Shown here piece after piece: positions 1 through 39,509 of a DNA stretch of 39,509 nt. The notes below the pieces were generated by a model. The model did no database searches and was not told the origin of the DNA. It was given only the letters and a program-made list of their open reading frames with translations. Every line of letters begins with the position of its first letter. Position 1 is the first letter of the stretch. The position numbers were made by a program, and so were the translations under genes. This stretch comes from an uncultured bacterium. Lineage in GTDB: Bacteria > Muiribacteriota > UBA6191. The stretch spans positions 1 through 39,509 of the forward strand of contig CAZYUV010000002.1 of assembly GCA_964650625.1 (NCBI GenBank). Reading direction: 5' to 3'.

Positions 1-1374
1 GAAGGTGGGCATGGTTGGCCGGGGTCTGAGGCAAGACTTCCAAATGATGCGCCACCAATTCAAGCCTTCGATGCTGCAAATATCGCTTGGAAATTCTTTA
101 AAAATCATTCCCGAGAAAAGGAAGTAAGTAATTCTAAATCTAAGAAAAAGCCTCAATCTGAAGTAACTAAAAAAGTAGAAGAGAATCGCAATGATATAAA
201 AAATACTAATAAATTTGACTCAACAGAAAGCAATGAAATTTTAATCAATGATCAAACTATCCGAAAACTACAAACCCAGAGTAGCTCCATTTACGCTAGA
301 ACCAATAATGATAAACAAGTGGAACTTAATTCGATTTCAAATCAGCCACGTACAAACGTAAGTCAAGACCGTAATCAATCTTGCAAATTAGGACAGTTAA
401 AAGACATACCAACTAAGAACGGATCTTACAGCCAATTATGGATTTGTTCAAAAAAAGGTAAGAGAGGTACATTAAAGCGTAACTATAATTTAGTAATACC
501 AAAACTAGAAAACAGAAGAGAATCAGGACTTCTTTTAGTACTGCACGGCGGAGGTGGAAAGCCGGATGCTATAGCAAAAAGATCCAATTTTCATAGCTAC
601 GGACAAAAGTACGGTTTTGTAACTGTTTATCCTGAAGGCTACAAAAAGAAATGGAACAGTGGCCATGCAGGAACGCAAGCAGCTGAAGCTGAGATTGATG
701 ATGTTCATTTCCTATCCACATTAATCGATGAACTTCTACAAAAGTTAAAATTAGATGAACAAAAAGTATTTGTGACAGGACATTCTAATGGCGGCATGAT
801 GACCCATCGTCTTGGCGCAGAGGCAAGTCAGAAAATCGCTGGAATTGCTCCTGTAGCCGGAACTGTAGGTGGATTTGCAAATATTCATGATAGAAATAGC
901 TATTACCATATACCTAAAGCATCATCGAATATAAAGGTATTTGCAATTCATGGAAAATGCGACACCTCAGTTACGTATGATGGTTCTCGAGGGCCCACAA
1001 CCAACCGTCGACGGGAAGACATCTCTACCATGGAAGGTATAAAATTCTGGGCAAATGTAAATTCTTGTGGAAGGTCAACAACCCATAACTTTCGTCGAGA
1101 TAAACATTTACCTATGACTACTTACTCCTATGGCTGCGCAAAAAAGAATAAACAAACCGCATCTGTAAAACTGCTTACAATCAACGATACAGGACATGTT
1201 TGGCCTGATGGATCGGGCGAACGTAAAACAAAAATTAAGCCTCAAAATAAGAAAAAGATCAAAAAAGCAATTCAATGGGGTCAGCCAAGAGCTTGCTCAT
1301 TAGAAATGATGATCAACGCTTCAAAGCGAATTGATGCAGCTGAGGTCATCGTTCAGGAGTTTTTTAAGAAATAA
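1..1374 (+). CDS. PHB-depolymerase/LpqC-family esterase, 5'-truncated by the window edge; apparently two tandem esterase domains
   Basis: Frame 1 is open from nt 1 with no stop before the GTG at 319 used by the ORF track. Nt 1-120 translate to EGGHGWPG...AANIAWKFFKNH, the typical C-terminal end of this esterase family. The same motif pair recurs at the end of the second domain (TGHVWPDG...EVIVQEFFKK). The second domain has LVLHGGGG and a GHSNGG (GxSxG) nucleophile elbow. Confidence 0.7.
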   Translation, partial: EGGHGWPGSEARLPNDAPPIQAFDAANIAWKFFKNHSREKEVSNSKSKKKPQSEVTKKVEENRNDIKNTNKFDSTESNEILINDQTIRKLQTQSSSIYARTNNDKQVELNSISNQPRTNVSQDRNQSCKLGQLKDIPTKNGSYSQLWICSKKGKRGTLKRNYNLVIPKLENRRESGLLLVLHGGGGKPDAIAKRSNFHSYGQKYGFVTVYPEGYKKKWNSGHAGTQAAEAEIDDVHFLSTLIDELLQKLKLDEQKVFVTGHSNGGMMTHRLGAEASQKIAGIAPVAGTVGGFANIHDRNSYYHIPKASSNIKVFAIHGKCDTSVTYDGSRGPTTNRRREDISTMEGIKFWANVNSCGRSTTHNFRRDKHLPMTTYSYGCAKKNKQTASVKLLTINDTGHVWPDGSGERKTKIKPQNKKKIKKAIQWGQPRACSLEMMINASKRIDAAEVIVQEFFKK

Positions 1375-1395
1375 ATCTCCTTCAGTTTGATTAGT

Positions 1396-1428
1396 GGGGT
1401 TTAGTAATGGTACTAAACCCCATTTTTT
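1396..1428. terminator. Rho-independent terminator between convergent genes (bidirectional hairpin)
   Basis: Perfect 11-bp stem GGGGTTTAGTA (1396-1406) / TACTAAACCCC (1411-1421) with loop ATGG, followed by ATTTTTTATTATTT. It lies between the esterase stop (1374) and the STAS gene stop (1430). Confidence 0.7.
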
Positions 1429-1429
1429 A

Positions 1430-1777
1430 TTATTTAGATATCAAGGCCTTGGCTTCATCTAAACTACCCACAATCCTAAATGAATCACTTAGGGAAAGTG
1501 CACGAAATACAGCCATAATATTGTCTGAACAAGCACACAAAATCATTTTTCCATTGTGAGATTTTAGTAATTGCTGATGAGTAAATAAAGAGCCAATAAC
1601 TATGGAAGAGAGAGTAGTGACAGCACTAAAGTCTAATATCAATTGGAACTTAGAAGCTTCAAAATCCTTCTTTAATTGTTTTTTTAATTGTTCATAAGAA
1701 GAATGATTAAGACCACCAGTCAAAATCAAAATACTTAGCTGATTTTCAGTTGAAAATTCTTTGATTTCAAAACTCAA
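1430..1777 (-). CDS. STAS-domain protein (SpoIIAA/RsbV-like anti-sigma-factor antagonist)
   Basis: 115 aa, the typical size. LILDFSAVTTLSSIVIGSL matches the DxSxVxxxDSSGxxxL region that carries the phosphorylatable Ser. Its start overlaps the upstream gene stop by 4 nt (1774-1777). Confidence 0.75.
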   Translation of the reverse strand: MSFEIKEFSTENQLSILILTGGLNHSSYEQLKKQLKKDFEASKFQLILDFSAVTTLSSIVIGSLFTHQQLLKSHNGKMILCACSDNIMAVFRALSLSDSFRIVGSLDEAKALISK

Positions 1778-3777
1778 TTTAATTCTCCCGGTTTCATGTT
1801 CAATTGAAGTGCAAGTTCATGCAACTCCTGAATCTCTTCATCTGAAATAATCACACAATATTTGGTAGAAGACTTTAAGTATAGCTCCTGATTTACCAAT
1901 GAAATTCCAAAATAACTTTCACTTGAAGGCTCCAAACTTTTCTTCATTCGAGTGACAGCCATTCTAATAGTTCCTTCGTCTAGTTCGGGGTCATATTTTT
2001 TACGATAGATAGACTCATAAAGCTCACTCCAACTAAATCGTCTTCCTGGAAAAAAGGCTAAAAGGCAAAAGAGTAAAAGCGTGATTCTAGATTTTTCAAT
2101 TTTCAATTGCCCCGCTGTTTTTTCAAAATAACACTCCTTATGAAAATCAAAAAATAAATCATAACTTTTACGTCTTTCATACTCTAGATCTAAAGTTTTG
2201 ATATGTGATACCACTAACTCACCATTGCGATTGAAACATAAGCAGAATTTACGATCGATTTCTTTGAAAAGAAAGTCAATGCTTGGCGACAGTGCTGTAT
2301 TCATTGACTTAGATACATTTCGCTTGAAGCGCAGATAAGTCCAGGGCGAACTAATTTTCTGCTCAAGATAACCCAAAAAAATCATATACTCACTTGCAAC
2401 CGTATTGGAATGTTCTATTTCAAATTCTTCGAGTTCTTGCATTGGCTTTCTAGCTGCTTCAAAGTCACCACTTAGAAGACGATCTATACCCTCCATCAGA
2501 AGCATTTCGATACAAGAATTATCGAAAAGTTTTAATTCTTGCAGAGTATCAATCGCAGACAGAAGATCCAAGCTAGCAAGATGACATAAATACTGCTGCA
2601 AAAGTATTTGAGGTTTTCGTTTCTCACTAACATTTGCGTAAGCATTCATCCAGTAATTTTGTGCTGCATTAAAATTACCCTGATGCAAAAATATTTGAGC
2701 CTGCCAATCATACAAATAAGAAATCAATTCTGGGCCAATCTGCTTTGAATTAGACAGACTCAAAATTCTCAAAAAATGTTGCTGATAAAATTGATCATCC
2801 CTTCTCAATGAGTCTTCAAAGGATGACTCAAGTAAATCATTCATATGAGGCTTTAATTGATCAAAACTAGGATTTTGACTAATAAAATCTGCTCTTTCAT
2901 CCTCGTTATCGAGCAGATAAAACTTTCTAGATATATCTGTTGTTAATTCGAAAAGTCTCTGCCGCTCCTCTTCAGATATTCTGATATTTGCGAAACCACC
3001 ATGAAGAACATATACATCCTCTTGCAAACTCATCCAGCCCTTGTCTAAACCAGGTTTCAATCGTTGCCAAAGAGAATCTATCTGGCATAAGGCCTTAAGT
3101 TCTAAACCTATCGGAAAATAGTCTTTAGAATCTATTTCAAGTTCAATAGAGAGATTGTTAATAAATTCTGACACTAACTGTTCTAGCTGAGGTAATACCT
3201 CCGCCAATTCCCCAAGGTTTTGATCGCAGATCTCAACTAATGCAGCAACAAGACCCCGCAATCCAAAATTATGCTCGCGAATAAACGTCTTTATGCTTAG
3301 GGGCAATCGAATTTGATGTCTATTCTCAAAAAGCATGAGCTCCTGCTCCACCATCATTGCTGAAAGGGCCGAACTCATTGGATAAAAGCCAAGTCGTAAG
3401 ATATTTTTACTTAGCTTTTGTGAGGCATTAGAGCTGAGTAAAAAAATCAAATTTCTCCGATTACCTCTCAAACTCGGTAAAATTTCCATGAATATCTCAG
3501 TAGAGAGATGATCAATGACAAATATACGGTCTTTGTGACTTTTTATGCTTGATAGTAATTCAGGAATATCTAACGTAGAGTCTTTACAATCATAATAAAA
3601 ACTATTCTCAAGATTCTCAGTCAGCCACTTAAAAAAATATGTTTTACCCGTACCATTCAATCCATAGATGTGGAAAGTGCGCATGTCACGGTTCAGTGCA
3701 TCACATAAATTCTGTATAAATTCTGGACTACTGGAGGTAATATTTTCTCTTATCAATTCTAATAAGTTCAAACCCAC
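1774..3777 (-). CDS. STAND-like P-loop ATPase with helical/TPR-like middle region and C-terminal OmpR-type winged-helix DNA-binding domain
   Basis: Walker A is GLNGTGKT and Walker B-like is RIFVIDHL. The C-terminus LLLFCLLAFFPGRRFSWSELYESIYRKKYDPELDEGTIRMAVTRMKKSL...ELYLK follows the Trans_reg_C pattern (LLxxL..pg..vs...L...vw........r.v.v.i.rlRkkL). Confidence 0.6.
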   Translation of the reverse strand: MGLNLLELIRENITSSSPEFIQNLCDALNRDMRTFHIYGLNGTGKTYFFKWLTENLENSFYYDCKDSTLDIPELLSSIKSHKDRIFVIDHLSTEIFMEILPSLRGNRRNLIFLLSSNASQKLSKNILRLGFYPMSSALSAMMVEQELMLFENRHQIRLPLSIKTFIREHNFGLRGLVAALVEICDQNLGELAEVLPQLEQLVSEFINNLSIELEIDSKDYFPIGLELKALCQIDSLWQRLKPGLDKGWMSLQEDVYVLHGGFANIRISEEERQRLFELTTDISRKFYLLDNEDERADFISQNPSFDQLKPHMNDLLESSFEDSLRRDDQFYQQHFLRILSLSNSKQIGPELISYLYDWQAQIFLHQGNFNAAQNYWMNAYANVSEKRKPQILLQQYLCHLASLDLLSAIDTLQELKLFDNSCIEMLLMEGIDRLLSGDFEAARKPMQELEEFEIEHSNTVASEYMIFLGYLEQKISSPWTYLRFKRNVSKSMNTALSPSIDFLFKEIDRKFCLCFNRNGELVVSHIKTLDLEYERRKSYDLFFDFHKECYFEKTAGQLKIEKSRITLLLFCLLAFFPGRRFSWSELYESIYRKKYDPELDEGTIRMAVTRMKKSLEPSSESYFGISLVNQELYLKSSTKYCVIISDEEIQELHELALQLNMKPGELN

Positions 3778-3779
3778 TC

Positions 3780-5702
3780 CTAAACGTCAATTATGAGCAG
3801 TGTCATATCATCAGCTTGCTGTACGCCCTTACGAAATTGCTGCAGATCACCCACTATCTGATTAATACATTCATTAGTAGATAACGATCCAGTAGAGAGA
3901 ATTTTTTCTTTGAATCTATTTGACGAATAACACTCTTTCTTCTGATTTTCTAACTCGATGCATCCATCCGTATATAATACTAATCGATCTCCCCTCAACA
4001 GAAGAACTTTGTCACTCTTATACTTCACATCCTTAACAAGACCAAACGGTAAACCAGCTGTTGATAATTCCTGAATCGTATTATGTCGGACCATGTACAT
4101 ATTATTGTGACCCGAACTACAAAATTTGAACTCATAATTAATATGGTTAAATCGACCTAAAAAACAAGTACAAAAGCTATCTTCAGGTTTGTTCGAGCAA
4201 GCTATATTATTGACTAGTAAAAAAATTTTTTCTAAGTCTAAATCTAAGCTAATTAAGGCGTCCAAGGCCGCTTTAATTCTGGCCCCAAATAGACCGGCTT
4301 GTAAACCTTTTCCAGCTACATCTGCCACGCAAAAATAGGTGTAATCTGATTGATGTGACACAATAAAAAAGTCCCCGGCCACTTGTCTACCTGGTAAAAA
4401 AGAAACGTCCCATTGTATTGAACGGAATTTCTTTACTGATGTAGTCTTTAAAAGTAATTCCTGAGTTTTAGCAGCTAAATCCACATAGTTTTTCTGATTT
4501 AATCTAAAGCTACTTTTTAAGTCATTCTCTACAAATATCTTCTTTAGAGCATAGATTTCATTGACTAAATTATTGAAACTATCGCTGCTAGTTTTATCAA
4601 TTAATGTTTGAATTGATCCCTGTAAATCTAAAACTTGATCAAAATTCTTTTCAATAGGATTCCATTGATTATTCTTCAAGACACTTCTAAATTGATTTAA
4701 TAAACTGTCTTGCGAAACTTTTATCGATTGTAAATTCCTTACGACACCAAAGAGTTTATTTTGTTCTAAAACCACTAGACTTCGATGACTCAGTGTATTA
4801 AACAAAACTTTCACTTCACTAAACTTTGGTTTTATATCAAGCTTAAAACTCTTGCCTGGCATCCACTCTCTAGCTACACCACCTAAGATAAGAAGCTCTC
4901 TCAAAAATAGTCTTAGTGATGCATATATCATGATGAGCACTAATATTAAACTCATCAAAAGTAAGCTAATAATTATTGTATTTCTACGCTTTACCTTTGA
5001 TTCTAAAGCTTTGACATCTGGTTCGAAATTAAAGCGCGCTGAAGAAAACAAGGGATGTCTCTGATAACCATAAAATTTATCTGAATCAGCAACATTTACC
5101 TCAGAAAGTCCTATTAAATTCCATAGTTTTATTGGATCAACTGAAACTGAAAACCCTTTTTGAAGTTTCTCCGAAAACTTATAAAAAAATAAGATCTGCT
5201 TCTGGTCAAATTCAAGCCAATGAAAGCCTTCAATATCCGGTGACATTTTAACTCCGGTCTCAGCTATTTGATCGTTGTAGATCAATTTATAATAGTTTGG
5301 TGAAAGTTTTTTAACGACACGTAACCAAGTATATAAAGGTCCAAACCTACGCTGGTCCGTGTCTGATTTTCGTATATATCTAAAGCAGTTCCTAAAGGTT
5401 GAAAAATTAATTTCACCTGAGCAGTCCGTCGTTTGAAAACTCTCCCAATCATATGAATTTTCCGGCAATCCGAAACTTGTACCAAGTTCTAACAGATCAA
5501 TTTTTCCAAGTAATACTTCACTTGCATTCAGTTTCTGATTAAAAATTTCTACCTCTTTACTCACTTTATCTGAAAATGCTCTGATCTCTGTCTCTATCTC
5601 AACATTAAGCTTTTGAGAATATCCTCCCCAAAAATGAAAAATAAAAAAACTAAAGCCCGGCACTACTAAAGCAATACAAGCAATCAAAACTCGTTTAAGC
5701 AT
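3780..5702 (-). CDS. Membrane-anchored SpoIIE/RsbU-type PP2C serine phosphatase with extracytoplasmic sensor region
   Basis: An N-terminal TM and a second TM (IIISLLLMSLILVLIMIYASL) bracket a ~230-aa region. C-terminal PP2C motifs are AGDFFIV, ADVAGKGLQAG, LVLYTDGCIE and ADDMTLLIIDV. Confidence 0.8.
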   Translation of the reverse strand: MLKRVLIACIALVVPGFSFFIFHFWGGYSQKLNVEIETEIRAFSDKVSKEVEIFNQKLNASEVLLGKIDLLELGTSFGLPENSYDWESFQTTDCSGEINFSTFRNCFRYIRKSDTDQRRFGPLYTWLRVVKKLSPNYYKLIYNDQIAETGVKMSPDIEGFHWLEFDQKQILFFYKFSEKLQKGFSVSVDPIKLWNLIGLSEVNVADSDKFYGYQRHPLFSSARFNFEPDVKALESKVKRRNTIIISLLLMSLILVLIMIYASLRLFLRELLILGGVAREWMPGKSFKLDIKPKFSEVKVLFNTLSHRSLVVLEQNKLFGVVRNLQSIKVSQDSLLNQFRSVLKNNQWNPIEKNFDQVLDLQGSIQTLIDKTSSDSFNNLVNEIYALKKIFVENDLKSSFRLNQKNYVDLAAKTQELLLKTTSVKKFRSIQWDVSFLPGRQVAGDFFIVSHQSDYTYFCVADVAGKGLQAGLFGARIKAALDALISLDLDLEKIFLLVNNIACSNKPEDSFCTCFLGRFNHINYEFKFCSSGHNNMYMVRHNTIQELSTAGLPFGLVKDVKYKSDKVLLLRGDRLVLYTDGCIELENQKKECYSSNRFKEKILSTGSLSTNECINQIVGDLQQFRKGVQQADDMTLLIIDV

Positions 5703-7989
5703 CGAAACCTTTCTGGATAGTAATACTTAAATGAATTGCATCGTCAGAGGTAGCTAATTCGAATCCAATTTCCTTAGATAATGAGACAGTCTCCACAAGA
5801 CTTGGCGAGTTCCCAAACTTAGAACTGAAACTAGACCAGTCTTTTACAATTTCAGACTTATTGATTCGAAAACGAATATCACCCTTACCTACATATTCAA
5901 CACAAGCGGAATTACTGTCAGCATTTATCAAAACAAAAGATTGATCAATTCCCAAATCTCGACTGATTTCATAAGCATAGGAACTTAATCGATCAAAACA
6001 GGTCTGTGTATCAGAATTTGTAACAACAAGACCGTGCATATAAGATCTAAGAGCATGGGTTAAAATCGTATTAGAGGGAGGTTCTGAATGACTTCGTACT
6101 AGTATCAAGTAAAAACCACCTGTGTATTCGACTAACTCATAGCCATCACCTGCACTGTGTGCCCTGGGACTAATTTTGAAGTCTAATGCCAAATCTTTAA
6201 TAATTACCTTATTAGATTGAAGCATTAAATCATTGAATTCTCTGCTTGAATCAATATCAGATGTTAAACCTAAAGAGAGTTTTTCAGAAATATGTATACT
6301 AAGACTTAAATAAATTTTTTCTACTTGTTCAGCACATGCATTTAAAATTTTCTTTGCTAGAGGTAATGAAGACTTGACTCTGAAATAAATCGGAAATTTA
6401 AGATTTAATTCATTCTCTAAGCTGGACCTTACATCCTCTGAGGGCATCACTGAAATAAATTGCTTATTTTTCACAGGAAATTCAATCTTTTCGATGAAGG
6501 CTCCAGAAAATAAGCTCTTTAATATGCGATTTATTTGCTCCAGCATTTGATCTGCAGATAATTCCGTATTCTGTAATACTTGCAAACTGGCTGATCTGAA
6601 AATTAATTCCTTTTGAAATACTTTCTGATTTGTTTTCATCTTGGTCAAAGCCAGATCTACTTCAGCAAGTTCCTTAGGAAGGCTCTCGATAGTTTCTGTA
6701 TTACCCGACAGTAAATCATCGATGTTTTTTTCTAGAGGAAATATCAGCCAGCGAAGCACAATAAGAACAATTGAAACATGTAAAAATATAAAAAATATAA
6801 AAATAAGAATCCATTTTTTATTGATTTTTTTGGACTCCTCAGATGAATTCCAATCCGGCCAAAAAACATACTTTCCAAGCAAGGCCGAAAATATCTTCAG
6901 TTTAGAACTGACATCTAGATAGAATTTCTCTTTAAAGCCTTTGGAATTCAGCAAATTAAGAAGTTTCGCTCTAATCAATTGCTTATCAACTTTAATTATT
7001 GAAACGCCATCAGCTACCAAACTTATAGCATTTTTGGGTTTATTTGGCCAAGGTCGATTGTATAACTGAACATGTACCCAATAGCCTTGAATATCAACAA
7101 ACTGAATCGTAGCCTTCATTGGATCAATCTCTAATCTGTTCTTAAAGAATTTATCAAAACGCATAGACGTAGGTATTAGAGCTATGGAACTAGACAGAGC
7201 GTTTGTTACCAACAGAAAATCTAAATACGAAAAACTTTGAAAGATTTGCGGTAATGCTTCTGTCTGACGCTGAAGTAATTCTGCAAAAGAATTAGGTATA
7301 TCATTTCGCATATTTAGCCAAAAAATACGAATTTCTTCCTCATCAACCTTACTATGTAAATAAGAATCATAATGAAATTTCATTACCGTCTTTTTGAGAC
7401 AATCCGTGTAATCATTATGATTTAAGACTTGATCATATTTTGAATCTAGTCCATCTAGCGCAATCCAATCTTGTTTGTTGATCCAGATTTTCTGAAGGTC
7501 CCTATCTACACCTAGTTGAATTGATAATTGATCTAATTTGGTATTTATTTCATCATCGCGCTGACATCTCCTGGGTCTTCCTCTTATTGAGGGTATGAAG
7601 TTTTTACCCGCTAAATAGCGACGAAAAGCTCGGAATAAATTTCGTTTAGTGTAGGTATTTAGCAAAATCAATTCATGATGGATTTCACTAAGCGATAATT
7701 GAGCTTTTACAGAATCAATATTTTTACGCAATTCAAATTCATTAACTCCCTGATCGTCCAAAGTATGAACTTCTATCAATTTGTCCAATAAGTCCGCGAA
7801 GAGTTTCTGCACTTGGGATTCAAGATCTATAATTTCAGCCTGTTTTGAATTTGTAAGATTCTGAAGACGATCGGAATACTCAATTTTAGCCATTGAATAG
7901 CAGTAAACACCACAAAAGCATAAGCCTAAGACGAAGCTCACTAGCAGGCTTACTCTAAGAAAATTTTTGAGAGTTAAATGATGCATCAA
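5695..7989 (-). CDS. Membrane sensor protein with large extracytoplasmic domain and divergent SpoIIE/PP2C-like C-terminal domain
   Basis: An N-terminal TM and a second TM (WILIFIFFIFLHVSIVLIVLRWLIF) are present. The C-terminus has AGDGYEL and SDDAIHLSITI, resembling the first and last PP2C motifs, but the DxxGHG and YTDG motifs are not recognisable. An 8-nt overlap with the downstream phosphatase gene indicates co-translation. Confidence 0.5.
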   Translation of the reverse strand: MMHHLTLKNFLRVSLLVSFVLGLCFCGVYCYSMAKIEYSDRLQNLTNSKQAEIIDLESQVQKLFADLLDKLIEVHTLDDQGVNEFELRKNIDSVKAQLSLSEIHHELILLNTYTKRNLFRAFRRYLAGKNFIPSIRGRPRRCQRDDEINTKLDQLSIQLGVDRDLQKIWINKQDWIALDGLDSKYDQVLNHNDYTDCLKKTVMKFHYDSYLHSKVDEEEIRIFWLNMRNDIPNSFAELLQRQTEALPQIFQSFSYLDFLLVTNALSSSIALIPTSMRFDKFFKNRLEIDPMKATIQFVDIQGYWVHVQLYNRPWPNKPKNAISLVADGVSIIKVDKQLIRAKLLNLLNSKGFKEKFYLDVSSKLKIFSALLGKYVFWPDWNSSEESKKINKKWILIFIFFIFLHVSIVLIVLRWLIFPLEKNIDDLLSGNTETIESLPKELAEVDLALTKMKTNQKVFQKELIFRSASLQVLQNTELSADQMLEQINRILKSLFSGAFIEKIEFPVKNKQFISVMPSEDVRSSLENELNLKFPIYFRVKSSLPLAKKILNACAEQVEKIYLSLSIHISEKLSLGLTSDIDSSREFNDLMLQSNKVIIKDLALDFKISPRAHSAGDGYELVEYTGGFYLILVRSHSEPPSNTILTHALRSYMHGLVVTNSDTQTCFDRLSSYAYEISRDLGIDQSFVLINADSNSACVEYVGKGDIRFRINKSEIVKDWSSFSSKFGNSPSLVETVSLSKEIGFELATSDDAIHLSITIQKGFDA

Positions 7990-8222
7990 TGAATGTTACA
8001 ATTAAGTGCTAAGGCCACCAAAATAGGCTAAATAATAGCTCCATGGGAAAAACTCTTAAGTAAACACTCGATTGGACTAGGAGAGCAAGTTACAGACTAC
8101 ACTAATTTTTTTTGTAAAAATGAAATATTAAAGATTCAATTGGATAAATTCAAAATTAATACTCAGTTTTTACTCCACTTGAGTGTAAATTATCAGAATA
8201 AGTAGAAAGGTAGTTTTAGCGT

Positions 8223-8638
8223 TTAGTTTGGATTAGTTTTAGGCTTGTACTCAAGTCTTCCAAAAATAGCTTCTGGATCACTTAATTTTCGATTTTTACG
8301 GATCTCTAAATGTAAATGAATTCCCGTGGAGCAGCCGGTTGTACCCACTGTACCAACCCGTTCTCCTGCTAATACTCTTTGACCTTCTTTAAGATTTCCA
8401 TCGCCCATCGAAACTAAAGGTCTGTTTCTAATTCCCGAAATATCTACGGCCGGATGATCTTCAGAAAATCCTTGTACAAGTACTCCTAAGCAAGGCTTAA
8501 CCATTCTTGAATAATCGTTAGCTAAAGAATTTTTTTATGAACTTGGTAGCTAATATCGCCGTAAAAAGAATTATCTGCAAAGGTCAGCGTAGCCCATGTA
8601 ATCAATAAAATCAGTTTGATCTGTATTACATATTTCAT
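8223..8638 (-). pseudogene. Small secreted M23 (LytM-type) metallopeptidase, split by a frameshift at a homopolymer
   Basis: ORF 8223-8504 has the M23 motifs HPAVD (HxxxD) and GTTGCSTGIHLHLEIR (HxH). Upstream, in another frame (8638-8522), lies MKYVIQIKLILLITWATLTFADNSFYGDISYQVHKKIL*, a signal-peptide-like sequence. The two frames meet at a run of 7 A on the coding strand (T7 at 8530-8536 on +). One extra A would fuse them. Confidence 0.55.
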
Positions 8639-8793
8639 TTGAGCCCTAGTGTAGTTTTACTTGCAGTAATTTCCAATACGGAACATCTTATTATTTTGTT
8701 CTAAATTGGATCCAATTTTTTATCGCATCCTCCTAAATCCCATTCCTACATAATTTTAGGTACAATAAATAAAGACTTTAACTCATAGACAAC

Positions 8794-10635
8794 ATGCATT
8801 CAGCTGATTCACATTACGATATTATCTTTTTGGGTGGTGGCCTCGCGTCAAATCTTATTGCCCGTTATCTACAAAAGAAATATCCTGACTTCAAAATCCT
8901 AGTTTTAGAAAAAAATATTAAAGCCCATCATAATCCGGGAGAGTCTACGGTTGGGGTTACAGGATTGTTTATGATCCGTGAGTTGGGTCTTTCTACCTAT
9001 TGTTATCTGAATCATCTTCCCAAAAATGGATTTCGGTTCTTTTTCAGAGATCCTCAAAAGTCCTTTGATTTGTCAGCCTGTAGTGAAATAGGATCTAGTA
9101 TTCTGCCGGTATTTCCAACTTATCAACTAGACAGAGCTAGGTTAGACGAAGATCTTTGGGACTTAAACCGAGAGCTTGGTGTAGACGTAATTACTGGTGC
9201 TGAAGTTCAAGAAGTGGTTGTTAATGAAGACAGTAAACCGCATGAACTTACTTATAGTAAGGATACCAAAACTCATCAAGTTAAGTGTGATTGGATACTG
9301 AATGCCTCAGGGCGAGGTTCGAGGGCAGCGCCCGTGTTTGACCAAATGAATCCCGTCAAGGACGATACCGACATGCACACTGCAGCTGCTTGGGGCCGCT
9401 TTAAAAACATTGCTGACATAGATAGCATGGGGGATGAATCGTGGCGAGCTAGAGTTGGTCATACTAGCCGCTATCTTTCCACTAACCATATTATGGGACA
9501 TGGCTACTGGATTTGGGTAATCCCGATTGATCGAGGACTAGTAAGTTTTGGTTTAGTATATGACAAGAATGTAGTAGGAAAGATAATCTCCACACAAGAC
9601 CAATTTCTCGACTTTGTTCGCTCTGAACCTTTGGTAGAAAAAATTCTGGAAGGTAGCCAACAGGTAGATTTTCAATCACATTCTAAACTCAGCTTCCGCA
9701 GAGATCGTTTCTGCAGTAAGGACCGGTGGGTCATGCTTGGTGACTCCATGGGATTTATTGACCCTCTTTACTCACCTGGCTCCGATATTATTGCCAGACA
9801 AGCATACTTACTAGAGCATTTACTAAACTCAAAATCTGATGAAGAGTTAAATGATGTAAGTAGCATACTCAATGACTACACTCGCTACGAATATAATCTA
9901 CTAAAACTTCTCTATGCAGGCCAATATGCTGGTTTTGAGAGCTTTGAAGTTTACAACATTAAGTCCTTATGGGACTTTCATAGCTATACCAATCGAATGG
10001 TCTGGAACTTTTTGAATCGAAATTTTTCAGATCTAAACTGGGTGAAACGAGAAGTTGAAACAGCCCAGCGATCTCTTGAATTAACTAAAGTCATACAAGA
10101 TGGTTTTCAGGAACTTTATCAGTACCTGAAGGAAAATAAACTAGAATCACGAATGAATCTTAATCTACACTCGTTTCGTCAGAATAGATTCAAAATCGAA
10201 GAAGAAATGTTAGTCGAATATAGTAACGACCGATCTGTTGAGGAACATCTATTTCTTTGTAGATTGACGATTAGTGAGCTCATTGAAAGTCGTTATAATA
10301 TACCTGATTTCCGAGAACATAAACTCTCGCAAGACATGCTTACTTTTGCATCATTGAGTAGTTTTAAGCTGACTGATAAATGGTTCAAAAAACTCCTAGA
10401 TCGAGTGGCTAGAAGATTGTCATTGATGATTCGTCAGAAGACTAATCAAACTGTCAATGTAAAATTGACGGCCAAAGATTATCGCAAATCACTACCAGAA
10501 TGCCTTTCTAGCGCAGATAGAGTTGTAAAACAAGAAGCTACTAAAATCTGGTGCGATTCAGGCAGCAATCCAGTTCTTGAAAAGTTATATGAAACCGTTG
10601 AAAAGAGATGGGTTGGCCCAAGTTGGAAAACATAA
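8794..10635 (+). CDS. FAD-dependent halogenase-like oxidoreductase (tryptophan-halogenase family) with long C-terminal extension
   Basis: N-terminal IIFLGGGLASN is a GxGxxG Rossmann motif. GYWIWVIP matches the WxWxIP hallmark of flavin halogenases. GDSMGFIDPLYSPGSD matches GDAxxFxDPxxSxG. GESTV...LPKNGFRFFF resembles the GEATIP...FKxGIxF segment with the catalytic Lys. Confidence 0.6.
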   Translation: MHSADSHYDIIFLGGGLASNLIARYLQKKYPDFKILVLEKNIKAHHNPGESTVGVTGLFMIRELGLSTYCYLNHLPKNGFRFFFRDPQKSFDLSACSEIGSSILPVFPTYQLDRARLDEDLWDLNRELGVDVITGAEVQEVVVNEDSKPHELTYSKDTKTHQVKCDWILNASGRGSRAAPVFDQMNPVKDDTDMHTAAAWGRFKNIADIDSMGDESWRARVGHTSRYLSTNHIMGHGYWIWVIPIDRGLVSFGLVYDKNVVGKIISTQDQFLDFVRSEPLVEKILEGSQQVDFQSHSKLSFRRDRFCSKDRWVMLGDSMGFIDPLYSPGSDIIARQAYLLEHLLNSKSDEELNDVSSILNDYTRYEYNLLKLLYAGQYAGFESFEVYNIKSLWDFHSYTNRMVWNFLNRNFSDLNWVKREVETAQRSLELTKVIQDGFQELYQYLKENKLESRMNLNLHSFRQNRFKIEEEMLVEYSNDRSVEEHLFLCRLTISELIESRYNIPDFREHKLSQDMLTFASLSSFKLTDKWFKKLLDRVARRLSLMIRQKTNQTVNVKLTAKDYRKSLPECLSSADRVVKQEATKIWCDSGSNPVLEKLYETVEKRWVGPSWKT

Positions 10636-10859
10636 CAATTGAATTCTTCTTGCTTCTATTTTTAGCTACAGTACAGACTATAAATGTCTTCAGAGTGTAA
10701 TATCGACAGGGAAAATGGGGGCTTACAGCCAAAAAATCAAGCTGAAGAACTTGATATTCACCTAAATTATGATGTAATCCGGTATCACTATTATGCTTTG
10801 CTTGCTTTAGATATTGTGATATTTGTTCTTGGAAATTCTAGAAACAATAAGTGATTAAC

Positions 10860-11855
10860 TTAATCTTTTGGCAATGCAATTAAAAGACAACCTTCTGAAC
10901 CTAAGTTTCTTTCTGAAAGTTCTCTTTCAATCAACTCCACTTCTTCTATGGGAATAGAGTCGACCCATTCGCATAATTCACCATAACGATTTTTGAATAA
11001 GTTCAAATCGCTCCTAAGATGGTTATAAATCGCCTGAGTAAGATTCGGTATGAAACGTCGTTCTTCATTACTAGAGCACTCTAAAATTCGATAACCCCTC
11101 GATTTAAAAAAATCATGTAATTCATCCAAAGAAAAATAAAAACGATGCATAGGAAGATGGAGGTCTGGAAACAAACCTTTCTTGATAAACCAGTTTTCTC
11201 GGTTGGGAAATGTTATCTGAATGATTGCACCAGGAATACAAAGTTTTTGAAGTAATTTATGAAAGTCTTCGGGATGACCACAGTGTTCAATTACATGATG
11301 AGCAATCACTCGGTCAAACCTCTCACAAATAGTAGATTGATCTTGATGAGCTTCTAGGCCCAATTCGACCATTCGAGCAACCATTTTGTGACTATCTTCT
11401 AATCCGACTACTTTGAGGTTTGGATAGTTCATTTGTATCTTTTTAAGAAGTACTCCCAGTCCACACCCTATTTCCAAAAGCCTCTCGCCTTCTTCAAGTC
11501 TCAGCCCACTCATCATTCCAAAACGCAAGTCGACACGCATGTCATCCATTGCTTCGAAAGTCTCTAAATAGTCATCGTTACAAATCTTTCTTTGATCATA
11601 ATCAGGTGAAAACCACATCTTACAACTGGGGCATTCGAACTGAGAAAACCTTTCCCCCCGATAAGAAAATTGATTTTGTTTCAGAAATTTTCCTTTTGCC
11701 TTATTACAAAATGTGCAAACCGCTTTAACATCATTCTCTGGAACAAAAGTATCAATAATGTCATAGAAAAAAGTTTCTTTCCGCAAGCCTTCAGGAAGTC
11801 TCTTTTCAAAATCTAATGCCTCTAAATTGGAATCTGTCATATGCTTAGGAAGCAT
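10860..11855 (-). CDS. Class I SAM-dependent methyltransferase with N-terminal Cys4 zinc-ribbon
   Basis: Motif I is LLEIGCGLGVLL, with an acidic residue after beta-2 (VVGLEDS). N-terminal CTFCNK...CPSCKMW provides two CxxC pairs. Confidence 0.7.
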   Translation of the reverse strand: MLPKHMTDSNLEALDFEKRLPEGLRKETFFYDIIDTFVPENDVKAVCTFCNKAKGKFLKQNQFSYRGERFSQFECPSCKMWFSPDYDQRKICNDDYLETFEAMDDMRVDLRFGMMSGLRLEEGERLLEIGCGLGVLLKKIQMNYPNLKVVGLEDSHKMVARMVELGLEAHQDQSTICERFDRVIAHHVIEHCGHPEDFHKLLQKLCIPGAIIQITFPNRENWFIKKGLFPDLHLPMHRFYFSLDELHDFFKSRGYRILECSSNEERRFIPNLTQAIYNHLRSDLNLFKNRYGELCEWVDSIPIEEVELIERELSERNLGSEGCLLIALPKD

Positions 11856-12000
11856 ATCAAATTATATTGATGACGAGTGAAATCTTTGGGATACATTACA
11901 AGCAAACCAAATTGTATATGCATGCAAATGGTATCCAGAATATCTCTCTAAGAAAGTCAATCAGATGAAAATTCACTTCCATGGATTACCTAATTAAAAC

Positions 12001-12032
12001 AAAAAAGGGTTCCAACGAAAACGCTGAAACCC
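12001..12032 (-). terminator. Rho-independent terminator downstream of tRNA-Gly
   Basis: Minus-strand GGGTTTCAGCG-TTTT-CGTTGGAACCC forms an 11-bp stem (two G-U pairs) with a 4-nt loop (12032-12007), followed by TTTTTT (12006-12001). It starts 9 nt after the tRNA 3' end. Confidence 0.6.
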
Positions 12033-12040
12033 AAAAAATA

Positions 12041-12114
12041 GAGCGAAAGACGAGATTTGAACTCGCGACCCTCTCGTTGGCAACGAGATGCGCTACCGCT
12101 GCGCCACTTTCGCT
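12041..12114 (-). tRNA. tRNA-Gly (anticodon GCC)
   Basis: The reverse complement reads AGCGAAA-GT-GGCG-CAGCGGTA-GCGC-A-TCTCG-TTGCCAA-CGAGA-GGGTC-GCGAG-TTCAAAT-CTCGT(C)-TTTCGCT-C. It has a 7-bp acceptor stem, a GTTCAAAT T-loop and the anticodon loop TTGCCAA. CCA is not encoded. Confidence 0.9.
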
Positions 12115-12271
12115 TCGACCGTTCGAATATACCAGATTTAATGTTTAAATCAAGTCTTCAAAGAAAATTGATCCATTGAGAAAATTGATACTTGCATGGT
12201 TTTAGGAGTAACAATAGATAAAGTATACTTGCCGATATTTATCAGAGAAACAATCTCGCTTCGGCGTCATA

Positions 12272-15200
12272 ATGCAAATAAATAAAGATGTAAAATCGGA
12301 TTTTGTCGAACGCATTGTTCATGAACTGCTTGCAATCATCTTAAGAAAAGGTGCTTTTTCTCCGGCTGAAAAAAAAGTTTTTAATAAACTTATTCGACTT
12401 CTTGAATTGACACCGTCTCAACTCGAGAAAATCAAACAGAAAGTTCAATCTAAAATACATAAAAATCAAGAGTTAAGCCCTGCCGATCTACGGAATTACT
12501 TAAATAAGTTCAGAGAAAGTCTATGTAAGATTCTCGACCCTATCGAAGTTGATGGGCTAGTCGACTCTTTGGCTGAAGCATTCGACATAGATCTAAAGAG
12601 TATCGGTCGACTAAATCAATTAGTTATACCCCAAAAAATCAAAACCAAGTACATCGTGGACTGTGGAGAATTTAGCCTCGACCGTCGTGGATATTATGAA
12701 GATAAGTTATTCGCTTTAAGTAATCTTATGAGTGAAAAAGCCCACAATGGTTACTTAAAGCTACTAACCCTACGCACTAATGGAGAGCATGGTAAAGCTA
12801 TTGCATGGCTTAATAAAACTGGTACTCTTGATGAAACTCTACGCCTTTATTTGACCGCTAGGTTTCATCTTGAATGTCAAGAATATGATCGTGCACGATT
12901 TTTACTTTTTCAAAGCCACCAAATGGGTTTGCCAACTGATCTTTTTGAAGAGGAGATGTTTTTCATAGACTGCGCTAAATTGGACTTCAAAGAAAGTATC
13001 AAACGCTGGAGCAAATTACGTCAACTTAAATCAGATTCAGTGACCTTGAAACAGGCTAACGTGGTACTACGATCTCTTATCGAAGGACTAATCGCTCGTA
13101 ACATGATGCATATTGCACAACGCAATGTAGAGCTATCCAAAATTTACTATCCTCAACTTAAATCCGATTTTGAATTCTACAAACCGCTATCAAAAAAATT
13201 CTTTAAAGATTTTATTCCAGCTTTTTACGGCCGGAGATTCCTAATAATCCAGACTTTATTGGCTATTTCTATACTTTATCTTAGCTCGATTAACTTTTCC
13301 GATATCCAAGAGGTTTGTAAATATCTACTTGGACTAGAAATTCAAGGTAAACTCATCAAACCAACCATTTATCAATACTTTCGTTGTTTAATTGAAGCAT
13401 TTTTCTGGATTGCCCTTTTACCTTTGATTTATTTCAATTTCCGAATATCAAAAAACTTTTGGAACCCTCAAAAAAACGGATATATCACTCTATTTAATCG
13501 CTATATACAAGTCGTTGCATTCTCAAAAGCTTATCACTTCTCACGTGATAAGTTTATAAACAACCCACTCCTAATTACTCAAGATCGAATCTCTTTAGCT
13601 GGAAGCTTCTGGTTGAGAGTATTCCCATTCTGGCCAGGCATTCATTATATGTATGGTAAAAATCTATTATCGGGCAAAAGTATAACGATTCCACTTTTTG
13701 GAATATCTTGTGGCAAACAATTTTCTAAAAGTCTATCACTAAGCTCTCAAACTATAGCTCGGCCAATTAATCGTGTTGGTGTGCGAATCTGTCAAATTTG
13801 TAACATTCTCGAGAGAGTTTCGCGTCTTAAAAATTGGATGATAACCTATGTATCCATGGGGTTAATAATACCATCCGTCTTTTACGCTTCACATATGGAT
13901 GGATTCAACCAAAACCGTGTCATAATTTTCTGGGTAATATGGAGTTTTATTCTAGTTTTAATACCATTGATTGGAATAAAACTATCAAAAAACATATCGC
14001 AACTTAAAACCTTAATTCATTTTAATAAACCTGATGTATTAATCAGTTTAATTGTCTTTTATTATTTTGCTGAGCACTATTATCTGATGGGTTTACTGGG
14101 AGTATTTCCTACACTTATTTTTGGTGGATTTTTTTGCCTTCTTTTGTTCTACAAATCGAAAGATTCTCAACAACAAGAGCTTCTGGCTAATTTTTACAGA
14201 AGTGAAGTTTTCAAGAAGCTCAAATATGAACCTACAGATCCGTCCCCAAGTTGGTCAGGCTGTCATCTTGGCTTTTACTCACCTTTACCCTTGTTTCAGC
14301 AAAGTCTTTTAAGTTTTGAAAAAAATATAATTTTGGTTAGAAGTTTATTTGGCTTAATTATCAGTACCCATTGTTGGATAACAAAAAACAGCCCTCTAAT
14401 TGTTCACACTGGCAGTTCAAAGCGTAGATGCAATATTGATGGGGGGGAGATAATCACATCACTTTCATCAGATAAATTACGCCAAACACTATACGCTCTC
14501 AACATTACCAATTTATTCAAAACTTCTAAAAAAGCAAAACGGCCTGCCAACATATACTATTTTTTAATACCAATAATTATAACTACTTATGGAGTCTGGA
14601 CATTCTTAGTAAGCACTGACTTTCATACGCATAAATATGAACCTGTGGACACAAGCATTAATAATTTAATGCTTCTCGAAAATAAGAGTCTTTTTGTTCG
14701 AAATCAAAACATCGACCAATTGCTATACCTTCCAGAAGCAAAGATTTATAAACTTGATTATGACGATGAAAACCGTTTGGTGACGGTAATACAAAATGAT
14801 GAGCTAAGCTATGGAGAAATCGAAGAAGTAATACAAGCATCTTTCAACTTCTCAAATCATCCCCTCCAATCCATTAATACTCCATATTTTATTCGTAAAA
14901 AAGGAAAACGCAGTAATCTCTTAGATATAGCAAGTTGGAATATTTTTCACAAAAACAAGAAGGTAAATTGGGATTTATTTGGCTCCGAACTAGAGCAATA
15001 TTGTCAGGCAATAGGTATGCAGGTAATACCTCATTATGGCAATTATCGATGTGGATTTAATTTCTCAGATAATCACATCGCTAATTTTCTTAGAAGCAAA
15101 CAGTACGTACCGGAAATTTTCAGTATCAAATTATTAGAAATTGCCCTAAATGCTGACGGATCACTTCTTCAAATTATGGAGCCGGTTCACAAACAAAATA

Positions 15201-16246
15201 GGCGTCTCGCACTAGCTTCAATAAAAACCTTGAAAAGTCCCTGGAAATTCATCGATGAAAAATTACGTAAAAAACCTTCATTCATATTCGAAGCACTACA
15301 AATTAATGGAAGAATTTTATCCTTTTTATCTAAGGGCCTCCGAGGAGATCGTGACTATGTAATTGCTGCACTCAAACAAGACCCCGAAGCGTACAAAGCA
15401 ATGGACTCTGAATTATGGAATGACTTAGGAATTATCAATTTAGTTTTGGACCAAGAAGGTCTTGCATTGAAATTTGTTTCTGAAAAGTTTCGTAATCGGA
15501 AATCTGTTGTACTAAGAGCAGTCAAACAGAATGGATTGGCAATTCAATATGCCTCACCTGAATTGAGTAATGATTCCGAAGTCCAAAAAGTCTCAAAATT
15601 TATAGAGGAAGAAATCGAATTTAATTTTATTCCATCAGGGAAATTTTTTGATCCACTGATCAAACAAGAAAAAGCAATCGATGGATTTTTTCTGTCTAGC
15701 TATGAAATACGTAGAGAAGTATTTGAAAAACATTTGGGTTATAACCCAGGTACTAATAAAACAACTGATCACCCAGTAGATAATATTAGTATGAAAGATA
15801 TATCTAGATTTTTAGACTATCTAAATACTAAATCCGGAAAACAACTTTATCGTTTACCCACGCCTCAAGAATGGGAATACGCGACTAAAGCAAACACAAA
15901 ATCAACTTATTTTTATGGTGATAACTCAGAATCTATGAAAGATTACGCTTGGTATCCCTTCAATGCTAAAGGTAGTTCGCAACCAGTTGGAAAAAAACTT
16001 CCAAATCCCTGGGGACTATATGATGTTTATGGCAATCTATTTGAAAGAGTATCTCCATTTCCAGCACAATATTACAAAGGAAAAGGTTATCGCTTACCAG
16101 GAGTGGCATCCAATACATTAGTTTCTGGTCTCTGCAGTGGGAGTTTTGAATCGGTGATAGTGTATTGTCAGCCTATAACGCCGGATAAAGGTTTTTCCAA
16201 ACGTCATAATGAAATAGGCTTTCGAGTTCTCAGAGTTCTCGACTAG
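12272..16246 (+). CDS. 1324-aa polytopic membrane protein: soluble N-domain, multi-TM core, DUF4116 repeats and C-terminal FGE-sulfatase (SUMF1-like) domain
   Basis: Several hydrophobic segments lie between aa ~320-640 and at ~760-780. DUF4116-type repeats include DRDYVIAALKQDPEAYKAM, GLALKFVSEKFRNRKSVVLRAVKQNGLAIQYASPELSNDSEV. FGE-type motifs are YRLPTPQEWEYA, YAWY, NPWGLYDVYGNLFE and IGFRVLR. Confidence 0.6.
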   Translation: MQINKDVKSDFVERIVHELLAIILRKGAFSPAEKKVFNKLIRLLELTPSQLEKIKQKVQSKIHKNQELSPADLRNYLNKFRESLCKILDPIEVDGLVDSLAEAFDIDLKSIGRLNQLVIPQKIKTKYIVDCGEFSLDRRGYYEDKLFALSNLMSEKAHNGYLKLLTLRTNGEHGKAIAWLNKTGTLDETLRLYLTARFHLECQEYDRARFLLFQSHQMGLPTDLFEEEMFFIDCAKLDFKESIKRWSKLRQLKSDSVTLKQANVVLRSLIEGLIARNMMHIAQRNVELSKIYYPQLKSDFEFYKPLSKKFFKDFIPAFYGRRFLIIQTLLAISILYLSSINFSDIQEVCKYLLGLEIQGKLIKPTIYQYFRCLIEAFFWIALLPLIYFNFRISKNFWNPQKNGYITLFNRYIQVVAFSKAYHFSRDKFINNPLLITQDRISLAGSFWLRVFPFWPGIHYMYGKNLLSGKSITIPLFGISCGKQFSKSLSLSSQTIARPINRVGVRICQICNILERVSRLKNWMITYVSMGLIIPSVFYASHMDGFNQNRVIIFWVIWSFILVLIPLIGIKLSKNISQLKTLIHFNKPDVLISLIVFYYFAEHYYLMGLLGVFPTLIFGGFFCLLLFYKSKDSQQQELLANFYRSEVFKKLKYEPTDPSPSWSGCHLGFYSPLPLFQQSLLSFEKNIILVRSLFGLIISTHCWITKNSPLIVHTGSSKRRCNIDGGEIITSLSSDKLRQTLYALNITNLFKTSKKAKRPANIYYFLIPIIITTYGVWTFLVSTDFHTHKYEPVDTSINNLMLLENKSLFVRNQNIDQLLYLPEAKIYKLDYDDENRLVTVIQNDELSYGEIEEVIQASFNFSNHPLQSINTPYFIRKKGKRSNLLDIASWNIFHKNKKVNWDLFGSELEQYCQAIGMQVIPHYGNYRCGFNFSDNHIANFLRSKQYVPEIFSIKLLEIALNADGSLLQIMEPVHKQNRRLALASIKTLKSPWKFIDEKLRKKPSFIFEALQINGRILSFLSKGLRGDRDYVIAALKQDPEAYKAMDSELWNDLGIINLVLDQEGLALKFVSEKFRNRKSVVLRAVKQNGLAIQYASPELSNDSEVQKVSKFIEEEIEFNFIPSGKFFDPLIKQEKAIDGFFLSSYEIRREVFEKHLGYNPGTNKTTDHPVDNISMKDISRFLDYLNTKSGKQLYRLPTPQEWEYATKANTKSTYFYGDNSESMKDYAWYPFNAKGSSQPVGKKLPNPWGLYDVYGNLFERVSPFPAQYYKGKGYRLPGVASNTLVSGLCSGSFESVIVYCQPITPDKGFSKRHNEIGFRVLRVLD

Positions 16247-16407
16247 TATTAATCGCTAGCAAATCGGATAACAAAGATACTTGAGAGATTACTCAAACAA
16301 GATTATCTTTAGACGGCTGATCAAATTAGAACTATTATTTCACAACTACGAGTTATTAGATAAAAACTCACTGAAGCTGATATAAACAAATCAAAAGGAT
16401 TTAGTAA

Positions 16408-17046
16408 ATGACTGTAAAACTTGTAAGTATCACACCTGATGCAGAACAGACAATGGCATATATCGCTAGAGTTTCTAATCCTTCAAATCAGGATAATGAA
16501 AAATATGCAAGACTGTTAAAATATTGCATTAAGCATAACCATTGGTCCGTTTTTGAGCAATCATCAATGACATTAGAGATTGAAACTACCCGTGCTATTG
16601 CAGCGCAAATACTAAGACATAGAAGTTTTACATTCCAAGAGTTTTCACAAAGGTATGCTGCTAGTACCGCTTTAGGGAATAGTATCGATTTACCGGAACT
16701 TAGAAAGCAAGACAAAAAGAATCGTCAAAACTCTACAGATGATTTAGACCCTCAATTAGTTGAATCACTCAACGATCAAATGGATACATTATTTAGTTCC
16801 GCACTGTCACTCTATAATAAAATGTTGGAGAATGATGTTGCTAAAGAATGCGCAAGAATGGTTCTACCATTATGTACGCCTACCAAAATATATATGACTG
16901 GTTCCTGTCGTTCTTGGATACATTATATTGATTTAAGATCTGCTCATGGCACCCAGAAAGAGCATATGATAGTTGCAGAAGGCTGTAGAAAAGTTTTTGT
17001 TGAACAATTCCCTGCTGTATCAGAAGCTTTAGAGTGGAAGACTTAA
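16408..17046 (+). CDS. thyX: FAD-dependent thymidylate synthase ThyX
   Basis: ThyX signature RHRSFTFQEFSQRY (RHRxxSxxxxSQRY). 212 aa, typical length. An AAAGGA RBS lies upstream. Confidence 0.9.
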   Translation: MTVKLVSITPDAEQTMAYIARVSNPSNQDNEKYARLLKYCIKHNHWSVFEQSSMTLEIETTRAIAAQILRHRSFTFQEFSQRYAASTALGNSIDLPELRKQDKKNRQNSTDDLDPQLVESLNDQMDTLFSSALSLYNKMLENDVAKECARMVLPLCTPTKIYMTGSCRSWIHYIDLRSAHGTQKEHMIVAEGCRKVFVEQFPAVSEALEWKT

Positions 17047-17269
17047 AGCCACAAATTTTAGCCTGTGCTTGGAGAAAATTTATAAGCAAATGATCACTAT
17101 AAATGGTCAATTATTTATTCAGGAAAACTTCAATTTTAAAAATACTATTATGGAAGTCAAAGCCTTAAAATCTCCAGAAAAGTATTTGACTCATTTTCAT
17201 ATTAGCTGAGACCTAATCGTAAGTGCTAAAATTTGAATATTCGAAGGACTGAACTATAGGAAATTAATT

Positions 17270-18742
17270 ATGAGCGATTGGCCTAATCAACTAACCGACG
17301 CGACCTCACCGAAAGAAAAGTGTCAAATCTTACAGACTATGCTATCTCAAATGACGGTAGAATCTATTGAAGAGTATACCACTCTGCAAAGTGCTACTAA
17401 AGGCGCCTACGGACCTGAAATCAAAGCCTACGGTCAGAAGTGCCTACAGTTCGCGGATAAAAAATTTCCTAATATGGAATCTGACGCTCAAAAAGCGGCT
17501 AAAGCTAAGTTAGATGAGCTTATAAAAGCTAAAGCTGATATGCCGGAGACTAAAAATTGCCCGTATTGCCTACAGCTTATCCCGTTTGGAGCAATTAAGT
17601 GCCATCACTGTGGTTCTGAAATGCAGGTAACGGAAGTAAGGACCATAGAAAATACTTACCCTATATCCGCTGTTGAAATCATGAGGCAAGCAAATCACAA
17701 AGGCAGCTCTGATATTCATTTACAAGTAGGATATCATCCCATTTTTCGTATTCATGGACACATGACTCACCAGATTCAATGGCCTAAATTAAAACCATCT
17801 GACACATTATCGATGGCCTATCAGATGCTAGATGAAGACTCCAAAAGAATATTCGAAGCTGAAAAAGAAACCGATATGGCTTTCGATATTCCTGGAACAT
17901 GTAGACTTCGAGTAAATGCAGCAGAAGAGAGGCTAGGATGTACCGTTGTTGCAAGGATACTTCCATCACATATTCTTAGTATGGATGATCTAAAATTCCG
18001 CGCTAAAGATGTCTTTGAAAAGATGTGTTTAGAGGTCAATGGGCTAATCTTAGTAACTGGTCCCACTGGGTCTGGTAAAACTACTACACTGGCAGCCATG
18101 CTGGACTATATAAACAGTCAGCGTAATGAGCACATGATAACCATTGAAGACCCTATTGAATTTGTACACACTCCTAAGAAAAGTAAGATTATGCAACGCG
18201 AATTGCGCACAAACACCTTAACTTTTTACAATGCTTTAAGGTCTGCTTTACGCCAAGACCCAGATATAATCTTAGTTGGGGAGCTCCGCGACCAAGAAAC
18301 AACGGCCCTTGCATTGGAAGCTGCAGAAACTGGGCATCTTGTATTTGGGACTCTCCATACTAACTCAGCAGCAAAAACTATTGATCGTATAATTAACATG
18401 TTTAGTTCTGAAGATCAGGCTAAAGTGAGAGTAAATCTAGCTGAAAACCTGAAAGGAATTGTTGCACAACAATTAATCAAGAAAGTTGGTGGTGGTCGTG
18501 TCGTGGTACAAGAAATAATGCTTAGAAATACCGCTATTGCCGCCTTAATTCGTGATGGAAAAACTTATCAAATTAACGAATACATCCAAACCGCAAAAAA
18601 TATGGGAATGCAAACTATGGATGAGGCAATTAAGCTTTCACTGGAACAAGGGGAAATCAGTCCGGAAAATGCTTATCGATATGCTCTGAATAAAGTTGAT
18701 TTCACCTATACCAAAGAATTAGAGGCTTTTGAGAAAAGTTAG
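17270..18742 (+). CDS. pilT: PilT-family type IV pilus retraction-type hexameric ATPase with ~125-aa N-terminal extension containing a zinc-ribbon
   Basis: Walker A is VTGPTGSGKTTT. The Asp/His boxes are DPDIILVGELRDQET and GHLVFGTLHTNSAAKTIDRI. The PilT-like motif is AIAALIRDGKTYQI. The extension carries CPYC...CHHC. Confidence 0.8.
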   Translation: MSDWPNQLTDATSPKEKCQILQTMLSQMTVESIEEYTTLQSATKGAYGPEIKAYGQKCLQFADKKFPNMESDAQKAAKAKLDELIKAKADMPETKNCPYCLQLIPFGAIKCHHCGSEMQVTEVRTIENTYPISAVEIMRQANHKGSSDIHLQVGYHPIFRIHGHMTHQIQWPKLKPSDTLSMAYQMLDEDSKRIFEAEKETDMAFDIPGTCRLRVNAAEERLGCTVVARILPSHILSMDDLKFRAKDVFEKMCLEVNGLILVTGPTGSGKTTTLAAMLDYINSQRNEHMITIEDPIEFVHTPKKSKIMQRELRTNTLTFYNALRSALRQDPDIILVGELRDQETTALALEAAETGHLVFGTLHTNSAAKTIDRIINMFSSEDQAKVRVNLAENLKGIVAQQLIKKVGGGRVVVQEIMLRNTAIAALIRDGKTYQINEYIQTAKNMGMQTMDEAIKLSLEQGEISPENAYRYALNKVDFTYTKELEAFEKS

Positions 18743-18760
18743 CATAGAAAGCTATTTTTA

Positions 18761-20722
18761 CTAGTCTTCCCAGCTTTCAGGTTCACCTTCCCAGTCCTCT
18801 TCTGCAAACTCGGCGTCAGCTTGCTCTGTCATAGTATCTTGAATATTACCAGTCTCCGAGTTAGTTGTATCAGATAACAGCGTCGTACTATCCGTTGATT
18901 TTACCTCTAAATTTTCCTCAACCGGTGGAGGCACTTCGTTACCCTCACTATCTATCCAAATCTCCCGAGGTGGAGCGATTACAAGTGTTTTGGCACATCT
19001 AAAGCCAATTAGCTCTGATATTGTTTCGGGATTCCTCGCATCACGAATGTAAACAGGATCGGCCGGTTCAGCCCAAGCACCACCTCGTACCACACGTTTA
19101 GTACCCTCCTCAGGTCCTTTTGGATCCTTCGGTTCGGAGTTTGAATAATACTTCGCATCATAATAATCCGACACCCACTCCTTAACTCCACCAAACATAT
19201 TAAATAAACCCTCATCTGTGGAGCCAGCTTTGAAATAATCAACTTCATACAATGTGTCTTCACCAAGCCATTCAAATTCAAATTGAGCAAGTTCAGGGTC
19301 AGGCGAAACATCTCCCCATGGATAGGGTCGCCCTTCGATACCCCGAGCGGCAAATTCCCATTCGGCTTCTGTTGGTAAGCGCTTGTCAAAATATTCACAA
19401 TATTCTTTCGCTTGATTCCAAGTGATGTTCATGATTGGTTGATTCATTATTCGATCAGTAGGTTTACCGTTCTTCCATAGATTATATTCAGGCTTATCAT
19501 TTAATCCAGGAGGGGCTGTTTTAGACTTCTCAACATAATCTAAATAATTTTGATTACTAACCTCATACTGATCCATATAAAAATCCGATAATTCGACCTC
19601 GTGGACAGAACGACAATCAGAACTGCACTCTTCATCTCCCATTGAAAAACTTACCTCTTGAAACAAATACATATTTTCGATTTCAACGATTTCTGATTCA
19701 ACGAGAATTTTTCGTGGCTTTGAATCTATTACCTCCCGTACAACTTTTCGAGACTTTTTCTTCTTCTTTTTTCCAAGCAAGGAATTTTCATATGCCATAT
19801 AACCGCCACCAGCTATTAATGCGAGTAGCAAAAATCCCTTTAAACCTGCGCTATTACCGTTAGCAGTGTTCACAGCTTTGTGTTTAGTAAATGAACGTAG
19901 AGCACAAGCAAATTTCTTAAGATCGGGCCTTTTTTTTGATTTTTTATTCAAGGCCTTTAGTATTAATTTGTCAGCTGCCTTAGGAATACCCTCTAATCCT
20001 AAAGACTTTTCTTCTTTATGTTTTTGCTCTTGTTCATCTCCCAGAAAAGGCGTTTCTCCTTCAAGTAGCTGAAAAAATAAACTAGCCAATTGATAAACTA
20101 AAACTTGTTCAGTAACTTCCAGTGAGGCATTTTCCCAACGTTCAGGAGGAGCATAGTATTTTTGCTGACTCTTGGGATAAAAAGTAGAGTCATCTGCACT
20201 TCCTAAAAGAGGTAAATGCATTACAACAAGATGACCCTCTTTCGTGTACATTAGATCCTGCGGAAAAATTTCAGAAACTGCCATCCCCTCTAAAAGAGCA
20301 CGGCGGTAAATCATTGCAGCTTCAGATATTAGAAAAGCGGCCTCATTAATTGGTACTTGATGATCAATAGAATTTGCTTGCAAACGTCTTGCAGTAATTC
20401 CATTAGGTCTTTCTAAAACTACTACAGGAATTGGATTTTTAATTCCTTCGATACTTACTTTCAGAATCTCCAGAACTTTCTGAAAACCATCGAAGGATAA
20501 GTCACGATATTTCAGAAATTCATTTTCGAAAACCGCAAAGTCTTCATCGGATTTAATTGTTACACCGTGATACACCCTCAGATAAACTCTGGATTTATCA
20601 TCACGATTTAGACCCATATAAATAGTTCCACCCGGAAAATCTCGCATTGGGTCAAGTACACGGTATCGTTTCTGAAAAACCGATTTTCTGGAGACAATTT
20701 TATCTTTGTTTTGCTGCTTCAT
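18761..20722 (-). CDS. Membrane protein: N-terminal degenerate Ser/Thr-kinase-like (pseudokinase) domain, one TM, C-terminal FGE-sulfatase domain, acidic tail
   Basis: The kinase-like fold retains YYAPPERW (APE region). It has VYLRV in place of VAIK, VSEIFPQDLMY in place of HRDLKPxN, and HLPLLG in place of DFG. The TM is GFLLLALIAGGGYMAY. FGE motifs are RLPTEAEWEFAARG, YPWG, RVVRGGAW and IGFRCAK. Confidence 0.6.
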   Translation of the reverse strand: MKQQNKDKIVSRKSVFQKRYRVLDPMRDFPGGTIYMGLNRDDKSRVYLRVYHGVTIKSDEDFAVFENEFLKYRDLSFDGFQKVLEILKVSIEGIKNPIPVVVLERPNGITARRLQANSIDHQVPINEAAFLISEAAMIYRRALLEGMAVSEIFPQDLMYTKEGHLVVMHLPLLGSADDSTFYPKSQQKYYAPPERWENASLEVTEQVLVYQLASLFFQLLEGETPFLGDEQEQKHKEEKSLGLEGIPKAADKLILKALNKKSKKRPDLKKFACALRSFTKHKAVNTANGNSAGLKGFLLLALIAGGGYMAYENSLLGKKKKKKSRKVVREVIDSKPRKILVESEIVEIENMYLFQEVSFSMGDEECSSDCRSVHEVELSDFYMDQYEVSNQNYLDYVEKSKTAPPGLNDKPEYNLWKNGKPTDRIMNQPIMNITWNQAKEYCEYFDKRLPTEAEWEFAARGIEGRPYPWGDVSPDPELAQFEFEWLGEDTLYEVDYFKAGSTDEGLFNMFGGVKEWVSDYYDAKYYSNSEPKDPKGPEEGTKRVVRGGAWAEPADPVYIRDARNPETISELIGFRCAKTLVIAPPREIWIDSEGNEVPPPVEENLEVKSTDSTTLLSDTTNSETGNIQDTMTEQADAEFAEEDWEGEPESWED

Positions 20723-20975
20723 AGTCTCAAACTTAATTATAGACCTAAGCGCAAGTCATTGAAAAATTCACAGGTCATTACCCCTTCAAAACATCTCACA
20801 ATAGGGAATTTTTGTGGAGTGTCAGTGATCAAATTCAAATTTGAACAAAAAAAAACTTCGATACACAAAAATTAGCGTCGATATACCAATTGAAATAATA
20901 ACAACTCGTAAACAACGAGAAAAACGTCAGTAAGAAATCGAAAAGCAGCAAACGGATTTGCTGTAGAGGTGTAAC

Positions 20976-21983
20976 ATGGATGTATCTATAAATCTCTCCA
21001 ACCATTCTTTTGAATGGCAAAATCAAGCTGAAATTGAGCCCTTAAAAAAAGTCCACGAAATCGCACAGTCAGTACAATCTGAAAATCATTTTTCGGTACA
21101 GGATAAACTACAAGTCAGAGTGCAGCCGGGTGGATTAACTGATACTGAAATTATGGAATATTTCGAAAAAAATCAGAATCATGGCTTACAAAAACAACGA
21201 TTAGAAGATCTAAAGAATCAACTGACAGACAATGATCAATTTGATAGATCCACTTTTGTTCGACTTCATAATTTATCTGACTCTGAGAAAGAGGCTGAGA
21301 TTCGTCAAATGTTACATGAACTCGAACAAGCTCGTGACCTAGAGAAAATAATTTTCGGAGAATCAAATGACTCTAACGATACCCATACAATAAATCAAAT
21401 AGTAAATCATGAAATTAAATTCGAGATACAGGGAGAAACAATCGAATTAGAAAAAAGAAATCTACAAGTAGACCTAACAAACAAAGAGTTTTCTATACGA
21501 CGCGAAGCAGACCCACTGGTTTTAGATTTGGGAGATGATGGAGTTCAAACAACAGGTATTGATGATGGAGTTAGATTTGATCTTAATGGAGATAAAGCAA
21601 TAGAACAAAGTTCCTTTGTAAAAGGAAACGACTACGCATTAGCCCTAGATAAAAACCAGAATGGCCAAATTGATTCTGGAAGAGAACTTTTTGGCGATCA
21701 GAACGGAGCCAAAGATGGTATTGAGGAACTCAAGAAATACGATGAAAATAAAGATGGAAAAATTGATAAAAATGACAGCATATTTTTTTCATTAATGTTA
21801 GTTAATTCCGATCGAATGCCAAAAAGTCTTATTCAAGCGGGAGTTGACTCTATAGATCTTGAACGCATAAGAGAATCTGGTTTCACATCTAGTGGAGATC
21901 GTATCAAGGATGGATTAAAAGTTAATATGACTAATGGAAGTACTCGCAATGCTTTCGACGTATACTTTCAATACAGGAACTAA
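20976..21983 (+). CDS. Calcium-binding protein with the RTX-adhesin-type PLVLDL-GDDG...ELFG module and EF-hand-like DxDxDG loops
   Basis: DPLVLDLGDDGVQTTGIDDGVRFDLNGDK...ALALDKNQNGQIDSGRELFGD and YDENKDGKIDKNDSIF. There is no N-terminal signal peptide. A GAGGTG RBS lies 5 nt upstream of the ATG. Confidence 0.55.
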   Translation: MDVSINLSNHSFEWQNQAEIEPLKKVHEIAQSVQSENHFSVQDKLQVRVQPGGLTDTEIMEYFEKNQNHGLQKQRLEDLKNQLTDNDQFDRSTFVRLHNLSDSEKEAEIRQMLHELEQARDLEKIIFGESNDSNDTHTINQIVNHEIKFEIQGETIELEKRNLQVDLTNKEFSIRREADPLVLDLGDDGVQTTGIDDGVRFDLNGDKAIEQSSFVKGNDYALALDKNQNGQIDSGRELFGDQNGAKDGIEELKKYDENKDGKIDKNDSIFFSLMLVNSDRMPKSLIQAGVDSIDLERIRESGFTSSGDRIKDGLKVNMTNGSTRNAFDVYFQYRN

Positions 21984-21984
21984 T

Positions 21985-22446
21985 TTAATTTCTAGGCCGT
22001 TGACGATCTTTGCTATCTAGCAAAATAGTTACGGGTCCATCATTCACTAGACTAACATTCATCTTGGCTCCAAATGTACCAGTTTTAACTGGTATTCCAC
22101 TTTGCTTAAATTTCTCTACTGCCAATTCGTAGTACTCTAAACCTTTGGAAGGATTTGCTGCTTTATTAAAAGACGGTCTGTTACCCTTTCGAGTGTCTGC
22201 TAGCAAAGTAAATTGAGAGACAATCAATAAAGAACCATTAACTTGTTGGATATTCAAGTTCATCTTATCTGCGCTATCAGAGAAAATTCTCAATCCAATT
22301 ATTTTTTTAACTAGGTAATCGAGATCTTCCTTGGCATCCTCTTCTTCCACTCCAAGTAAAATAAGAAAGCCATGCTCAATCTCGCCAGTAATTGATAGGT
22401 CAACTTCAACTCTGGCAGAAGAGACTCTTTGAATTAAAGCTTTCAT
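21985..22446 (-). CDS. dtd: D-aminoacyl-tRNA deacylase
   Basis: MKALIQRV N-terminus and the SQFTLLADTRKGNRPSF signature. 153 aa. Confidence 0.9.
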   Translation of the reverse strand: MKALIQRVSSARVEVDLSITGEIEHGFLILLGVEEEDAKEDLDYLVKKIIGLRIFSDSADKMNLNIQQVNGSLLIVSQFTLLADTRKGNRPSFNKAANPSKGLEYYELAVEKFKQSGIPVKTGTFGAKMNVSLVNDGPVTILLDSKDRQRPRN

Positions 22447-22449
22447 ATC

Positions 22450-23649
22450 TTAAAAAACCGCATTGAGTTGTAATCCAAACAAATTATCTTTAACACTCTC
22501 ATTATTAGAATTATTATTCTGCACAAAAAACTTAGTTAAAATATCTTCGTTTAGATAGTAACCTAGGCCAAACTCCAGTCGATCAATATCCTCATCCCAG
22601 GATGTATTACTGCCATTAATAGGAGAAACATCTCCAAAAATTAAACCACCAATTCGCATTGCACCATAGAATCTATGCTCCCAAAAATATTGCGCTTCCA
22701 AATAGTAACCCGTTGTTTCAAGGTCCTCGCTAATTCTTGGAGACTCAAATTTGTTAAAAATAACTTCTGCATTCAAATTCCAATTTTCTCGTTTGTAAGA
22801 ATAATCTAGGCCAATTAATTGCTGAAGGTAATCTCCGGACGAAAATCCATCCGGAAACGGTACGCGATTATCTAAATAGCTTCCCGCTGCAAAATTTAGT
22901 CCATAGCGCGAATGTTTACTTCCAGCATAAGCTAATTTAACAAAAAAGTTTTTATGTTTACTGGTGGAAATATTTTCAGGATTACTCAATGAATTATTAC
23001 TTATTCCAAAGTAATAATCTACGTTATTCTTTCGCGAAAAATACATTAGCCCAGTAGGATAATCAGGACTTAATAGTGGCATACCATCCACACTAGATTG
23101 ATTGGAAACGCCATCGATTATATTATTACGTGAATGCGTCATATTTCTAATAACACTATTCTTTAAGTTTAAAATTTCAGTAGTATTAGTAGGGTAACTG
23201 TCGGAACGTAAATTAGTTCTGTAATCGTAAATTAATGGATTTCCATAGAGTGGGTTGAATTGCGCATGTTTACGACGTATAAAATTACCAATAGGATTTA
23301 CTATCTTTCCAACATCTAAAATGTTCCCACGCCCAAAAGCATTCTGAAAACGTAAATACGCCAACTCTAAAGTTGGGTTGGAATCTCCATCCCAATCCAT
23401 CTGAGCTGAAAAAACGGTATCTCCTGATAATTCACTATCAAGGTAAATTTCCAAACTTCTAAGATCAAAACTCGCCATACCCTCGATATTGCGAGAACCG
23501 CTAATAAAATGAGATCTTTGATTTTCTGTATCTAGAAAATCCACTGCTACACTACCTGAAAAATTTACATCTTCAAATTTGCAATGAGCAGTAACTGTGA
23601 GAATTAATAAACCTATTATTAGCCTGATGTAAAGCATAGCTTTCTCCAA
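22450..23649 (-). CDS. Outer-membrane beta-barrel protein (porin-like), unknown family
   Basis: N-terminal signal peptide (LYIRLIIGLLILTVTAHC). The sequence shows alternating aromatic/small residue patterns and many Y/G/N residues, and ends in a C-terminal ...LQLNAVF with a terminal Phe. It lies 3 nt upstream of dtd, suggesting an operon. Confidence 0.5.
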   Translation of the reverse strand: MEKAMLYIRLIIGLLILTVTAHCKFEDVNFSGSVAVDFLDTENQRSHFISGSRNIEGMASFDLRSLEIYLDSELSGDTVFSAQMDWDGDSNPTLELAYLRFQNAFGRGNILDVGKIVNPIGNFIRRKHAQFNPLYGNPLIYDYRTNLRSDSYPTNTTEILNLKNSVIRNMTHSRNNIIDGVSNQSSVDGMPLLSPDYPTGLMYFSRKNNVDYYFGISNNSLSNPENISTSKHKNFFVKLAYAGSKHSRYGLNFAAGSYLDNRVPFPDGFSSGDYLQQLIGLDYSYKRENWNLNAEVIFNKFESPRISEDLETTGYYLEAQYFWEHRFYGAMRIGGLIFGDVSPINGSNTSWDEDIDRLEFGLGYYLNEDILTKFFVQNNNSNNESVKDNLFGLQLNAVF

Positions 23650-23765
23650 GTAACATCAGTAAGGTACCTCTGTGGAATTTTAATAAACCTTCTGATCCGA
23701 AATATTGCTTAACCAACTGAAGAAAATCGCAGATTGTTAAAGCATCAATTCAATTATTAAATCGT

Positions 23766-26714
23766 CTATTCTTGATCAAAAATTAATTTTGTCTGGCAAC
23801 CTTTTCCCGAGACTATTTGAATACTTAAAACGCCGCCATGTTGCTCTAGTATGCGTTTGGCTACGTGAAGGCCCAAACCTAATCGCCCTTTGTGCGTACT
23901 AAAGCCTGCATTGATTACTTCATTACCCATATTTTTAGAAGAATTTGAAGAATTATCTTGAAAAACAAATTCCAGTTTCTTTCGTTTGCTTTTCTCGTCA
24001 TTAAATACTCTCGATTTGAGTTTCAGCGCTCCACCTTTACCTAGAAACTCTAGATGGTTTTCCAAGACTAAAATAAAAGCTTTTTTAAGAACAGACCAAT
24101 CGGCAGAATGTAAGAATTTAACTTCTTTCACATCCTTAGAAAACTTTATAGATTTCGGATCAATATTGCTGTTGATTCGCTCTGAAAGGTTAAAACAAAT
24201 CTTCGGGATTTTATTGTAAACGTCTTTGATAACAGCTTGCTGTAAAGGGATAGTTTTTTTAGAAACCTCAATAGCGTCATTACTTAATTTGATTAGTTCT
24301 AAACTGTACTCAAGTTTCTCAAACAAACGCTTAATATGAACCTTTAATCCGTCCGGACTTACGGTTTGCATGGATTTTAAATTATTCGCCGCTTCACGTA
24401 GAAGACCTGTTGCATCGGGAGTACTCAAACTAGTATTGTCCATTACATTCGTCTTGCCAAAACTTTTTAGTTCCGTCAGAATTTCATGAAATACCTTTGT
24501 ATCAAAAGACTGACTAATTCGACTAGTTGACTCCAAGCCAGTCGAAATACCGGCTTCATTAGCTTCCATTTTATCTAATTCGGCTTCCATAGAAACTACG
24601 TCATCCGATAAAAAGAACGGTGGTATCTGGCCGGGCATTCCAGGAACATACTTACCTTCTTTCTTACGATTATAAAGTTCTTTTGTAGTAAGTTTCCACG
24701 TACCTGATCTGATTAATATTTCATCAATCAAATCTTCCTCTCCTTCGGTCGCAGCCAGTTTATCTTCATTCACCGTCAGACGATTTACTTCCTCTATTGA
24801 AGAAACACCTTGCAGCGCACGAATTAAACCTGAATCACGCAATGACATCATGCCATCTTCCTTGGCAATGCGCTTTAGTTCTATGGTAGATAAACCCTTA
24901 TTAACCGCAATCGCCATATTTTCAGTCATTTTCATGACTTCATGAATAGCTAAACGTCCCTTGTATCCATTACCAAGGCATTCTTTGCAGCCCTTGCCTT
25001 TGTATAATGACAAGTTATCGATATTCATACCAGAGGCACCATCGAAAGCCATTAAACGATCATTAAAACCCGTAGCAATCAACTCGCGCTTCGAAAGCTT
25101 ATCAATTTGTTTACAATTTTCGCACAGACGACGCATTAATCTTTGAGCAAGAATTACTCGAACTGCTGAAGTAATTAAAAATCTATCAATCCCCATATTT
25201 AGCATTCTACCTATGGATTCGACAGCAGAATTGGTATGTAGGGTAGACAACACAAGATGACCAGTTAAAGCTGCTTTTAATGCAATTTGAGCGGTTTCCA
25301 TATCCCGAATTTCACCAATTAAAATAATATCCGGATCTTGACGCAAAAAAGCCTTAAGCACTTTACCAAAAGTCATGCCTATTTCGGGAATACATGCAGA
25401 CTGTGCTATACCGGGCAAATCATATTCAACTGGATCTTCGGCTGTTTGAATGTTTACTGAAGGTTTATTCAGTGAAACTAGAGAAGAATACAAAGTCGTA
25501 GTTTTACCTGATCCAGTAGGTCCCGTTACCAGTAAGATTCCATTGGGAGAGTCCAATCCATACTGCAACAAATCATAATTTTCTTTATCTAAGCCGAGTG
25601 AATTCAATCGTAACCGACTACCTGATTGATCAAGAATTCGCATAACAATTTTCTCGCCCCAAGATACTGGACACGTGGACACACGAACATCAACAACTTT
25701 ACCTTTCAGCGACATTCTGAACTTGCCATCTTGGGGCATGCGGACTTCCGAAATTTCAAGTCCTGCCATCACCTTTATTCTAGAAGAAATAGGACCGGCC
25801 AGCTTAGATGGAAAAGGACCAGCACCTTTACGTAACATGCCATCAATTCTGTATCGCATAAGCAACTGGTGCTCAAATGGTTCAATGTGGATATCTGAGG
25901 TGCCTTGCTCAACTGCTGAAGTCACCACTTTGTTCATTAGCGTTTTAATGGGAGCGGAGTTTTCATCGAAGTCTTCACTTGCCATTTCTTCCAAAGTACT
26001 ATCTTCCGCTTCATCGATCATTTCAATCAAACTGTCCGCCATGGCACCTTCACCATAGTGAGCTTCATAGCTATTCTTGAAATCTTTCTCTGAAACGATC
26101 ATAGGAACCACGCGTAATCCCGTAGACATTTCAATATCATCTACAACTAAAATGTTCTGAGGATCTACCATGGCTACAAAAAGTTGATTATCCTCAAGTT
26201 TCACCGGCATAACCATGTGTTTCTGAGCCATTTTTGCTGGAATTTTATCCATAATCAGTGGGTCTGGAGGTGTTTTAGAAAGCTTAATATAAGGAATCAT
26301 TAGCTGCTCGCCTACTGACTTAGCTAATTCATCATCAGTTACTATGCCTAGTTGAACTAATGCCTCGCCGATCCGAACACCATGAGCAACAGAAAACTCT
26401 AACGCTCCTGCAAGTTGTTCTTCAGTGAGAACACCAGCAGCCCGTAAAATATCTCCAAGTCGGCGCTTTTTGCCCGTCCTTTTTTTCTGAATCTTTTTTA
26501 TAGCTGCTTGGTCTTGAAGAGCAATTTTTAATTGAGGTTGTGATATATGGCCAAGCTCTAAAAGAACTAGACCTAATGGCTCCTCTCGATTTTGAGAAAC
26601 TTCGAGAGCTTCTTCCAACTGGTCTATGCTTATAAAGCCTTTATCTTTAAGAATTTCCCCGAGTGGAATTTCTTTATTTTGTAATTGCTGCCTAAGGTGT
26701 CGATCTATTTCCAT
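23766..26714 (-). CDS. PilB/GspE/MshE-family secretion ATPase with duplicated N-terminal MshEN modules and a C-terminal histidine-kinase-like (HATPase_c/GHKL) domain
   Basis: Walker A is VTGPTGSGKTTT. Other core motifs are DPDIILIGEIRDMETAQIA, GHLVLSTLHTNSA and the tetra-Cys motif CENC...CKEC. Four LGxxLxxxGxIxxxxLxxxLxxQ motifs lie in aa 17-137. The C-terminal ~330 aa end in N-box-like LVLENHLEF and G2-box GRLGLGLHVAKRILEQHGG. Confidence 0.8.
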   Translation of the reverse strand: MEIDRHLRQQLQNKEIPLGEILKDKGFISIDQLEEALEVSQNREEPLGLVLLELGHISQPQLKIALQDQAAIKKIQKKRTGKKRRLGDILRAAGVLTEEQLAGALEFSVAHGVRIGEALVQLGIVTDDELAKSVGEQLMIPYIKLSKTPPDPLIMDKIPAKMAQKHMVMPVKLEDNQLFVAMVDPQNILVVDDIEMSTGLRVVPMIVSEKDFKNSYEAHYGEGAMADSLIEMIDEAEDSTLEEMASEDFDENSAPIKTLMNKVVTSAVEQGTSDIHIEPFEHQLLMRYRIDGMLRKGAGPFPSKLAGPISSRIKVMAGLEISEVRMPQDGKFRMSLKGKVVDVRVSTCPVSWGEKIVMRILDQSGSRLRLNSLGLDKENYDLLQYGLDSPNGILLVTGPTGSGKTTTLYSSLVSLNKPSVNIQTAEDPVEYDLPGIAQSACIPEIGMTFGKVLKAFLRQDPDIILIGEIRDMETAQIALKAALTGHLVLSTLHTNSAVESIGRMLNMGIDRFLITSAVRVILAQRLMRRLCENCKQIDKLSKRELIATGFNDRLMAFDGASGMNIDNLSLYKGKGCKECLGNGYKGRLAIHEVMKMTENMAIAVNKGLSTIELKRIAKEDGMMSLRDSGLIRALQGVSSIEEVNRLTVNEDKLAATEGEEDLIDEILIRSGTWKLTTKELYNRKKEGKYVPGMPGQIPPFFLSDDVVSMEAELDKMEANEAGISTGLESTSRISQSFDTKVFHEILTELKSFGKTNVMDNTSLSTPDATGLLREAANNLKSMQTVSPDGLKVHIKRLFEKLEYSLELIKLSNDAIEVSKKTIPLQQAVIKDVYNKIPKICFNLSERINSNIDPKSIKFSKDVKEVKFLHSADWSVLKKAFILVLENHLEFLGKGGALKLKSRVFNDEKSKRKKLEFVFQDNSSNSSKNMGNEVINAGFSTHKGRLGLGLHVAKRILEQHGGVLSIQIVSGKGCQTKLIFDQE

Positions 26715-27074
26715 AAAATTTCTGAAGATGCAAGATTAATGCAGATTTTATCAAATATAACTGTTCTTTTGGGATATTATCGGATACAAAGGACTTGTGC
26801 TTATTTATTGCAATCAAATATCTAAATCCATCTTACAGCCTCTTACAGATGATATTTCAGTAAGCACACCATCCAATCTACATTTTAAAATAATTTGAAT
26901 TTGTTATTGGAAAGCAAACCGATAGATATATACTCAACACGTAAAAAAATCTCACCCATACTTTGAATCTCATCGTAAGATTTTTGAAAATAATATTTCG
27001 AAATATAGCGATTTAAATGACCTTCTAACTAAAATAAATTAGCTAGACTAGCCGTTGTCTTTCGGTCAAAAACT

Positions 27075-27092
27075 ATTAGATTTAAATCTAAT
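27075..27092. repeat. Perfect 18-bp palindrome ATTAGATTTAAATCTAAT in a long intergenic region
   Basis: Read directly: ATTAGATTT (27075-27083) is the exact reverse complement of AAATCTAAT (27084-27092). Function unknown. Confidence 0.9.
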
Positions 27093-27447
27093 TTTTAAAG
27101 TATTTTCGATATTAATCCATCTTCTTGGCGAATTAAAGCTAGCGACAACTATAAAATAGTTACCTCAATATAAATATGATCCTAAGCTAACCCTATTGCA
27201 TAACAAATAGCGTGAGCACTGTTAGTAGTTAACTCCTCACTCTCGATGTTCATTCCTACTGTCAGTATTGAACCGAATAATTAAGGGTATTTAACCAAGA
27301 TTTAAAAGCGGCATCAAAAAGTATTTAGATAAGAAAAATTCCAAAATTTAATATTTTTTTTGAGAAAAAAACCGATCAAAATCGTAGTTTATAAGTTAAT
27401 TTTTAATATTTTTTTTTGCTTAAAAAAGGTTTTTTTAAATTATTAAA

Positions 27448-27503
27448 TTGACAAAGATAGCTAATACCCTTATCAATAAGGACGATATTAAGGTTAGCTA
27501 TCT
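27448..27503 (+). promoter_or_regulatory. Putative sigma70-type promoter with overlapping 10-bp inverted repeat (candidate operator) upstream of the HTH gene
   Basis: TTGACA (27448-27453), a 17-nt spacer, then TATCAA (27471-27476). The perfect inverted repeat AGATAGCTAA (27455-27464) / TTAGCTATCT (27494-27503) straddles the -10 and the predicted start site. An AAGGAG RBS at 27554-27559 precedes the ATG at 27566. Confidence 0.4.
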
Positions 27504-27565
27504 ATATATTGGATTTATAAAGTTCATATAAATAAAAACCTAGTAATTAACTTAAGGAGTTAAAA

Positions 27566-27964
27566 ATGGCAAAACTAAAAACATTAAAAGAAGCTGGCGA
27601 AGCAACCGGTATTGGGTTAAGCACTATTCGTAAGTATCTTAGCGAGTTTGGTGAATTAATCCCAGTGGAAAAAGGTCCTCGTAATGCTCTACTTTTCAGT
27701 ACTGAAGCTATCAAAGTACTAAAAAGTATTCGCGAGGCTTATCAAGATAAGAGAACTCATGAAGAAATCGTAGCTAAGTTATCTGGCAAAAGATTACCAC
27801 GCAGGAAAAAAGAGGAAGCTGTACAAGCTCCAGTAAAAAAAGCTGCTACTCGACGTAAGAAAGCTCCAGCTGTACCTGCGCCAGCTCCAGCTGTAAACCT
27901 AAATCGTGAAGAAACTATCATGAAAGGTTATGAAGATCAGCAAACTGATCAAGGTCTTTGGTAA
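27566..27964 (+). CDS. MerR-type HTH DNA-binding protein with basic Ala/Pro/Lys-rich (histone-H1-like) C-terminal tail
   Basis: TLKEAGEATGIGLSTIRKYLSEFGELIP fits the MerR/HTH_17 pattern. The tail is RRKKEEAVQAPVKKAATRRKKAPAVPAPAPAV. The gene has a strong RBS and its own terminator. Confidence 0.6.
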   Translation: MAKLKTLKEAGEATGIGLSTIRKYLSEFGELIPVEKGPRNALLFSTEAIKVLKSIREAYQDKRTHEEIVAKLSGKRLPRRKKEEAVQAPVKKAATRRKKAPAVPAPAPAVNLNREETIMKGYEDQQTDQGLW

Positions 27965-27981
27965 GATCAATAAATGATTAT

Positions 27982-28015
27982 AAGCCTCCCTTTGCTAAGG
28001 GGGGCTTTTTTGTTT
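27982..28015 (+). terminator. Rho-independent terminator
   Basis: AAGCCTCCC (27982-27990), loop TTTGCTAA, then GGGGGGCTT (27999-28007; one G-U pair), followed by TTTTTGTTTT. Confidence 0.7.
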
Positions 28016-28273
28016 TCAGCTAAACTTTTGCTTAATCAGTTTATTAAAACCATTCAAATTTTCAGCACTAATAATACTCTTGGAATTAGGGTTTCCACAA
28101 AAAACACCAATAATCAGAAAATGAGTACTTGAAAATAATATCCACACAAACCAACTCAACTCATACAAAAACAAATCCATACAGACACTATCGGCTCAAT
28201 TCCAACCAAAGCGTAGATTTTTAATTTGGAACGGCTTGCACTGTATCCGCTAAGCTAACTATCCTAATTATCT

Positions 28274-29416
28274 ATGGTATTTGAGAGTTTCAACTGGCTA
28301 TTCTTTATTGCCTTAATTTTAGTACATTTTGTAGTTACAGGCCGAATTCGTTTGGGATTGTCGTATTTGAGTGGCATTTATTTCGTTTACGCCTATTCTC
28401 CAACAAGTCTAGCAATTTTATCTCCGGTGGCATTATTAATTATTGGGCCGTACCTATTTCAAGAATCTGAAACTCGAAATCAATTCTACGGTTTCATGTG
28501 GCTCGCCATGTGGGGGCTATACTATCTATTCGTTAGTAATCATAACTTTGATCAAAGGGAATACTTCCCATATGAAATTTTAGTGTTAGGAGCATACAAT
28601 CTGGCAAGGTTCTATCATGTATTTAATGATTTAAATTTCCTACGATACAGAGGACCAAAATGGGATGAAATTTTAGCCTATTTATTTTTTCCTCCAATCC
28701 TTTTTTGTGGTCCACTCGAGAAAATTCAAGAGTTTTTGAAATTTTACAAGAATCACGCATGCTATAAATCAATTGACTACAAAGGCTCTGCTAAGCTCCT
28801 TAGTATTGCGGTTTTTCAGGGAGCTATCGCAGAATTCTGCTCAACCGCACTGACTCCCGATTTAGTAGATTTTTCAGAAATAACACTATTCCCACTTATA
28901 GTCTATGTCTTGGGCATAGGATGGGAAATTCATTTTAGATTAGCCTCATACATCAATTTTACGCGTGGTTTCGCTTGGCTAATGGGTTATCATTTTGAAA
29001 AACCTAATTTCCAAGCACCTTATTCGGCTAGATCTGTGGCGGGATTCTGGTCACGTTGGAATATGTCACTTTCCAGATGGACAAGAGAGTATCTTTTCTA
29101 CGGAAATATAGAAGACTTTAGTGCAAAAAGAGTTATCATCGTTCTCGGTTTATTTTGGTGTTTAGTGGGTATACTTCATGGCATAAGTTGGCATTACTTC
29201 ACTTGGGGGCTTTTAATGGGCTCAACTATACTCTTTAATTTTGCCTACATTTATGCCCGCTATCACTGGGATTGGTTAATGAAAGTGGATGCTCAATTCA
29301 TACCTTTATCAGTCAAAAGAGCAGTCACAATTGTATGGATTCATGCATCTTGTATTTTGCTGGTTCCCGAATGCGAAGATATAATTAAGTCATTACATAG
29401 AATTCTCTCTCTTTAG
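28274..29416 (+). CDS. MBOAT-superfamily membrane O-acyltransferase-like protein (short, divergent), paralogue A
   Basis: Polytopic membrane protein. FFPPILFCGPLEKIQEF, SVAGFWSRWNMSLSRWTREYLFY and LVGILHGISWHYFTWGLLMG align by eye with the AlgI/DltB motifs (FWRRWHISLSxWxRDYxY; GGLWHGAxWxFxxWGxxHG). Confidence 0.65.
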   Translation: MVFESFNWLFFIALILVHFVVTGRIRLGLSYLSGIYFVYAYSPTSLAILSPVALLIIGPYLFQESETRNQFYGFMWLAMWGLYYLFVSNHNFDQREYFPYEILVLGAYNLARFYHVFNDLNFLRYRGPKWDEILAYLFFPPILFCGPLEKIQEFLKFYKNHACYKSIDYKGSAKLLSIAVFQGAIAEFCSTALTPDLVDFSEITLFPLIVYVLGIGWEIHFRLASYINFTRGFAWLMGYHFEKPNFQAPYSARSVAGFWSRWNMSLSRWTREYLFYGNIEDFSAKRVIIVLGLFWCLVGILHGISWHYFTWGLLMGSTILFNFAYIYARYHWDWLMKVDAQFIPLSVKRAVTIVWIHASCILLVPECEDIIKSLHRILSL

Positions 29417-29446
29417 AAACAAGCTGGAACAGGTTACAATATTCGT

Positions 29447-30478
29447 ATGGGTAAACTTCATAGATTTTTGTTGGGTTATAAAGAAGATCGCGGTGTTAAG
29501 GTTCTAAATTCTTTTAGTGACCTTAGTGAAGGTCCATATCGCGACTATGCCGCTGAGATTGTATTTACTTACATAAATAGTCTCAATAGAGCATTGATTT
29601 CACGATCAGCAGCCGAACTTCACAGGGAATATAACGAAAACCAGGCTCAAAAAGATTTAATACCTTTCCAGTTGGAAGCTAGTGCTATGGCTGCTGCTAT
29701 TAGTGATAATTATTTACCCTCCGTCGTTCCCTTAGTTAAGAGAGATTTTCTTGATAAATTAATAGAAGTCTTCGGTAACTCTTACAGAGAGATGATTTTA
29801 TTAGGTGCTGGACGCGGTATGGCAGAGATACCTAATTTTAACTTGCACACTATCGTAGCTAAGTATCCCCCAGAAGTACGCTGGTTAATAATGGATGGCT
29901 ACGGTTTCCAAAAGGGATTTTTTGAATTTCCGAAAAATCGAAATCAAATTTACATACCAAAATTTAAGTTCCCATATTTTCATAAAGCCTATGCACAAGG
30001 GTTAGGGAGGAGTTTAGGCTTTTATTTAGCTGATCAACCTAGCAAGATTAATAGCTACCTTGAACGAATCCAGGGAGCAGAAGCCTCAGACTTGTGGAGT
30101 GGTGTAGGTTCTGCAGTAGCGTTCTTAGGAGCATTAACTCCCGAGCAGTTTGATGAATGGTGTAATGCCAACTCTGAATATCGTCAATTCATAGCAGTGG
30201 GTTTGGCCCTTGCATGTCGATTACAAACACAATGCGGATGGCATTATGAAACAACAGATTCATATTGCAAAATGTTATGGGGTGTATCGGCACAAGAAAT
30301 AACAGATAGAGTCCTCAATCTGCAGGCACACCTCGAAGCAACCCAAATGCCTGATCAATCTTTATATGATGAGTATACAGACTATGAAAATCTTCGCGAT
30401 TTGATGAAAGAAGAATTTGTAGCTGGCACCTACTTGCAGAAGTTTCAGTCATCTTCCGCAGACGAATCTAGTGATTAA
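29447..30478 (+). CDS. Soluble hypothetical protein, DUF1702-like (assignment from memory of the family motif pattern)
   Basis: Repeated small-residue motifs occur at regular spacing: EASAMAAAISD, LLGAGRGMAEI, MDGYGFQKGFF, AQGLGRSLGFY, WSGVGSAVAFLG and IAVGLALACRL. It has no TM or signal peptide and starts 30 nt after paralogue A. Confidence 0.4.
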   Translation: MGKLHRFLLGYKEDRGVKVLNSFSDLSEGPYRDYAAEIVFTYINSLNRALISRSAAELHREYNENQAQKDLIPFQLEASAMAAAISDNYLPSVVPLVKRDFLDKLIEVFGNSYREMILLGAGRGMAEIPNFNLHTIVAKYPPEVRWLIMDGYGFQKGFFEFPKNRNQIYIPKFKFPYFHKAYAQGLGRSLGFYLADQPSKINSYLERIQGAEASDLWSGVGSAVAFLGALTPEQFDEWCNANSEYRQFIAVGLALACRLQTQCGWHYETTDSYCKMLWGVSAQEITDRVLNLQAHLEATQMPDQSLYDEYTDYENLRDLMKEEFVAGTYLQKFQSSSADESSD

Positions 30479-30505
30479 GTACCACTTTCAAAACTTTTGA
30501 CTACG

Positions 30506-31645
30506 CTAAAATTGCAGACCAAAGCGCGCTAGAAGTCTTGCATATTGCTCATACCAGTCTGGATACCACAAGGCCCATGAAAATAATACGAATATATGAG
30601 TCATCACTATTTTTATAATATCCGGAAAATAGCGAGTATCATAAATCATCAACCACCTAAATTTTAGCTTTAGATATATATATAAGAAATTCAATAAAAC
30701 TGCAGCACCATGCAAAAGTCCCCATAAGAAGAAACCCGAAGTCATATCTTTCATTATCCCAATAAGAACAAAATATATAAAAACGGCTGCCGCGAAATCC
30801 CGGGCTCGAAATTGAGTTAAAGATCTATAAAACAAATGACGTTTTAACCATCTAGTCAATGAAATATTGTAGTGAGTCCAAAAGCTCGCAACACTCTTAA
30901 CTTTATGAACTTGGTGAAAATTTGGCGTATTAAATGGATAACCCATCATAAATGACCATCCTCTTACAAAATCAAACCAAGAGGATAAACTCAACATTAG
31001 AGTGAAACCCAAAAGATATATTTTCATGAGCAATATGGTAGCTGATGCTTTATCAAAATCAATATCAGCTTCCACAATAGCCATTCGAATTATATATACA
31101 ATGCTTCCCTTCAGAATTCCGTAAACCCAAAGCTTTAAACCCGTTAACCATTGTCGAGGTTGCTGGTTAGTATGGTATTCGCGGAATTCTTGATATCTCT
31201 CCAATGGCCCACAGAACATAATGGGTGGATACCAGAGATAAGCGATAATATTCCAAATATCATCTCGATTAATAATAATAGAGCGTCTGTAAGCCACCAC
31301 ATGCATATATCGGAGTGTATTGATACCGAAAGCTGAAAATGCAAATGGAATGATATCTAAGCGACCTTCCCAAGCGTATAGCCAATCCCAGAAATAAATA
31401 ACGGAAATCAATAAAACAAGTAATAAAGTAGAGTGGTTGGATAAGACAAATCGGACAATAGGGCGAAAAGCCAACAAAACCAAGGAGGTACTACCTACTA
31501 ACATCAACCAAGCTGGTGGACAGAAATAAAATACGAAAACAGAGCCCGTTAATACAAATCCAATGGATCGAGATGCACCAGCTGGCAAAAAACTAGCCAA
31601 AAAAGCCAAGAAAAAAATATACCAGTTCTCTAAATGTATTACCAA
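30506..31645 (-). CDS. MBOAT-superfamily membrane O-acyltransferase-like protein, paralogue B (inverted relative to A)
   Basis: Same length and motif order as 28274-29416: LWYPPIMFCGPLERYQEF, SVASFWTHYNISLTRWLKRHLFY and LIGIMKDMTSGFFLWGLLHGA. Confidence 0.65.
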   Translation of the reverse strand: MVIHLENWYIFFLAFLASFLPAGASRSIGFVLTGSVFVFYFCPPAWLMLVGSTSLVLLAFRPIVRFVLSNHSTLLLVLLISVIYFWDWLYAWEGRLDIIPFAFSAFGINTLRYMHVVAYRRSIIINRDDIWNIIAYLWYPPIMFCGPLERYQEFREYHTNQQPRQWLTGLKLWVYGILKGSIVYIIRMAIVEADIDFDKASATILLMKIYLLGFTLMLSLSSWFDFVRGWSFMMGYPFNTPNFHQVHKVKSVASFWTHYNISLTRWLKRHLFYRSLTQFRARDFAAAVFIYFVLIGIMKDMTSGFFLWGLLHGAAVLLNFLYIYLKLKFRWLMIYDTRYFPDIIKIVMTHIFVLFSWALWYPDWYEQYARLLARFGLQF

Positions 31646-31865
31646 AAGTCGTACCCGCCATCCAATCTATCGAGATTACAGACAAGTTCTGATAGAAAAA
31701 GATTATTTTTGTCACCTATCTGCCGTGGAACAAAGGAATCTGTTCCAATATAATCTTTCAAGCGTTCAAATGTATAATTTCTGCACCAAATTGCAGCAAG
31801 GAACTGTTCTTTGTCAAACCCCAAATCAGAGGTTTATAATGATCACCTGCTTGAAGGAGGTTTCC

Positions 31866-33101
31866 ATGCAGCAGGTTTATATAGGGCCATCTCACTCAAT
31901 GTCTTGGCACGGTTTCGATAATGAAAAAACATTTGAATCGATTTTCGAGGGGAAAAGCCCCTTGAGCGGCATTCTAAATGTTATCGAAGAAGCTCAAAAA
32001 AATAATGTTCCTGGTAGAATTCCATGGGATTTATTCAAAGATTTCGATATTGACAACAAATGCGTCAAAAATGGACCCGTAGAAGCTCGGTATGCATACA
32101 TTTGTACGAAAATGCTTCTCGAAAAATTCCCACAGATCCTAGACTACCGCAAAGACATGGGACTGTATGTTGGAACGATGAATAATTATTACGGATTAGT
32201 CGGTCTCAGAAATGGATATCGAGTGTGTGTAAACGAGCAATTTACTTACGATAAACGTACATTTGAAAGTAAGATAGGTTTGGGCTTTTCTTTTGTACAT
32301 CCCATGGTACCTGTATATAAAATACCCAACAATTGTGTCGCAAACATAGCATTAGATTGGGAATTAAGAGGTGCCAACGCTAACTACTTCGGTGAAGATT
32401 CATCGTCTACAGCCTTACACGAATCTTATTTAAAAATACGAGCAGGTCGCTTGAAACAAACGCTCACCGTAACCTCAAATCATTTGTTCCTAAACTATCT
32501 GGATTTTCTATTTACAGACTTGCCAACTCTCACGAAGAAAGAGCCCGCCAAGCTAATTCCAGAGAAAGATAACTTTTTCTTTCCTTCAGAATGGGCCTCG
32601 TCCTATCTTCTTTTCAACGAAGAACAGAGCGATACGCTTGGAATAGAAAGACAAGCACAAATTCTCGCATCTCATCAAACGAGCTTTCAAGGTGTATATA
32701 TGCGCAGGAATTTGAAGAAGGAGACCGTGGAACAAGTAGTAAAAGCTTGTCTTAAAAAAGCTCAGTTAGAGTTCTCAGATTTGGATCTCGTAGTTTTTGA
32801 CAATGTTGATAAAGACAAATCTCAAATCGCAGCTTTAACAGAACTTCGAGGAAATGGTAAAACTAAGCTACTGACACCTTCATTATTCATCGGACATCCA
32901 ATATGCGCTAATGGAGGCGCAATGATTTCGACAGCTCTCATGTGTTTAAAATATCAGAGCGTATTTTCTTCTTATCTAGAAAGTATCCCGGAAAAACCTG
33001 AACTCACATCTAAAAAAGAAGCTCTCAATATAAAATATGTCCTAGTCTTATCACAAGGGCTCAATAACAGCTTACATGGCTTAATTCTGGAGAAAGCATA
33101 A
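31866..33101 (+). CDS. Ketosynthase-fold protein lacking the Cys-His-His triad (chain-length-factor/KS-beta-like)
   Basis: The start is re-assigned to ATG 31866, in frame with the 31563 ORF. A GAAGGAGG RBS at 31853-31860 lies 5 nt upstream. The longer ORF would overlap the MBOAT-B start on the opposite strand. KS-like MQQVYIGPSHSMSWHG N-terminus. GEDSSSTALHES stands where KS enzymes have xTACSSSLxA, VVFDNVDKD where they have HGTGT, and IGHPICANGG near the C-terminus. Confidence 0.6.
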   Translation: MQQVYIGPSHSMSWHGFDNEKTFESIFEGKSPLSGILNVIEEAQKNNVPGRIPWDLFKDFDIDNKCVKNGPVEARYAYICTKMLLEKFPQILDYRKDMGLYVGTMNNYYGLVGLRNGYRVCVNEQFTYDKRTFESKIGLGFSFVHPMVPVYKIPNNCVANIALDWELRGANANYFGEDSSSTALHESYLKIRAGRLKQTLTVTSNHLFLNYLDFLFTDLPTLTKKEPAKLIPEKDNFFFPSEWASSYLLFNEEQSDTLGIERQAQILASHQTSFQGVYMRRNLKKETVEQVVKACLKKAQLEFSDLDLVVFDNVDKDKSQIAALTELRGNGKTKLLTPSLFIGHPICANGGAMISTALMCLKYQSVFSSYLESIPEKPELTSKKEALNIKYVLVLSQGLNNSLHGLILEKA

Positions 33102-33838
33102 TGGATAAAACATGCCTAATTGTAGGTGGCTCGCGGGGTATAGGAAAAGCCACGGCTGAACGATTCCTCAAAGATGGTTGGAAAGTAGGAATCTCTTACA
33201 ACAGTACTCAACCCGATTGGATTGAAAGTTATCCCGAAGAACAACGTTGGGCAGGCCAACTTGATGTAACAAATGGGGAACAAATTCCTGATTTTTTAAG
33301 CCAATATAAAGAATTCAGTGGAAAAAAGATCGACGTTTTTATCTACAATACCGGAATCACTATCGATGCCTTAACCATACATGGAAAAAATGAGGAATTC
33401 GATAAAGTACTCAGCACCAATTTACGCGGTGCTTATATCTTCCTTCGGGAGGTTGGTCATTTCATGTTCTTTAAGAAACGGGGTAAACAGTTCTACATTT
33501 CATCTGTAGCTGCAAAACGGGGTGGCCGTGGGCAATTAAGTTATGCGGCCTCGAAAGCGGGACTTGAAGCGTTAGTTCGAGTTGGTGCTCAGGAGTTTTC
33601 GCGAGCGGGGGTAATGATAAATGGAGTCGCTCCCGGGGTTACTGAAACTGATATGACAGAACAAGTGATGGAATTTGTCAAAGGTAACAAGAAAGGTGAT
33701 GGATTATTCGACAGAATAGCGATGCGTAGAACGGCAAAACCGGAAGAAATCGCTAACTTTTTATTTTCTCTGTCGCAAGAAGAAATAACTTACATAACTG
33801 GTCAAACGTTCAATATTGATGGCGGCTACATGCTCTGA
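33101..33838 (+). CDS. fabG: SDR-family 3-oxoacyl-ACP reductase (FabG-like ketoreductase)
   Basis: VGGSRGIGKA (TGxxxGxG), NTGI (NNAG-like), and the catalytic S...YAASKAGL (YxxxK). The start ATG overlaps the upstream TAA (TAATG at 33099-33103). Confidence 0.85.
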   Translation: MDKTCLIVGGSRGIGKATAERFLKDGWKVGISYNSTQPDWIESYPEEQRWAGQLDVTNGEQIPDFLSQYKEFSGKKIDVFIYNTGITIDALTIHGKNEEFDKVLSTNLRGAYIFLREVGHFMFFKKRGKQFYISSVAAKRGGRGQLSYAASKAGLEALVRVGAQEFSRAGVMINGVAPGVTETDMTEQVMEFVKGNKKGDGLFDRIAMRRTAKPEEIANFLFSLSQEEITYITGQTFNIDGGYML

Positions 33839-33849
33839 AAGTTAGTTAA

Positions 33850-36800
33850 ATGCAAGATTTCCTTAACATCGAAATGACTGACGAGCAGATCATGGATCTG
33901 CTGGTAGAAGCTTTGCAAGATATAACAGGTTTTGATGAAAATATAACCAAAGAAACACTTCTAATAGATGAACTCGGATTAGATTCGTTAGGTTTCCTAG
34001 ATTTGTTTTTCACTATACAAACATCGATCCAACGGGAAGTAACCAACGAACAAATGCGTAATCTCATTCTTGAGGAGCTTGATCTCGACACTGATCCCAA
34101 TGTTGCCAAATTATCTGAAGGCGAAAAAGATCGAATCGCCTATCCTAGACTGAAAGTTCAGAATTTTTTCAACATCGTTAAAAAACAATTGAATCCTGAA
34201 CTAGCTGGCATTGATCTTGAAGCCACATCGGATCGTATTTTTGAACCTCAACAACTTGAATCGTTTTTGCAGGCAAATTTCGAACAAATTAAGCAAGACA
34301 AAATTTCCGAGCAAATTCAAGCTAACAATATCACTGATCCCAGAATGCAGGAGATTGTTCGAAACTCATTTGATGCTATTGATCCTGATAAAATGCAATC
34401 ACTTTTTGCTGATAAAAAGCTTATTGCTAACGTGGTAAAAAAATATCTAAAAGATCGTATGAATCTGGATGACCCCGAAAATTTGCAGCGTTTTTTAATG
34501 GGAGAGAACAAAAATCAACTTCAAGTTAAAGCACTTCTTCAAAGCGATGATAAAGGCCGTAGTATTTTCGATATGTTTTTAGATCAAAACAAGAGCAAAA
34601 TTTTTGATCTTTATCTTGATGGAGATGAGCAAGATGTTCTCAAAGACACAATTATTCGCAAAACACTGGAAGAACGCAAAGCAGAGGTAATTAGCGAGTT
34701 AAGTTCTAGCCCAGATCAAAATCTGGTGATGAAAATTTTTGATCGTCGACGGAAAGACATAATGGAAGTTATGGTTGAACGCAGTCGTCAACAGATTTTA
34801 GACAAAGCTCTCGAAGTCAAACGTGAGCTATTTGAGTCTGAATTTAATAATCAAGAGGCAATTAAGGATTTTAATCAATTTGTTTGGGATAACTTAGCTA
34901 ATATCACCCCCGAAATTATGAAGGGGGAGATGCAGTTAATGGAAGAAGAAATTTTATCTCAAGGCTTTCAGCTACTTTCACAAGACAACGATGAAGATAC
35001 TGATCTTAAAGTTATTTTTGAAGAAGAGAAAGAAGCTCTGTTTGCAGATATTATCGAACGGGAAAAATCCACAATTTATAAACAGATGGTACTCTCAGAC
35101 GAAGAAAAAGAAAGTCTCATGGAGCAACTGGTTAACGATGACAAGGTGGGTCTCTTTAACCAATTCATATCTGAAAATAAAGTGAGTCTTAAAAGAGAGG
35201 TGCAACAGCGTGGGCTACTAGATGAAAATAGCGATTTTGCAACGCAATTACTTGCCGATGAGAGCGTTCAACAAGATCTTATGAAAACCTTAATCGATAG
35301 TCAGATTGGTAGCGTTTTCGAAGAAGAGGTTAATCGACAAAGTGAATTGGTTGATGATGCTGAGGTTATAGCATTTCTGAAAGACACTTTCCTCACAAAT
35401 GAGTTTCGCCAAGATAAAATCCAAAGTGCTATTGGTATGGGAAATGTACAGGGTGATCTTGTAGAAGAATTCATGAAGAACAACTTCGATCGTATCGCCA
35501 TGGAAGAAACTCAAAGATTACTTGCTGATAAAGAACTCCGTAATCAATTAGTTCAGGACTATATCAAAGAGAATTATGACCCCATGGAGGCAATGCAACT
35601 CAATGATCCCGAAAAAATGAAAGAGCTGCAGCAAAAAATTACCGAAAAATACATGCAAGATAATCTTGATGAAATTATTTCTCGTTACATGAACGATTAC
35701 ATGAACGAAATGATGGATGCCATTCCAGAAGAAGAAATAGAGTTAGATGGTGATGTTCAAGAAGAATTCATGAAGAAATTTATGGCTCGGATGGAAGATG
35801 AAGAGGAAACAGAAGAAACACCAAAGCCTAGCACAGTAGTTGAACGATTTATAGAAACTTACGGACTAACTGACCCCATGATTCAAGTATTCGTTGAAAA
35901 CAACTTCGACGATATTTTTGGAATTATCAAAAGAGTTTCTGGACTACAGGTTAACAATGAAGCCATTGAACAATTCGTTGTCTCAGAATTTCCGCTAAAG
36001 ATCGCTTTGTATTTTCACAGTATCATTGATGACCTCGACTTCGACCACGATGTACGCCAGACCTACACCAAGTACTTCGTAGAAAATAATATGAACGAAA
36101 TCATGGAAGTTACCATGCAGCGTCAATTCGAATTCATGCTCGGAGAAGAGTTCGACCTTGACTGGGATCGATATACACATGAGCTTAACGAATGTGTTAA
36201 AGATGAACTTAAACGAATGCATAAAGAACTCGACCCGAAGGAAGTAGAATCAAAATTAGATCAATTATTCAAAGGATTAAAATATGATTGGAATCTTTTT
36301 CTAGATGTATTAAAAAATGACATCAATGATGAAGAGCGAAACAAAATTCTTCTTTATTGGTTGAAAGACATCAACGATATAGAGCAAATTCAAATTCAAT
36401 ATATTAGAGATTTCCTACAGGATAAGGAAGAAGAAATCCGATCACACCCTCTTGGTCAGTGGATAGATTTACTAGAAGGAAAAGCAACTGCAAAAGAAGT
36501 GACGGAGCAGTACGAAACCGCCTTCAGAAGTCATCTTATTAGTAATTTCGAAGAAATTCTTAAGGATTTTGACCCTACTAGTAATACCAAAATTGATCTC
36601 CAACTTAAGAAGGCTATGACTGAGCAATGTATTCGTATTTTTCTTCCAACAAGCATTAGTGTTGTAATTAATTCACATATTGATGAACTACGCGATTACA
36701 TAACTCAATTTCCACTGCCACCACCTAGAACGATTAATGATCTTCTAGACTATCTGCTGCCTGAATCTACCAAGGCTACCTATTCTGATATTCGTACAAG

Positions 36801-37722
36801 ACTTAGTAGTAAGTTTAAGTCGCTTGCTAAGAAGCATGAGATTTCTAAAGATTTGTTAATGATTTTTATTTATCACTACAGAAAAGATTACCGTAGATTA
36901 ATTCAAGAACTTTGTGAATTAATCATCTCGCAATATATAAAAATTGGTAGAGAGCATATGATCGGACTGATTACTAACTTTAGTTGGGAGAAACAGTCAA
37001 ATTTAATTATGGGCCTTTTGAAGAATGAGTTATCAGAAGAAGAAATTCTGATTGCTTCGATGTCATCCTTTCTAAAGGATAATCAACGCAAAATGGATAA
37101 ATTCACCACAGATGAAATTTTTGCAATGTTTGAAGGAGATAAATTTTTAAAATTTATGGAAGATATGGTGCAAGAAAACATTGATAACGTGCTTGCCAAA
37201 TCTGAAGAAGCTGAATTCGAACTAACAGATTATGTTTCTCCGAAGAAGTACTCACAGCTAAAATATATTACTGATTTTTTACAGGAATCGCATATGAGTC
37301 AGATCAATGGATTCTTTGGGCATTTACAGCATCGTCTGAGCCTTAAACCGAAAATGTTCCTGGAATTGGGCGAAGAGATCGCCTCTGAGTTAATTGTAAA
37401 TCTCAAAAAAGAGGAATTGGGCCTAAAGGACCGGCTCATTGCATACACCCAACGTAAAGTCATGGAAGATTACGATTTTATGATCATGGAACGGGTCGCA
37501 GAAAAGCTTGAGGATCAACAATTTATTGACAAGCTAGTAATGGATATTCGAGATGTATACAGTAAACGAAATGTATTTAGATTATTTAGAACAGGAATAC
37601 GAGCTGTGGTTCTTCAAACTGAGTCTATAGACTGGGTTCATGAACGAAATCTAATACAAAAAGTATCCTATGAGTTATTGGATGAAATCATCGCTGAAAT
37701 GGCACAGGGTATAAAGGTCTAA
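33850..37722 (+). CDS. 1290-aa protein: N-terminal acyl carrier protein domain fused to ~1200 aa acidic, helical, motif-repeating region of unknown function
   Basis: ACP signature LIDELGLDSLGFLDLFF, with the phosphopantetheine Ser46 codon TCG at 33985-33987. The remainder has no TM and is very E/D/K/N/Q/I/M-rich, with recurring xxNN[FLM][DE]xI motifs. Confidence 0.7.
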   Translation: MQDFLNIEMTDEQIMDLLVEALQDITGFDENITKETLLIDELGLDSLGFLDLFFTIQTSIQREVTNEQMRNLILEELDLDTDPNVAKLSEGEKDRIAYPRLKVQNFFNIVKKQLNPELAGIDLEATSDRIFEPQQLESFLQANFEQIKQDKISEQIQANNITDPRMQEIVRNSFDAIDPDKMQSLFADKKLIANVVKKYLKDRMNLDDPENLQRFLMGENKNQLQVKALLQSDDKGRSIFDMFLDQNKSKIFDLYLDGDEQDVLKDTIIRKTLEERKAEVISELSSSPDQNLVMKIFDRRRKDIMEVMVERSRQQILDKALEVKRELFESEFNNQEAIKDFNQFVWDNLANITPEIMKGEMQLMEEEILSQGFQLLSQDNDEDTDLKVIFEEEKEALFADIIEREKSTIYKQMVLSDEEKESLMEQLVNDDKVGLFNQFISENKVSLKREVQQRGLLDENSDFATQLLADESVQQDLMKTLIDSQIGSVFEEEVNRQSELVDDAEVIAFLKDTFLTNEFRQDKIQSAIGMGNVQGDLVEEFMKNNFDRIAMEETQRLLADKELRNQLVQDYIKENYDPMEAMQLNDPEKMKELQQKITEKYMQDNLDEIISRYMNDYMNEMMDAIPEEEIELDGDVQEEFMKKFMARMEDEEETEETPKPSTVVERFIETYGLTDPMIQVFVENNFDDIFGIIKRVSGLQVNNEAIEQFVVSEFPLKIALYFHSIIDDLDFDHDVRQTYTKYFVENNMNEIMEVTMQRQFEFMLGEEFDLDWDRYTHELNECVKDELKRMHKELDPKEVESKLDQLFKGLKYDWNLFLDVLKNDINDEERNKILLYWLKDINDIEQIQIQYIRDFLQDKEEEIRSHPLGQWIDLLEGKATAKEVTEQYETAFRSHLISNFEEILKDFDPTSNTKIDLQLKKAMTEQCIRIFLPTSISVVINSHIDELRDYITQFPLPPPRTINDLLDYLLPESTKATYSDIRTRLSSKFKSLAKKHEISKDLLMIFIYHYRKDYRRLIQELCELIISQYIKIGREHMIGLITNFSWEKQSNLIMGLLKNELSEEEILIASMSSFLKDNQRKMDKFTTDEIFAMFEGDKFLKFMEDMVQENIDNVLAKSEEAEFELTDYVSPKKYSQLKYITDFLQESHMSQINGFFGHLQHRLSLKPKMFLELGEEIASELIVNLKKEELGLKDRLIAYTQRKVMEDYDFMIMERVAEKLEDQQFIDKLVMDIRDVYSKRNVFRLFRTGIRAVVLQTESIDWVHERNLIQKVSYELLDEIIAEMAQGIKV

Positions 37723-37725
37723 ACT

Positions 37726-38169
37726 ATGCGCTACATATTTTTACAACAATTCGAAATTCAGGATGACGGGGATACAATTAAAGGAACGCTTCCCGTTACC
37801 AAGGATTGGGAAGTTTTTCAAGATCACTTTCCAGGATTTCCGATAATGCCCGGGGCTTTGATACTGGAGACCATGGCTCAACACTGCGTTGCTTTGATGC
37901 TCGAGCATAAGCAAGGTGATGATCCGGTCGTTCCTACACTAATTCAGGTAGATAGGGCTAAATTTAAAGAACCAGTATTCCCCGATTGTACATTGGATAT
38001 AGAAGTCAAAAAGGAAATTGCTATGTATCCAAACTTTAAATTTTCTGCTAAAGCTAGCGTTAACAATAGAGTTGTCAGTGAAGCTCGACTAACTATGGCC
38101 TTTAGAGATGTTGGTATGGGGCAAGGTCTAGATTTTATGGGTTTCTTTTTCAAAGGAATGCAAAAGTAG
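37726..38169 (+). CDS. FabZ/FabA-like hot-dog fold 3-hydroxyacyl-ACP dehydratase
   Basis: FQDHFPGFPIMPGALILETMAQ matches the FabZ HFPxxPxxPGVLxxEAxAQ active-site region. 147 aa. It starts 3 nt after the upstream stop. Confidence 0.8.
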   Translation: MRYIFLQQFEIQDDGDTIKGTLPVTKDWEVFQDHFPGFPIMPGALILETMAQHCVALMLEHKQGDDPVVPTLIQVDRAKFKEPVFPDCTLDIEVKKEIAMYPNFKFSAKASVNNRVVSEARLTMAFRDVGMGQGLDFMGFFFKGMQK

Positions 38170-38177
38170 GTGGTTAT

Positions 38178-39473
38178 ATGAACAGAGTTTTTGTTACAGG
38201 CTATGGCTTATGTTGTGGAAACGGTTTAGATACTAATGAGTACTGGGACAACTGTTCCTCACTGAAAACAGGTTTACGTGTACATGAGCCCTGGTCACAT
38301 TTAGACATAAAAATTGTAGGGCTTGTACCAGAAGAACGCTTCACGGAAAAAGAGAAAAAGGAAGTCGAATATTTCAGGGCTCGAAGAACAGTTTTTACTC
38401 GAAGAGCGCTCACAGAGGCTCTAGAAATGGCGGGAGTAAATCCTCAAGATGAAGAGGAAGTAGGCGTGTTTTTGGGCGTAGACTTTTATTCGGGTGACGA
38501 ATATTTTCTTTATGGTGTTATTAATTACTATCCTCAAGGCAAAGGCGAAGATCGGTGGGAAGAGTTTGATTTAGGCTACAGCATATCGCGCTTCTTAAAG
38601 ACCGGTATGAAAAAAGACATCAACACTGAATTATTGAAAAGCCAGACTTTTTTTGGTTATCAACCTTGGATCGATAGATATATAAGAAGTTTAATCAAAA
38701 AAGATGGTACCTCAAGAATCATCAATAATCTGTGCGTCAGTAGCGTCCAATCTATCGGAGAAGCTTTTCAATCAATCCAAAATGGCGACCAAGACGTTGT
38801 GATTTCTGGGGGTCTGGAGGAGTATTCCTTCGTGAGTGGTTTCACCTTCTCGAAACTAGGCGTTTACGTCAATGCCGAAGACCCTAGTGACTCTTGTACT
38901 CCCTTTGACGCAAGGCGAAAGGGTACAGTGCTGGGTGAAGGCGCAGGCATCCTTATTCTTGAATCTGAAGAACATATGAAAAAACGAGGCGCCACTCCAA
39001 TTGCTGAAATCTTAGGGTATTCCACAACCAATAATGTTTATCACGTAACTAATTCACCCACCCAAGGTGAGGGTTTAGCGCAATCAATGGAAGAAGCTCT
39101 TGAAGACAGCGGTTTATCTGAATCGGATATAGATGTCGTAGTTGCTCATGGAACGGGCACTTATGTAAATGATAGTTCAGAATGTAATGCCATAAATACG
39201 GTGTTACCTAGCAAACCATTGGTTCACTCAATGAAATCTTATGTGGGCCATACTTTATCAGCAGCAGGAGTTATTAATGTAATTACCGGTCTGTTAGAAA
39301 TGAAACACAGCTTCGTTCTTCCTACTCTATTCTTAAAAAAACCTGGTAAAAATTGTGATGTAAATCATGTAAAACCGGAAGGTGAAGAGAAAGAGGTGAA
39401 TGCGTTTTTAACTAATGCAGCCGGATTCGGTGGCTTCAACGGTACACTAGTGGTAAAAAAGGCCGATGAATAA
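38178..39473 (+). CDS. Beta-ketoacyl-ACP synthase (KAS I/II-type, catalytically complete)
   Basis: Active-site NNLCVSSVQSIGEA (Cys186 codon TGC at 38733-38735), VVAHGTGTYVNDSSE (His 1), KSYVGHTLSAAG (His 2) and a C-terminal NAAGFGGFNGTLVV. An AGGTGG RBS lies upstream. Confidence 0.85.
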   Translation: MNRVFVTGYGLCCGNGLDTNEYWDNCSSLKTGLRVHEPWSHLDIKIVGLVPEERFTEKEKKEVEYFRARRTVFTRRALTEALEMAGVNPQDEEEVGVFLGVDFYSGDEYFLYGVINYYPQGKGEDRWEEFDLGYSISRFLKTGMKKDINTELLKSQTFFGYQPWIDRYIRSLIKKDGTSRIINNLCVSSVQSIGEAFQSIQNGDQDVVISGGLEEYSFVSGFTFSKLGVYVNAEDPSDSCTPFDARRKGTVLGEGAGILILESEEHMKKRGATPIAEILGYSTTNNVYHVTNSPTQGEGLAQSMEEALEDSGLSESDIDVVVAHGTGTYVNDSSECNAINTVLPSKPLVHSMKSYVGHTLSAAGVINVITGLLEMKHSFVLPTLFLKKPGKNCDVNHVKPEGEEKEVNAFLTNAAGFGGFNGTLVVKKADE

Positions 39474-39509
39474 TGGATGAAAAACTCCAATTAAAGAAAG
39501 ATATAGATC
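39473..39509 (+). CDS. Start of a further operon gene (partial, MDEKLQLKKDID...), function unknown
   Basis: The ATG at 39473 overlaps the KS stop (TAATG), the same coupling seen at 33099-33103. Only 12 codons are visible. Confidence 0.25.
   Translation, partial: MDEKLQLKKDID

What the first reader, a model, noticed from the sequence alone, without database searches (positions are those of the whole stretch)
1430..7989. Partner-switching-like operon without kinase or sigma factor, built around a P-loop/TPR/wHTH regulator
Four overlapping or abutting minus-strand genes (8-nt overlap, 2-nt gap, 4-nt overlap) end at a strong terminator. They encode a membrane sensor with a divergent PP2C-like domain, a membrane sensor with an intact SpoIIE/RsbU PP2C domain, and a 667-aa protein with an N-terminal Walker ATPase, a helical/TPR-like middle and a C-terminal OmpR-type winged helix. 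The fourth gene encodes a STAS antagonist. Classical modules pair STAS with an RsbW/SpoIIAB-type GHKL kinase/anti-sigma and a sigma factor; neither is present here. The arrangement suggests the STAS phosphorylation state (set by envelope-sensing phosphatases) is read out by a STAND-like transcription factor rather than an anti-sigma factor. The domain order (ATPase-TPR-wHTH) is the reverse of SARP/AfsR-type regulators.
Basis: partly seen in the sequence, partly recalled or inferred. Interest (0 to 1): 0.7.

Follow-up and report, generated by a model that had tools for sequence, protein, structure and literature searches.

The report
Phosphatase–STAS module wired to STAND regulator
Four co-transcribed genes in an uncultured marine bacterium pair two membrane phosphatase-type sensors and a small STAS switch protein with an ATPase-driven DNA-binding regulator instead of the usual kinase and sigma factor, and the same set of genes recurs in several gene orders, which points to a previously undescribed way of reading out this common bacterial switch.

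Summary
Window 1430-7989 (minus strand) carries four tightly coupled genes.

- **g1:** a 2-TM membrane protein whose C-terminus is a degenerate PP2C domain, detectable only by profile-profile comparison.
- **g2:** a 2-TM membrane protein with an intact SpoIIE-type PP2C domain.
- **g3 (REG):** a 667-aa cytosolic protein with a P-loop STAND-like NTPase, a helical middle and a C-terminal OmpR/PhoB winged helix. The winged helix is confirmed by a confident AlphaFold model and Foldseek.
- **g4:** a single-domain STAS protein. Its Ser58 aligns with the SpoIIAA phosphoserine.

I found no RsbW-type kinase or sigma factor in the 39.5-kb window or in any related locus.

The gene set recurs in about 9 of 12 lineages that carry a REG homolog, in at least four gene orders. 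REG and STAS often overlap. One REG paralog is instead coupled to an SRPBCC protein.

The most likely mechanism is that the envelope-sensing phosphatases set the STAS phosphorylation state, and STAS then gates the STAND regulator. This rests on genomic context only. Direct STAS-REG binding and the identity of the kinase are untested.

I rate it a new variant of partner switching, in a rare, uncultured lineage. Interest is about 0.6.

The parts
5695..7989 (-). g1: 764-aa inner-membrane protein. TM helices lie at about residues 7-34 and 389-420, with a periplasmic domain of about 355 aa between them. The cytoplasmic C-terminus is a degenerate PP2C-like domain. The real start is probably the ATG at 7986.
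   Evidence: ORF. TM segments. No Pfam hit in 3 of 3 homologs. Orthologs in L001, L004, L024 and L014.
5698..6267 (-). Pseudo-PP2C domain of g1 (about residues 575-764). GDGY is partly kept. The metal-binding DxxGxG loop is replaced by a family-specific PP-x-ST-L-T-H-x-L-R-x-Y motif. The last PP2C strand, which carries the DD motif, is absent.
   Evidence: hhalign of 4 g1 C-termini against 10 PP2C domains: probability 94%, E 1.4e-7. Alignment. An earlier comparison of 3 against 3 sequences was not significant.
3780..5702 (-). g2: 640-aa inner-membrane protein. TM helices lie at about residues 1-27 and 239-274, with a periplasmic domain of about 210 aa. It has a cytoplasmic linker and an intact SpoIIE/RsbU-type PP2C phosphatase domain. 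It overlaps g1 by 8 nt.
3783..4346 (-). PP2C (SpoIIE family) catalytic domain of g2, residues 453-640. Conserved residues are GD444F, D461-V-A-G-K-G, D579-G and D631-D632.
   Evidence: PF07228, E 6e-39. Invariant columns. Alignment with 9 other PP2C domains.
1774..3777 (-). g3 (REG): 667-aa cytosolic regulator with an N-terminal STAND-like P-loop NTPase, a helical (TPR-like) middle and a C-terminal OmpR/PhoB winged helix. It starts 2 nt after g2 ends.
3640..3663 (-). Walker A motif of g3 (G39-L-N-G-T-G-K45-T). Walker B (hhhhD89-H90) follows at residues 85-90.
   Evidence: Invariant columns in A1. G44 and K45 are invariant in the wider family alignment A7.
1777..2280 (-). C-terminal DNA-binding module of g3 (residues 500-667): an OmpR/PhoB-type winged helix with a C-terminal strand-helix extension. 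It is nearly identical among homologs that share only about 50% identity overall.
   Evidence: A1 conservation. AlphaFold pLDDT 82.7, pTM 0.77. Foldseek top hits are the GlnR, PhoP, CovR and PhoB DNA-binding domains. Trans_reg_C scores above threshold in homologs.
1430..1777 (-). g4: 115-aa single-domain STAS protein. It has a TTG start and overlaps g3 by 4 nt.
   Evidence: PF01740, E 2.6e-13. PDB profile hits to SpoIIAA and TM1442.
1604..1606 (-). Codon of STAS Ser58, which aligns with the phosphorylated Ser58 of SpoIIAA.
   Evidence: HMMER alignment to 1th8_B. The Ser is invariant in 8 of 8 module-linked STAS proteins.
1393..1424 (.). 12-14-bp GC-containing hairpin between the convergent operon and the esterase gene. 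The T-run is only on the + strand side.
8223..8637 (-). Decayed M23 peptidase gene, a conserved upstream neighbour of the module. Here it has a frameshift and is missing about 37 aa.
   Evidence: Intact orthologs upstream of the module in L001, L004, L012 and L017.
319..1374 (+). PHB-depolymerase-like esterase gene, a conserved neighbour. It is convergent here and in L001, L004 and L024, and co-directional in L014. It is a candidate target gene.
8059..8090 (-). TAACTTGC-N18-TGTTTACTT, shared with L024 upstream of g1. It is the probable operon promoter. This is a lead only.

Best explanation
This is a conserved four-component signalling module.

**Components.**
- Two inner-membrane proteins with large periplasmic domains act as envelope or extracellular sensors. 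g2 is an active SpoIIE/RsbU-type PP2C phosphatase. g1 is a paralogous PP2C that has become a pseudo-phosphatase in this clade.
- The likely substrate is the single-domain STAS protein g4, at Ser58.
- g3 (REG) is a STAND-type ATPase with a helical sensor region and an OmpR/PhoB winged helix.

**Proposed mechanism.** One phospho-form of STAS, probably the dephosphorylated form as in other partner switches, binds REG, with which it is translationally coupled. Binding controls REG's nucleotide-dependent oligomerisation and DNA binding. REG would therefore occupy the place taken by the RsbW/sigma pair in classical modules. The STAS kinase is not encoded in the module and is presumed to lie elsewhere. 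Candidate target genes are the operon itself and the conserved neighbouring genes for secreted hydrolases (M23 peptidase and a PHB-depolymerase-like esterase).

**Shown:** gene anatomy, domain identities, the conserved Ser, and conserved linkage across rearranged loci.

**Inferred:** the phosphatase-to-STAS relationship (from family knowledge), STAS-to-REG binding, the direction of regulation, and the regulon.
For: **Domains**
- STAS and SpoIIE.
- g1 as a degenerate PP2C.
- REG NTPase.
- REG winged helix.

**STAS.** The Ser aligned with the SpoIIAA phosphoserine is invariant in 8 of 8 linked STAS proteins.

**Coupling.** The 8-nt g1/g2 overlap and the 4-nt g3/g4 overlap are kept in L001, L004 and L024.

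**Gene orders seen in related loci**
- L014: REG-STAS-pseudoPP2C-PP2C-esterase.
- L017: M23-REG-PP2C-PP2C-STAS.
- L016: REG-PP2C-PP2C-FG-GAP-STAS.
- L006: the first four of those genes; the locus ends before any STAS.
- L007: STAS overlaps REG by 23 nt.
- L008: REG-STAS.
- In total, about 9 of 12 REG lineages with readable context carry STAS and/or PP2C genes in the same cluster.

**Small-partner pattern.** A REG paralog (L018) is translationally coupled to a different small protein of the SRPBCC family. This suggests that the slot next to REG is for a small partner.

**No kinase or sigma factor.** No kinase or sigma factor was found in the window or in the Pfam-annotated flanks of L001, L004, L006, L014, L017 and L024.

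**Literature**
- Several STAS-only proteins act through unknown non-sigma targets (PMC8256260).
- A STAS-like protein can itself be a phospho-regulated DNA-binding repressor (CapS, PMC13373217).
- From my own knowledge: the STAND regulator MalT is gated by partner proteins (MalK, MalY, Aes), and AfsR is gated by Ser/Thr phosphorylation.
Against: - There is no direct evidence for a STAS-REG contact. No multimer prediction was possible and there are too few sequences for co-variation analysis.
- Phosphorylation needs a kinase, and none is linked in any locus.
- All evidence is genomic context from an apparently narrow set of uncultured lineages. Only 42 representatives were found among 1.84 billion proteins, and 3 loci among 185,579 species genomes. 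Part of the synteny could therefore be shared ancestry.
- Three REG lineages (L010, L013, L018) lack STAS and PP2C neighbours.
- No conserved operator was found.
- The full-length REG model is of low confidence (pLDDT 51), so the TPR-like middle rests on helical prediction and on TPR hits in distant homologs only.
Confidence: 0.5

Rival explanations
1. **Canonical partner switch with unlinked parts.** g2 and g4 feed an RsbW-type kinase/anti-sigma factor and a sigma factor encoded elsewhere in the genome. REG is only a co-expressed transcription factor, for example an autoregulator of the operon or a regulator of the neighbouring hydrolase genes. It would have its own ligand and no direct contact with STAS.
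For: - Dispersed Rsb-type genes are common in many bacteria (my own knowledge).
- The conserved phosphorylatable Ser implies a kinase that is absent from every locus examined.
- Some REG homologs stand alone or pair with another protein, so REG can work without STAS.
Against: - The REG-STAS adjacency, often with overlapping reading frames, survives several independent rearrangements. That is hard to explain without a direct functional link.
- No sigma or anti-sigma gene is near the module in any of the loci.
Confidence: 0.22
2. **REG is the phosphatase substrate.** REG would be phosphorylated on Ser/Thr by an unlinked (Hanks-type) kinase, as AfsR is by AfsK, and dephosphorylated by g2. STAS would act as an adaptor or as a regulator of the phosphatases rather than as the phospho-switch.
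For: - Precedent of AfsR/AfsK (my own knowledge). AfsR appears among the structural neighbours of the DNA-binding domain (8hvr_I).
- REG and two PP2C genes are directly adjacent, with STAS separated from them, in L016 and L017.
Against: - SpoIIE/RsbU-family PP2Cs characteristically act on STAS proteins through specific docking (PMC11418112 abstract).
- The STAS Ser is invariant.
- REG-STAS pairs occur on short contigs without an adjacent PP2C on the sequenced side.
Confidence: 0.1
3. **REG doubles as the kinase.** The P-loop NTPase domain of REG would phosphorylate STAS Ser58. One protein would then replace both RsbW and the sigma factor, and the module would be self-contained.
For: - No GHKL kinase was found in any of about 10 loci.
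- Walker A is invariant in the STAS-linked REGs.
- P-loop protein kinases exist (HprK/P, BY-kinases; my own knowledge).
Against: - No STAND or AAA+ NTPase is known to be a protein kinase.
- The domain matches NB-ARC, NACHT and AAA+ switch ATPases.
- The SRPBCC-coupled paralog also keeps a P-loop match (AAA_16).
- Absence of a kinase from a locus is weak evidence.
Confidence: 0.07

Closest known systems
RsbU-RsbV-RsbW-SigB and SpoIIE-SpoIIAA-SpoIIAB-SigF partner-switching modules
   Same: A SpoIIE/RsbU-family PP2C phosphatase is encoded with a single-domain STAS protein that keeps the phosphorylatable Ser. The phosphatase is the signal-input component.
   Different: There is no GHKL Ser kinase/anti-sigma factor and no sigma factor in the locus. 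There are two membrane-anchored PP2C paralogs with periplasmic domains, one of them catalytically degenerate. The linked output is a STAND-type NTPase with an OmpR-type DNA-binding domain.
Non-canonical STAS-only systems (SypE/SypA, RbaVW, HmpUVW, BtrUVW; HsbA and SiaABCD from my own knowledge)
   Same: The STAS phosphorylation state is thought to control something other than a sigma factor. For several of these systems the direct target is unknown (PMC8256260).
   Different: Those systems still encode an RsbW-like kinase. None is reported to be linked to a STAND/winged-helix regulator. Here the gene linkage nominates a specific candidate target.
CapK/CapS (PMC13373217)
   Same: Anti-sigma-antagonist-type (STAS-like) signalling is used directly for transcription control without a sigma factor.
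   Different: In CapS the STAS-like protein is itself the DNA-binding repressor and is phosphorylated by an adjacent RsbW-like kinase. Here STAS is a stand-alone 115-aa domain, DNA binding resides in a separate 667-aa STAND protein, phosphatases rather than a kinase are linked, and there is no match to defence systems.
MalT/LAL-family STAND transcription activators
   Same: The domain order is the same: N-terminal STAND NTPase, helical/TPR-like sensor region, C-terminal DNA-binding domain. MalT is gated by small ligands and by inhibitory partner proteins.
   Different: The DNA-binding domain here is an OmpR/PhoB winged helix, not a LuxR/GerE HTH. There is no significant sequence match to the MalT family in the window protein. 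Only TPR_MalT hits below the gathering score are seen, in distant homologs.
AfsR / large SARP regulators
   Same: A combination of an OmpR-type winged helix, a STAND NTPase (NB-ARC) and TPR repeats. AfsR activity is modulated by Ser/Thr phosphorylation.
   Different: The domain order is reversed: the winged helix is C-terminal here. There is no BTAD domain. The phylogenetic context differs (low-GC uncultured marine bacteria rather than actinomycetes).

Membership tests
Partner-switching module (Rsb/SpoIIA type) | PPM/PP2C phosphatase of the SpoIIE/RsbU family with intact metal-binding residues | tested here: met
   g2: PF07228, E 6e-39. GD, DVAGKG, DG and DD are conserved.
Partner-switching module (Rsb/SpoIIA type) | Single-domain STAS antagonist with the conserved phosphorylatable Ser | tested here: met
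   g4: PF01740, E 2.6e-13. Ser58 aligns with SpoIIAA Ser58 and is invariant in 8 of 8 linked homologs. Phosphorylation itself was not tested.
Partner-switching module (Rsb/SpoIIA type) | GHKL Ser kinase/anti-sigma factor (RsbW/SpoIIAB) as the STAS partner | tested here: not met
   None was found among ORFs of 100 aa or more in the 39.5-kb window or in the flanks of L001, L004, L006, L014, L017 and L024. The only HATPase_c in the window is histidine-kinase-like and fused to a PilB/MshE-type ATPase 16 kb away. Whole genomes could not be searched.
Partner-switching module (Rsb/SpoIIA type) | Cognate alternative sigma factor as output | tested here: not met
   There is no sigma-70-family domain in the window or in the flanks of the module-bearing loci. 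An ECF-type sigma gene lies about 3.7 kb upstream of the STAS-less paralog in L018 only.
STAND NTPase signalling proteins | P-loop NTPase with Walker A and Walker B, related to NACHT, NB-ARC or AAA_16/22 | tested here: met
   - Walker A GxxGxGK[TS] and hhhhD are invariant.
- Sub-threshold AAA_14/22 and nSTAND3/6 hits occur in the window clade.
- Homologous N-termini (hhalign 97.6%, E 2.8e-12) hit NACHT, NB-ARC or AAA_22, some above threshold.
- A profile hit to NRC1 NB-ARC spans the whole domain.
STAND NTPase signalling proteins | Helical arm (GxP-type motif, winged-helix subdomain) followed by a repeat sensor domain (TPR, WD40 or LRR) | tested here: inconclusive
   - A G-h-R/P-x-L motif (FGLRGL; GHP or GHxGL in relatives) follows the NTPase core.
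- The middle region is predicted to be all-helical, but at pLDDT below 50-60.
- TPR Pfam hits occur only in distant homologs (P0007, P0014, P0016, P0018).
STAND NTPase signalling proteins | Nucleotide-dependent oligomerisation switch | not testable with these tools
   This needs biochemistry (SEC-MALS with and without ATP, and a K45A mutant).
OmpR/PhoB-family winged-helix DNA-binding domain (Trans_reg_C) | N-terminal beta-sheet, three-helix core and C-terminal beta-hairpin wing fold, with the sequence signature | tested here: met
   - AlphaFold model pLDDT 82.7.
- The top 50 Foldseek PDB hits are all OmpR/PhoB-type domains, TM 0.72-0.79, rmsd 2.1-3.2 Å.
- Trans_reg_C is matched weakly in 4 of 4 clade members and above threshold in homologs linked at E 1e-27 to 1e-49.
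OmpR/PhoB response regulators | N-terminal receiver domain phosphorylated on Asp | tested here: not met
   There is no Response_reg hit. The N-terminus is a P-loop NTPase. The protein is therefore not a two-component response regulator.
SARP/AfsR regulators | N-terminal winged helix followed by BTAD, then (in large SARPs) NB-ARC and TPR | tested here: not met
   The winged helix is C-terminal (residues about 540-640). There is no BTAD hit.
MalT/LAL regulators | C-terminal LuxR/GerE-type HTH | tested here: not met
   The C-terminal domain is of the OmpR/PhoB type. There is no GerE hit.
Active PPM/PP2C phosphatase (applied to g1) | Conserved metal-coordinating Asp residues (GD, DxxGxG, DG, DD) | tested here: not met
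   - g1 aligns with PP2C (94%).
- The DxxGxG loop is replaced by [S/A]PP in all four homologs.
- The first Asp is lost in L004.
- The terminal DD strand is missing.
- In distant loci both PP2C paralogs are intact.

The most novel reading that the evidence does not exclude
The module is a self-contained, kinase-less partner switch. The STAND ATPase of the regulator both senses and phosphorylates the STAS protein, replacing RsbW and the sigma factor with one polypeptide. The two envelope-sensing PP2C proteins reverse the phosphorylation. A weaker version is that STAS directly gates STAND oligomerisation. That alone would give the first defined non-sigma, non-kinase target of a STAS-only protein.
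Probability: 0.07. Interest if true: 0.85.

Novelty: new variant of a known kind. Interest (0 to 1): 0.6.

Why it matters
PP2C-STAS pairs are among the most widespread bacterial signalling devices. For several well-studied STAS-only proteins (SypA, RbaV, HmpV, BtrV) the downstream target is still unknown (PMC8256260).

This module nominates a concrete and testable target class: a STAND-type ATPase with an OmpR-type DNA-binding domain. The gene linkage survives several rearrangements. If it is confirmed, three things would follow.

- Partner switching would extend from sigma-factor control to direct control of an oligomerising transcription factor.
- It would give a second example, after MalT, of a STAND regulator gated by a partner protein.
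- It would define an uncharacterised NTPase-TPR-wHTH regulator family, together with an active/pseudo-phosphatase sensor pair.

Its reach is limited because the family is rare and known only from uncultured, mostly marine metagenome lineages.

Tried and rejected
- **Scan of species genomes with the full-length REG alignment.** It found no relatives. A second scan with the C-terminal module found 3 loci, in 2 unnamed 'binchicken' MAGs. The organism could therefore not be named, and a paper search for the one NCBI assembly found nothing.
- **PDB sequence search with the full-length REG profile.** It returned only noise.
- **Full-length AlphaFold model.** It is too poor (pLDDT 51) for a fold search. 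Only the N-terminal P-loop core is reasonably predicted.
- **First hhalign of g1 against g2 (3 sequences each).** It was not significant (E 0.17). It became significant only after adding L014 and six distant PP2C domains.
- **Search for an operator.** No 8-mer is shared across the upstream regions of g1, the esterase gene and M23 in four loci. An apparent ATTGGA enrichment was chosen after the fact and is not consistent across loci, so I rejected it as evidence.
- **Candidate kinase in the window.** The HATPase_c domain at 23766..26714 resembles histidine kinases and is fused to a PilB/MshE ATPase, so it is not RsbW-like.
- **Anti-phage defence reading of the STAND protein.** There is no meaningful PADLOC match.
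- **Riboswitch or sRNA in the leader.** Rfam found only a tRNA-Gly at 12041-12113.
- **Chance adjacency or spurious ORFs.** I rejected this because all four proteins have homologs at 41-58% identity with conserved overlaps.


Full report
**1. What is in the sequence**

The region 1430-7989 holds four minus-strand ORFs. They are g1 (5695..7989, 764 aa), g2 (3780..5702, 640 aa), g3 (1774..3777, 667 aa) and g4 (1430..1777, 115 aa). The junctions are an 8-nt overlap, a 2-nt gap and a 4-nt overlap.

The window has about 36% G+C.

Downstream lies a perfect 12-bp hairpin at 1393-1424 (-17.6 kcal/mol, z = -5.9). Its T-run is on the + strand, so it is a canonical terminator for the convergent esterase gene at 319..1374. 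For the operon transcript it is a hairpin without a U-tract.

**2. Domain identities**

*g4.* This is a STAS domain (PF01740, E 2.6e-13). A profile of three orthologs hits SpoIIAA structures in the PDB. The alignment places Ser58 on the SpoIIAA phosphoserine.

*g2.*
- It has two TM helices that flank a periplasmic domain of about 210 aa.
- Its C-terminal domain is SpoIIE-type PP2C (E 6e-39).
- All metal-binding motifs are conserved.

*g1.*
- It has the same topology as g2, with a periplasmic domain of about 355 aa.
- It has no Pfam match in any of three orthologs.
- A first profile-profile comparison with g2 was not significant.
- After adding a fourth ortholog and six distant PP2C domains, hhalign gave 94% probability (E 1.4e-7) over 137-182 columns.
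- The DxxGxG loop is replaced by a family-specific PP-x-ST-L-T-H-x-L-R-x-Y motif, and the last DD-bearing strand is missing.
- g1 is therefore a pseudo-phosphatase under its own selective constraint.

*g3 (REG).*
- In the window protein itself only sub-threshold AAA and Trans_reg_C hits are seen.
- The family settles the NTPase call. Walker A and Walker B are invariant.
- The N-terminal 210 aa align at 97.6% probability with the N-termini of distant homologs. Those homologs hit NACHT, NB-ARC or AAA_22.
- A profile of the N-termini matches the whole NB-ARC domain of NRC1, as well as AAA+ proteins in the PDB.
- The C-terminal 168 aa are almost identical among homologs that share only about 50% identity overall.
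- They fold with pLDDT 82.7. Every top Foldseek hit in the PDB is an OmpR/PhoB DNA-binding domain, including GlnR, PhoP, CovR and PhoB, with TM 0.72-0.79.
- The middle region is predicted to be helical at low confidence. It carries TPR hits only in distant homologs.

**3. Is the four-gene unit conserved?**

A search of 5.8 billion clustered proteins gave only three relatives of REG. An exhaustive profile search of 1.84 billion representatives gave 42 hits. About a dozen of these share the C-terminal module at E 1e-15 to 1e-264.

| Loci | Gene order |
|---|---|
| L001, L004, L024 (50-53% identity to REG) | M23 peptidase - g1 - g2 - g3 - g4, then a convergent esterase. The 8-nt and 4-nt overlaps are the same as in the window. 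In L024 only the 3' end of the M23 gene is on the contig. |
| L014 | REG - STAS - g1-like - g2-like - esterase |
| L017, L021, L022 | M23 peptidase - REG (NACHT-like) - PP2C - PP2C - STAS |
| L016, L019 | REG - PP2C - PP2C - FG-GAP protein - STAS |
| L006 | REG - PP2C - PP2C - FG-GAP protein. The locus ends before any STAS. |
| L007 | STAS overlapping REG by 23 nt |
| L008 | REG - STAS |

- In the distant loci L006, L016 and L017 both PP2C paralogs keep their catalytic residues. The pseudo-phosphatase state of g1 is therefore derived.
- Three lineages lack STAS and PP2C neighbours (L010, L013, L018).
- In L018 the REG paralog is translationally coupled to an SRPBCC protein instead. This suggests that REG-family proteins generally work with a small partner encoded beside them.
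- The Ser aligned with SpoIIAA Ser58 is invariant in all eight module-linked STAS proteins.

**4. Kinase and sigma factor**

No RsbW/SpoIIAB-type kinase or sigma factor is present among window ORFs of 100 aa or more. None is present in the annotated flanks of the related loci.

The only GHKL domain in the window is histidine-kinase-like. It is fused to a PilB/MshE-type ATPase 16 kb away.

This is absence from loci, not from genomes. Whole genomes could not be searched.

**5. Mechanism**

The best-supported reading (about 0.5) has three steps.
1. The periplasm-sensing PP2C pair sets the phosphorylation state of STAS. This is inferred from what is known of SpoIIE/RsbU-type phosphatases, for example PMC11418112.
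2. STAS in one state binds REG and gates its ATP-dependent oligomerisation and DNA binding. This is inferred from conserved, often overlapping, gene linkage. Two analogies support it: MalT is gated by partner proteins, and AfsR is controlled by phosphorylation (my own knowledge).
3. The kinase is unlinked.

The rivals are:
- a canonical unlinked RsbW/sigma output, with REG merely co-expressed (0.22);
- REG itself as the PP2C substrate (0.10);
- REG's P-loop domain acting as the STAS kinase (0.07).

Candidate targets are the operon and its conserved neighbours, the M23 peptidase gene and the PHB-depolymerase-like esterase gene. I could not define an operator. The only promoter-region elements conserved between pairs of loci are leads, not evidence.

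**6. Comparison with known systems and novelty**

- The module shares the PP2C and STAS parts with Rsb/SpoIIA partner switches. It fails their kinase and sigma criteria at the locus level.
- REG shares its domain order with MalT/LAL regulators but has an OmpR-type DNA-binding domain rather than a LuxR-type one.
- It shares its domain types with AfsR, but in reverse order and without BTAD.
- It is not a response regulator, because it has no receiver domain.
- It has no match to known defence systems.
- Literature searches found no description of a STAS/PP2C module linked to a STAND-wHTH regulator.
- The nearest concepts are STAS-only proteins with unknown targets (PMC8256260) and CapK/CapS, where a STAS-like protein is itself a repressor (PMC13373217).

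I therefore class this as a new variant of a known kind.

**7. Limits**

- All evidence is sequence and context.
- The lineages are uncultured and unnamed.
- The family is rare.
- The middle domain of REG and the periplasmic sensor domains remain structurally undefined.

Noticed in passing
window 8223..8637 (-): The M23 peptidase gene upstream of the operon looks like a pseudogene. Its signal-peptide ORF is out of frame with the catalytic ORF. About 37 aa, including the region of the YAHL motif, are missing relative to the intact orthologs in L004 and L001. An M23 peptidase gene is nevertheless a conserved upstream neighbour of the module, even in the distant loci L012 and L017.
   Followed up: partly
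window 23766..26714 (-): A 982-aa fusion of an MshEN domain (known from MshE as a c-di-GMP-binding domain; my own knowledge) and a PilB/MshE-type T2SSE ATPase with a C-terminal histidine-kinase-like HisKA/HATPase_c module. This architecture is unusual. The module is not RsbW-like.
   Followed up: partly
window 8695..8713 (-); L004 about 2093..2111: The element GGATCCAA-N3-AGAACAAA is conserved (16 of 19 nt) at the same distance upstream of the M23 start in the window and in L004. In the window it is part of the 16-nt palindrome AAATTGGATCCAATTT. It could be an operator or a promoter element.
   Followed up: partly
window 8059..8090 (-); L024 upstream of g1: TAACTTGC-N18-TGTTTACTT is shared between the window and L024, about 70-100 nt upstream of g1. 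It is probably the operon promoter (-35/-10-like). It was not found in L001 or L004.
   Followed up: no
L018:7997-11025: A second REG-family paralog (AAA_16 / TPR_MalT / Trans_reg_C, 821 aa) occurs in the same MAG as L016. A 188-aa SRPBCC (Polyketide_cyc2) protein follows it with a 4-nt overlap, in place of STAS. The small partner therefore appears to be swapped between paralogs.
   Followed up: partly
window 319..1374 (+); L001, L004, L024, L014: A PHB-depolymerase-like esterase gene always flanks the module in the window clade. It is convergent in four loci and co-directional in the permuted L014. It is a candidate regulon member.
   Followed up: partly
window 5698..6267 (-) and orthologs: The g1 pseudo-phosphatase family carries its own conserved motif, PP-x-(S/N)-T-(I/L/M)-L-(T/S)-H-x-L-(R/S)-x-Y, where PP2C enzymes have the DxxGxG metal loop. 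This suggests a selected non-catalytic function, for example binding STAS or g2.
   Followed up: partly
window 12272..16246 (+) and 18761..20722 (-): Two large proteins carry FGE-sulfatase (formylglycine-generating-enzyme-like) domains. One of them also has TPR and DUF4116 repeats. Their function here is unknown.
   Followed up: no
window 28274..39473: A cluster of lipid or polyketide-like genes: two MBOAT acyltransferases, DUF1702, an SDR, a 1290-aa protein with no Pfam match, a FabA-like dehydratase and a ketoacyl synthase.
   Followed up: no

Follow-up and report, generated by a model that had tools for sequence, protein, structure and literature searches.

A divergent PilB-family ATPase with a C-terminal histidine-kinase-like module in uncultured bacteria

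To our knowledge, the regulators of PilB-family motors are all either separate proteins (such as PilZ/FimX, SgmX and PATAN response regulators) or N-terminal c-di-GMP domains. The MshEN domain is defined by two 24-residue motifs, RLGxxL(V/I)xxG(I/F)(L/V)xxxxLxxxLxxQ, with 5 residues between them (PMC7288161). The PilB protein of Myxococcus xanthus is reported to have a signalling role in the production of exopolysaccharide (PMC5544727).

Here we describe a PilB-family ATPase that continues into a C-terminal histidine-kinase-like module. It is encoded on the minus strand at 23766..26714 of the window, the whole 39,509-nucleotide stretch of DNA from an uncultured bacterium that was analysed (GCA_964650625.1 CAZYUV010000002.1:1-39509), as a single open reading frame of 982 aa. 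An earlier note on this DNA had described a PilB/MshE-type ATPase with a C-terminal GHKL domain, in which ~330 aa follow the normal end of PilB near residue 650. Both the domain assignment and the single 982-aa frame were confirmed, and the segment 23766-24767 corresponds exactly to residues 650-982 and the stop codon. The literature search found no paper that describes a PilB/T2SSE-HATPase_c fusion, and the architecture is apparently uncharacterised so far.

Motor core, distribution and paralogy

The T2SSE hexameric ATPase core occupies residues 251-645 (24780..25964, minus strand; PF00437, 432 bits, model positions 3-370 of 370) and has the Walker A motif GPTGSGKTT, an Asp box, Walker B, a His box and a tetra-Cys cluster. 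Across 54 aligned PilB-family sequences, residues G398-K404, E426-D427, E468-D471, H486, H493, C531, C534, C576 and C579 are invariant, the AlphaFold2 (AF2) pLDDT of the core is 80-95, and the core is predicted to be catalytically intact. It is preceded by an MshEN/GSPII_E N-terminal domain (residues 139-223, 26046..26300, minus strand; PF05157, 71.6 bits) and by two pairs of MshEN_N-type motifs recognised by NF053729. The second pair (residues 85-137, 26304..26462, minus strand) is laid out as RLGDILRAAGVLTEEQLAGALEFS, the spacer VAHGV and RIGEALVQLGIVTDDELAKSVGEQ, reaches 86 bits against a cut-off of 38 with model positions 1-53 of 53 covered, and conforms to the MshEN motif definition including the 5-residue spacer; it is the predicted binding site for c-di-GMP. 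Its first motif departs from the consensus by Arg at position 7 and Ser at position 24, the latter being permitted by the relaxed MshEN motif (PMC5013675), and L86, G87, G116, L119 and Q137 are invariant among the 54 sequences. The first pair (residues 16-68, 26511..26669, minus strand; 2 matched stretches) fits the relaxed motif only, because Pro replaces Arg at position 1 of both 24-residue motifs.

The fusion architecture is real and continuous. An identical 982-aa protein is present on 5 contigs from at least 3 different assemblies, Tara Oceans among them, and uninterrupted orthologous reading frames of 975-1010 aa are present in 7 GTDB species representatives, on contigs of up to 170 kb. 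All fusion sequences derive from MAGs or metagenome assemblies, and every carrier is uncultured. Rfam and promoter/terminator scans around the gene gave nothing over background.

The architecture is also rare yet not unique. The 7 species representatives with orthologs are labelled Cloacimonadota or UBP17, and more distant fusions (family B) occur in Wallbacteria and Riflebacteria; in MAGs of at least 3 candidate phyla, at least 26 clusters at 90% identity contain the fusion. The precomputed Pfam annotation of many such clusters already includes PF02518. An extreme rarity, suggested by a word-indexed search in which the extension alone retrieved one partial homolog, was a sensitivity artefact and was overturned by profile, GTDB and full-length searches. 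Three short hits considered as possible stand-alone kinase-like modules (P0005, P0006 and P0077) are fragments of fusions, and PilB motifs were found in 0/146 other top hits of the extension profile.

In a neighbour-joining tree without an outgroup, for which the 120 best hits were sampled, 200/200 bootstrap replicates separated the fusions, without exception, from 64 canonical PilBs. Between the two fusion families, homology of the extensions spans 240 columns (hhalign, E 1.9e-28), and this homology together with the bootstrap split points to a single ancient origin of the fusions. The extension is full-length in lineages that are 36-65% identical overall. Conservation of the architecture predates the divergence of the Wallbacteria, Riflebacteria and Cloacimonadota/UBP17-labelled lineages.

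In the MAG BROCD023 (GCA_019454875.1), the fusion lies on contig 37, and contig 1 has a canonical pilB-pilT-pilC-pilin operon. The best NCBIfam model for the window protein is the PilB model TIGR02538, against which it scores 629.7 bits, under the cut-off of 675.65; every fusion tested falls below this value (619.6, 633.0 and 673.8 bits for related fusions), and P0206, a canonical PilB whose MAG of origin also encodes a fusion, lies above it with 719.8 bits. Since BROCD023 has both genes and the fusions score below the PilB cut-off, the fusion gene is shown, by sequence criteria, to be a divergent paralog of PilB and not the PilB of the pilus operon. The current names "TadA", "PilB" and "hypothetical" mask both this paralogy and the extra module.

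The kinase-derived extension

The kinase-like module descends from an NtrB-like transmitter. As predicted by sequence and structure comparison, the extension is a whole, decayed histidine-kinase transmitter with a relic H-box helix, a DHp-like hairpin and a CA domain; the GHKL domain proposed earlier is thus present, but as part of this larger unit and not as a bare domain. Aligned by hhalign with 82 canonical DHp-CA cores, the extension matches with a probability of 99.9% (E 1.8e-35) over 232 columns. Its profile retrieved 3380 proteins at E<=1e-3 among 1.84 billion representatives, and the matches examined outside the fusion family were all ordinary histidine kinases, aligned over the CA domain. 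The best match of the extension to the sequence of a solved structure is the ThkA CA domain (3a0t, E 2e-5). Structure models were made from a 4-sequence alignment and later from a 54-sequence full-length alignment. Foldseek comparison of the AlphaFold model with the PDB returned the DHp-CA cores of WalK, GacS, DivL, HK853 and RetS with probability 1.00, the matches spanning DHp plus CA. The model has a pTM of 0.48 and is uninformative on the placement of the module relative to the motor.

The CA (HATPase_c) domain comprises residues 820-980 (23775..24257, minus strand), and is supported by Pfam, hhalign and AF2/Foldseek, with a pLDDT of 80-93. It contains the N-box LEN886HLE, which is of the NAIEA type known from ThkA and NtrB-like kinases, the G1 box D920NSSNS, the motif GFSTHK and the G2 box GRLGLGL. 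The helix, N-box, degenerate G1 and G2 read in the earlier note are therefore all present, and the G1 glycines are indeed gone in the window protein's family, in which Asp920 is retained; family B retains a canonical G1 (DxGxG) and a canonical G2. In 16 sequences with CA identity down to 38%, N886, D920, G937, G946, G948 and L949 are invariant. The alignment shows the predicted ATP-binding residues to be kept (N-box Asn, G1 Asp, GF[ST]T.K and the G2 loop), and it strongly suggests that purifying selection acts on those that bind the nucleotide, namely N886, D920 and the glycines of G2.

Two Pfam models had been proposed as a check on the tail, of which HATPase_c was matched and HisKA was not. 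The HATPase_c match (PF02518, residues 876-979) scores 27.4 bits in the full protein and 29.4 bits (E 1.2e-6) in the tail alone, which with a gathering cut-off of 26.4 makes the single-sequence match of the window protein marginal; the same model was matched in 10/10 family members (the window protein and nine relatives; best E 1.6e-8). For HisKA, 0/10 members gave a match at E<=10.

Between motor and CA domain lie three segments of unequal conservation. The family-specific linker (residues 649-715, 24570..24770, minus strand) has the motif L..EI.IRSG.WKL..K....R.......PG..G. In 16 sequences its mean pairwise identity is 61%, above that of the CA domain, and 17 positions between L662 and E710 are invariant, S670 and W673 included. 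The linker has no Pfam match, the AF2 confidence over it is low, and its motif was not found in the Wallbacteria and Riflebacteria fusions. It is followed by the relic H-box helix VFH743EILTELKSFG and a loop of variable length (residues 716-768, 24411..24569, minus strand; hhalign), with a mean pairwise identity of 25%. For locating the phospho-His position, a family-profile hmmsearch against 147 kinase hits was too weak in the helices, and global hhalign against the 82 cores, trimmed to DHp-CA, was used. In this alignment H743-E744 falls, with low local confidence, on the HE of the H-box HELRNPL. The residues at the equivalent position are H, N, N, Q, E, E, E, K, Q, K, N, H, Q, E, G, N, so that His occurs in 2/16 sequences, the window protein being one of the two, and Asn stands there in its two closest relatives (89-90% identical). 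Directly after the relic H-box, an insertion of variable length breaks the equivalent of DHp helix 1.

The DHp-like hairpin itself (residues 769-812, 24279..24410, minus strand; AF2, Foldseek) consists of modelled helices at 769-784 and 787-812 (pLDDT 70-88), of which VHIKRLFEKLEYSLELIKL is the counterpart of DHp helix 2. The region is poorly conserved (27% identity), model confidence is moderate, and the hairpin has no conserved phospho-acceptor. Within residues 716-820 of the 16 sequences, there is no column in which at least 80% of them carry H, Y, S, T or D, and the Wallbacteria and Riflebacteria fusions have no conserved His either. The alignments thus show a fusion family that, as judged from them, is without a conserved phospho-acceptor His.

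Gene neighbourhood and possible roles of the module

As the earlier note had stated, the window contains no pilC or pilM-Q genes; no pilin gene was found in it either, and none of these genes occurs within +/-10 kb of the fusion in related loci. The window additionally encodes a PilT/PilU-family ATPase of 490 aa with a ~130-aa N-terminal extension (17270..18742, plus strand; TIGR01420, 428 bits, cut-off 319), 5 kb from the fusion. Its orthologs (64-67% identity) lie at most 6 kb from the fusion in loci L005, L007, L009 and L010, and we regard this ATPase as a candidate syntenic partner. Upstream and divergent is the gene of a small MerR-superfamily HTH protein (27566..27964, plus strand; PF13411, 24.4 bits), with orthologs upstream of the fusion in L005, L006, L008 and L011. 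BLAST detected no similarity between it and an HTH_17 gene upstream of a Wallbacteria fusion, and a cross-phylum upstream gene pair is therefore not claimed. Downstream and co-directional are a 399-aa protein without assigned function (22450-23649, minus strand), conserved in L005 and L006, and the D-aminoacyl-tRNA deacylase Dtd (21985-22446, minus strand; Pfam annotation Tyr_Deacylase), which adjoins or is near the fusion in 7/7 loci. No platform protein, pilin or response regulator stands consistently beside the fusion across the loci examined. A CheA/CheW-MCP pair and a stand-alone REC gene were each seen near the fusion in single loci.

On balance, we favour the interpretation of the fusion as a pilus-type motor that responds to c-di-GMP and into which a nucleotide-binding pseudokinase, derived from an NtrB-like transmitter, is built as a regulator. 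The module would then act in the manner of DivL or RetS: the DHp-like hairpins, assumed to dimerise, would pair subunits either within the hexamer or between motor and partner, the CA domain would sense ATP/ADP or another nucleotide, and together they could gate, localise or report the activity of the c-di-GMP-controlled motor. The motor and the PilT-like ATPase encoded nearby probably work together on the type IV pilus or type IV filament machinery of the cell. Classical His-to-Asp phosphotransfer would not be expected; in the window ortholog phosphorylation is possible, because His743-Glu744 occupies the H-box-equivalent position. The lost G1 glycines could mean weakened or absent ATP binding, which would speak against nucleotide sensing by a pseudokinase.

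The alternative of a catalytically active kinase, its acceptor being non-canonical or located in trans, would couple pilus-motor activity to phosphorylation; it is unlikely in spite of several features that agree with it. The ATP-binding residues appear to be under strong purifying selection, G1 and G2 of family B are fully canonical, and H743-E744 aligns with the HE of the H-box; moreover, no part of the extension is better conserved than the linker, which holds an invariant Ser, and the chemotaxis pair and the REC gene of single loci would offer partners. The acceptors considered were His743, Ser670 of the linker (IRSGxWKL), a His on an Hpt or DHp partner (as in CheA or in a RetS/GacS-like heterodimer) and a residue of the motor. 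However, the H-box column has His in just two sequences and Asn in the two closest relatives, the DHp helix 1 equivalent is interrupted, and the window protein's family has lost the G1 glycines. Furthermore, conserved synteny across the seven orthologous loci points to no Hpt, REC or HK partner, and Ser670 is linked to phosphorylation only by its invariance. The specific version in which the motor phosphorylates itself or a partner, using CA-bound ATP on Ser670, His743 or a partner protein, is more doubtful still. If the module were active, one polypeptide would unite c-di-GMP binding, the ATPase state of the motor and protein phosphorylation, and two-component-type chemistry would be wired in a new way directly to a secretion/pilus ATPase.

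We consider it very improbable that the extension is a functionless, decaying remnant of a once-active kinase fusion or that the fusion itself is an artefact of assembly or of a frameshift. The degenerate G1, the lost H-box, the little-conserved DHp-like region and the purely metagenomic origin of the data would agree with such an explanation. Against an artefact joining two genes, which the earlier note had named as a refuting outcome, stand the recurrence of the same ORF in independent assemblies of different samples, the continuous ORFs of the 7 species representatives and homologs on contigs of up to ~400 kb. A neutral relic is unexpected because the module is retained full-length at 36-65% overall identity, with invariant ATP-binding residues and linker motif. 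The proposal of the earlier note, in which the GHKL domain would serve the STAS operon at 1430-7989 as the missing serine kinase of RsbW/SpoIIAB type and act on its STAS protein, finds no support and is the least probable of the explanations, to the point of being nearly negligible. That operon, with its STAS protein (1430-1777) and SpoIIE-type PP2C phosphatase, has no kinase of its own, and a hidden GHKL kinase was looked for in it and none was detected. The module shares with RsbW/SpoIIAB (HATPase_c_2) the GHKL fold and the lack of a phospho-His, but it has a DHp-like hairpin, PF13581 is matched by 0/10 fusion family members even at E<=10, and the sequence and structure neighbours are all DHp-CA sensor kinases, the nearest being NtrB-like. 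In GHKL Ser kinases and ATPases, the position four residues ahead of the N-box Asn is taken by a general-base Glu; in the window protein it is Leu882. In addition, the STAS operon is, as the earlier note recognised, unlinked to the fusion, 16 kb away with unrelated genes between, and neither homologs of the STAS genes within +/-10 kb nor a linked sigma factor gene are found at the seven orthologous fusion loci.

Comparison with known systems

The fusion resembles PilB/MshE in its MshEN motif pair, N1-type domain and T2SSE core with Walker A/B, Asp box, His box and tetra-Cys cluster. It differs from them by scoring below the PilB equivalog cut-off, by its location outside a pil operon, by its coexistence with a canonical operon, and by an extra N-terminal motif pair and the 330-aa C-terminal kinase-like extension. 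An attached C-terminal kinase-derived module across several candidate phyla would represent a new regulatory layout for PilB-family motors. A precedent for the nucleotide state of a PilB-family ATPase being read as a signal is the reported signalling role of M. xanthus PilB, an ordinary PilB with no kinase-like domain (PMC5544727).

With NtrB-like and ThkA kinases (HisKA plus HATPase_c) the module has in common an NxxEA N-box, an FTTK-like motif and a GxGLGL loop at G2; the ThkA entry 3a0t and PAS-HKs, the latter matching the extension profile at E down to 4e-13, are the nearest relatives of its CA domain by sequence. In contrast to these kinases, the fusions lack a HisKA match and a conserved H-box His, the G1 glycines are replaced in the window protein's family (DNSSNS), and the sole sensor input is the motor with its MshEN domains.

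The likeness to DivL of Caulobacter and RetS of Pseudomonas concerns the DHp-CA fold, the retained CA domain and the missing or non-functional phospho-acceptor His; DivL 4q20 (E 2.4e-10) and RetS 6dk8 (E 3.8e-10) are among the top Foldseek matches. The fold and the His loss of pseudo-histidine kinases are observed in the fusions, and by analogy the module may be expected to work through protein-protein contacts. DivL has Tyr at the His position, whereas this column is variable in the fusions and DHp helix 1 is interrupted by the insertion. The fusion family offers a clean natural case of a histidine-kinase transmitter repurposed after loss of its His, and residues ~650-982 form a defined, expressible construct for asking what His-less CA domains sense. 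Finally, DivL and RetS are stand-alone multidomain sensors, whereas the module described here is an appendage of a secretion ATPase.

Fusion gene, its carriers and its relation to PilB

On the minus strand of the window, one unbroken ORF (23766..26714) encodes a protein of 982 aa; the segment 23766-24767 singled out by the earlier note corresponds to its residues 650-982 together with the stop codon. Pfam assigns to this protein an MshEN domain (residues 139-223), a T2SSE ATPase core (residues 251-645, 432 bits) and a HATPase_c domain (residues 876-979), the latter scoring 27.4 bits in the whole protein, only slightly above the gathering score of 26.4 bits, and 29.4 bits (E 1.2e-6) in the tail alone. 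The top NCBIfam model is PilB TIGR02538 (629.7 bits), and NCBIfam also recognizes the MshE-type c-di-GMP motif in two matched stretches. Residues 85-137 fit the MshEN motif as quoted in PMC7288161, two 24-residue units in tandem separated by five residues, and residues 16-68 form a second motif pair that has Pro where Arg is expected and fits the relaxed motif of PMC5013675 only. Because of these two motif matches, the N-terminus of the fusion is predicted to bind c-di-GMP.

The fusion is genuine rather than artefactual. Five contigs, recovered from different assemblies and samples, encode exactly the same 982-aa protein; two of the assemblies are from Tara Oceans, and a third is unrelated to them. 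When GTDB was scanned with one genome per species, seven loci proved to encode the whole extension (38-47% identity), each with an unbroken ORF of 975-1010 aa, on contigs of up to 170 kb. Continuity of the ORF, which the earlier note had wanted checked, is confirmed by this recurrence in independent assemblies and by the unbroken orthologs. A full-length search added further members with 59-90% identity on contigs of up to about 400 kb. Its best matches also included many GspE/PilB-family proteins of ~1000-1070 aa that belong to Moranbacteria and other Patescibacteria; these have no HATPase_c domain and so form a separate class among the long PilB-family proteins.

The source organism is marine with a GC content of about 36%, and the nearest fusion-bearing MAGs carry the NCBI label Candidatus Cloacimonadota or UBP17. 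We refer to the fusions of the window's group as family A. Family B is a second, more distant set of fusions of 1015-1036 aa (36-39% identity over >90% of the query), from MAGs that bear the labels Candidatus Wallbacteria and Riflebacteria. In a neighbour-joining tree of 506 core ATPase columns, a distance tree without outgroup sampled from the best 120 hits only, all 23 fusions were split from 64 canonical PilBs in 200/200 bootstrap replicates, and family A was monophyletic in 200/200. Between the two families, the extensions show homology (hhalign 99.8%, E 1.9e-28, 240 columns) that spans the pre-DHp helix, DHp-like hairpin and ATP-binding CA domain. The tree split and this homology point to descent of both families from one ancient fusion event.

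The fusion is a paralog of PilB. MAG BROCD023 (GCA_019454875.1) has the fusion on contig JACFNL010000037 (locus L007) and a canonical operon of pilB (573 aa), pilT (353 aa), pilC (403 aa) and a pilin gene on contig JACFNL010000001. Its canonical PilB scores 719.8 bits against TIGR02538, above the cut-off of 675.65, whereas the four fusions tested all fall below it (619.6-673.8 bits). The fusion appears to have a fully competent ATPase core: Walker A, Asp box, Walker B (catalytic Glu included), His box and all four Cys show no variation in 54 aligned sequences.

Anatomy of the C-terminal extension

The marginal GHKL match of the single sequence becomes solid by the agreement of several lines of evidence. 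HATPase_c was matched in 10/10 family members (best E 1.6e-8), and a profile of two extension sequences retrieved 3380 proteins with E<=1e-3 from 1.84 billion representatives. The CA domain of ThkA is the nearest solved structure by sequence, and hhalign against 82 trimmed DHp-CA cores gave a probability of 99.9% (E 1.8e-35). In the AlphaFold model the CA domain has pLDDT 80-93, and the top PDB matches of the model are all DHp-CA kinase cores (probability 1.00). The GHKL domain proposed by the earlier note is thus detected in the tail, and the note's N-box, degenerate G1 and G2 assignments were all correct.

Segment identities and invariant positions were computed on 16 distinct family-A sequences. 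The linker (residues 649-715) is the most conserved segment, with 61% mean pairwise identity, 17 invariant positions and the motif L..EI.IRSG.WKL..K....R.......PG..G; it has no Pfam match and low AlphaFold confidence, and its motif is absent from family B. It is followed by a relic H-box helix and a loop of variable length (residues 716-768, 25%), a DHp-like hairpin (residues 769-812, 27%, AF2 pLDDT 70-88) and the CA domain (residues about 820-980, 47%), in which N886, H887, E889, G894, G895, D920, G937, G946, G948, L949 and H959 are invariant. Family A retains the Asp alone of the G1 box (DNSSNS; DNAGG in one member), and family B has the canonical DxGxG.

A global profile-profile alignment, whose local confidence is low in this region, matches the helix VFH743EILTELKSFG to the canonical-kinase H-box HELRNPL and aligns H743-E744 with its HE. 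Across the family the residues in the equivalent column are H,N,N,Q,E,E,E,K,Q,K,N,H,Q,E,G,N. His thus occurs there in just two members, the window protein among them, and relatives 89-90% identical to it have Asn. Within residues 716-820 no column is occupied by H, Y, S, T or D in 80% or more of the 16 family-A sequences, and HisKA matched no family member tested. Given these results and the conserved ATP-binding residues, the extension is a kinase transmitter that retains the nucleotide pocket but no longer the acceptor.

Genomic neighbourhood of the fusion

Several genes recur near the fusion in family A, including an upstream, divergent gene for a small MerR-superfamily HTH protein, genes for Dtd and an SPM-domain protein, an FGE-sulfatase-domain protein with a weakly Ser/Thr-kinase-like N-terminus, and a PilT/PilU-family ATPase. 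The ATPase (17270-18742, plus strand, 490 aa; TIGR01420, 428 bits) is syntenic with the fusion at four related loci and has an unusual N-terminal extension of ~130 aa including a zinc-ribbon-like CPYC...CHHC. The FGE-sulfatase-domain protein (18761-20722, minus strand, 653 aa), whose N-terminal half matches the PknB model at 21.7 bits, is also syntenic in four loci; a second such protein, of 1324 aa (12272-16246, plus strand), also has DUF4116 repeats. On the same strand as the fusion, 116 nt downstream, lies a gene for a 399-aa protein (22450-23649, minus strand) that matches neither Pfam nor NCBIfam and is conserved downstream of two orthologous fusions (L005, L006); it has a hydrophobic N-terminus, and its C-terminal ...LNAVF resembles an outer-membrane beta-barrel signature.

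Among the loci compared, genes for a platform protein, a pilin, a response regulator or Hpt do not recur consistently. Just one family-A locus (L016, 13457-17625) has a CheA/CheW-MCP pair near the fusion, its MCP and CheA/CheW-type kinase genes converging on the fusion-Dtd pair, and a stand-alone receiver-domain gene likewise lies near the fusion in one Wallbacteria locus only (L015, 15719-16060), 2.6 kb downstream; neither recurs across the loci. In the 850-nt AT-rich region between the fusion and the divergent MerR-like gene (26715-27565), no Rfam family reached its gathering threshold, and promoter and terminator signals did not exceed shuffled background; the sole Rfam match in the window is a tRNA gene (12042-12113, minus strand). 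Within 28274-39473, two MBOAT (AlgI-like) genes flank a DUF1702 gene and are followed by a lipid- or polyketide-like cluster with a short-chain dehydrogenase/KR, a 1290-aa acidic protein, and proteins of 147 aa and 431 aa that by eye resemble a FabZ-type dehydratase and a ketosynthase. L016 likewise has MBOAT and AlgX genes upstream of its fusion.

Possible roles of the kinase-like module

Full-text literature searches yielded no description of a T2SSE-HATPase_c protein. The PilB review PMC11656802 does not mention one, and the MshEN survey PMC5013675 lists MshEN fusions to REC, HD-GYP, CheA, CheX, cyclases and Ser/Thr kinases and not this one. In databases the proteins are named "TadA", "PilB" or "hypothetical", and the precomputed Pfam annotation of many already includes PF02518. 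For pilus specialists the domain combination is surprising, and it is a neat example of transmitter repurposing in uncultured carriers, with a function inferred from sequence only.

The fusion is a real, ancient and conserved PilB paralog with intact motor motifs and MshEN motifs, and its extension is a His-less DHp-CA-like module with conserved ATP-binding residues. The best reading, which we favour with moderate confidence, is a putative c-di-GMP-responsive pilus-type motor with a built-in pseudokinase. The main rival, which we consider unlikely, is an active CA-domain kinase with a non-canonical acceptor, for which His743 of the window protein, the invariant Ser670 and a partner in trans are candidates. 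The earlier note offered the GHKL domain speculatively as an RsbW-like kinase for the STAS operon at 1430-7989 (minus strand), which encodes a STAS protein, a 667-aa protein with weak AAA and Trans_reg_C matches only, a SpoIIE-type PP2C phosphatase of 640 aa and a 764-aa protein without domain matches. A partner-switching kinase is indeed not detectable in this operon, but the extension shows no HATPase_c_2 similarity, its ancestry is that of a sensor-kinase transmitter, and the operon is not syntenic with the fusion at other fusion loci, which makes the proposal hardly credible. An artefact, or a neutral relic in the extension, is at best very improbable, since independent assemblies encode the same protein and its functional residues are invariant.

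As a motor with a built-in pseudokinase, the fusion would probably partner the adjacent PilT-like ATPase on the type IV filament machinery of the cell, and the module may regulate, localise or report the motor. DivL and RetS provide the model for its proposed action: by analogy with them, the module would act via contacts and nucleotide state rather than phosphotransfer.

Follow-up and report, generated by a model that had tools for sequence, protein, structure and literature searches.

A candidate biosynthetic unit in uncultured bacteria combining a KS/KSβ operon, long ACPs and divergent MBOAT-like genes

What does a KS operon with a giant carrier protein make, and do the MBOAT-like and DUF1702 genes divergent from it serve the same pathway? 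The question arises from a 39,509-nucleotide stretch of a contig of an uncultured bacterium (the window), in which a sequence-only reading had described an uncharacterised lipid- or polyketide-type locus. The layout given there, eight genes with short overlaps and a 220-bp divergent gap, is correct in every coordinate. The overall interpretation, a chain built on the giant ACP and passed through two MBOAT-like proteins to an extracytoplasmic acceptor, is supported in part. Observed directly were which genes are present, their catalytic motifs, conservation and co-occurrence, and how rare the new families are. The explanation that we consider best, and in which our confidence is evenly balanced, is that the genes form a single biosynthetic unit, conserved and lineage-restricted, with a highly reducing KS/KSβ synthase of the dissociated (type II) kind and the further steps proposed below.

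The KS operon and its continuation beyond the window

The operon begins with a KSβ or chain-length-factor-like protein of 411 aa (31866..33101, + strand). Its ORF opens at 31563 and the likely start is the ATG at 31866, which is preceded by GGAGG. The protein lies under Pfam thresholds and was assigned by profile-profile comparison (hhalign), which relates it to the KS family with 93% probability. An invariant FGEDSS replaces the Cys motif, leaving no nucleophilic Cys; the first His has likewise been replaced, the GH motif is retained, and orthologues occur in all related loci. The next gene (33101..33838, +) encodes a FabG-like 3-ketoacyl-ACP reductase (KR) of the SDR type (PF13561, 148.8 bits), which scores 188.8 bits against TIGR01830, under the equivalog cut-off, and 139.6 bits against the flexirubin FlxB model, where the cut-off is 340. 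The FabZ/ApeI-like 3-hydroxyacyl-ACP dehydratase (DH; 37726..38169, +; PF07977, 63.3 bits) reaches 82–83 bits against FabZ models, also under cut-off, and has a recorded match to the ApeI-like family PF22818. The FabF-type KS (38178..39473, +; PF00109, PF02801) aligns with the FabF structure 5sxo (E=1e-59), placing a complete Cys-His-His triad at Cys186, His324 and His358, and carries an N-terminal insert specific to its family.

Between KR and DH lies the long ACP of 1290 aa (33850..37722, +), with an N-terminal ACP domain and an acidic all-helical extension. Only the first ~100 residues are ACP, and the ACP matches are weak. The DSL serine is invariant, a paralogue passes PF00550, and the N-terminus of a modelled orthologue matches real ACPs with a TM of 0.7–0.8; the rest of that model has no fold match. 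The protein has a pI of about 4.5, the conservation profile is high in the centre of the extension, and long ACPs run from 730 to 1360 aa. The earlier description of a KS with a Cys-less partner, KR, DH and a dedicated carrier, lacking an enoyl reductase (ER), is borne out. No ER, AT, TE or PPTase was found in the window, as had been claimed, nor in the downstream extension or any related locus examined.

Genes of the operon are joined by TAATG stop/start overlaps at 33099 and 39471 and otherwise separated by 11, 3 and 8 nt. The 220 bp that separate MBOAT-B from the KS operon (31646..31865) contain a TTGTCA-18-TATAAT match, 11/12, at 31811-31840 (+); the total of promoter-like sites in this gap equals the count in shuffled sequence. 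Upstream of the locus, a MerR-family gene (27566..27964, +; PF13411, 24.4 bits) is a candidate regulator, found at the equivalent place in L003, L004 and L007, and a terminator-like hairpin (27982-28007) separates it from MBOAT-A.

The end of the window cuts the operon within a ninth gene, which starts at 39473. Its first 12 codons (39473..39509, +; MDEKLQLKKDID) are the same as the start of L001 2869-4710, the gene of diiron protein 1. A TARA Oceans scaffold with an identical KS supplied the downstream extension that the sequence-only reading had called for: the cut gene encodes a diiron protein of 613 aa in full, and genes for another giant ACP and another diiron protein come after it. Relatives have, further downstream, two genes for small membrane proteins and one that is flavin halogenase-like. 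All of these were outside the view of that reading and missing from it. The diiron protein has a complete E / ExxH / E / ExxH ligand set. Its confident AF2 model (pLDDT 87.8) finds soluble acyl-ACP desaturases as best PDB neighbours in a fold search, at a moderate TM of about 0.5 and E of about 5e-3, and its few remote relatives match PF03405. It is predicted to be an acyl-ACP-desaturase-like ferritin-fold enzyme of a newly recognised family. The diiron gene is always paired with a long ACP, and both duplicate together (gACP1...DiFe1, gACP2-DiFe2).

The order KSβ–KR–long ACP–DH–KS–diiron was found again in about eight genomes of uncultured bacteria, which carry the label Cloacimonadota or UBP17, and in a few metagenome contigs, and is kept across lineages in which the diiron proteins are just 38–53% identical to that of the window. 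Both new families are exceedingly rare: among 5.8 billion proteins the long ACP forms 22 clusters and the diiron protein 17.

The MBOAT and DUF1702 genes

MBOAT-A (28274..29416, +; PF03062, 34.6 bits, cut-off 27) is DltB-like. It aligns with the DltB structure 6bug (E=6.5e-14), its ILHGIS matching the FWHGIT histidine of DltB, retains the conserved Asn and catalytic-His position, and clusters with the single MBOAT of other lineages. We propose that it is the offloading enzyme. MBOAT-B (30506..31645, − strand; PF03062, 45.5 bits, cut-off 27) is a divergent paralogue, 28% identical to MBOAT-A, with no sequence match in the PDB. All three orthologues have Lys at the catalytic-His position and retain the Asn, suggesting that MBOAT-B is likely a non-catalytic or altered partner. 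The "MBOAT pair" of the earlier description comprises one A-type enzyme and one paralogue that lacks the catalytic His.

The soluble DUF1702 protein between them (29447..30478, +; PF08012, 126.7 bits) is homologous to E3/UnbL of the enediyne cassette. DUF1702 is labelled an enediyne biosynthesis protein (PMC7692728), and distant DUF1702 genes lie within DUF1702-UnbV-RnfD-like-PKSE cassettes. In PKSE cassettes a polyene is made by KS, KR and DH with no ER and then processed (PMC9992847). Since DUF1702 is the E3 of such polyene-processing cassettes, the polyene-type reading proposed for the locus gains weight. Homologues of E4 (UnbV) and E5 (UnbU) adjoin the same core in a sister lineage (L007/L022/L029), E4 at 30% identity across the whole protein (E=3e-91) and one E5 copy at 46%. 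Judged by homology, the locus has helper genes that are known elsewhere only in the biosynthesis of enediyne antibiotics. No single locus holds the full E3-E4-E5 set: DUF1702 is confined to the window's own clade, and so is not a constant partner, and E4/E5 occur only in other clades.

A flavin-dependent halogenase-like protein is encoded 18 kb upstream (8794..10635, +; PF04820, 53.8 bits). It matches the PltA structure 5dbj (E=5e-16) and has the WIWVIP motif, and orthologues with 58–62% identity directly adjoin the core in L010/L026 and L012, making it a candidate accessory enzyme of the pathway.

A proposed pathway and its alternatives

From this gene content we infer the chemistry of each step, what each enzyme acts on, and the product. 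Chain extension would fall to the FabF-type KS together with its Cys-less partner, the growing chain being carried on the N-terminal ACP domain of the long ACP. KR and DH would act on each β-keto group, and because no ER is encoded the chain would probably remain unsaturated and polyene-like. The diiron enzyme may then oxidise the ACP-bound chain, by desaturation, acetylenation, hydroxylation or halogenation, and the halogenase-like flavoproteins and enediyne-cassette homologues (E3 here, E4 and E5 in the sister lineage) may tailor it. Transfer from the ACP to MBOAT-A, in place of a thioesterase, would free the chain towards a membrane or extracytoplasmic acceptor, possibly helped by MBOAT-B and the two small membrane proteins. 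Several points speak against this scheme: the chain could be saturated by a housekeeping enoyl reductase, the KS is nearest to FabF, a FAS enzyme, and not to the known polyene KSs, the catalytic His is missing from MBOAT-B and replaced by Gln in the L018 MBOAT, and in the minimal loci L014 and L017 neither an MBOAT nor a KR adjoins the core. The scattering of E3 and E4/E5 over different clades also weighs against it, as do the moderate fold match of the diiron protein and its 380 unexplained N-terminal residues.

The alternative that survives best, though we think it unlikely, is a lineage-specific primary lipid pathway. Here the locus would be a branch of FAS-II with a specialised role, relying on the housekeeping enzyme to saturate its chain, the diiron protein an ordinary O2-dependent acyl-ACP desaturase, the MBOAT an acylating enzyme for an envelope polymer or lipid, and the E3/E4/E5 and halogenase genes incidental neighbours. 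Consistent with this, KR and DH, like the KS, have their nearest relatives in FAS (FabG and FabZ), and acyl-ACP desaturases are the nearest fold and family for the diiron enzyme. Moreover, the locus and its flanks, MerR and a T2SSE-type ATPase, are found in every recovered genome of the lineage; with these conserved neighbours the locus looks like core genome, which suits a structural lipid as well as a secondary metabolite. However, a KS partner without the Cys is a trait of polyketide systems and not of FAS, the core enzymes all score far under FAS equivalog cut-offs, and a dedicated ACP of such length is needless for ordinary FAS. The E3, E4/E5 and halogenase-like genes, too, reappear next to the core in several layouts that are independent of one another.

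An aryl-polyene or flexirubin-type pigment cluster, in which KS, CLF, KR and DH would build an aryl-capped polyene on an outer-membrane lipid, is improbable. The ApeI-like match of DH and the FlxB match of KR point that way, and halogenases are found in some aryl-polyene clusters. Yet the FlxB score is far under its cut-off, genes for an aryl-starter ligase, LPLAT acyltransferase, glycosyltransferase, LolA-like protein and MMPL export are absent from all loci, and the long ACP, diiron enzyme, MBOAT and DUF1702 are foreign to such clusters. The earlier view that this is not a canonical aryl-polyene cluster is accordingly upheld.

We give just as little credence to the possibility that the MBOAT-A/DUF1702/MBOAT-B unit is independent of the KS operon, their divergence being coincidental. 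Most related loci do lack DUF1702, and the minimal loci lack an adjacent MBOAT. Nevertheless, an MBOAT adjoins the core in 6 of 7 lineages despite rearrangements (upstream and divergent, upstream and co-oriented, downstream of the small membrane proteins, or in-operon in L006 and L018), and therefore the two divergent units belong together, as had been suspected.

Finally, Dlt-type D-alanylation or other aminoacylation of a cell-surface polymer is very improbable: DltB is the best characterised relative of MBOAT-A and a carrier gene lies nearby, but DltA-type adenylating ligase, DltD and DltX are absent, MBOAT-A scores 70.8 bits against the DltB model (cut-off 375), and the carrier gene sits among KS, KR and DH genes in an operon. 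Given the missing Dlt partners and the low DltB score, the Dlt-style hand-off put forward by the sequence-only reading stays conjectural.

Comparison with known systems

In the Dlt system DltB takes its acyl group from DltC, and our preferred reading, a single unit building and offloading a polyene-like chain, shares with it the idea of carrier-to-MBOAT transfer across a membrane, a DltB core with the catalytic-His position in MBOAT-A and a carrier protein in the locus. It differs in its missing Dlt partners, in a second MBOAT devoid of the catalytic His and in its cargo, which would be a polyketide-like chain rather than D-alanine.

Soluble acyl-ACP desaturases (PF03405; castor Δ9, ivy), the best structural neighbours of the diiron protein, share the four-helix-bundle E/ExxH/E/ExxH site of its C-terminal half, and here the diiron gene adjoins an ACP gene. 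Sequence identity is ~13% and the match falls under the Pfam threshold; the diiron protein also has an additional helical N-terminal domain of 380 aa.

Highly reducing type II PKSs (aryl-polyene and ishigamide-type) have the same discrete KS and Cys-less partner, FabG-like KR, FabZ/ApeI-like DH and dedicated ACP, and likewise no ER. Unlike these, the locus has no enzymes for aryl or other starter units and no LPLAT, glycosyltransferase or Lol-like export genes, its ACP is 9–17x the normal length, and a conserved diiron enzyme and MBOAT are part of the unit.

The remaining comparison is with the minimal enediyne PKS cassette (E3/UnbL, E4/UnbV, E5/UnbU, PKSE and the thioesterase E10). PKSE is an iterative type I enzyme with built-in AT, ACP and PPTase, whereas KS, KSβ, KR, DH and ACP are separate here; the hot-dog thioesterase is absent, no one locus combines E3, E4 and E5, the unit additionally includes diiron enzymes, giant ACPs, an MBOAT and small membrane proteins, and in place of an actinomycete the host belongs to an uncultured marine lineage. 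Cryptic iodination in enediynes was reportedly described by Gui et al. in 2024, and halogen chemistry is plausible here given the halogenase-like genes. The likeness extends to membrane and secreted accessory proteins, to KS, KR and DH without ER, which is the PKSE logic for a conjugated polyene, and to the E3-family DUF1702 protein of the window and the E4 and E5 homologues beside the core in the sister lineage.

Gene layout, extent and distribution

The locus begins with two co-oriented genes on the forward strand, MBOAT-A (28274-29416) and a DUF1702 protein (29447-30478; PF08012, 126.7 bits), followed by MBOAT-B on the reverse strand (30506-31645). Both MBOAT genes were taken from the ORF listing and its translation and match the MBOAT models of Pfam and NCBIfam; an inverted repeat seen between them at the DNA level is simply a motif common to both. 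Divergent from MBOAT-B, five forward-strand genes of the KS operon extend to 39473 in the ORF listing. For the first of these, encoding the KS partner KSβ, the mechanical ORF opens at 31563, within MBOAT-B, while an ATG at 31866 behind a GGAGG gives a product of 411 aa, the length of KSβ orthologues elsewhere. With this start the divergent gap is 220 bp, as described in an earlier sequence-only reading. Likewise in agreement with that reading, TAATG overlaps occur at 33099 and 39471 and the remaining gaps measure 11, 3 and 8 nt. Pfam and NCBIfam bore out its gene content, identifying two MBOAT proteins, DUF1702, a FabG-like KR, a FabZ-like DH and a FabF-like KS.

The end of the window truncates the operon. 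Its last bases are the first 12 codons of a 613-aa protein (here the diiron protein) encoded on L001, a TARA Oceans scaffold that carries an identical KS protein followed by the 613-aa protein, a second giant ACP (1156 aa, passing PF00550) and a second 613-aa-type copy. A relative on a 115-kb contig (L003/L005), with long ACPs ~60% identical and enzymes 72-93% identical, has a unit running in the order MerR, MBOAT-A, DUF1702, MBOAT-B (reverse strand), KSβ, KR and long ACP 1, and then DH, KS, diiron 1, long ACP 2, diiron 2, a pair of small membrane proteins (209 and 183 aa) and a flavin halogenase-like protein (reverse strand). No ER, AT, TE or PPTase gene was found in the window, the downstream extension or the related loci.

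Upstream, a strong terminator-like hairpin (27982-28007, forward strand; 11-bp stem and T tract) lies directly 3' of the MerR-like gene, so that transcription of MBOAT-A is probably separate from that of MerR. Promoter-like and terminator-like sites showed no excess over shuffled sequence, and the sole Rfam match in the window is a tRNA (12042-12113, reverse strand). A 982-aa type II/IV secretion ATPase (23766-26714, reverse strand; MshEN and T2SSE, with a C-terminally fused HATPase_c) is an upstream neighbour that is kept in L003. Two large proteins (12272-16246, forward strand; 18761-20722, reverse strand) have FGE-sulfatase (formylglycine-generating-enzyme-like) domains, one together with DUF4116 repeats and the other with a kinase-like region.

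Some 18 kb upstream of the locus, at 8794-10635 on the forward strand, is a gene for a halogenase-like flavoprotein (PF04820, 53.8 bits) with the FAD-binding fold, the WxWxIP motif and the Lys region. All five homologues have the motif as WIWVIP, starting from the same position (residue 239), and the protein aligns to the carrier-protein-dependent halogenases PltA, Bmp2, CndH and CmlS. It has the features of a flavin-dependent halogenase, which is its predicted activity. Orthologues directly adjoin the KS/diiron core in the related loci L010/L026 and L012, suggesting that the cluster may reach upstream of 28274. The gene is convergent with one for a SAM methyltransferase (10860-11855, reverse strand) weakly similar to cyclopropane-fatty-acid synthases.

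Scanning one genome per species (185,579 species) identified ten loci in eight uncultured genomes, recorded as Candidatus Cloacimonadota bacterium, UBP17 or bacterium, and a metagenome scan gave nine further contigs; all loci were annotated against the window's proteins. The constant core comprises KSβ, KR (optional), a long ACP of 733-1359 aa, DH, KS and the diiron protein. In most cases small membrane proteins of about 200 and about 185 aa come next, as a single pair or as two pairs. The system is conserved but very rare. On one metagenome contig (P0006; JGI 3300072015), bAvd-like (diversity-generating-retroelement accessory) and GIY-YIG nuclease genes are inserted between the core genes.

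Synthase, carrier, diiron and MBOAT proteins

The KS triad (Cys186, His324, His358) aligns to the FabF structure 5sxo and is invariant in seven orthologues. KSβ matches KS in profile-profile comparison (hhalign probability 93%), carries an invariant FGEDSS in place of the Cys motif and has the first His replaced; by sequence it is a true KS homologue lacking the active-site Cys. KR and DH are encoded and ER is absent from the cluster, both in the window and in the related loci. A complete KS triad, a Cys-less partner, a discrete ACP and KR plus DH without ER are together the features of a type II highly reducing KS/CLF PKS. The FAS-like enzymes of the locus all score well under the curated NCBIfam equivalog cut-offs.

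The long ACP (33850-37722) has an invariant DSL serine, the putative phosphopantetheine-attachment site. In the modelled 733-aa orthologue the N-terminus adopts the ACP fold (TM 0.7-0.8 against real ACPs) and the remainder is helical; a fold search with this helical body gave no match, the nucleoporin and karyopherin hits having a probability of 0.1 or less. The extension has an acidic pI (about 4.5), and its centre (residues ~440-800) is the best-conserved stretch of the protein, arguing that the extension is functional, perhaps as a docking scaffold. A motif, (F/Y)xxxN(F/M)(D/E)x(I/V), recurs every ~60-80 residues in this centre (for example at 541, 601, 681 and 743), which hints at helical repeat modules. 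In another related locus (L018, 447-3044) an extra short ACP of 200 aa corresponds to the N-terminal module of the long ACPs only, and is encoded upstream of the core together with an additional KS and KR, suggesting that the first ~200 residues of the long ACP form a self-contained unit. Only 22 relatives of the long ACP occur among 5.8 billion protein clusters.

The diiron protein is similarly isolated, with 17 relatives in the 5.8-billion-cluster collection and only 12 hits when 1.84 billion representatives were scanned exhaustively with HMMER. Its diiron site, of the E/ExxH/E/ExxH type in a four-helix bundle (E395, E426xxH429, E478 and E508xxH511), is invariant in 16 sequences. Searching the PDB by sequence, with the single sequence or a profile, gave no useful match and the fold search alone was informative: the model (helices, pLDDT 87.8) is nearest to soluble acyl-ACP desaturases, then to RNR R2 and R2lox, at a TM of about 0.5. 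Against PF03405 the protein scores 14.4 bits, under the 22.7 cut-off and thus short of a family-level match; rare remote relatives do match this family, one of them (P0087) passing at 30.4 bits. The diiron gene has been duplicated jointly with the long ACP gene, as would fit an enzyme acting on an ACP-bound chain. The small membrane proteins have no Pfam or NCBIfam match, and their alignments contain almost no invariant residues. A 390-aa protein resembling the ~200-aa small membrane protein, encoded in L022 (19274-20446) and L029 (20366-21538) between the E4/E5 genes (discussed below) and another halogenase-like gene, may be a fusion of both.

MBOAT-A aligns to the DltB structure 6bug (E=6.5e-14), with Asn at the 'RWN' position and His at the catalytic position ('ILHGIS'), and clusters with the single MBOAT of other lineages. 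MBOAT-B has no PDB sequence match, and all its orthologues carry Lys at the position of the catalytic His. The sequence-only reading had proposed an MBOAT pair; two MBOAT genes are indeed present, but the substitution argues against two equivalent enzymes and for one likely enzyme with an altered paralogue.

Proposed pathway and alternatives

Reading these genes as a pathway, we infer that KS and KSβ, acting together with KR and DH but no ER, would assemble an unsaturated chain on the long ACP. This chain would be modified by the diiron enzyme, and also by the halogenase-like protein and proteins of the E3, E4 and E5 types (UnbL, UnbV and UnbU, accessory proteins of the enediyne PKSE cassette) where present. 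MBOAT-A, being DltB-like, would then take the chain from the carrier and pass it on to an acceptor in the membrane or outside the cytoplasm, a thioesterase being absent; MBOAT-B and the small membrane proteins are possible partners. We regard this combination of chain building, tailoring and offloading as having about an even chance of being correct. To our knowledge this would be the first case of a polyketide-like chain being offloaded by an MBOAT in place of a thioesterase. The locus may also specify an envelope lipid that is characteristic of an uncultured marine lineage.

The main rival would assign the locus to fatty-acid synthesis, as a structural-lipid branch specific to the lineage, in which the diiron protein would be a plain desaturase. 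The FAS-like affinities of the enzymes agree with such a branch, as does the resemblance of the locus to core genome, but it accommodates less well a KS partner without the Cys, dedicated ACPs of giant size and the repeated presence of E3/E4/E5 and halogenase genes nearby, and we consider it unlikely. Membership of plain FAS was rejected. So was an aryl-polyene or flexirubin cluster: genes for aryl-starter activation, LPLAT, glycosyltransferase and Lol-like/MMPL export are absent from the window and the 10-kb flanks of related loci, and the FlxB model gives 139.6 bits against a 340-bit cut-off. Dlt D-alanylation was also rejected, since MBOAT-A and MBOAT-B, members of the MBOAT superfamily, score 70.8 and 49.8 bits with the DltB equivalog TIGR04091 (cut-off 375), and no DltA ligase, DltC, DltD or DltX was found in the window or related loci.

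That the MBOAT and KS units are unrelated neighbours fails on their distribution, an MBOAT adjoining the core in six of seven lineages. It lies upstream and divergent in the window's clade and L015, upstream and co-oriented in L007/L029 and L026, and in L006/L016 and L018 it is part of the operon, on the downstream side; the minimal L014/L017 type alone has no MBOAT nearby. The linkage predicted from the sequence therefore holds for the MBOAT unit. It does not extend to DUF1702 as a constant partner of the KS operon, which was found in the window's clade only.

Comparison with enediyne cassettes

The roles of the conserved enediyne-cassette proteins E3, E4 and E5 are still poorly understood. 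Distant DUF1702 proteins occur in textbook cassettes, ordered DUF1702, FG-GAP/UnbV_ASPIC, RnfD-like membrane protein and iterative type I PKS in L020 and L019, and DUF1702, PKS and 4HBT thioesterase in L021. The DUF1702 protein of the window is 27-29% identical to the cassette E3 proteins and can be assigned to E3/UnbL. E4/UnbV and E5/UnbU are absent from the window. Two homologues each of E4 and E5 immediately adjoin the type II core in a sister lineage (L007/L022/L029), E4 with 30% identity over its full length (E=3e-91) and one E5 copy 46% identical to a cassette E5; in a third lineage (P0006) a UnbV_ASPIC gene lies upstream. Homologues of E3, E4 and E5 thus all accompany the dissociated synthase, and none of the loci seen has all three. 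Separate, tractable KS, KR, DH and ACP proteins alongside E3/E4/E5-type proteins could ease the dissection of their chemistry.

One specific form of the pathway would be a dissociated, type II equivalent of the enediyne/polyyne cassette in an uncultured marine phylum: a conjugated polyene built by KS, KSβ, KR and DH on a giant scaffold-like ACP would be converted by the diiron, E3/E4/E5-type and flavin halogenase proteins to a halogenated polyyne-like chain, which an MBOAT would anchor in the envelope without thioesterase release. We regard this as improbable. Literature searches on enediyne accessory proteins, and on enediynes with type II PKS and acetylenase, returned nothing relevant. PMC9992847 describes the minimal PKSE cassette as PKSE and TE together with three conserved genes whose function is unknown, and gives a linear heptaene as the PKSE/TE product.

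The enzymes belong to known kinds (a type II highly reducing PKS, a diiron oxidase and an MBOAT), and no characterised cluster family matches the locus gene for gene. New are the gene combination, the association of enediyne accessory genes with a synthase of dissociated type, and three protein families almost without relatives in billions of sequences, namely the 613-aa diiron enzyme, the ACP with a conserved helical extension of 650-1250 aa and the paired small membrane proteins. Whereas the enediyne cassette relies on an iterative type I PKSE (KS-AT-ACP-KR-DH-PPTase) and has the hot-dog thioesterase E10, the locus in the window encodes discrete enzymes only, with the FabZ-like DH as its sole hot-dog protein, and no 4HBT-type gene was found in any related locus.

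Follow-up and report, generated by a model that had tools for sequence, protein, structure and literature searches.

Fatty-acid, polyketide, and non-ribosomal peptide synthesis all revolve around carrier proteins. The free-standing ACPs of FAS II and type II PKS pathways are about 80-100 residues long and, to our knowledge, dissociated (type II) carriers are uniformly tiny and meet their partners by transient contacts. AcpM bears a C-terminal extension, and the extensions of AcpM and AcpXL-type ACPs are tens of residues in length, that of AcpM being flexible. Large polypeptides that combine ACPs with internal repeats are found in the PUFA synthases and type I megasynthases having multi-ACP regions. 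In the DltC-DltB system a carrier gene is found beside an MBOAT gene, and DltB is described as taking its substrate from a carrier protein (PMC11035591).

Here we describe a long ACP encoded in a 39,509-nucleotide stretch of DNA (the window) from an uncultured bacterium. It shares with the free-standing type II ACPs (AcpP, aryl-polyene ApeE/ApeF, and cispentacin AmcB) the four-helix fold, the DSL serine that starts helix II, and a setting among ketosynthase (KS), CLF-like, ketoreductase (KR), and FabZ/ApeI-like dehydratase (DH) genes. It differs from them in its length of 1,290 residues, in a helix II that is hydrophobic where theirs is acidic, in a sub-threshold match to PF00550, and in that a tail-less form was never found. 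AcpM and the AcpXL-type RPA2022 (PDB 2kw2/3lmo) have a similar DSLxFLD helix II and dedicated KS and DH genes alongside, as here, whereas the extension of the long ACP is about 1,175 residues, predicted to be folded, repetitive, and highly conserved. In contrast to the multi-ACP megasynthases its repeats are not ACPs, and the polypeptide apparently lacks catalytic domains. As in the DltC-DltB system the gene is close to genes encoding DltB-like MBOATs, but it belongs to a KS/KR/DH operon, its product is about 16 times the size of DltC, and the MBOAT linkage is not universal. A literature search found no paper on a carrier protein with such a giant tail, in agreement with the earlier note on this DNA, which knew of no characterized carrier of this architecture.

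The long ACP gene and its neighbors

The long ACP gene (33850..37722, + strand) is a single open frame in the ORF list, with an ATG start, 1,290 codons plus a stop, and zero internal stops. The tight packing between KR and DH claimed previously was seen: the KR stop codon (33836-33838) is 11 nt from the ATG and the TAA is 3 nt from the DH ATG (37726). The upstream gene (33101..33838, +) encodes a FabG-like KR (adh_short_C2 2.4e-43; TIGR01830 1.2e-55) and the downstream gene (37726..38169, +) a FabZ/ApeI-like DH (FabA domain 2.4e-17; FabZ 1.7e-23; ApeI-like annotation in homologues). This is followed by a FabF-like KS (38178..39473, +), which has a divergent N-terminal half and a Cys-His-His triad; alignment with 5sxo shows that C186, AHGTGT, and GHTL are retained. 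Upstream of KR is a gene for a CLF-like KS partner (31563..33101, +), assigned from weak ketoacyl-synt N and C matches and from synteny, which holds wherever a contig extends upstream of KR. The protein aligns with the C-terminal half of the KS, the first catalytic His being replaced (VVAHGTGT in the KS versus VVFDNVD). The true start of the CLF-like gene is probably later than that listed, because its homologues are 411-436 residues.

The locus has the parts of a type II KS/CLF cluster: a discrete KS with its triad, a KS-like partner (the pair is putative), KR, DH, and a carrier. No second ACP was found among the operon ORFs in either the ORF list or profile searches. A PPTase, an acyltransferase, and an enoyl reductase were sought within the window and none was seen, and the core cluster yielded no recognizable thioesterase or other enzyme for offloading. 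The proposal that the fusion acts as carrier for the neighboring KS, KR, and DH was borne out by the domain matches and by the recurrent gene order described below, and the assignment of the long ACP as the dedicated carrier of the cluster is well supported.

Upstream are genes giving profile matches to MBOAT (28274..29416, +), DUF1702 (29447..30478, +), and a second MBOAT (30506..31645, -). The two MBOATs match TIGR04091 (DltB) only partially, with 71 and 50 bits, far under the 375-bit cut-off, and no DltA-type adenylating (AMP-binding) enzyme or DltD was found within the window. The MBOAT-DUF1702-MBOAT order is common to loci L003, L013, and L014, and an MBOAT gene lies within 10 kb of the cluster in L001, L003, L008, L009, and L013, whereas none was seen in the available sequence of L004, L005, and L007. 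MBOAT, part of the KS/KR/DH/MBOAT set proposed from the window, is thus an accessory gene, as is DUF1702: relatives do not all have them within 10 kb.

A constant companion of the long ACP had been missed, since it is beyond the window. The gene for a ferritin-like di-iron-type protein of ~615 residues is just past the window's end, after KS, and it comes after KS in all loci whose sequence extends that far. The protein shares the narrow distribution of the long ACP, on the same contigs, and its invariant residues read E...EXXH...E...EXXH. In the window's own lineage the long ACP and ferritin-like genes are both duplicated, with the second copies adjacent. In L001, L009, and L013 the ferritin-like gene is followed by genes for small 2-TM proteins.

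Distribution and selection

Eight species-level MAGs of UBP17, an uncultured marine candidate phylum, carry the fusion, in the fixed gene order CLF-like, KR, long ACP, DH, KS, and ferritin-like protein. The order from CLF-like to KS was found in 8/8 distinct loci, the KR match being missing in L006 and L007. The homologues (n=22) range from 724 to 1359 residues owing to gain or loss of helical inserts, the N-terminus and the core being common to all. An exhaustive search of 1.84e9 proteins with a tail-core HMM gave 13 matches, only family members or their fragments, and neither a genuine unfused ACP nor an unfused tail was seen among the 1.84 billion proteins. Of the apparent short ACPs, the one that was traced to its contig, P0028, was considered as a genuine unfused form and rejected as a frameshift artefact.

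Comparison with the 90%-identical orthologue in L003 gave a dN of 0.064 with saturated dS, and every segment of the long ACP had a dN of 0.04-0.10 versus saturated dS. At the level of sequence, the low dN and the invariant core indicate that the tail is functional and under strong purifying selection. Cluster enzymes are 57-70% identical between relatives, while tail length varies almost two-fold.

The N-terminal domain is a divergent ACP

Residues 1-115 (33850..34194, +) comprise a four-helix ACP domain (about 1-80) and two conserved extra helices (about 83-114), as judged from profile, Foldseek, alignment, and model. In the family alignments, which are shallow (22 sequences or fewer), D45-S46-L47 is invariant across 19 sequences, helix II is invariant over its whole length and unusually hydrophobic (DSLGFLDLFFTIQ), and the extra helices have invariant S89, G91, E92, D94, R95, Y98, L101, F106, and Q113. 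Ser46 (codon 33985..33987, +), the predicted phosphopantetheine site, lies inside the invariant LGLDSLGFLDLFFTIQT and, in alignments with the solved ACP structures 8yg0 and 2kw2, falls on their DSL serine. It is presumably phosphopantetheinylated, as predicted from the invariant DSL motif.

On residues 1-100, PF00550 scored 17.5 bits (E 0.0048) versus a gathering threshold of 20.8, so that the N-terminal match expected by the earlier note was sub-threshold in this sequence, although 11/13 family members matched at E 0.1 or better (best 1.6e-5). A family ACP profile run against PDB sequences gave 20 matches, all of them ACPs (best E 1.1e-5), the best being AcpM and a "specialized ACP" from Rhodopseudomonas palustris (2kw2/3lmo), which we take to be of the AcpXL type that carries very-long-chain fatty acids. 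NCBIfam gave weak matches to several ACP equivalogs, AmcB among them. The AF2 model has helices at 11-26, 46-60, and 66-76 and a short fourth at 83-86, and Foldseek matched the predicted fold to ACP structures with TM scores (target-normalized) of 0.65-0.80 and probabilities of 0.9-1.0. Because of the family profile matches in the PDB, the 11/13 PF00550 matches, and the predicted fold, we regard residues 1-115 as a genuine, if divergent, ACP despite the sub-threshold score of the sequence itself. The previous description as a normal type II ACP therefore stands as to ACP identity but not as to "canonical", given the hydrophobic helix II and 2kw2, a specialized ACP, as best PDB match.

The tail is predicted to be helical and has a conserved core

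The 1,290-residue protein is rich in E (11.6%), L (10.9%), D (9.1%), I (8.3%), K (7.7%), and Q (6.5%), with a net charge of -110. The maximum Kyte-Doolittle mean over 19 residues is 1.26 and therefore a TM segment is absent, as had been claimed; nor was an amphipathic or membrane-binding signature detected in the tail. Searches of the tail against Pfam, PDB sequences, and Foldseek gave no match, which agrees with the earlier reading of a tail lacking a known domain. AF2 models predict only alpha-helices.

Alignment and hhalign define a helical region at residues 116-465 (34195..35244, +), in which 116-205 are conserved and include an incomplete copy of the repeat (about 148-204), whereas 206-465 are a variable insert missing from short family members. 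The conserved tail core, residues 466-800 (35245..36249, +), consists of two tandem ~140-residue helical units and has about 40 invariant residues despite 30-35% overall identity. No His, Cys, or Ser is among the tail invariants, which follow an i, i+3/4, i+7 spacing along helices. The conserved polar residues of the core are D547, E553, R556, R564, Q569, Y571, D577, E592, Q594, T598, Y601, D607, R612, Y613, Y617, E631, D635, and Q637. Invariant columns at residues 629-644 (35734..35781, +) form the motif E631-x-x-G634-D635-x-Q637-x-x-F640-M641-x-x-F644, which falls in an acidic linker where model confidence is lowest (pLDDT below 50, residues 619-660) and is a candidate short docking motif.

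AF2 and alignments define a C-terminal domain of residues 801-1290 (36250..37719, +), predicted to be compact and all-helical (pLDDT 78, pTM 0.60); Foldseek gave no match to this model (best E 1.4). Residues 801-1210 are variable, or missing in short members, and the last ~80 residues, from a conserved D-F at about 1209-1210, are kept in most members. As the model of residues 1-830 has a pTM of 0.34, and the most conserved tail stretch, 540-620, was modeled at a moderate pLDDT of only 58-69, the domain arrangement in the model is not to be relied on.

An internal repeat in the tail

The eight motifs from which an internal repeat had been proposed are all present, at residues 140, 170, 541, 601, 681, 743, 896, and 1106, and the copies at 140, 541, 601, 681, and 743 are conserved family-wide. 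A generalized pattern occurred 10 times versus 0.29 +/- 0.54 in 2000 composition-preserving shuffles, a statistic that flatters the motif because the pattern was defined after inspecting the sequence. Profile self-comparison with hhalign gave top scores of 44, 36, 35, 33, and 31 versus a reversed-profile null maximum of 21.5. The top pair is 148-204 with 520-575 (score 44.3, probability 96%). These scores far exceed the null, and so the motif does mark an internal repeat. The tandem units of the core (about 521-660 and 661-800) each have two copies of hydrophobic-x-x-N-F-[DE]-x-I. The repeats were also considered as ACP copies, which was rejected: the ACP profile run against all 70-residue tail windows gave at best 16.7 versus 18.0 for the reversed control.

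The MgtE_N and FliG-type (ARM-like) helical repeats share the acidic, all-alpha repeat character and are a lead only. MgtE_N matched the 590-655 region in 4/13 cores at E 1 or better, the best score being 21.6 bits versus a cut-off of 25.9; P0006 and P0008 scored 20-21.6 bits, and the matches, all sub-threshold, cover only about 60 residues. The FliG_N match in P0021 was weak (14.7 bits), and Foldseek gave no structural match to either fold.

Discussion

The reading we favor, with a probability of about one half, is that of a cluster carrier composed of a divergent ACP and a built-in, non-catalytic helical-repeat tail that serves as scaffold or adaptor. The long ACP would serve, as dedicated carrier, a fatty-acid/polyketide-type synthase that is specific to the UBP17 lineage and dissociated (type II, KS plus CLF-like), and the Ser46-tethered chain would be shuttled between the KS/CLF-like pair, KR, and DH. 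The chain may stay unsaturated because the cluster lacks an enoyl reductase. The acidic all-alpha tail of ~1,175 residues, with its obligatory core (466-800) and optional helical inserts, would act in cis, keeping lineage-specific partners near the tethered chain. We infer that it is non-catalytic and scaffold-like from its exclusively helical prediction, tandem repeats, labile inserts, and lack of enzyme matches or invariant His, Cys, or Ser. Its most likely partner would be the ferritin-like protein, encoded always after KS and duplicated together with the long ACP; co-inheritance singles out no partner, because KS, KR, DH, and the CLF-like protein show it just as well. Another possible partner is a nearby DltB-like MBOAT. 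More speculatively, and at a rather low probability, the carrier could be the organizer of the synthase, its tail gathering the KS/CLF-like, KR, DH, and di-iron enzymes and perhaps enclosing a long, reactive polyene-type intermediate, with each paralogue paired with its own di-iron partner. Were this true, such a carrier-scaffolded megacomplex would be a third architecture, between type II systems and fused type I megasynthases.

Joining of a small ACP gene to a separate downstream gene by sequencing or assembly error would account for the short "ACP-only" products in the protein collection (P0028, 121 residues; P0029, 130; P0033, 70). However, P0028 was traced to a pilon-polished long-read assembly in which the neighboring MBOAT, DUF1702, and KR genes are also split or fused, and it departs from the family consensus in mid-helix, right before an overlapping 1102-residue ORF. 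Conserved residues are continuous through 80-115, and the unbroken fusion is kept in eight independent species-level genomes and in some 20 protein clusters, which derive from independent samples, as expected of the single gene originally claimed. The artefact is effectively refuted. The tail might instead be a chaperone of hydrophobic cargo, shielding or gauging the length of a chain that is very long or reactive (polyene-type) and for which the pocket of an ordinary ~80-residue ACP is too small, an extreme form of the role proposed for the extended ACPs AcpM and AcpXL. The proximity of the ACP domain to 2kw2/3lmo and AcpM in the PDB, the hydrophobic helix II, the presence of KS, KR, and DH without an enoyl reductase, and the compact C-terminal helical domain (pTM 0.60) are consistent with this, but Foldseek matched no lipid-binding fold, the tail is strongly acidic and hydrophilic, and a length range of 724-1359 residues among loci whose enzymes are 57-70% identical is hard to reconcile with a ruler. 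We think a chain sheath or ruler unlikely.

By analogy with DltC-DltB, the tail could dock the loaded carrier on the DltB-like MBOAT(s) or the 2-TM proteins for acyl delivery across or into the membrane. DltB is described as drawing its substrate from a carrier protein (PMC11035591), and two MBOATs with partial DltB similarity are directly upstream. MBOATs in five loci and 2-TM proteins in three are likewise close by. However, MBOAT synteny with the ACP is not fixed, DltC docks on DltB without a tail, and the tail has no detected membrane-binding signature, making delivery to the membrane a quite improbable main function. A novel all-helical tailoring or offloading enzyme would fit both the very strong conservation of the core polar residues and the missing offloading enzyme, but no enzyme family or fold resembles the tail, invariant His, Cys, and Ser are absent, and repeats with insert gain and loss are typical of scaffolds. 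We consider such an activity very unlikely.

A conserved carrier some 15 times as large as usual suggests a different pathway organization, whether the tail scaffolds enzymes, chaperones the substrate, or delivers the product. The tail core (466-800) represents a new domain family, suitable for definition and deposition. The long ACP also flags a wholly uncharacterized biosynthetic cluster (KS, CLF-like protein, KR, DH, di-iron-type protein, and MBOATs) in an uncultured marine phylum, and at about 8-12 kb the system is small enough to be within reach of synthesis and heterologous expression. Some members carry DUF1702 or UnbV-type proteins, such as occur in enediyne cassettes, plus a halogenase-like gene.

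The fusion gene

The long ACP is encoded by a single uninterrupted reading frame of 1,290 aa with an ATG start (33850-37722, + strand). The stop codon of the FabG-like ketoreductase (KR) gene at 33838 is 11 nt upstream of this ATG, and the FabZ-like dehydratase (DH) gene starts at 37726, 3 nt past the TAA. The protein is enriched in E, L, D, I, K, and Q and has a net charge of -110. No hydrophobic stretch approaches transmembrane strength (maximum KD19 1.26), in agreement with the earlier note, which saw no transmembrane segment in the tail, and all eight motif instances quoted there were found in the protein.

A protein search gave 22 relatives, the full-length forms of which are 1,286-1,359 aa long with identities down to 33%. 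The shorter relatives (724-1,151 aa) retain the ACP and the tail core (residues 466-800), and usually the C-terminal end; short members can do without residues 206-465 and 801-1210. JGI names family members "acyl carrier protein" and NCBI "hypothetical protein". The family is very rare. When one genome per GTDB species was scanned, the long ACP was present in eight genomes, all of them uncultured MAGs labeled UBP17 or, by NCBI, "Candidatus Cloacimonadota". NORP72 has been assigned to phylum UBP17 (PMC9426571) and flagged as probably outside Cloacimonadota (10.1101/2021.10.08.463351). The recurrence of the uninterrupted fusion in eight genomes and 22 relatives, together with the conserved gene order, refutes an assembly artifact and upholds the claim of one fused gene free of frameshift error.

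Compared with the 90% identical orthologue from L003, a locus of the window's own lineage, dN was 0.026 in the ACP, 0.040 in the core, and 0.06-0.10 in the other segments. As dS was saturated throughout, dN/dS can be given only as an upper bound, roughly below 0.05. With low dN and saturated dS in all segments, the whole tail is under purifying selection.

An ACP-profile search also returned three apparent short family copies (P0028, P0029, and P0033), with the nearest true small ACPs at E ~1e-4. P0028 was rejected as a stand-alone ACP: its contig belongs to a pilon-polished long-read assembly in which neighboring genes are broken too, and an overlapping 1,102-aa ORF comes next, so that this short copy is a frameshift error. 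P0029 and P0033 break off the family sequence abruptly (contig tracing covered P0028). Short "ACP-only" database entries of this family may therefore carry a frameshift artifact and need checking. In L014, a locus in the long-read assembly of a close relative of the window (ena ERZ28548082 lagoon_1 contig_13022_pilon, 2430-11877), frameshift errors break up the genes for MBOAT, DUF1702, KR/CLF-like, and the long ACP, the last into pieces of 121, 1102, 56, and 50 aa.

The ACP domain

From the window sequence alone, identification of the N-terminus as an ACP is marginal. PF00550 gave 17.5 bits against a gathering score of 20.8, several NCBIfam ACP equivalogs matched with E values of 1e-3 to 5e-2, and PDB ACPs matched at E 0.004 and weaker. 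At the family level the case that residues 1-115 form a real ACP is good. The motif LxIDxLGxDSLGFLDLFFTxQTxIQxE is invariant across 19 sequences that are otherwise 30-35% identical, and PF00550 matched 11 of 13 family members. All 20 PDB sequences matched by a profile of residues 1-118 are ACPs (best 1.1e-5), and the N-terminus of the AF2 model superposes on many ACP structures with target-normalized TM scores of 0.65-0.80, although this is a predicted structure.

The domain was earlier described as canonical. The invariant DSL, the profile matches, and the predicted fold bear out the ACP assignment, but "canonical" does not hold. Helix II is unusually hydrophobic, two extra conserved helices (~83-114) extend the domain, and by sequence it is closest to the "specialized ACP" 2kw2 and to AcpM, all of which point to a divergent ACP. 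By predicted fold, motif, and context the long ACP belongs among the ACPs, whereas its own sequence falls short of the curated Pfam score.

The tail

The earlier note recognized no enzyme motif in the tail, and no search matched it to a characterized domain. Pfam searches with the whole protein and five slices (E up to 10) gave nothing significant in the tail, nor did Pfam searches with 13 cores and nine full-length homologues. NCBIfam gave no tail match, PDB sequence searches with the whole protein and the core profile gave none, and Foldseek searches of PDB with both AF2 models returned nothing for the tail (best E 0.13-1.4, TM ~0.1). The best leads were sub-threshold: MgtE_N and EF-hand/myosin light chain (E 0.14), with the MgtE_N and FliG_N matches falling on residues 590-655. 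A known domain in the tail was rejected on these results. An exhaustive HMMER search of 1.84 billion representative proteins with the core profile gave 13 hits and no stand-alone tail. As all 13 are family members or fragments, the tail is an orphan domain found only fused to this ACP domain. A relationship to another cluster protein was also rejected, since phmmer searches against all ORFs of the window and of two relatives' loci (L013 and L001) found only long ACPs.

Both AF2 models are entirely helical (residues 1-830: 22 aligned sequences, pLDDT 70, pTM 0.34; residues 801-1290: 16 aligned sequences, pLDDT 78, pTM 0.60). The proposed ancient internal repeat was assayed by profile-profile comparison of 70-residue windows, with reversed profiles as the null (496 comparisons, best score 21.5). 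Many off-diagonal matches among tail windows were found, the strongest being 148-204 with 520-575 (44.3), followed by 565-611 with 703-753 (35.9), 521-582 with 661-720 (31.2), and 730-791 with 842-904 (29.4), all exceeding the null maximum and thus supporting the repeat. The offsets give two tandem units of ~140 aa (521-660 and 661-800); a third copy and an N-proximal one are partial. Each unit contains two copies of the hydrophobic-x-x-N-F-[DE]-x-I motif, which is conserved at residues 140, 541, 601, 681, and 743. The possibility that the repeats are degenerate ACP domains was rejected by comparing the ACP profile with tail windows. No His, Cys, or Ser is among the ~40 invariant residues of the core, most of which lie on helix faces. 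An invariant E-x-x-G-D-x-Q-x-x-F-M-x-x-F (631-644) falls within an acidic linker, the lowest-confidence segment of the model.

The gene cluster

Searches by tblastn with the window proteins found the order CLF-like (a ketosynthase-like partner), KR, long ACP, DH, and ketosynthase (KS) in every fetched locus, except that a KR match was missing from L006 and L007. The co-occurrence of the fusion with KS, KR, and DH, which the earlier note proposed to check, is thereby borne out; that with MBOAT proteins is borne out in part, because most but not all loci have MBOATs with partial DltB similarity near the cluster. Identity across loci is 57-70% for the enzymes versus 30-40% for the tail. The KS retains Cys-His-His, whereas in the CLF-like protein the first catalytic His is gone and the match to KS models is weak, making the two a KS/CLF-type pair. 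At 512 aa, the listed CLF-like ORF shares 83 nt (31563-31645) with the 5' end of a divergently transcribed MBOAT gene (30506-31645, - strand). As its homologues are 411-436 aa, the true start is probably ~230-300 nt further downstream.

No enoyl reductase, acyltransferase, thioesterase, or PPTase gene was found within the window. A DUF1702 protein (29447-30478, + strand; 1.2e-36) is encoded between two MBOAT genes. In PKSE cassettes DUF1702 is labeled as a family of enediyne biosynthesis proteins (PMC7692728). Among the clusters compared here, it occurs only in the window's lineage, and in another lineage's cluster (the P0006 locus) an UnbV_ASPIC/FG-GAP protein is present instead. These proteins hint at polyene- or enediyne-type tailoring chemistry. 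A halogenase-like gene (Trp-halogenase-family FAD enzyme; 8794-10635, + strand) adjoins a SAM methyltransferase gene with CMAS-like hits (10860-11855, - strand). The halogenase may be a tailoring gene of the pathway, as a 59% identical homologue lies ~1.2 kb downstream of the ferritin-like gene in locus L005. In a short-tail lineage (L008, 4385-6949) a small ACP-like ORF shares 44% identity over 80 aa with the N-terminus of the long ACP, and an extra KS and KR lie upstream; there the long ACP may not be the sole carrier.

In every locus that is long enough, the KS gene is directly followed by a gene for a ~613-615-aa protein, at a position that would be just past the window's end. This protein gave weak rubrerythrin/ferritin-like matches and has invariant E...EXXH...E...EXXH residues; its profile found no solved relative among PDB sequences. 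In the database it is as narrowly distributed as the long ACP (17 clusters, same contigs). In L003, L013, and L014, all of the window's lineage, the next genes encode another long ACP (1,151 aa, P0012 type) and another ferritin-like paralogue (622 aa); together with the first ferritin-like gene they occupy L003 13386-15227 and 15249-17366+ and L013 15612-22815. Both genes were therefore duplicated, with the second copies adjacent. Runs of two to four small paralogous proteins (~185-209 aa) follow the ferritin-like gene (L001 16235-18538, L013 22853-23482, and L009 11197-12344). Each has a soluble N-terminal half plus two or three predicted transmembrane segments, and none matched a known family.

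Possible roles of the tail

In the conserved KS/CLF-like/KR/DH operon the long ACP is the sole carrier. Its ACP domain has the predicted fold and the invariant serine, and its tail, conserved and under selection, is an all-helical repeat domain that occurs in this fusion alone. The protein would work like a type II ACP, with Ser46 carrying phosphopantetheine and the growing chain, which may stay unsaturated given that the cluster lacks an enoyl reductase. The tail would act in cis as a non-catalytic scaffold or adaptor. Its repeat architecture, conserved helix faces, lack of catalytic-type invariant residues, tolerance of inserted or lost helical segments, and the short motif conserved within a flexible acidic linker speak for a scaffold and against a novel enzyme, which is improbable. 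That the tail serves as an adaptor for hand-off to an MBOAT or the membrane is likewise improbable. Sheathing or measuring a very long or reactive chain would suit the AcpM/AcpXL-like ACP domain and the missing enoyl reductase, but tail lengths that vary two-fold and a hydrophilic composition count against this unlikely role. For a scaffold or adaptor tail, the preferred partner is the ferritin-like di-iron-type protein, which might oxidize or desaturate the tethered chain. The preference comes from co-inheritance and co-duplication with the long ACP and is the weakest step, since all cluster genes are co-inherited.

Among known carriers, DltC differs: DltA and DltD are absent, and the scores of the MBOATs fall far short of the DltB cut-off, which excludes a DltC-type carrier. 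A tandem-ACP region was also excluded. The nearest "extended" carriers are AcpM and AcpXL, whose extensions are tens of residues. The literature searched (long, large, fused, or atypical ACPs; ACP with MBOAT and DUF1702; UBP17) yielded no description of the long ACP, consistent with the earlier statement that no characterized carrier has this architecture. The protein combines a known type of carrier with a new, orphan tail domain; its cluster is uncharacterized and its phylum uncultured. The architecture should surprise a PKS/FAS specialist, and gene synthesis makes experiments tractable.

Other genes in the window

A 982-aa protein (23766-26714, - strand) has an unusual fusion of MshEN, a type II/IV secretion ATPase (T2SSE, 1.6e-129), and a C-terminal HATPase_c histidine-kinase-type ATPase domain; a second T2SSE ATPase is encoded at 17270-18742. 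Two large FGE-sulfatase (formylglycine-generating-enzyme-like) proteins are encoded at 12272-16246 (+ strand) and 18761-20722 (- strand), the former (1,324 aa) also having DUF4116 repeats and a TPR-like segment. The operon-like run at 1430-7989 (- strand) resembles a regulatory module of the partner-switching kind; it encodes a STAS-domain protein, an unknown protein of 667 aa, a 640-aa SpoIIE-type PP2C phosphatase, and another unknown protein of 764 aa.
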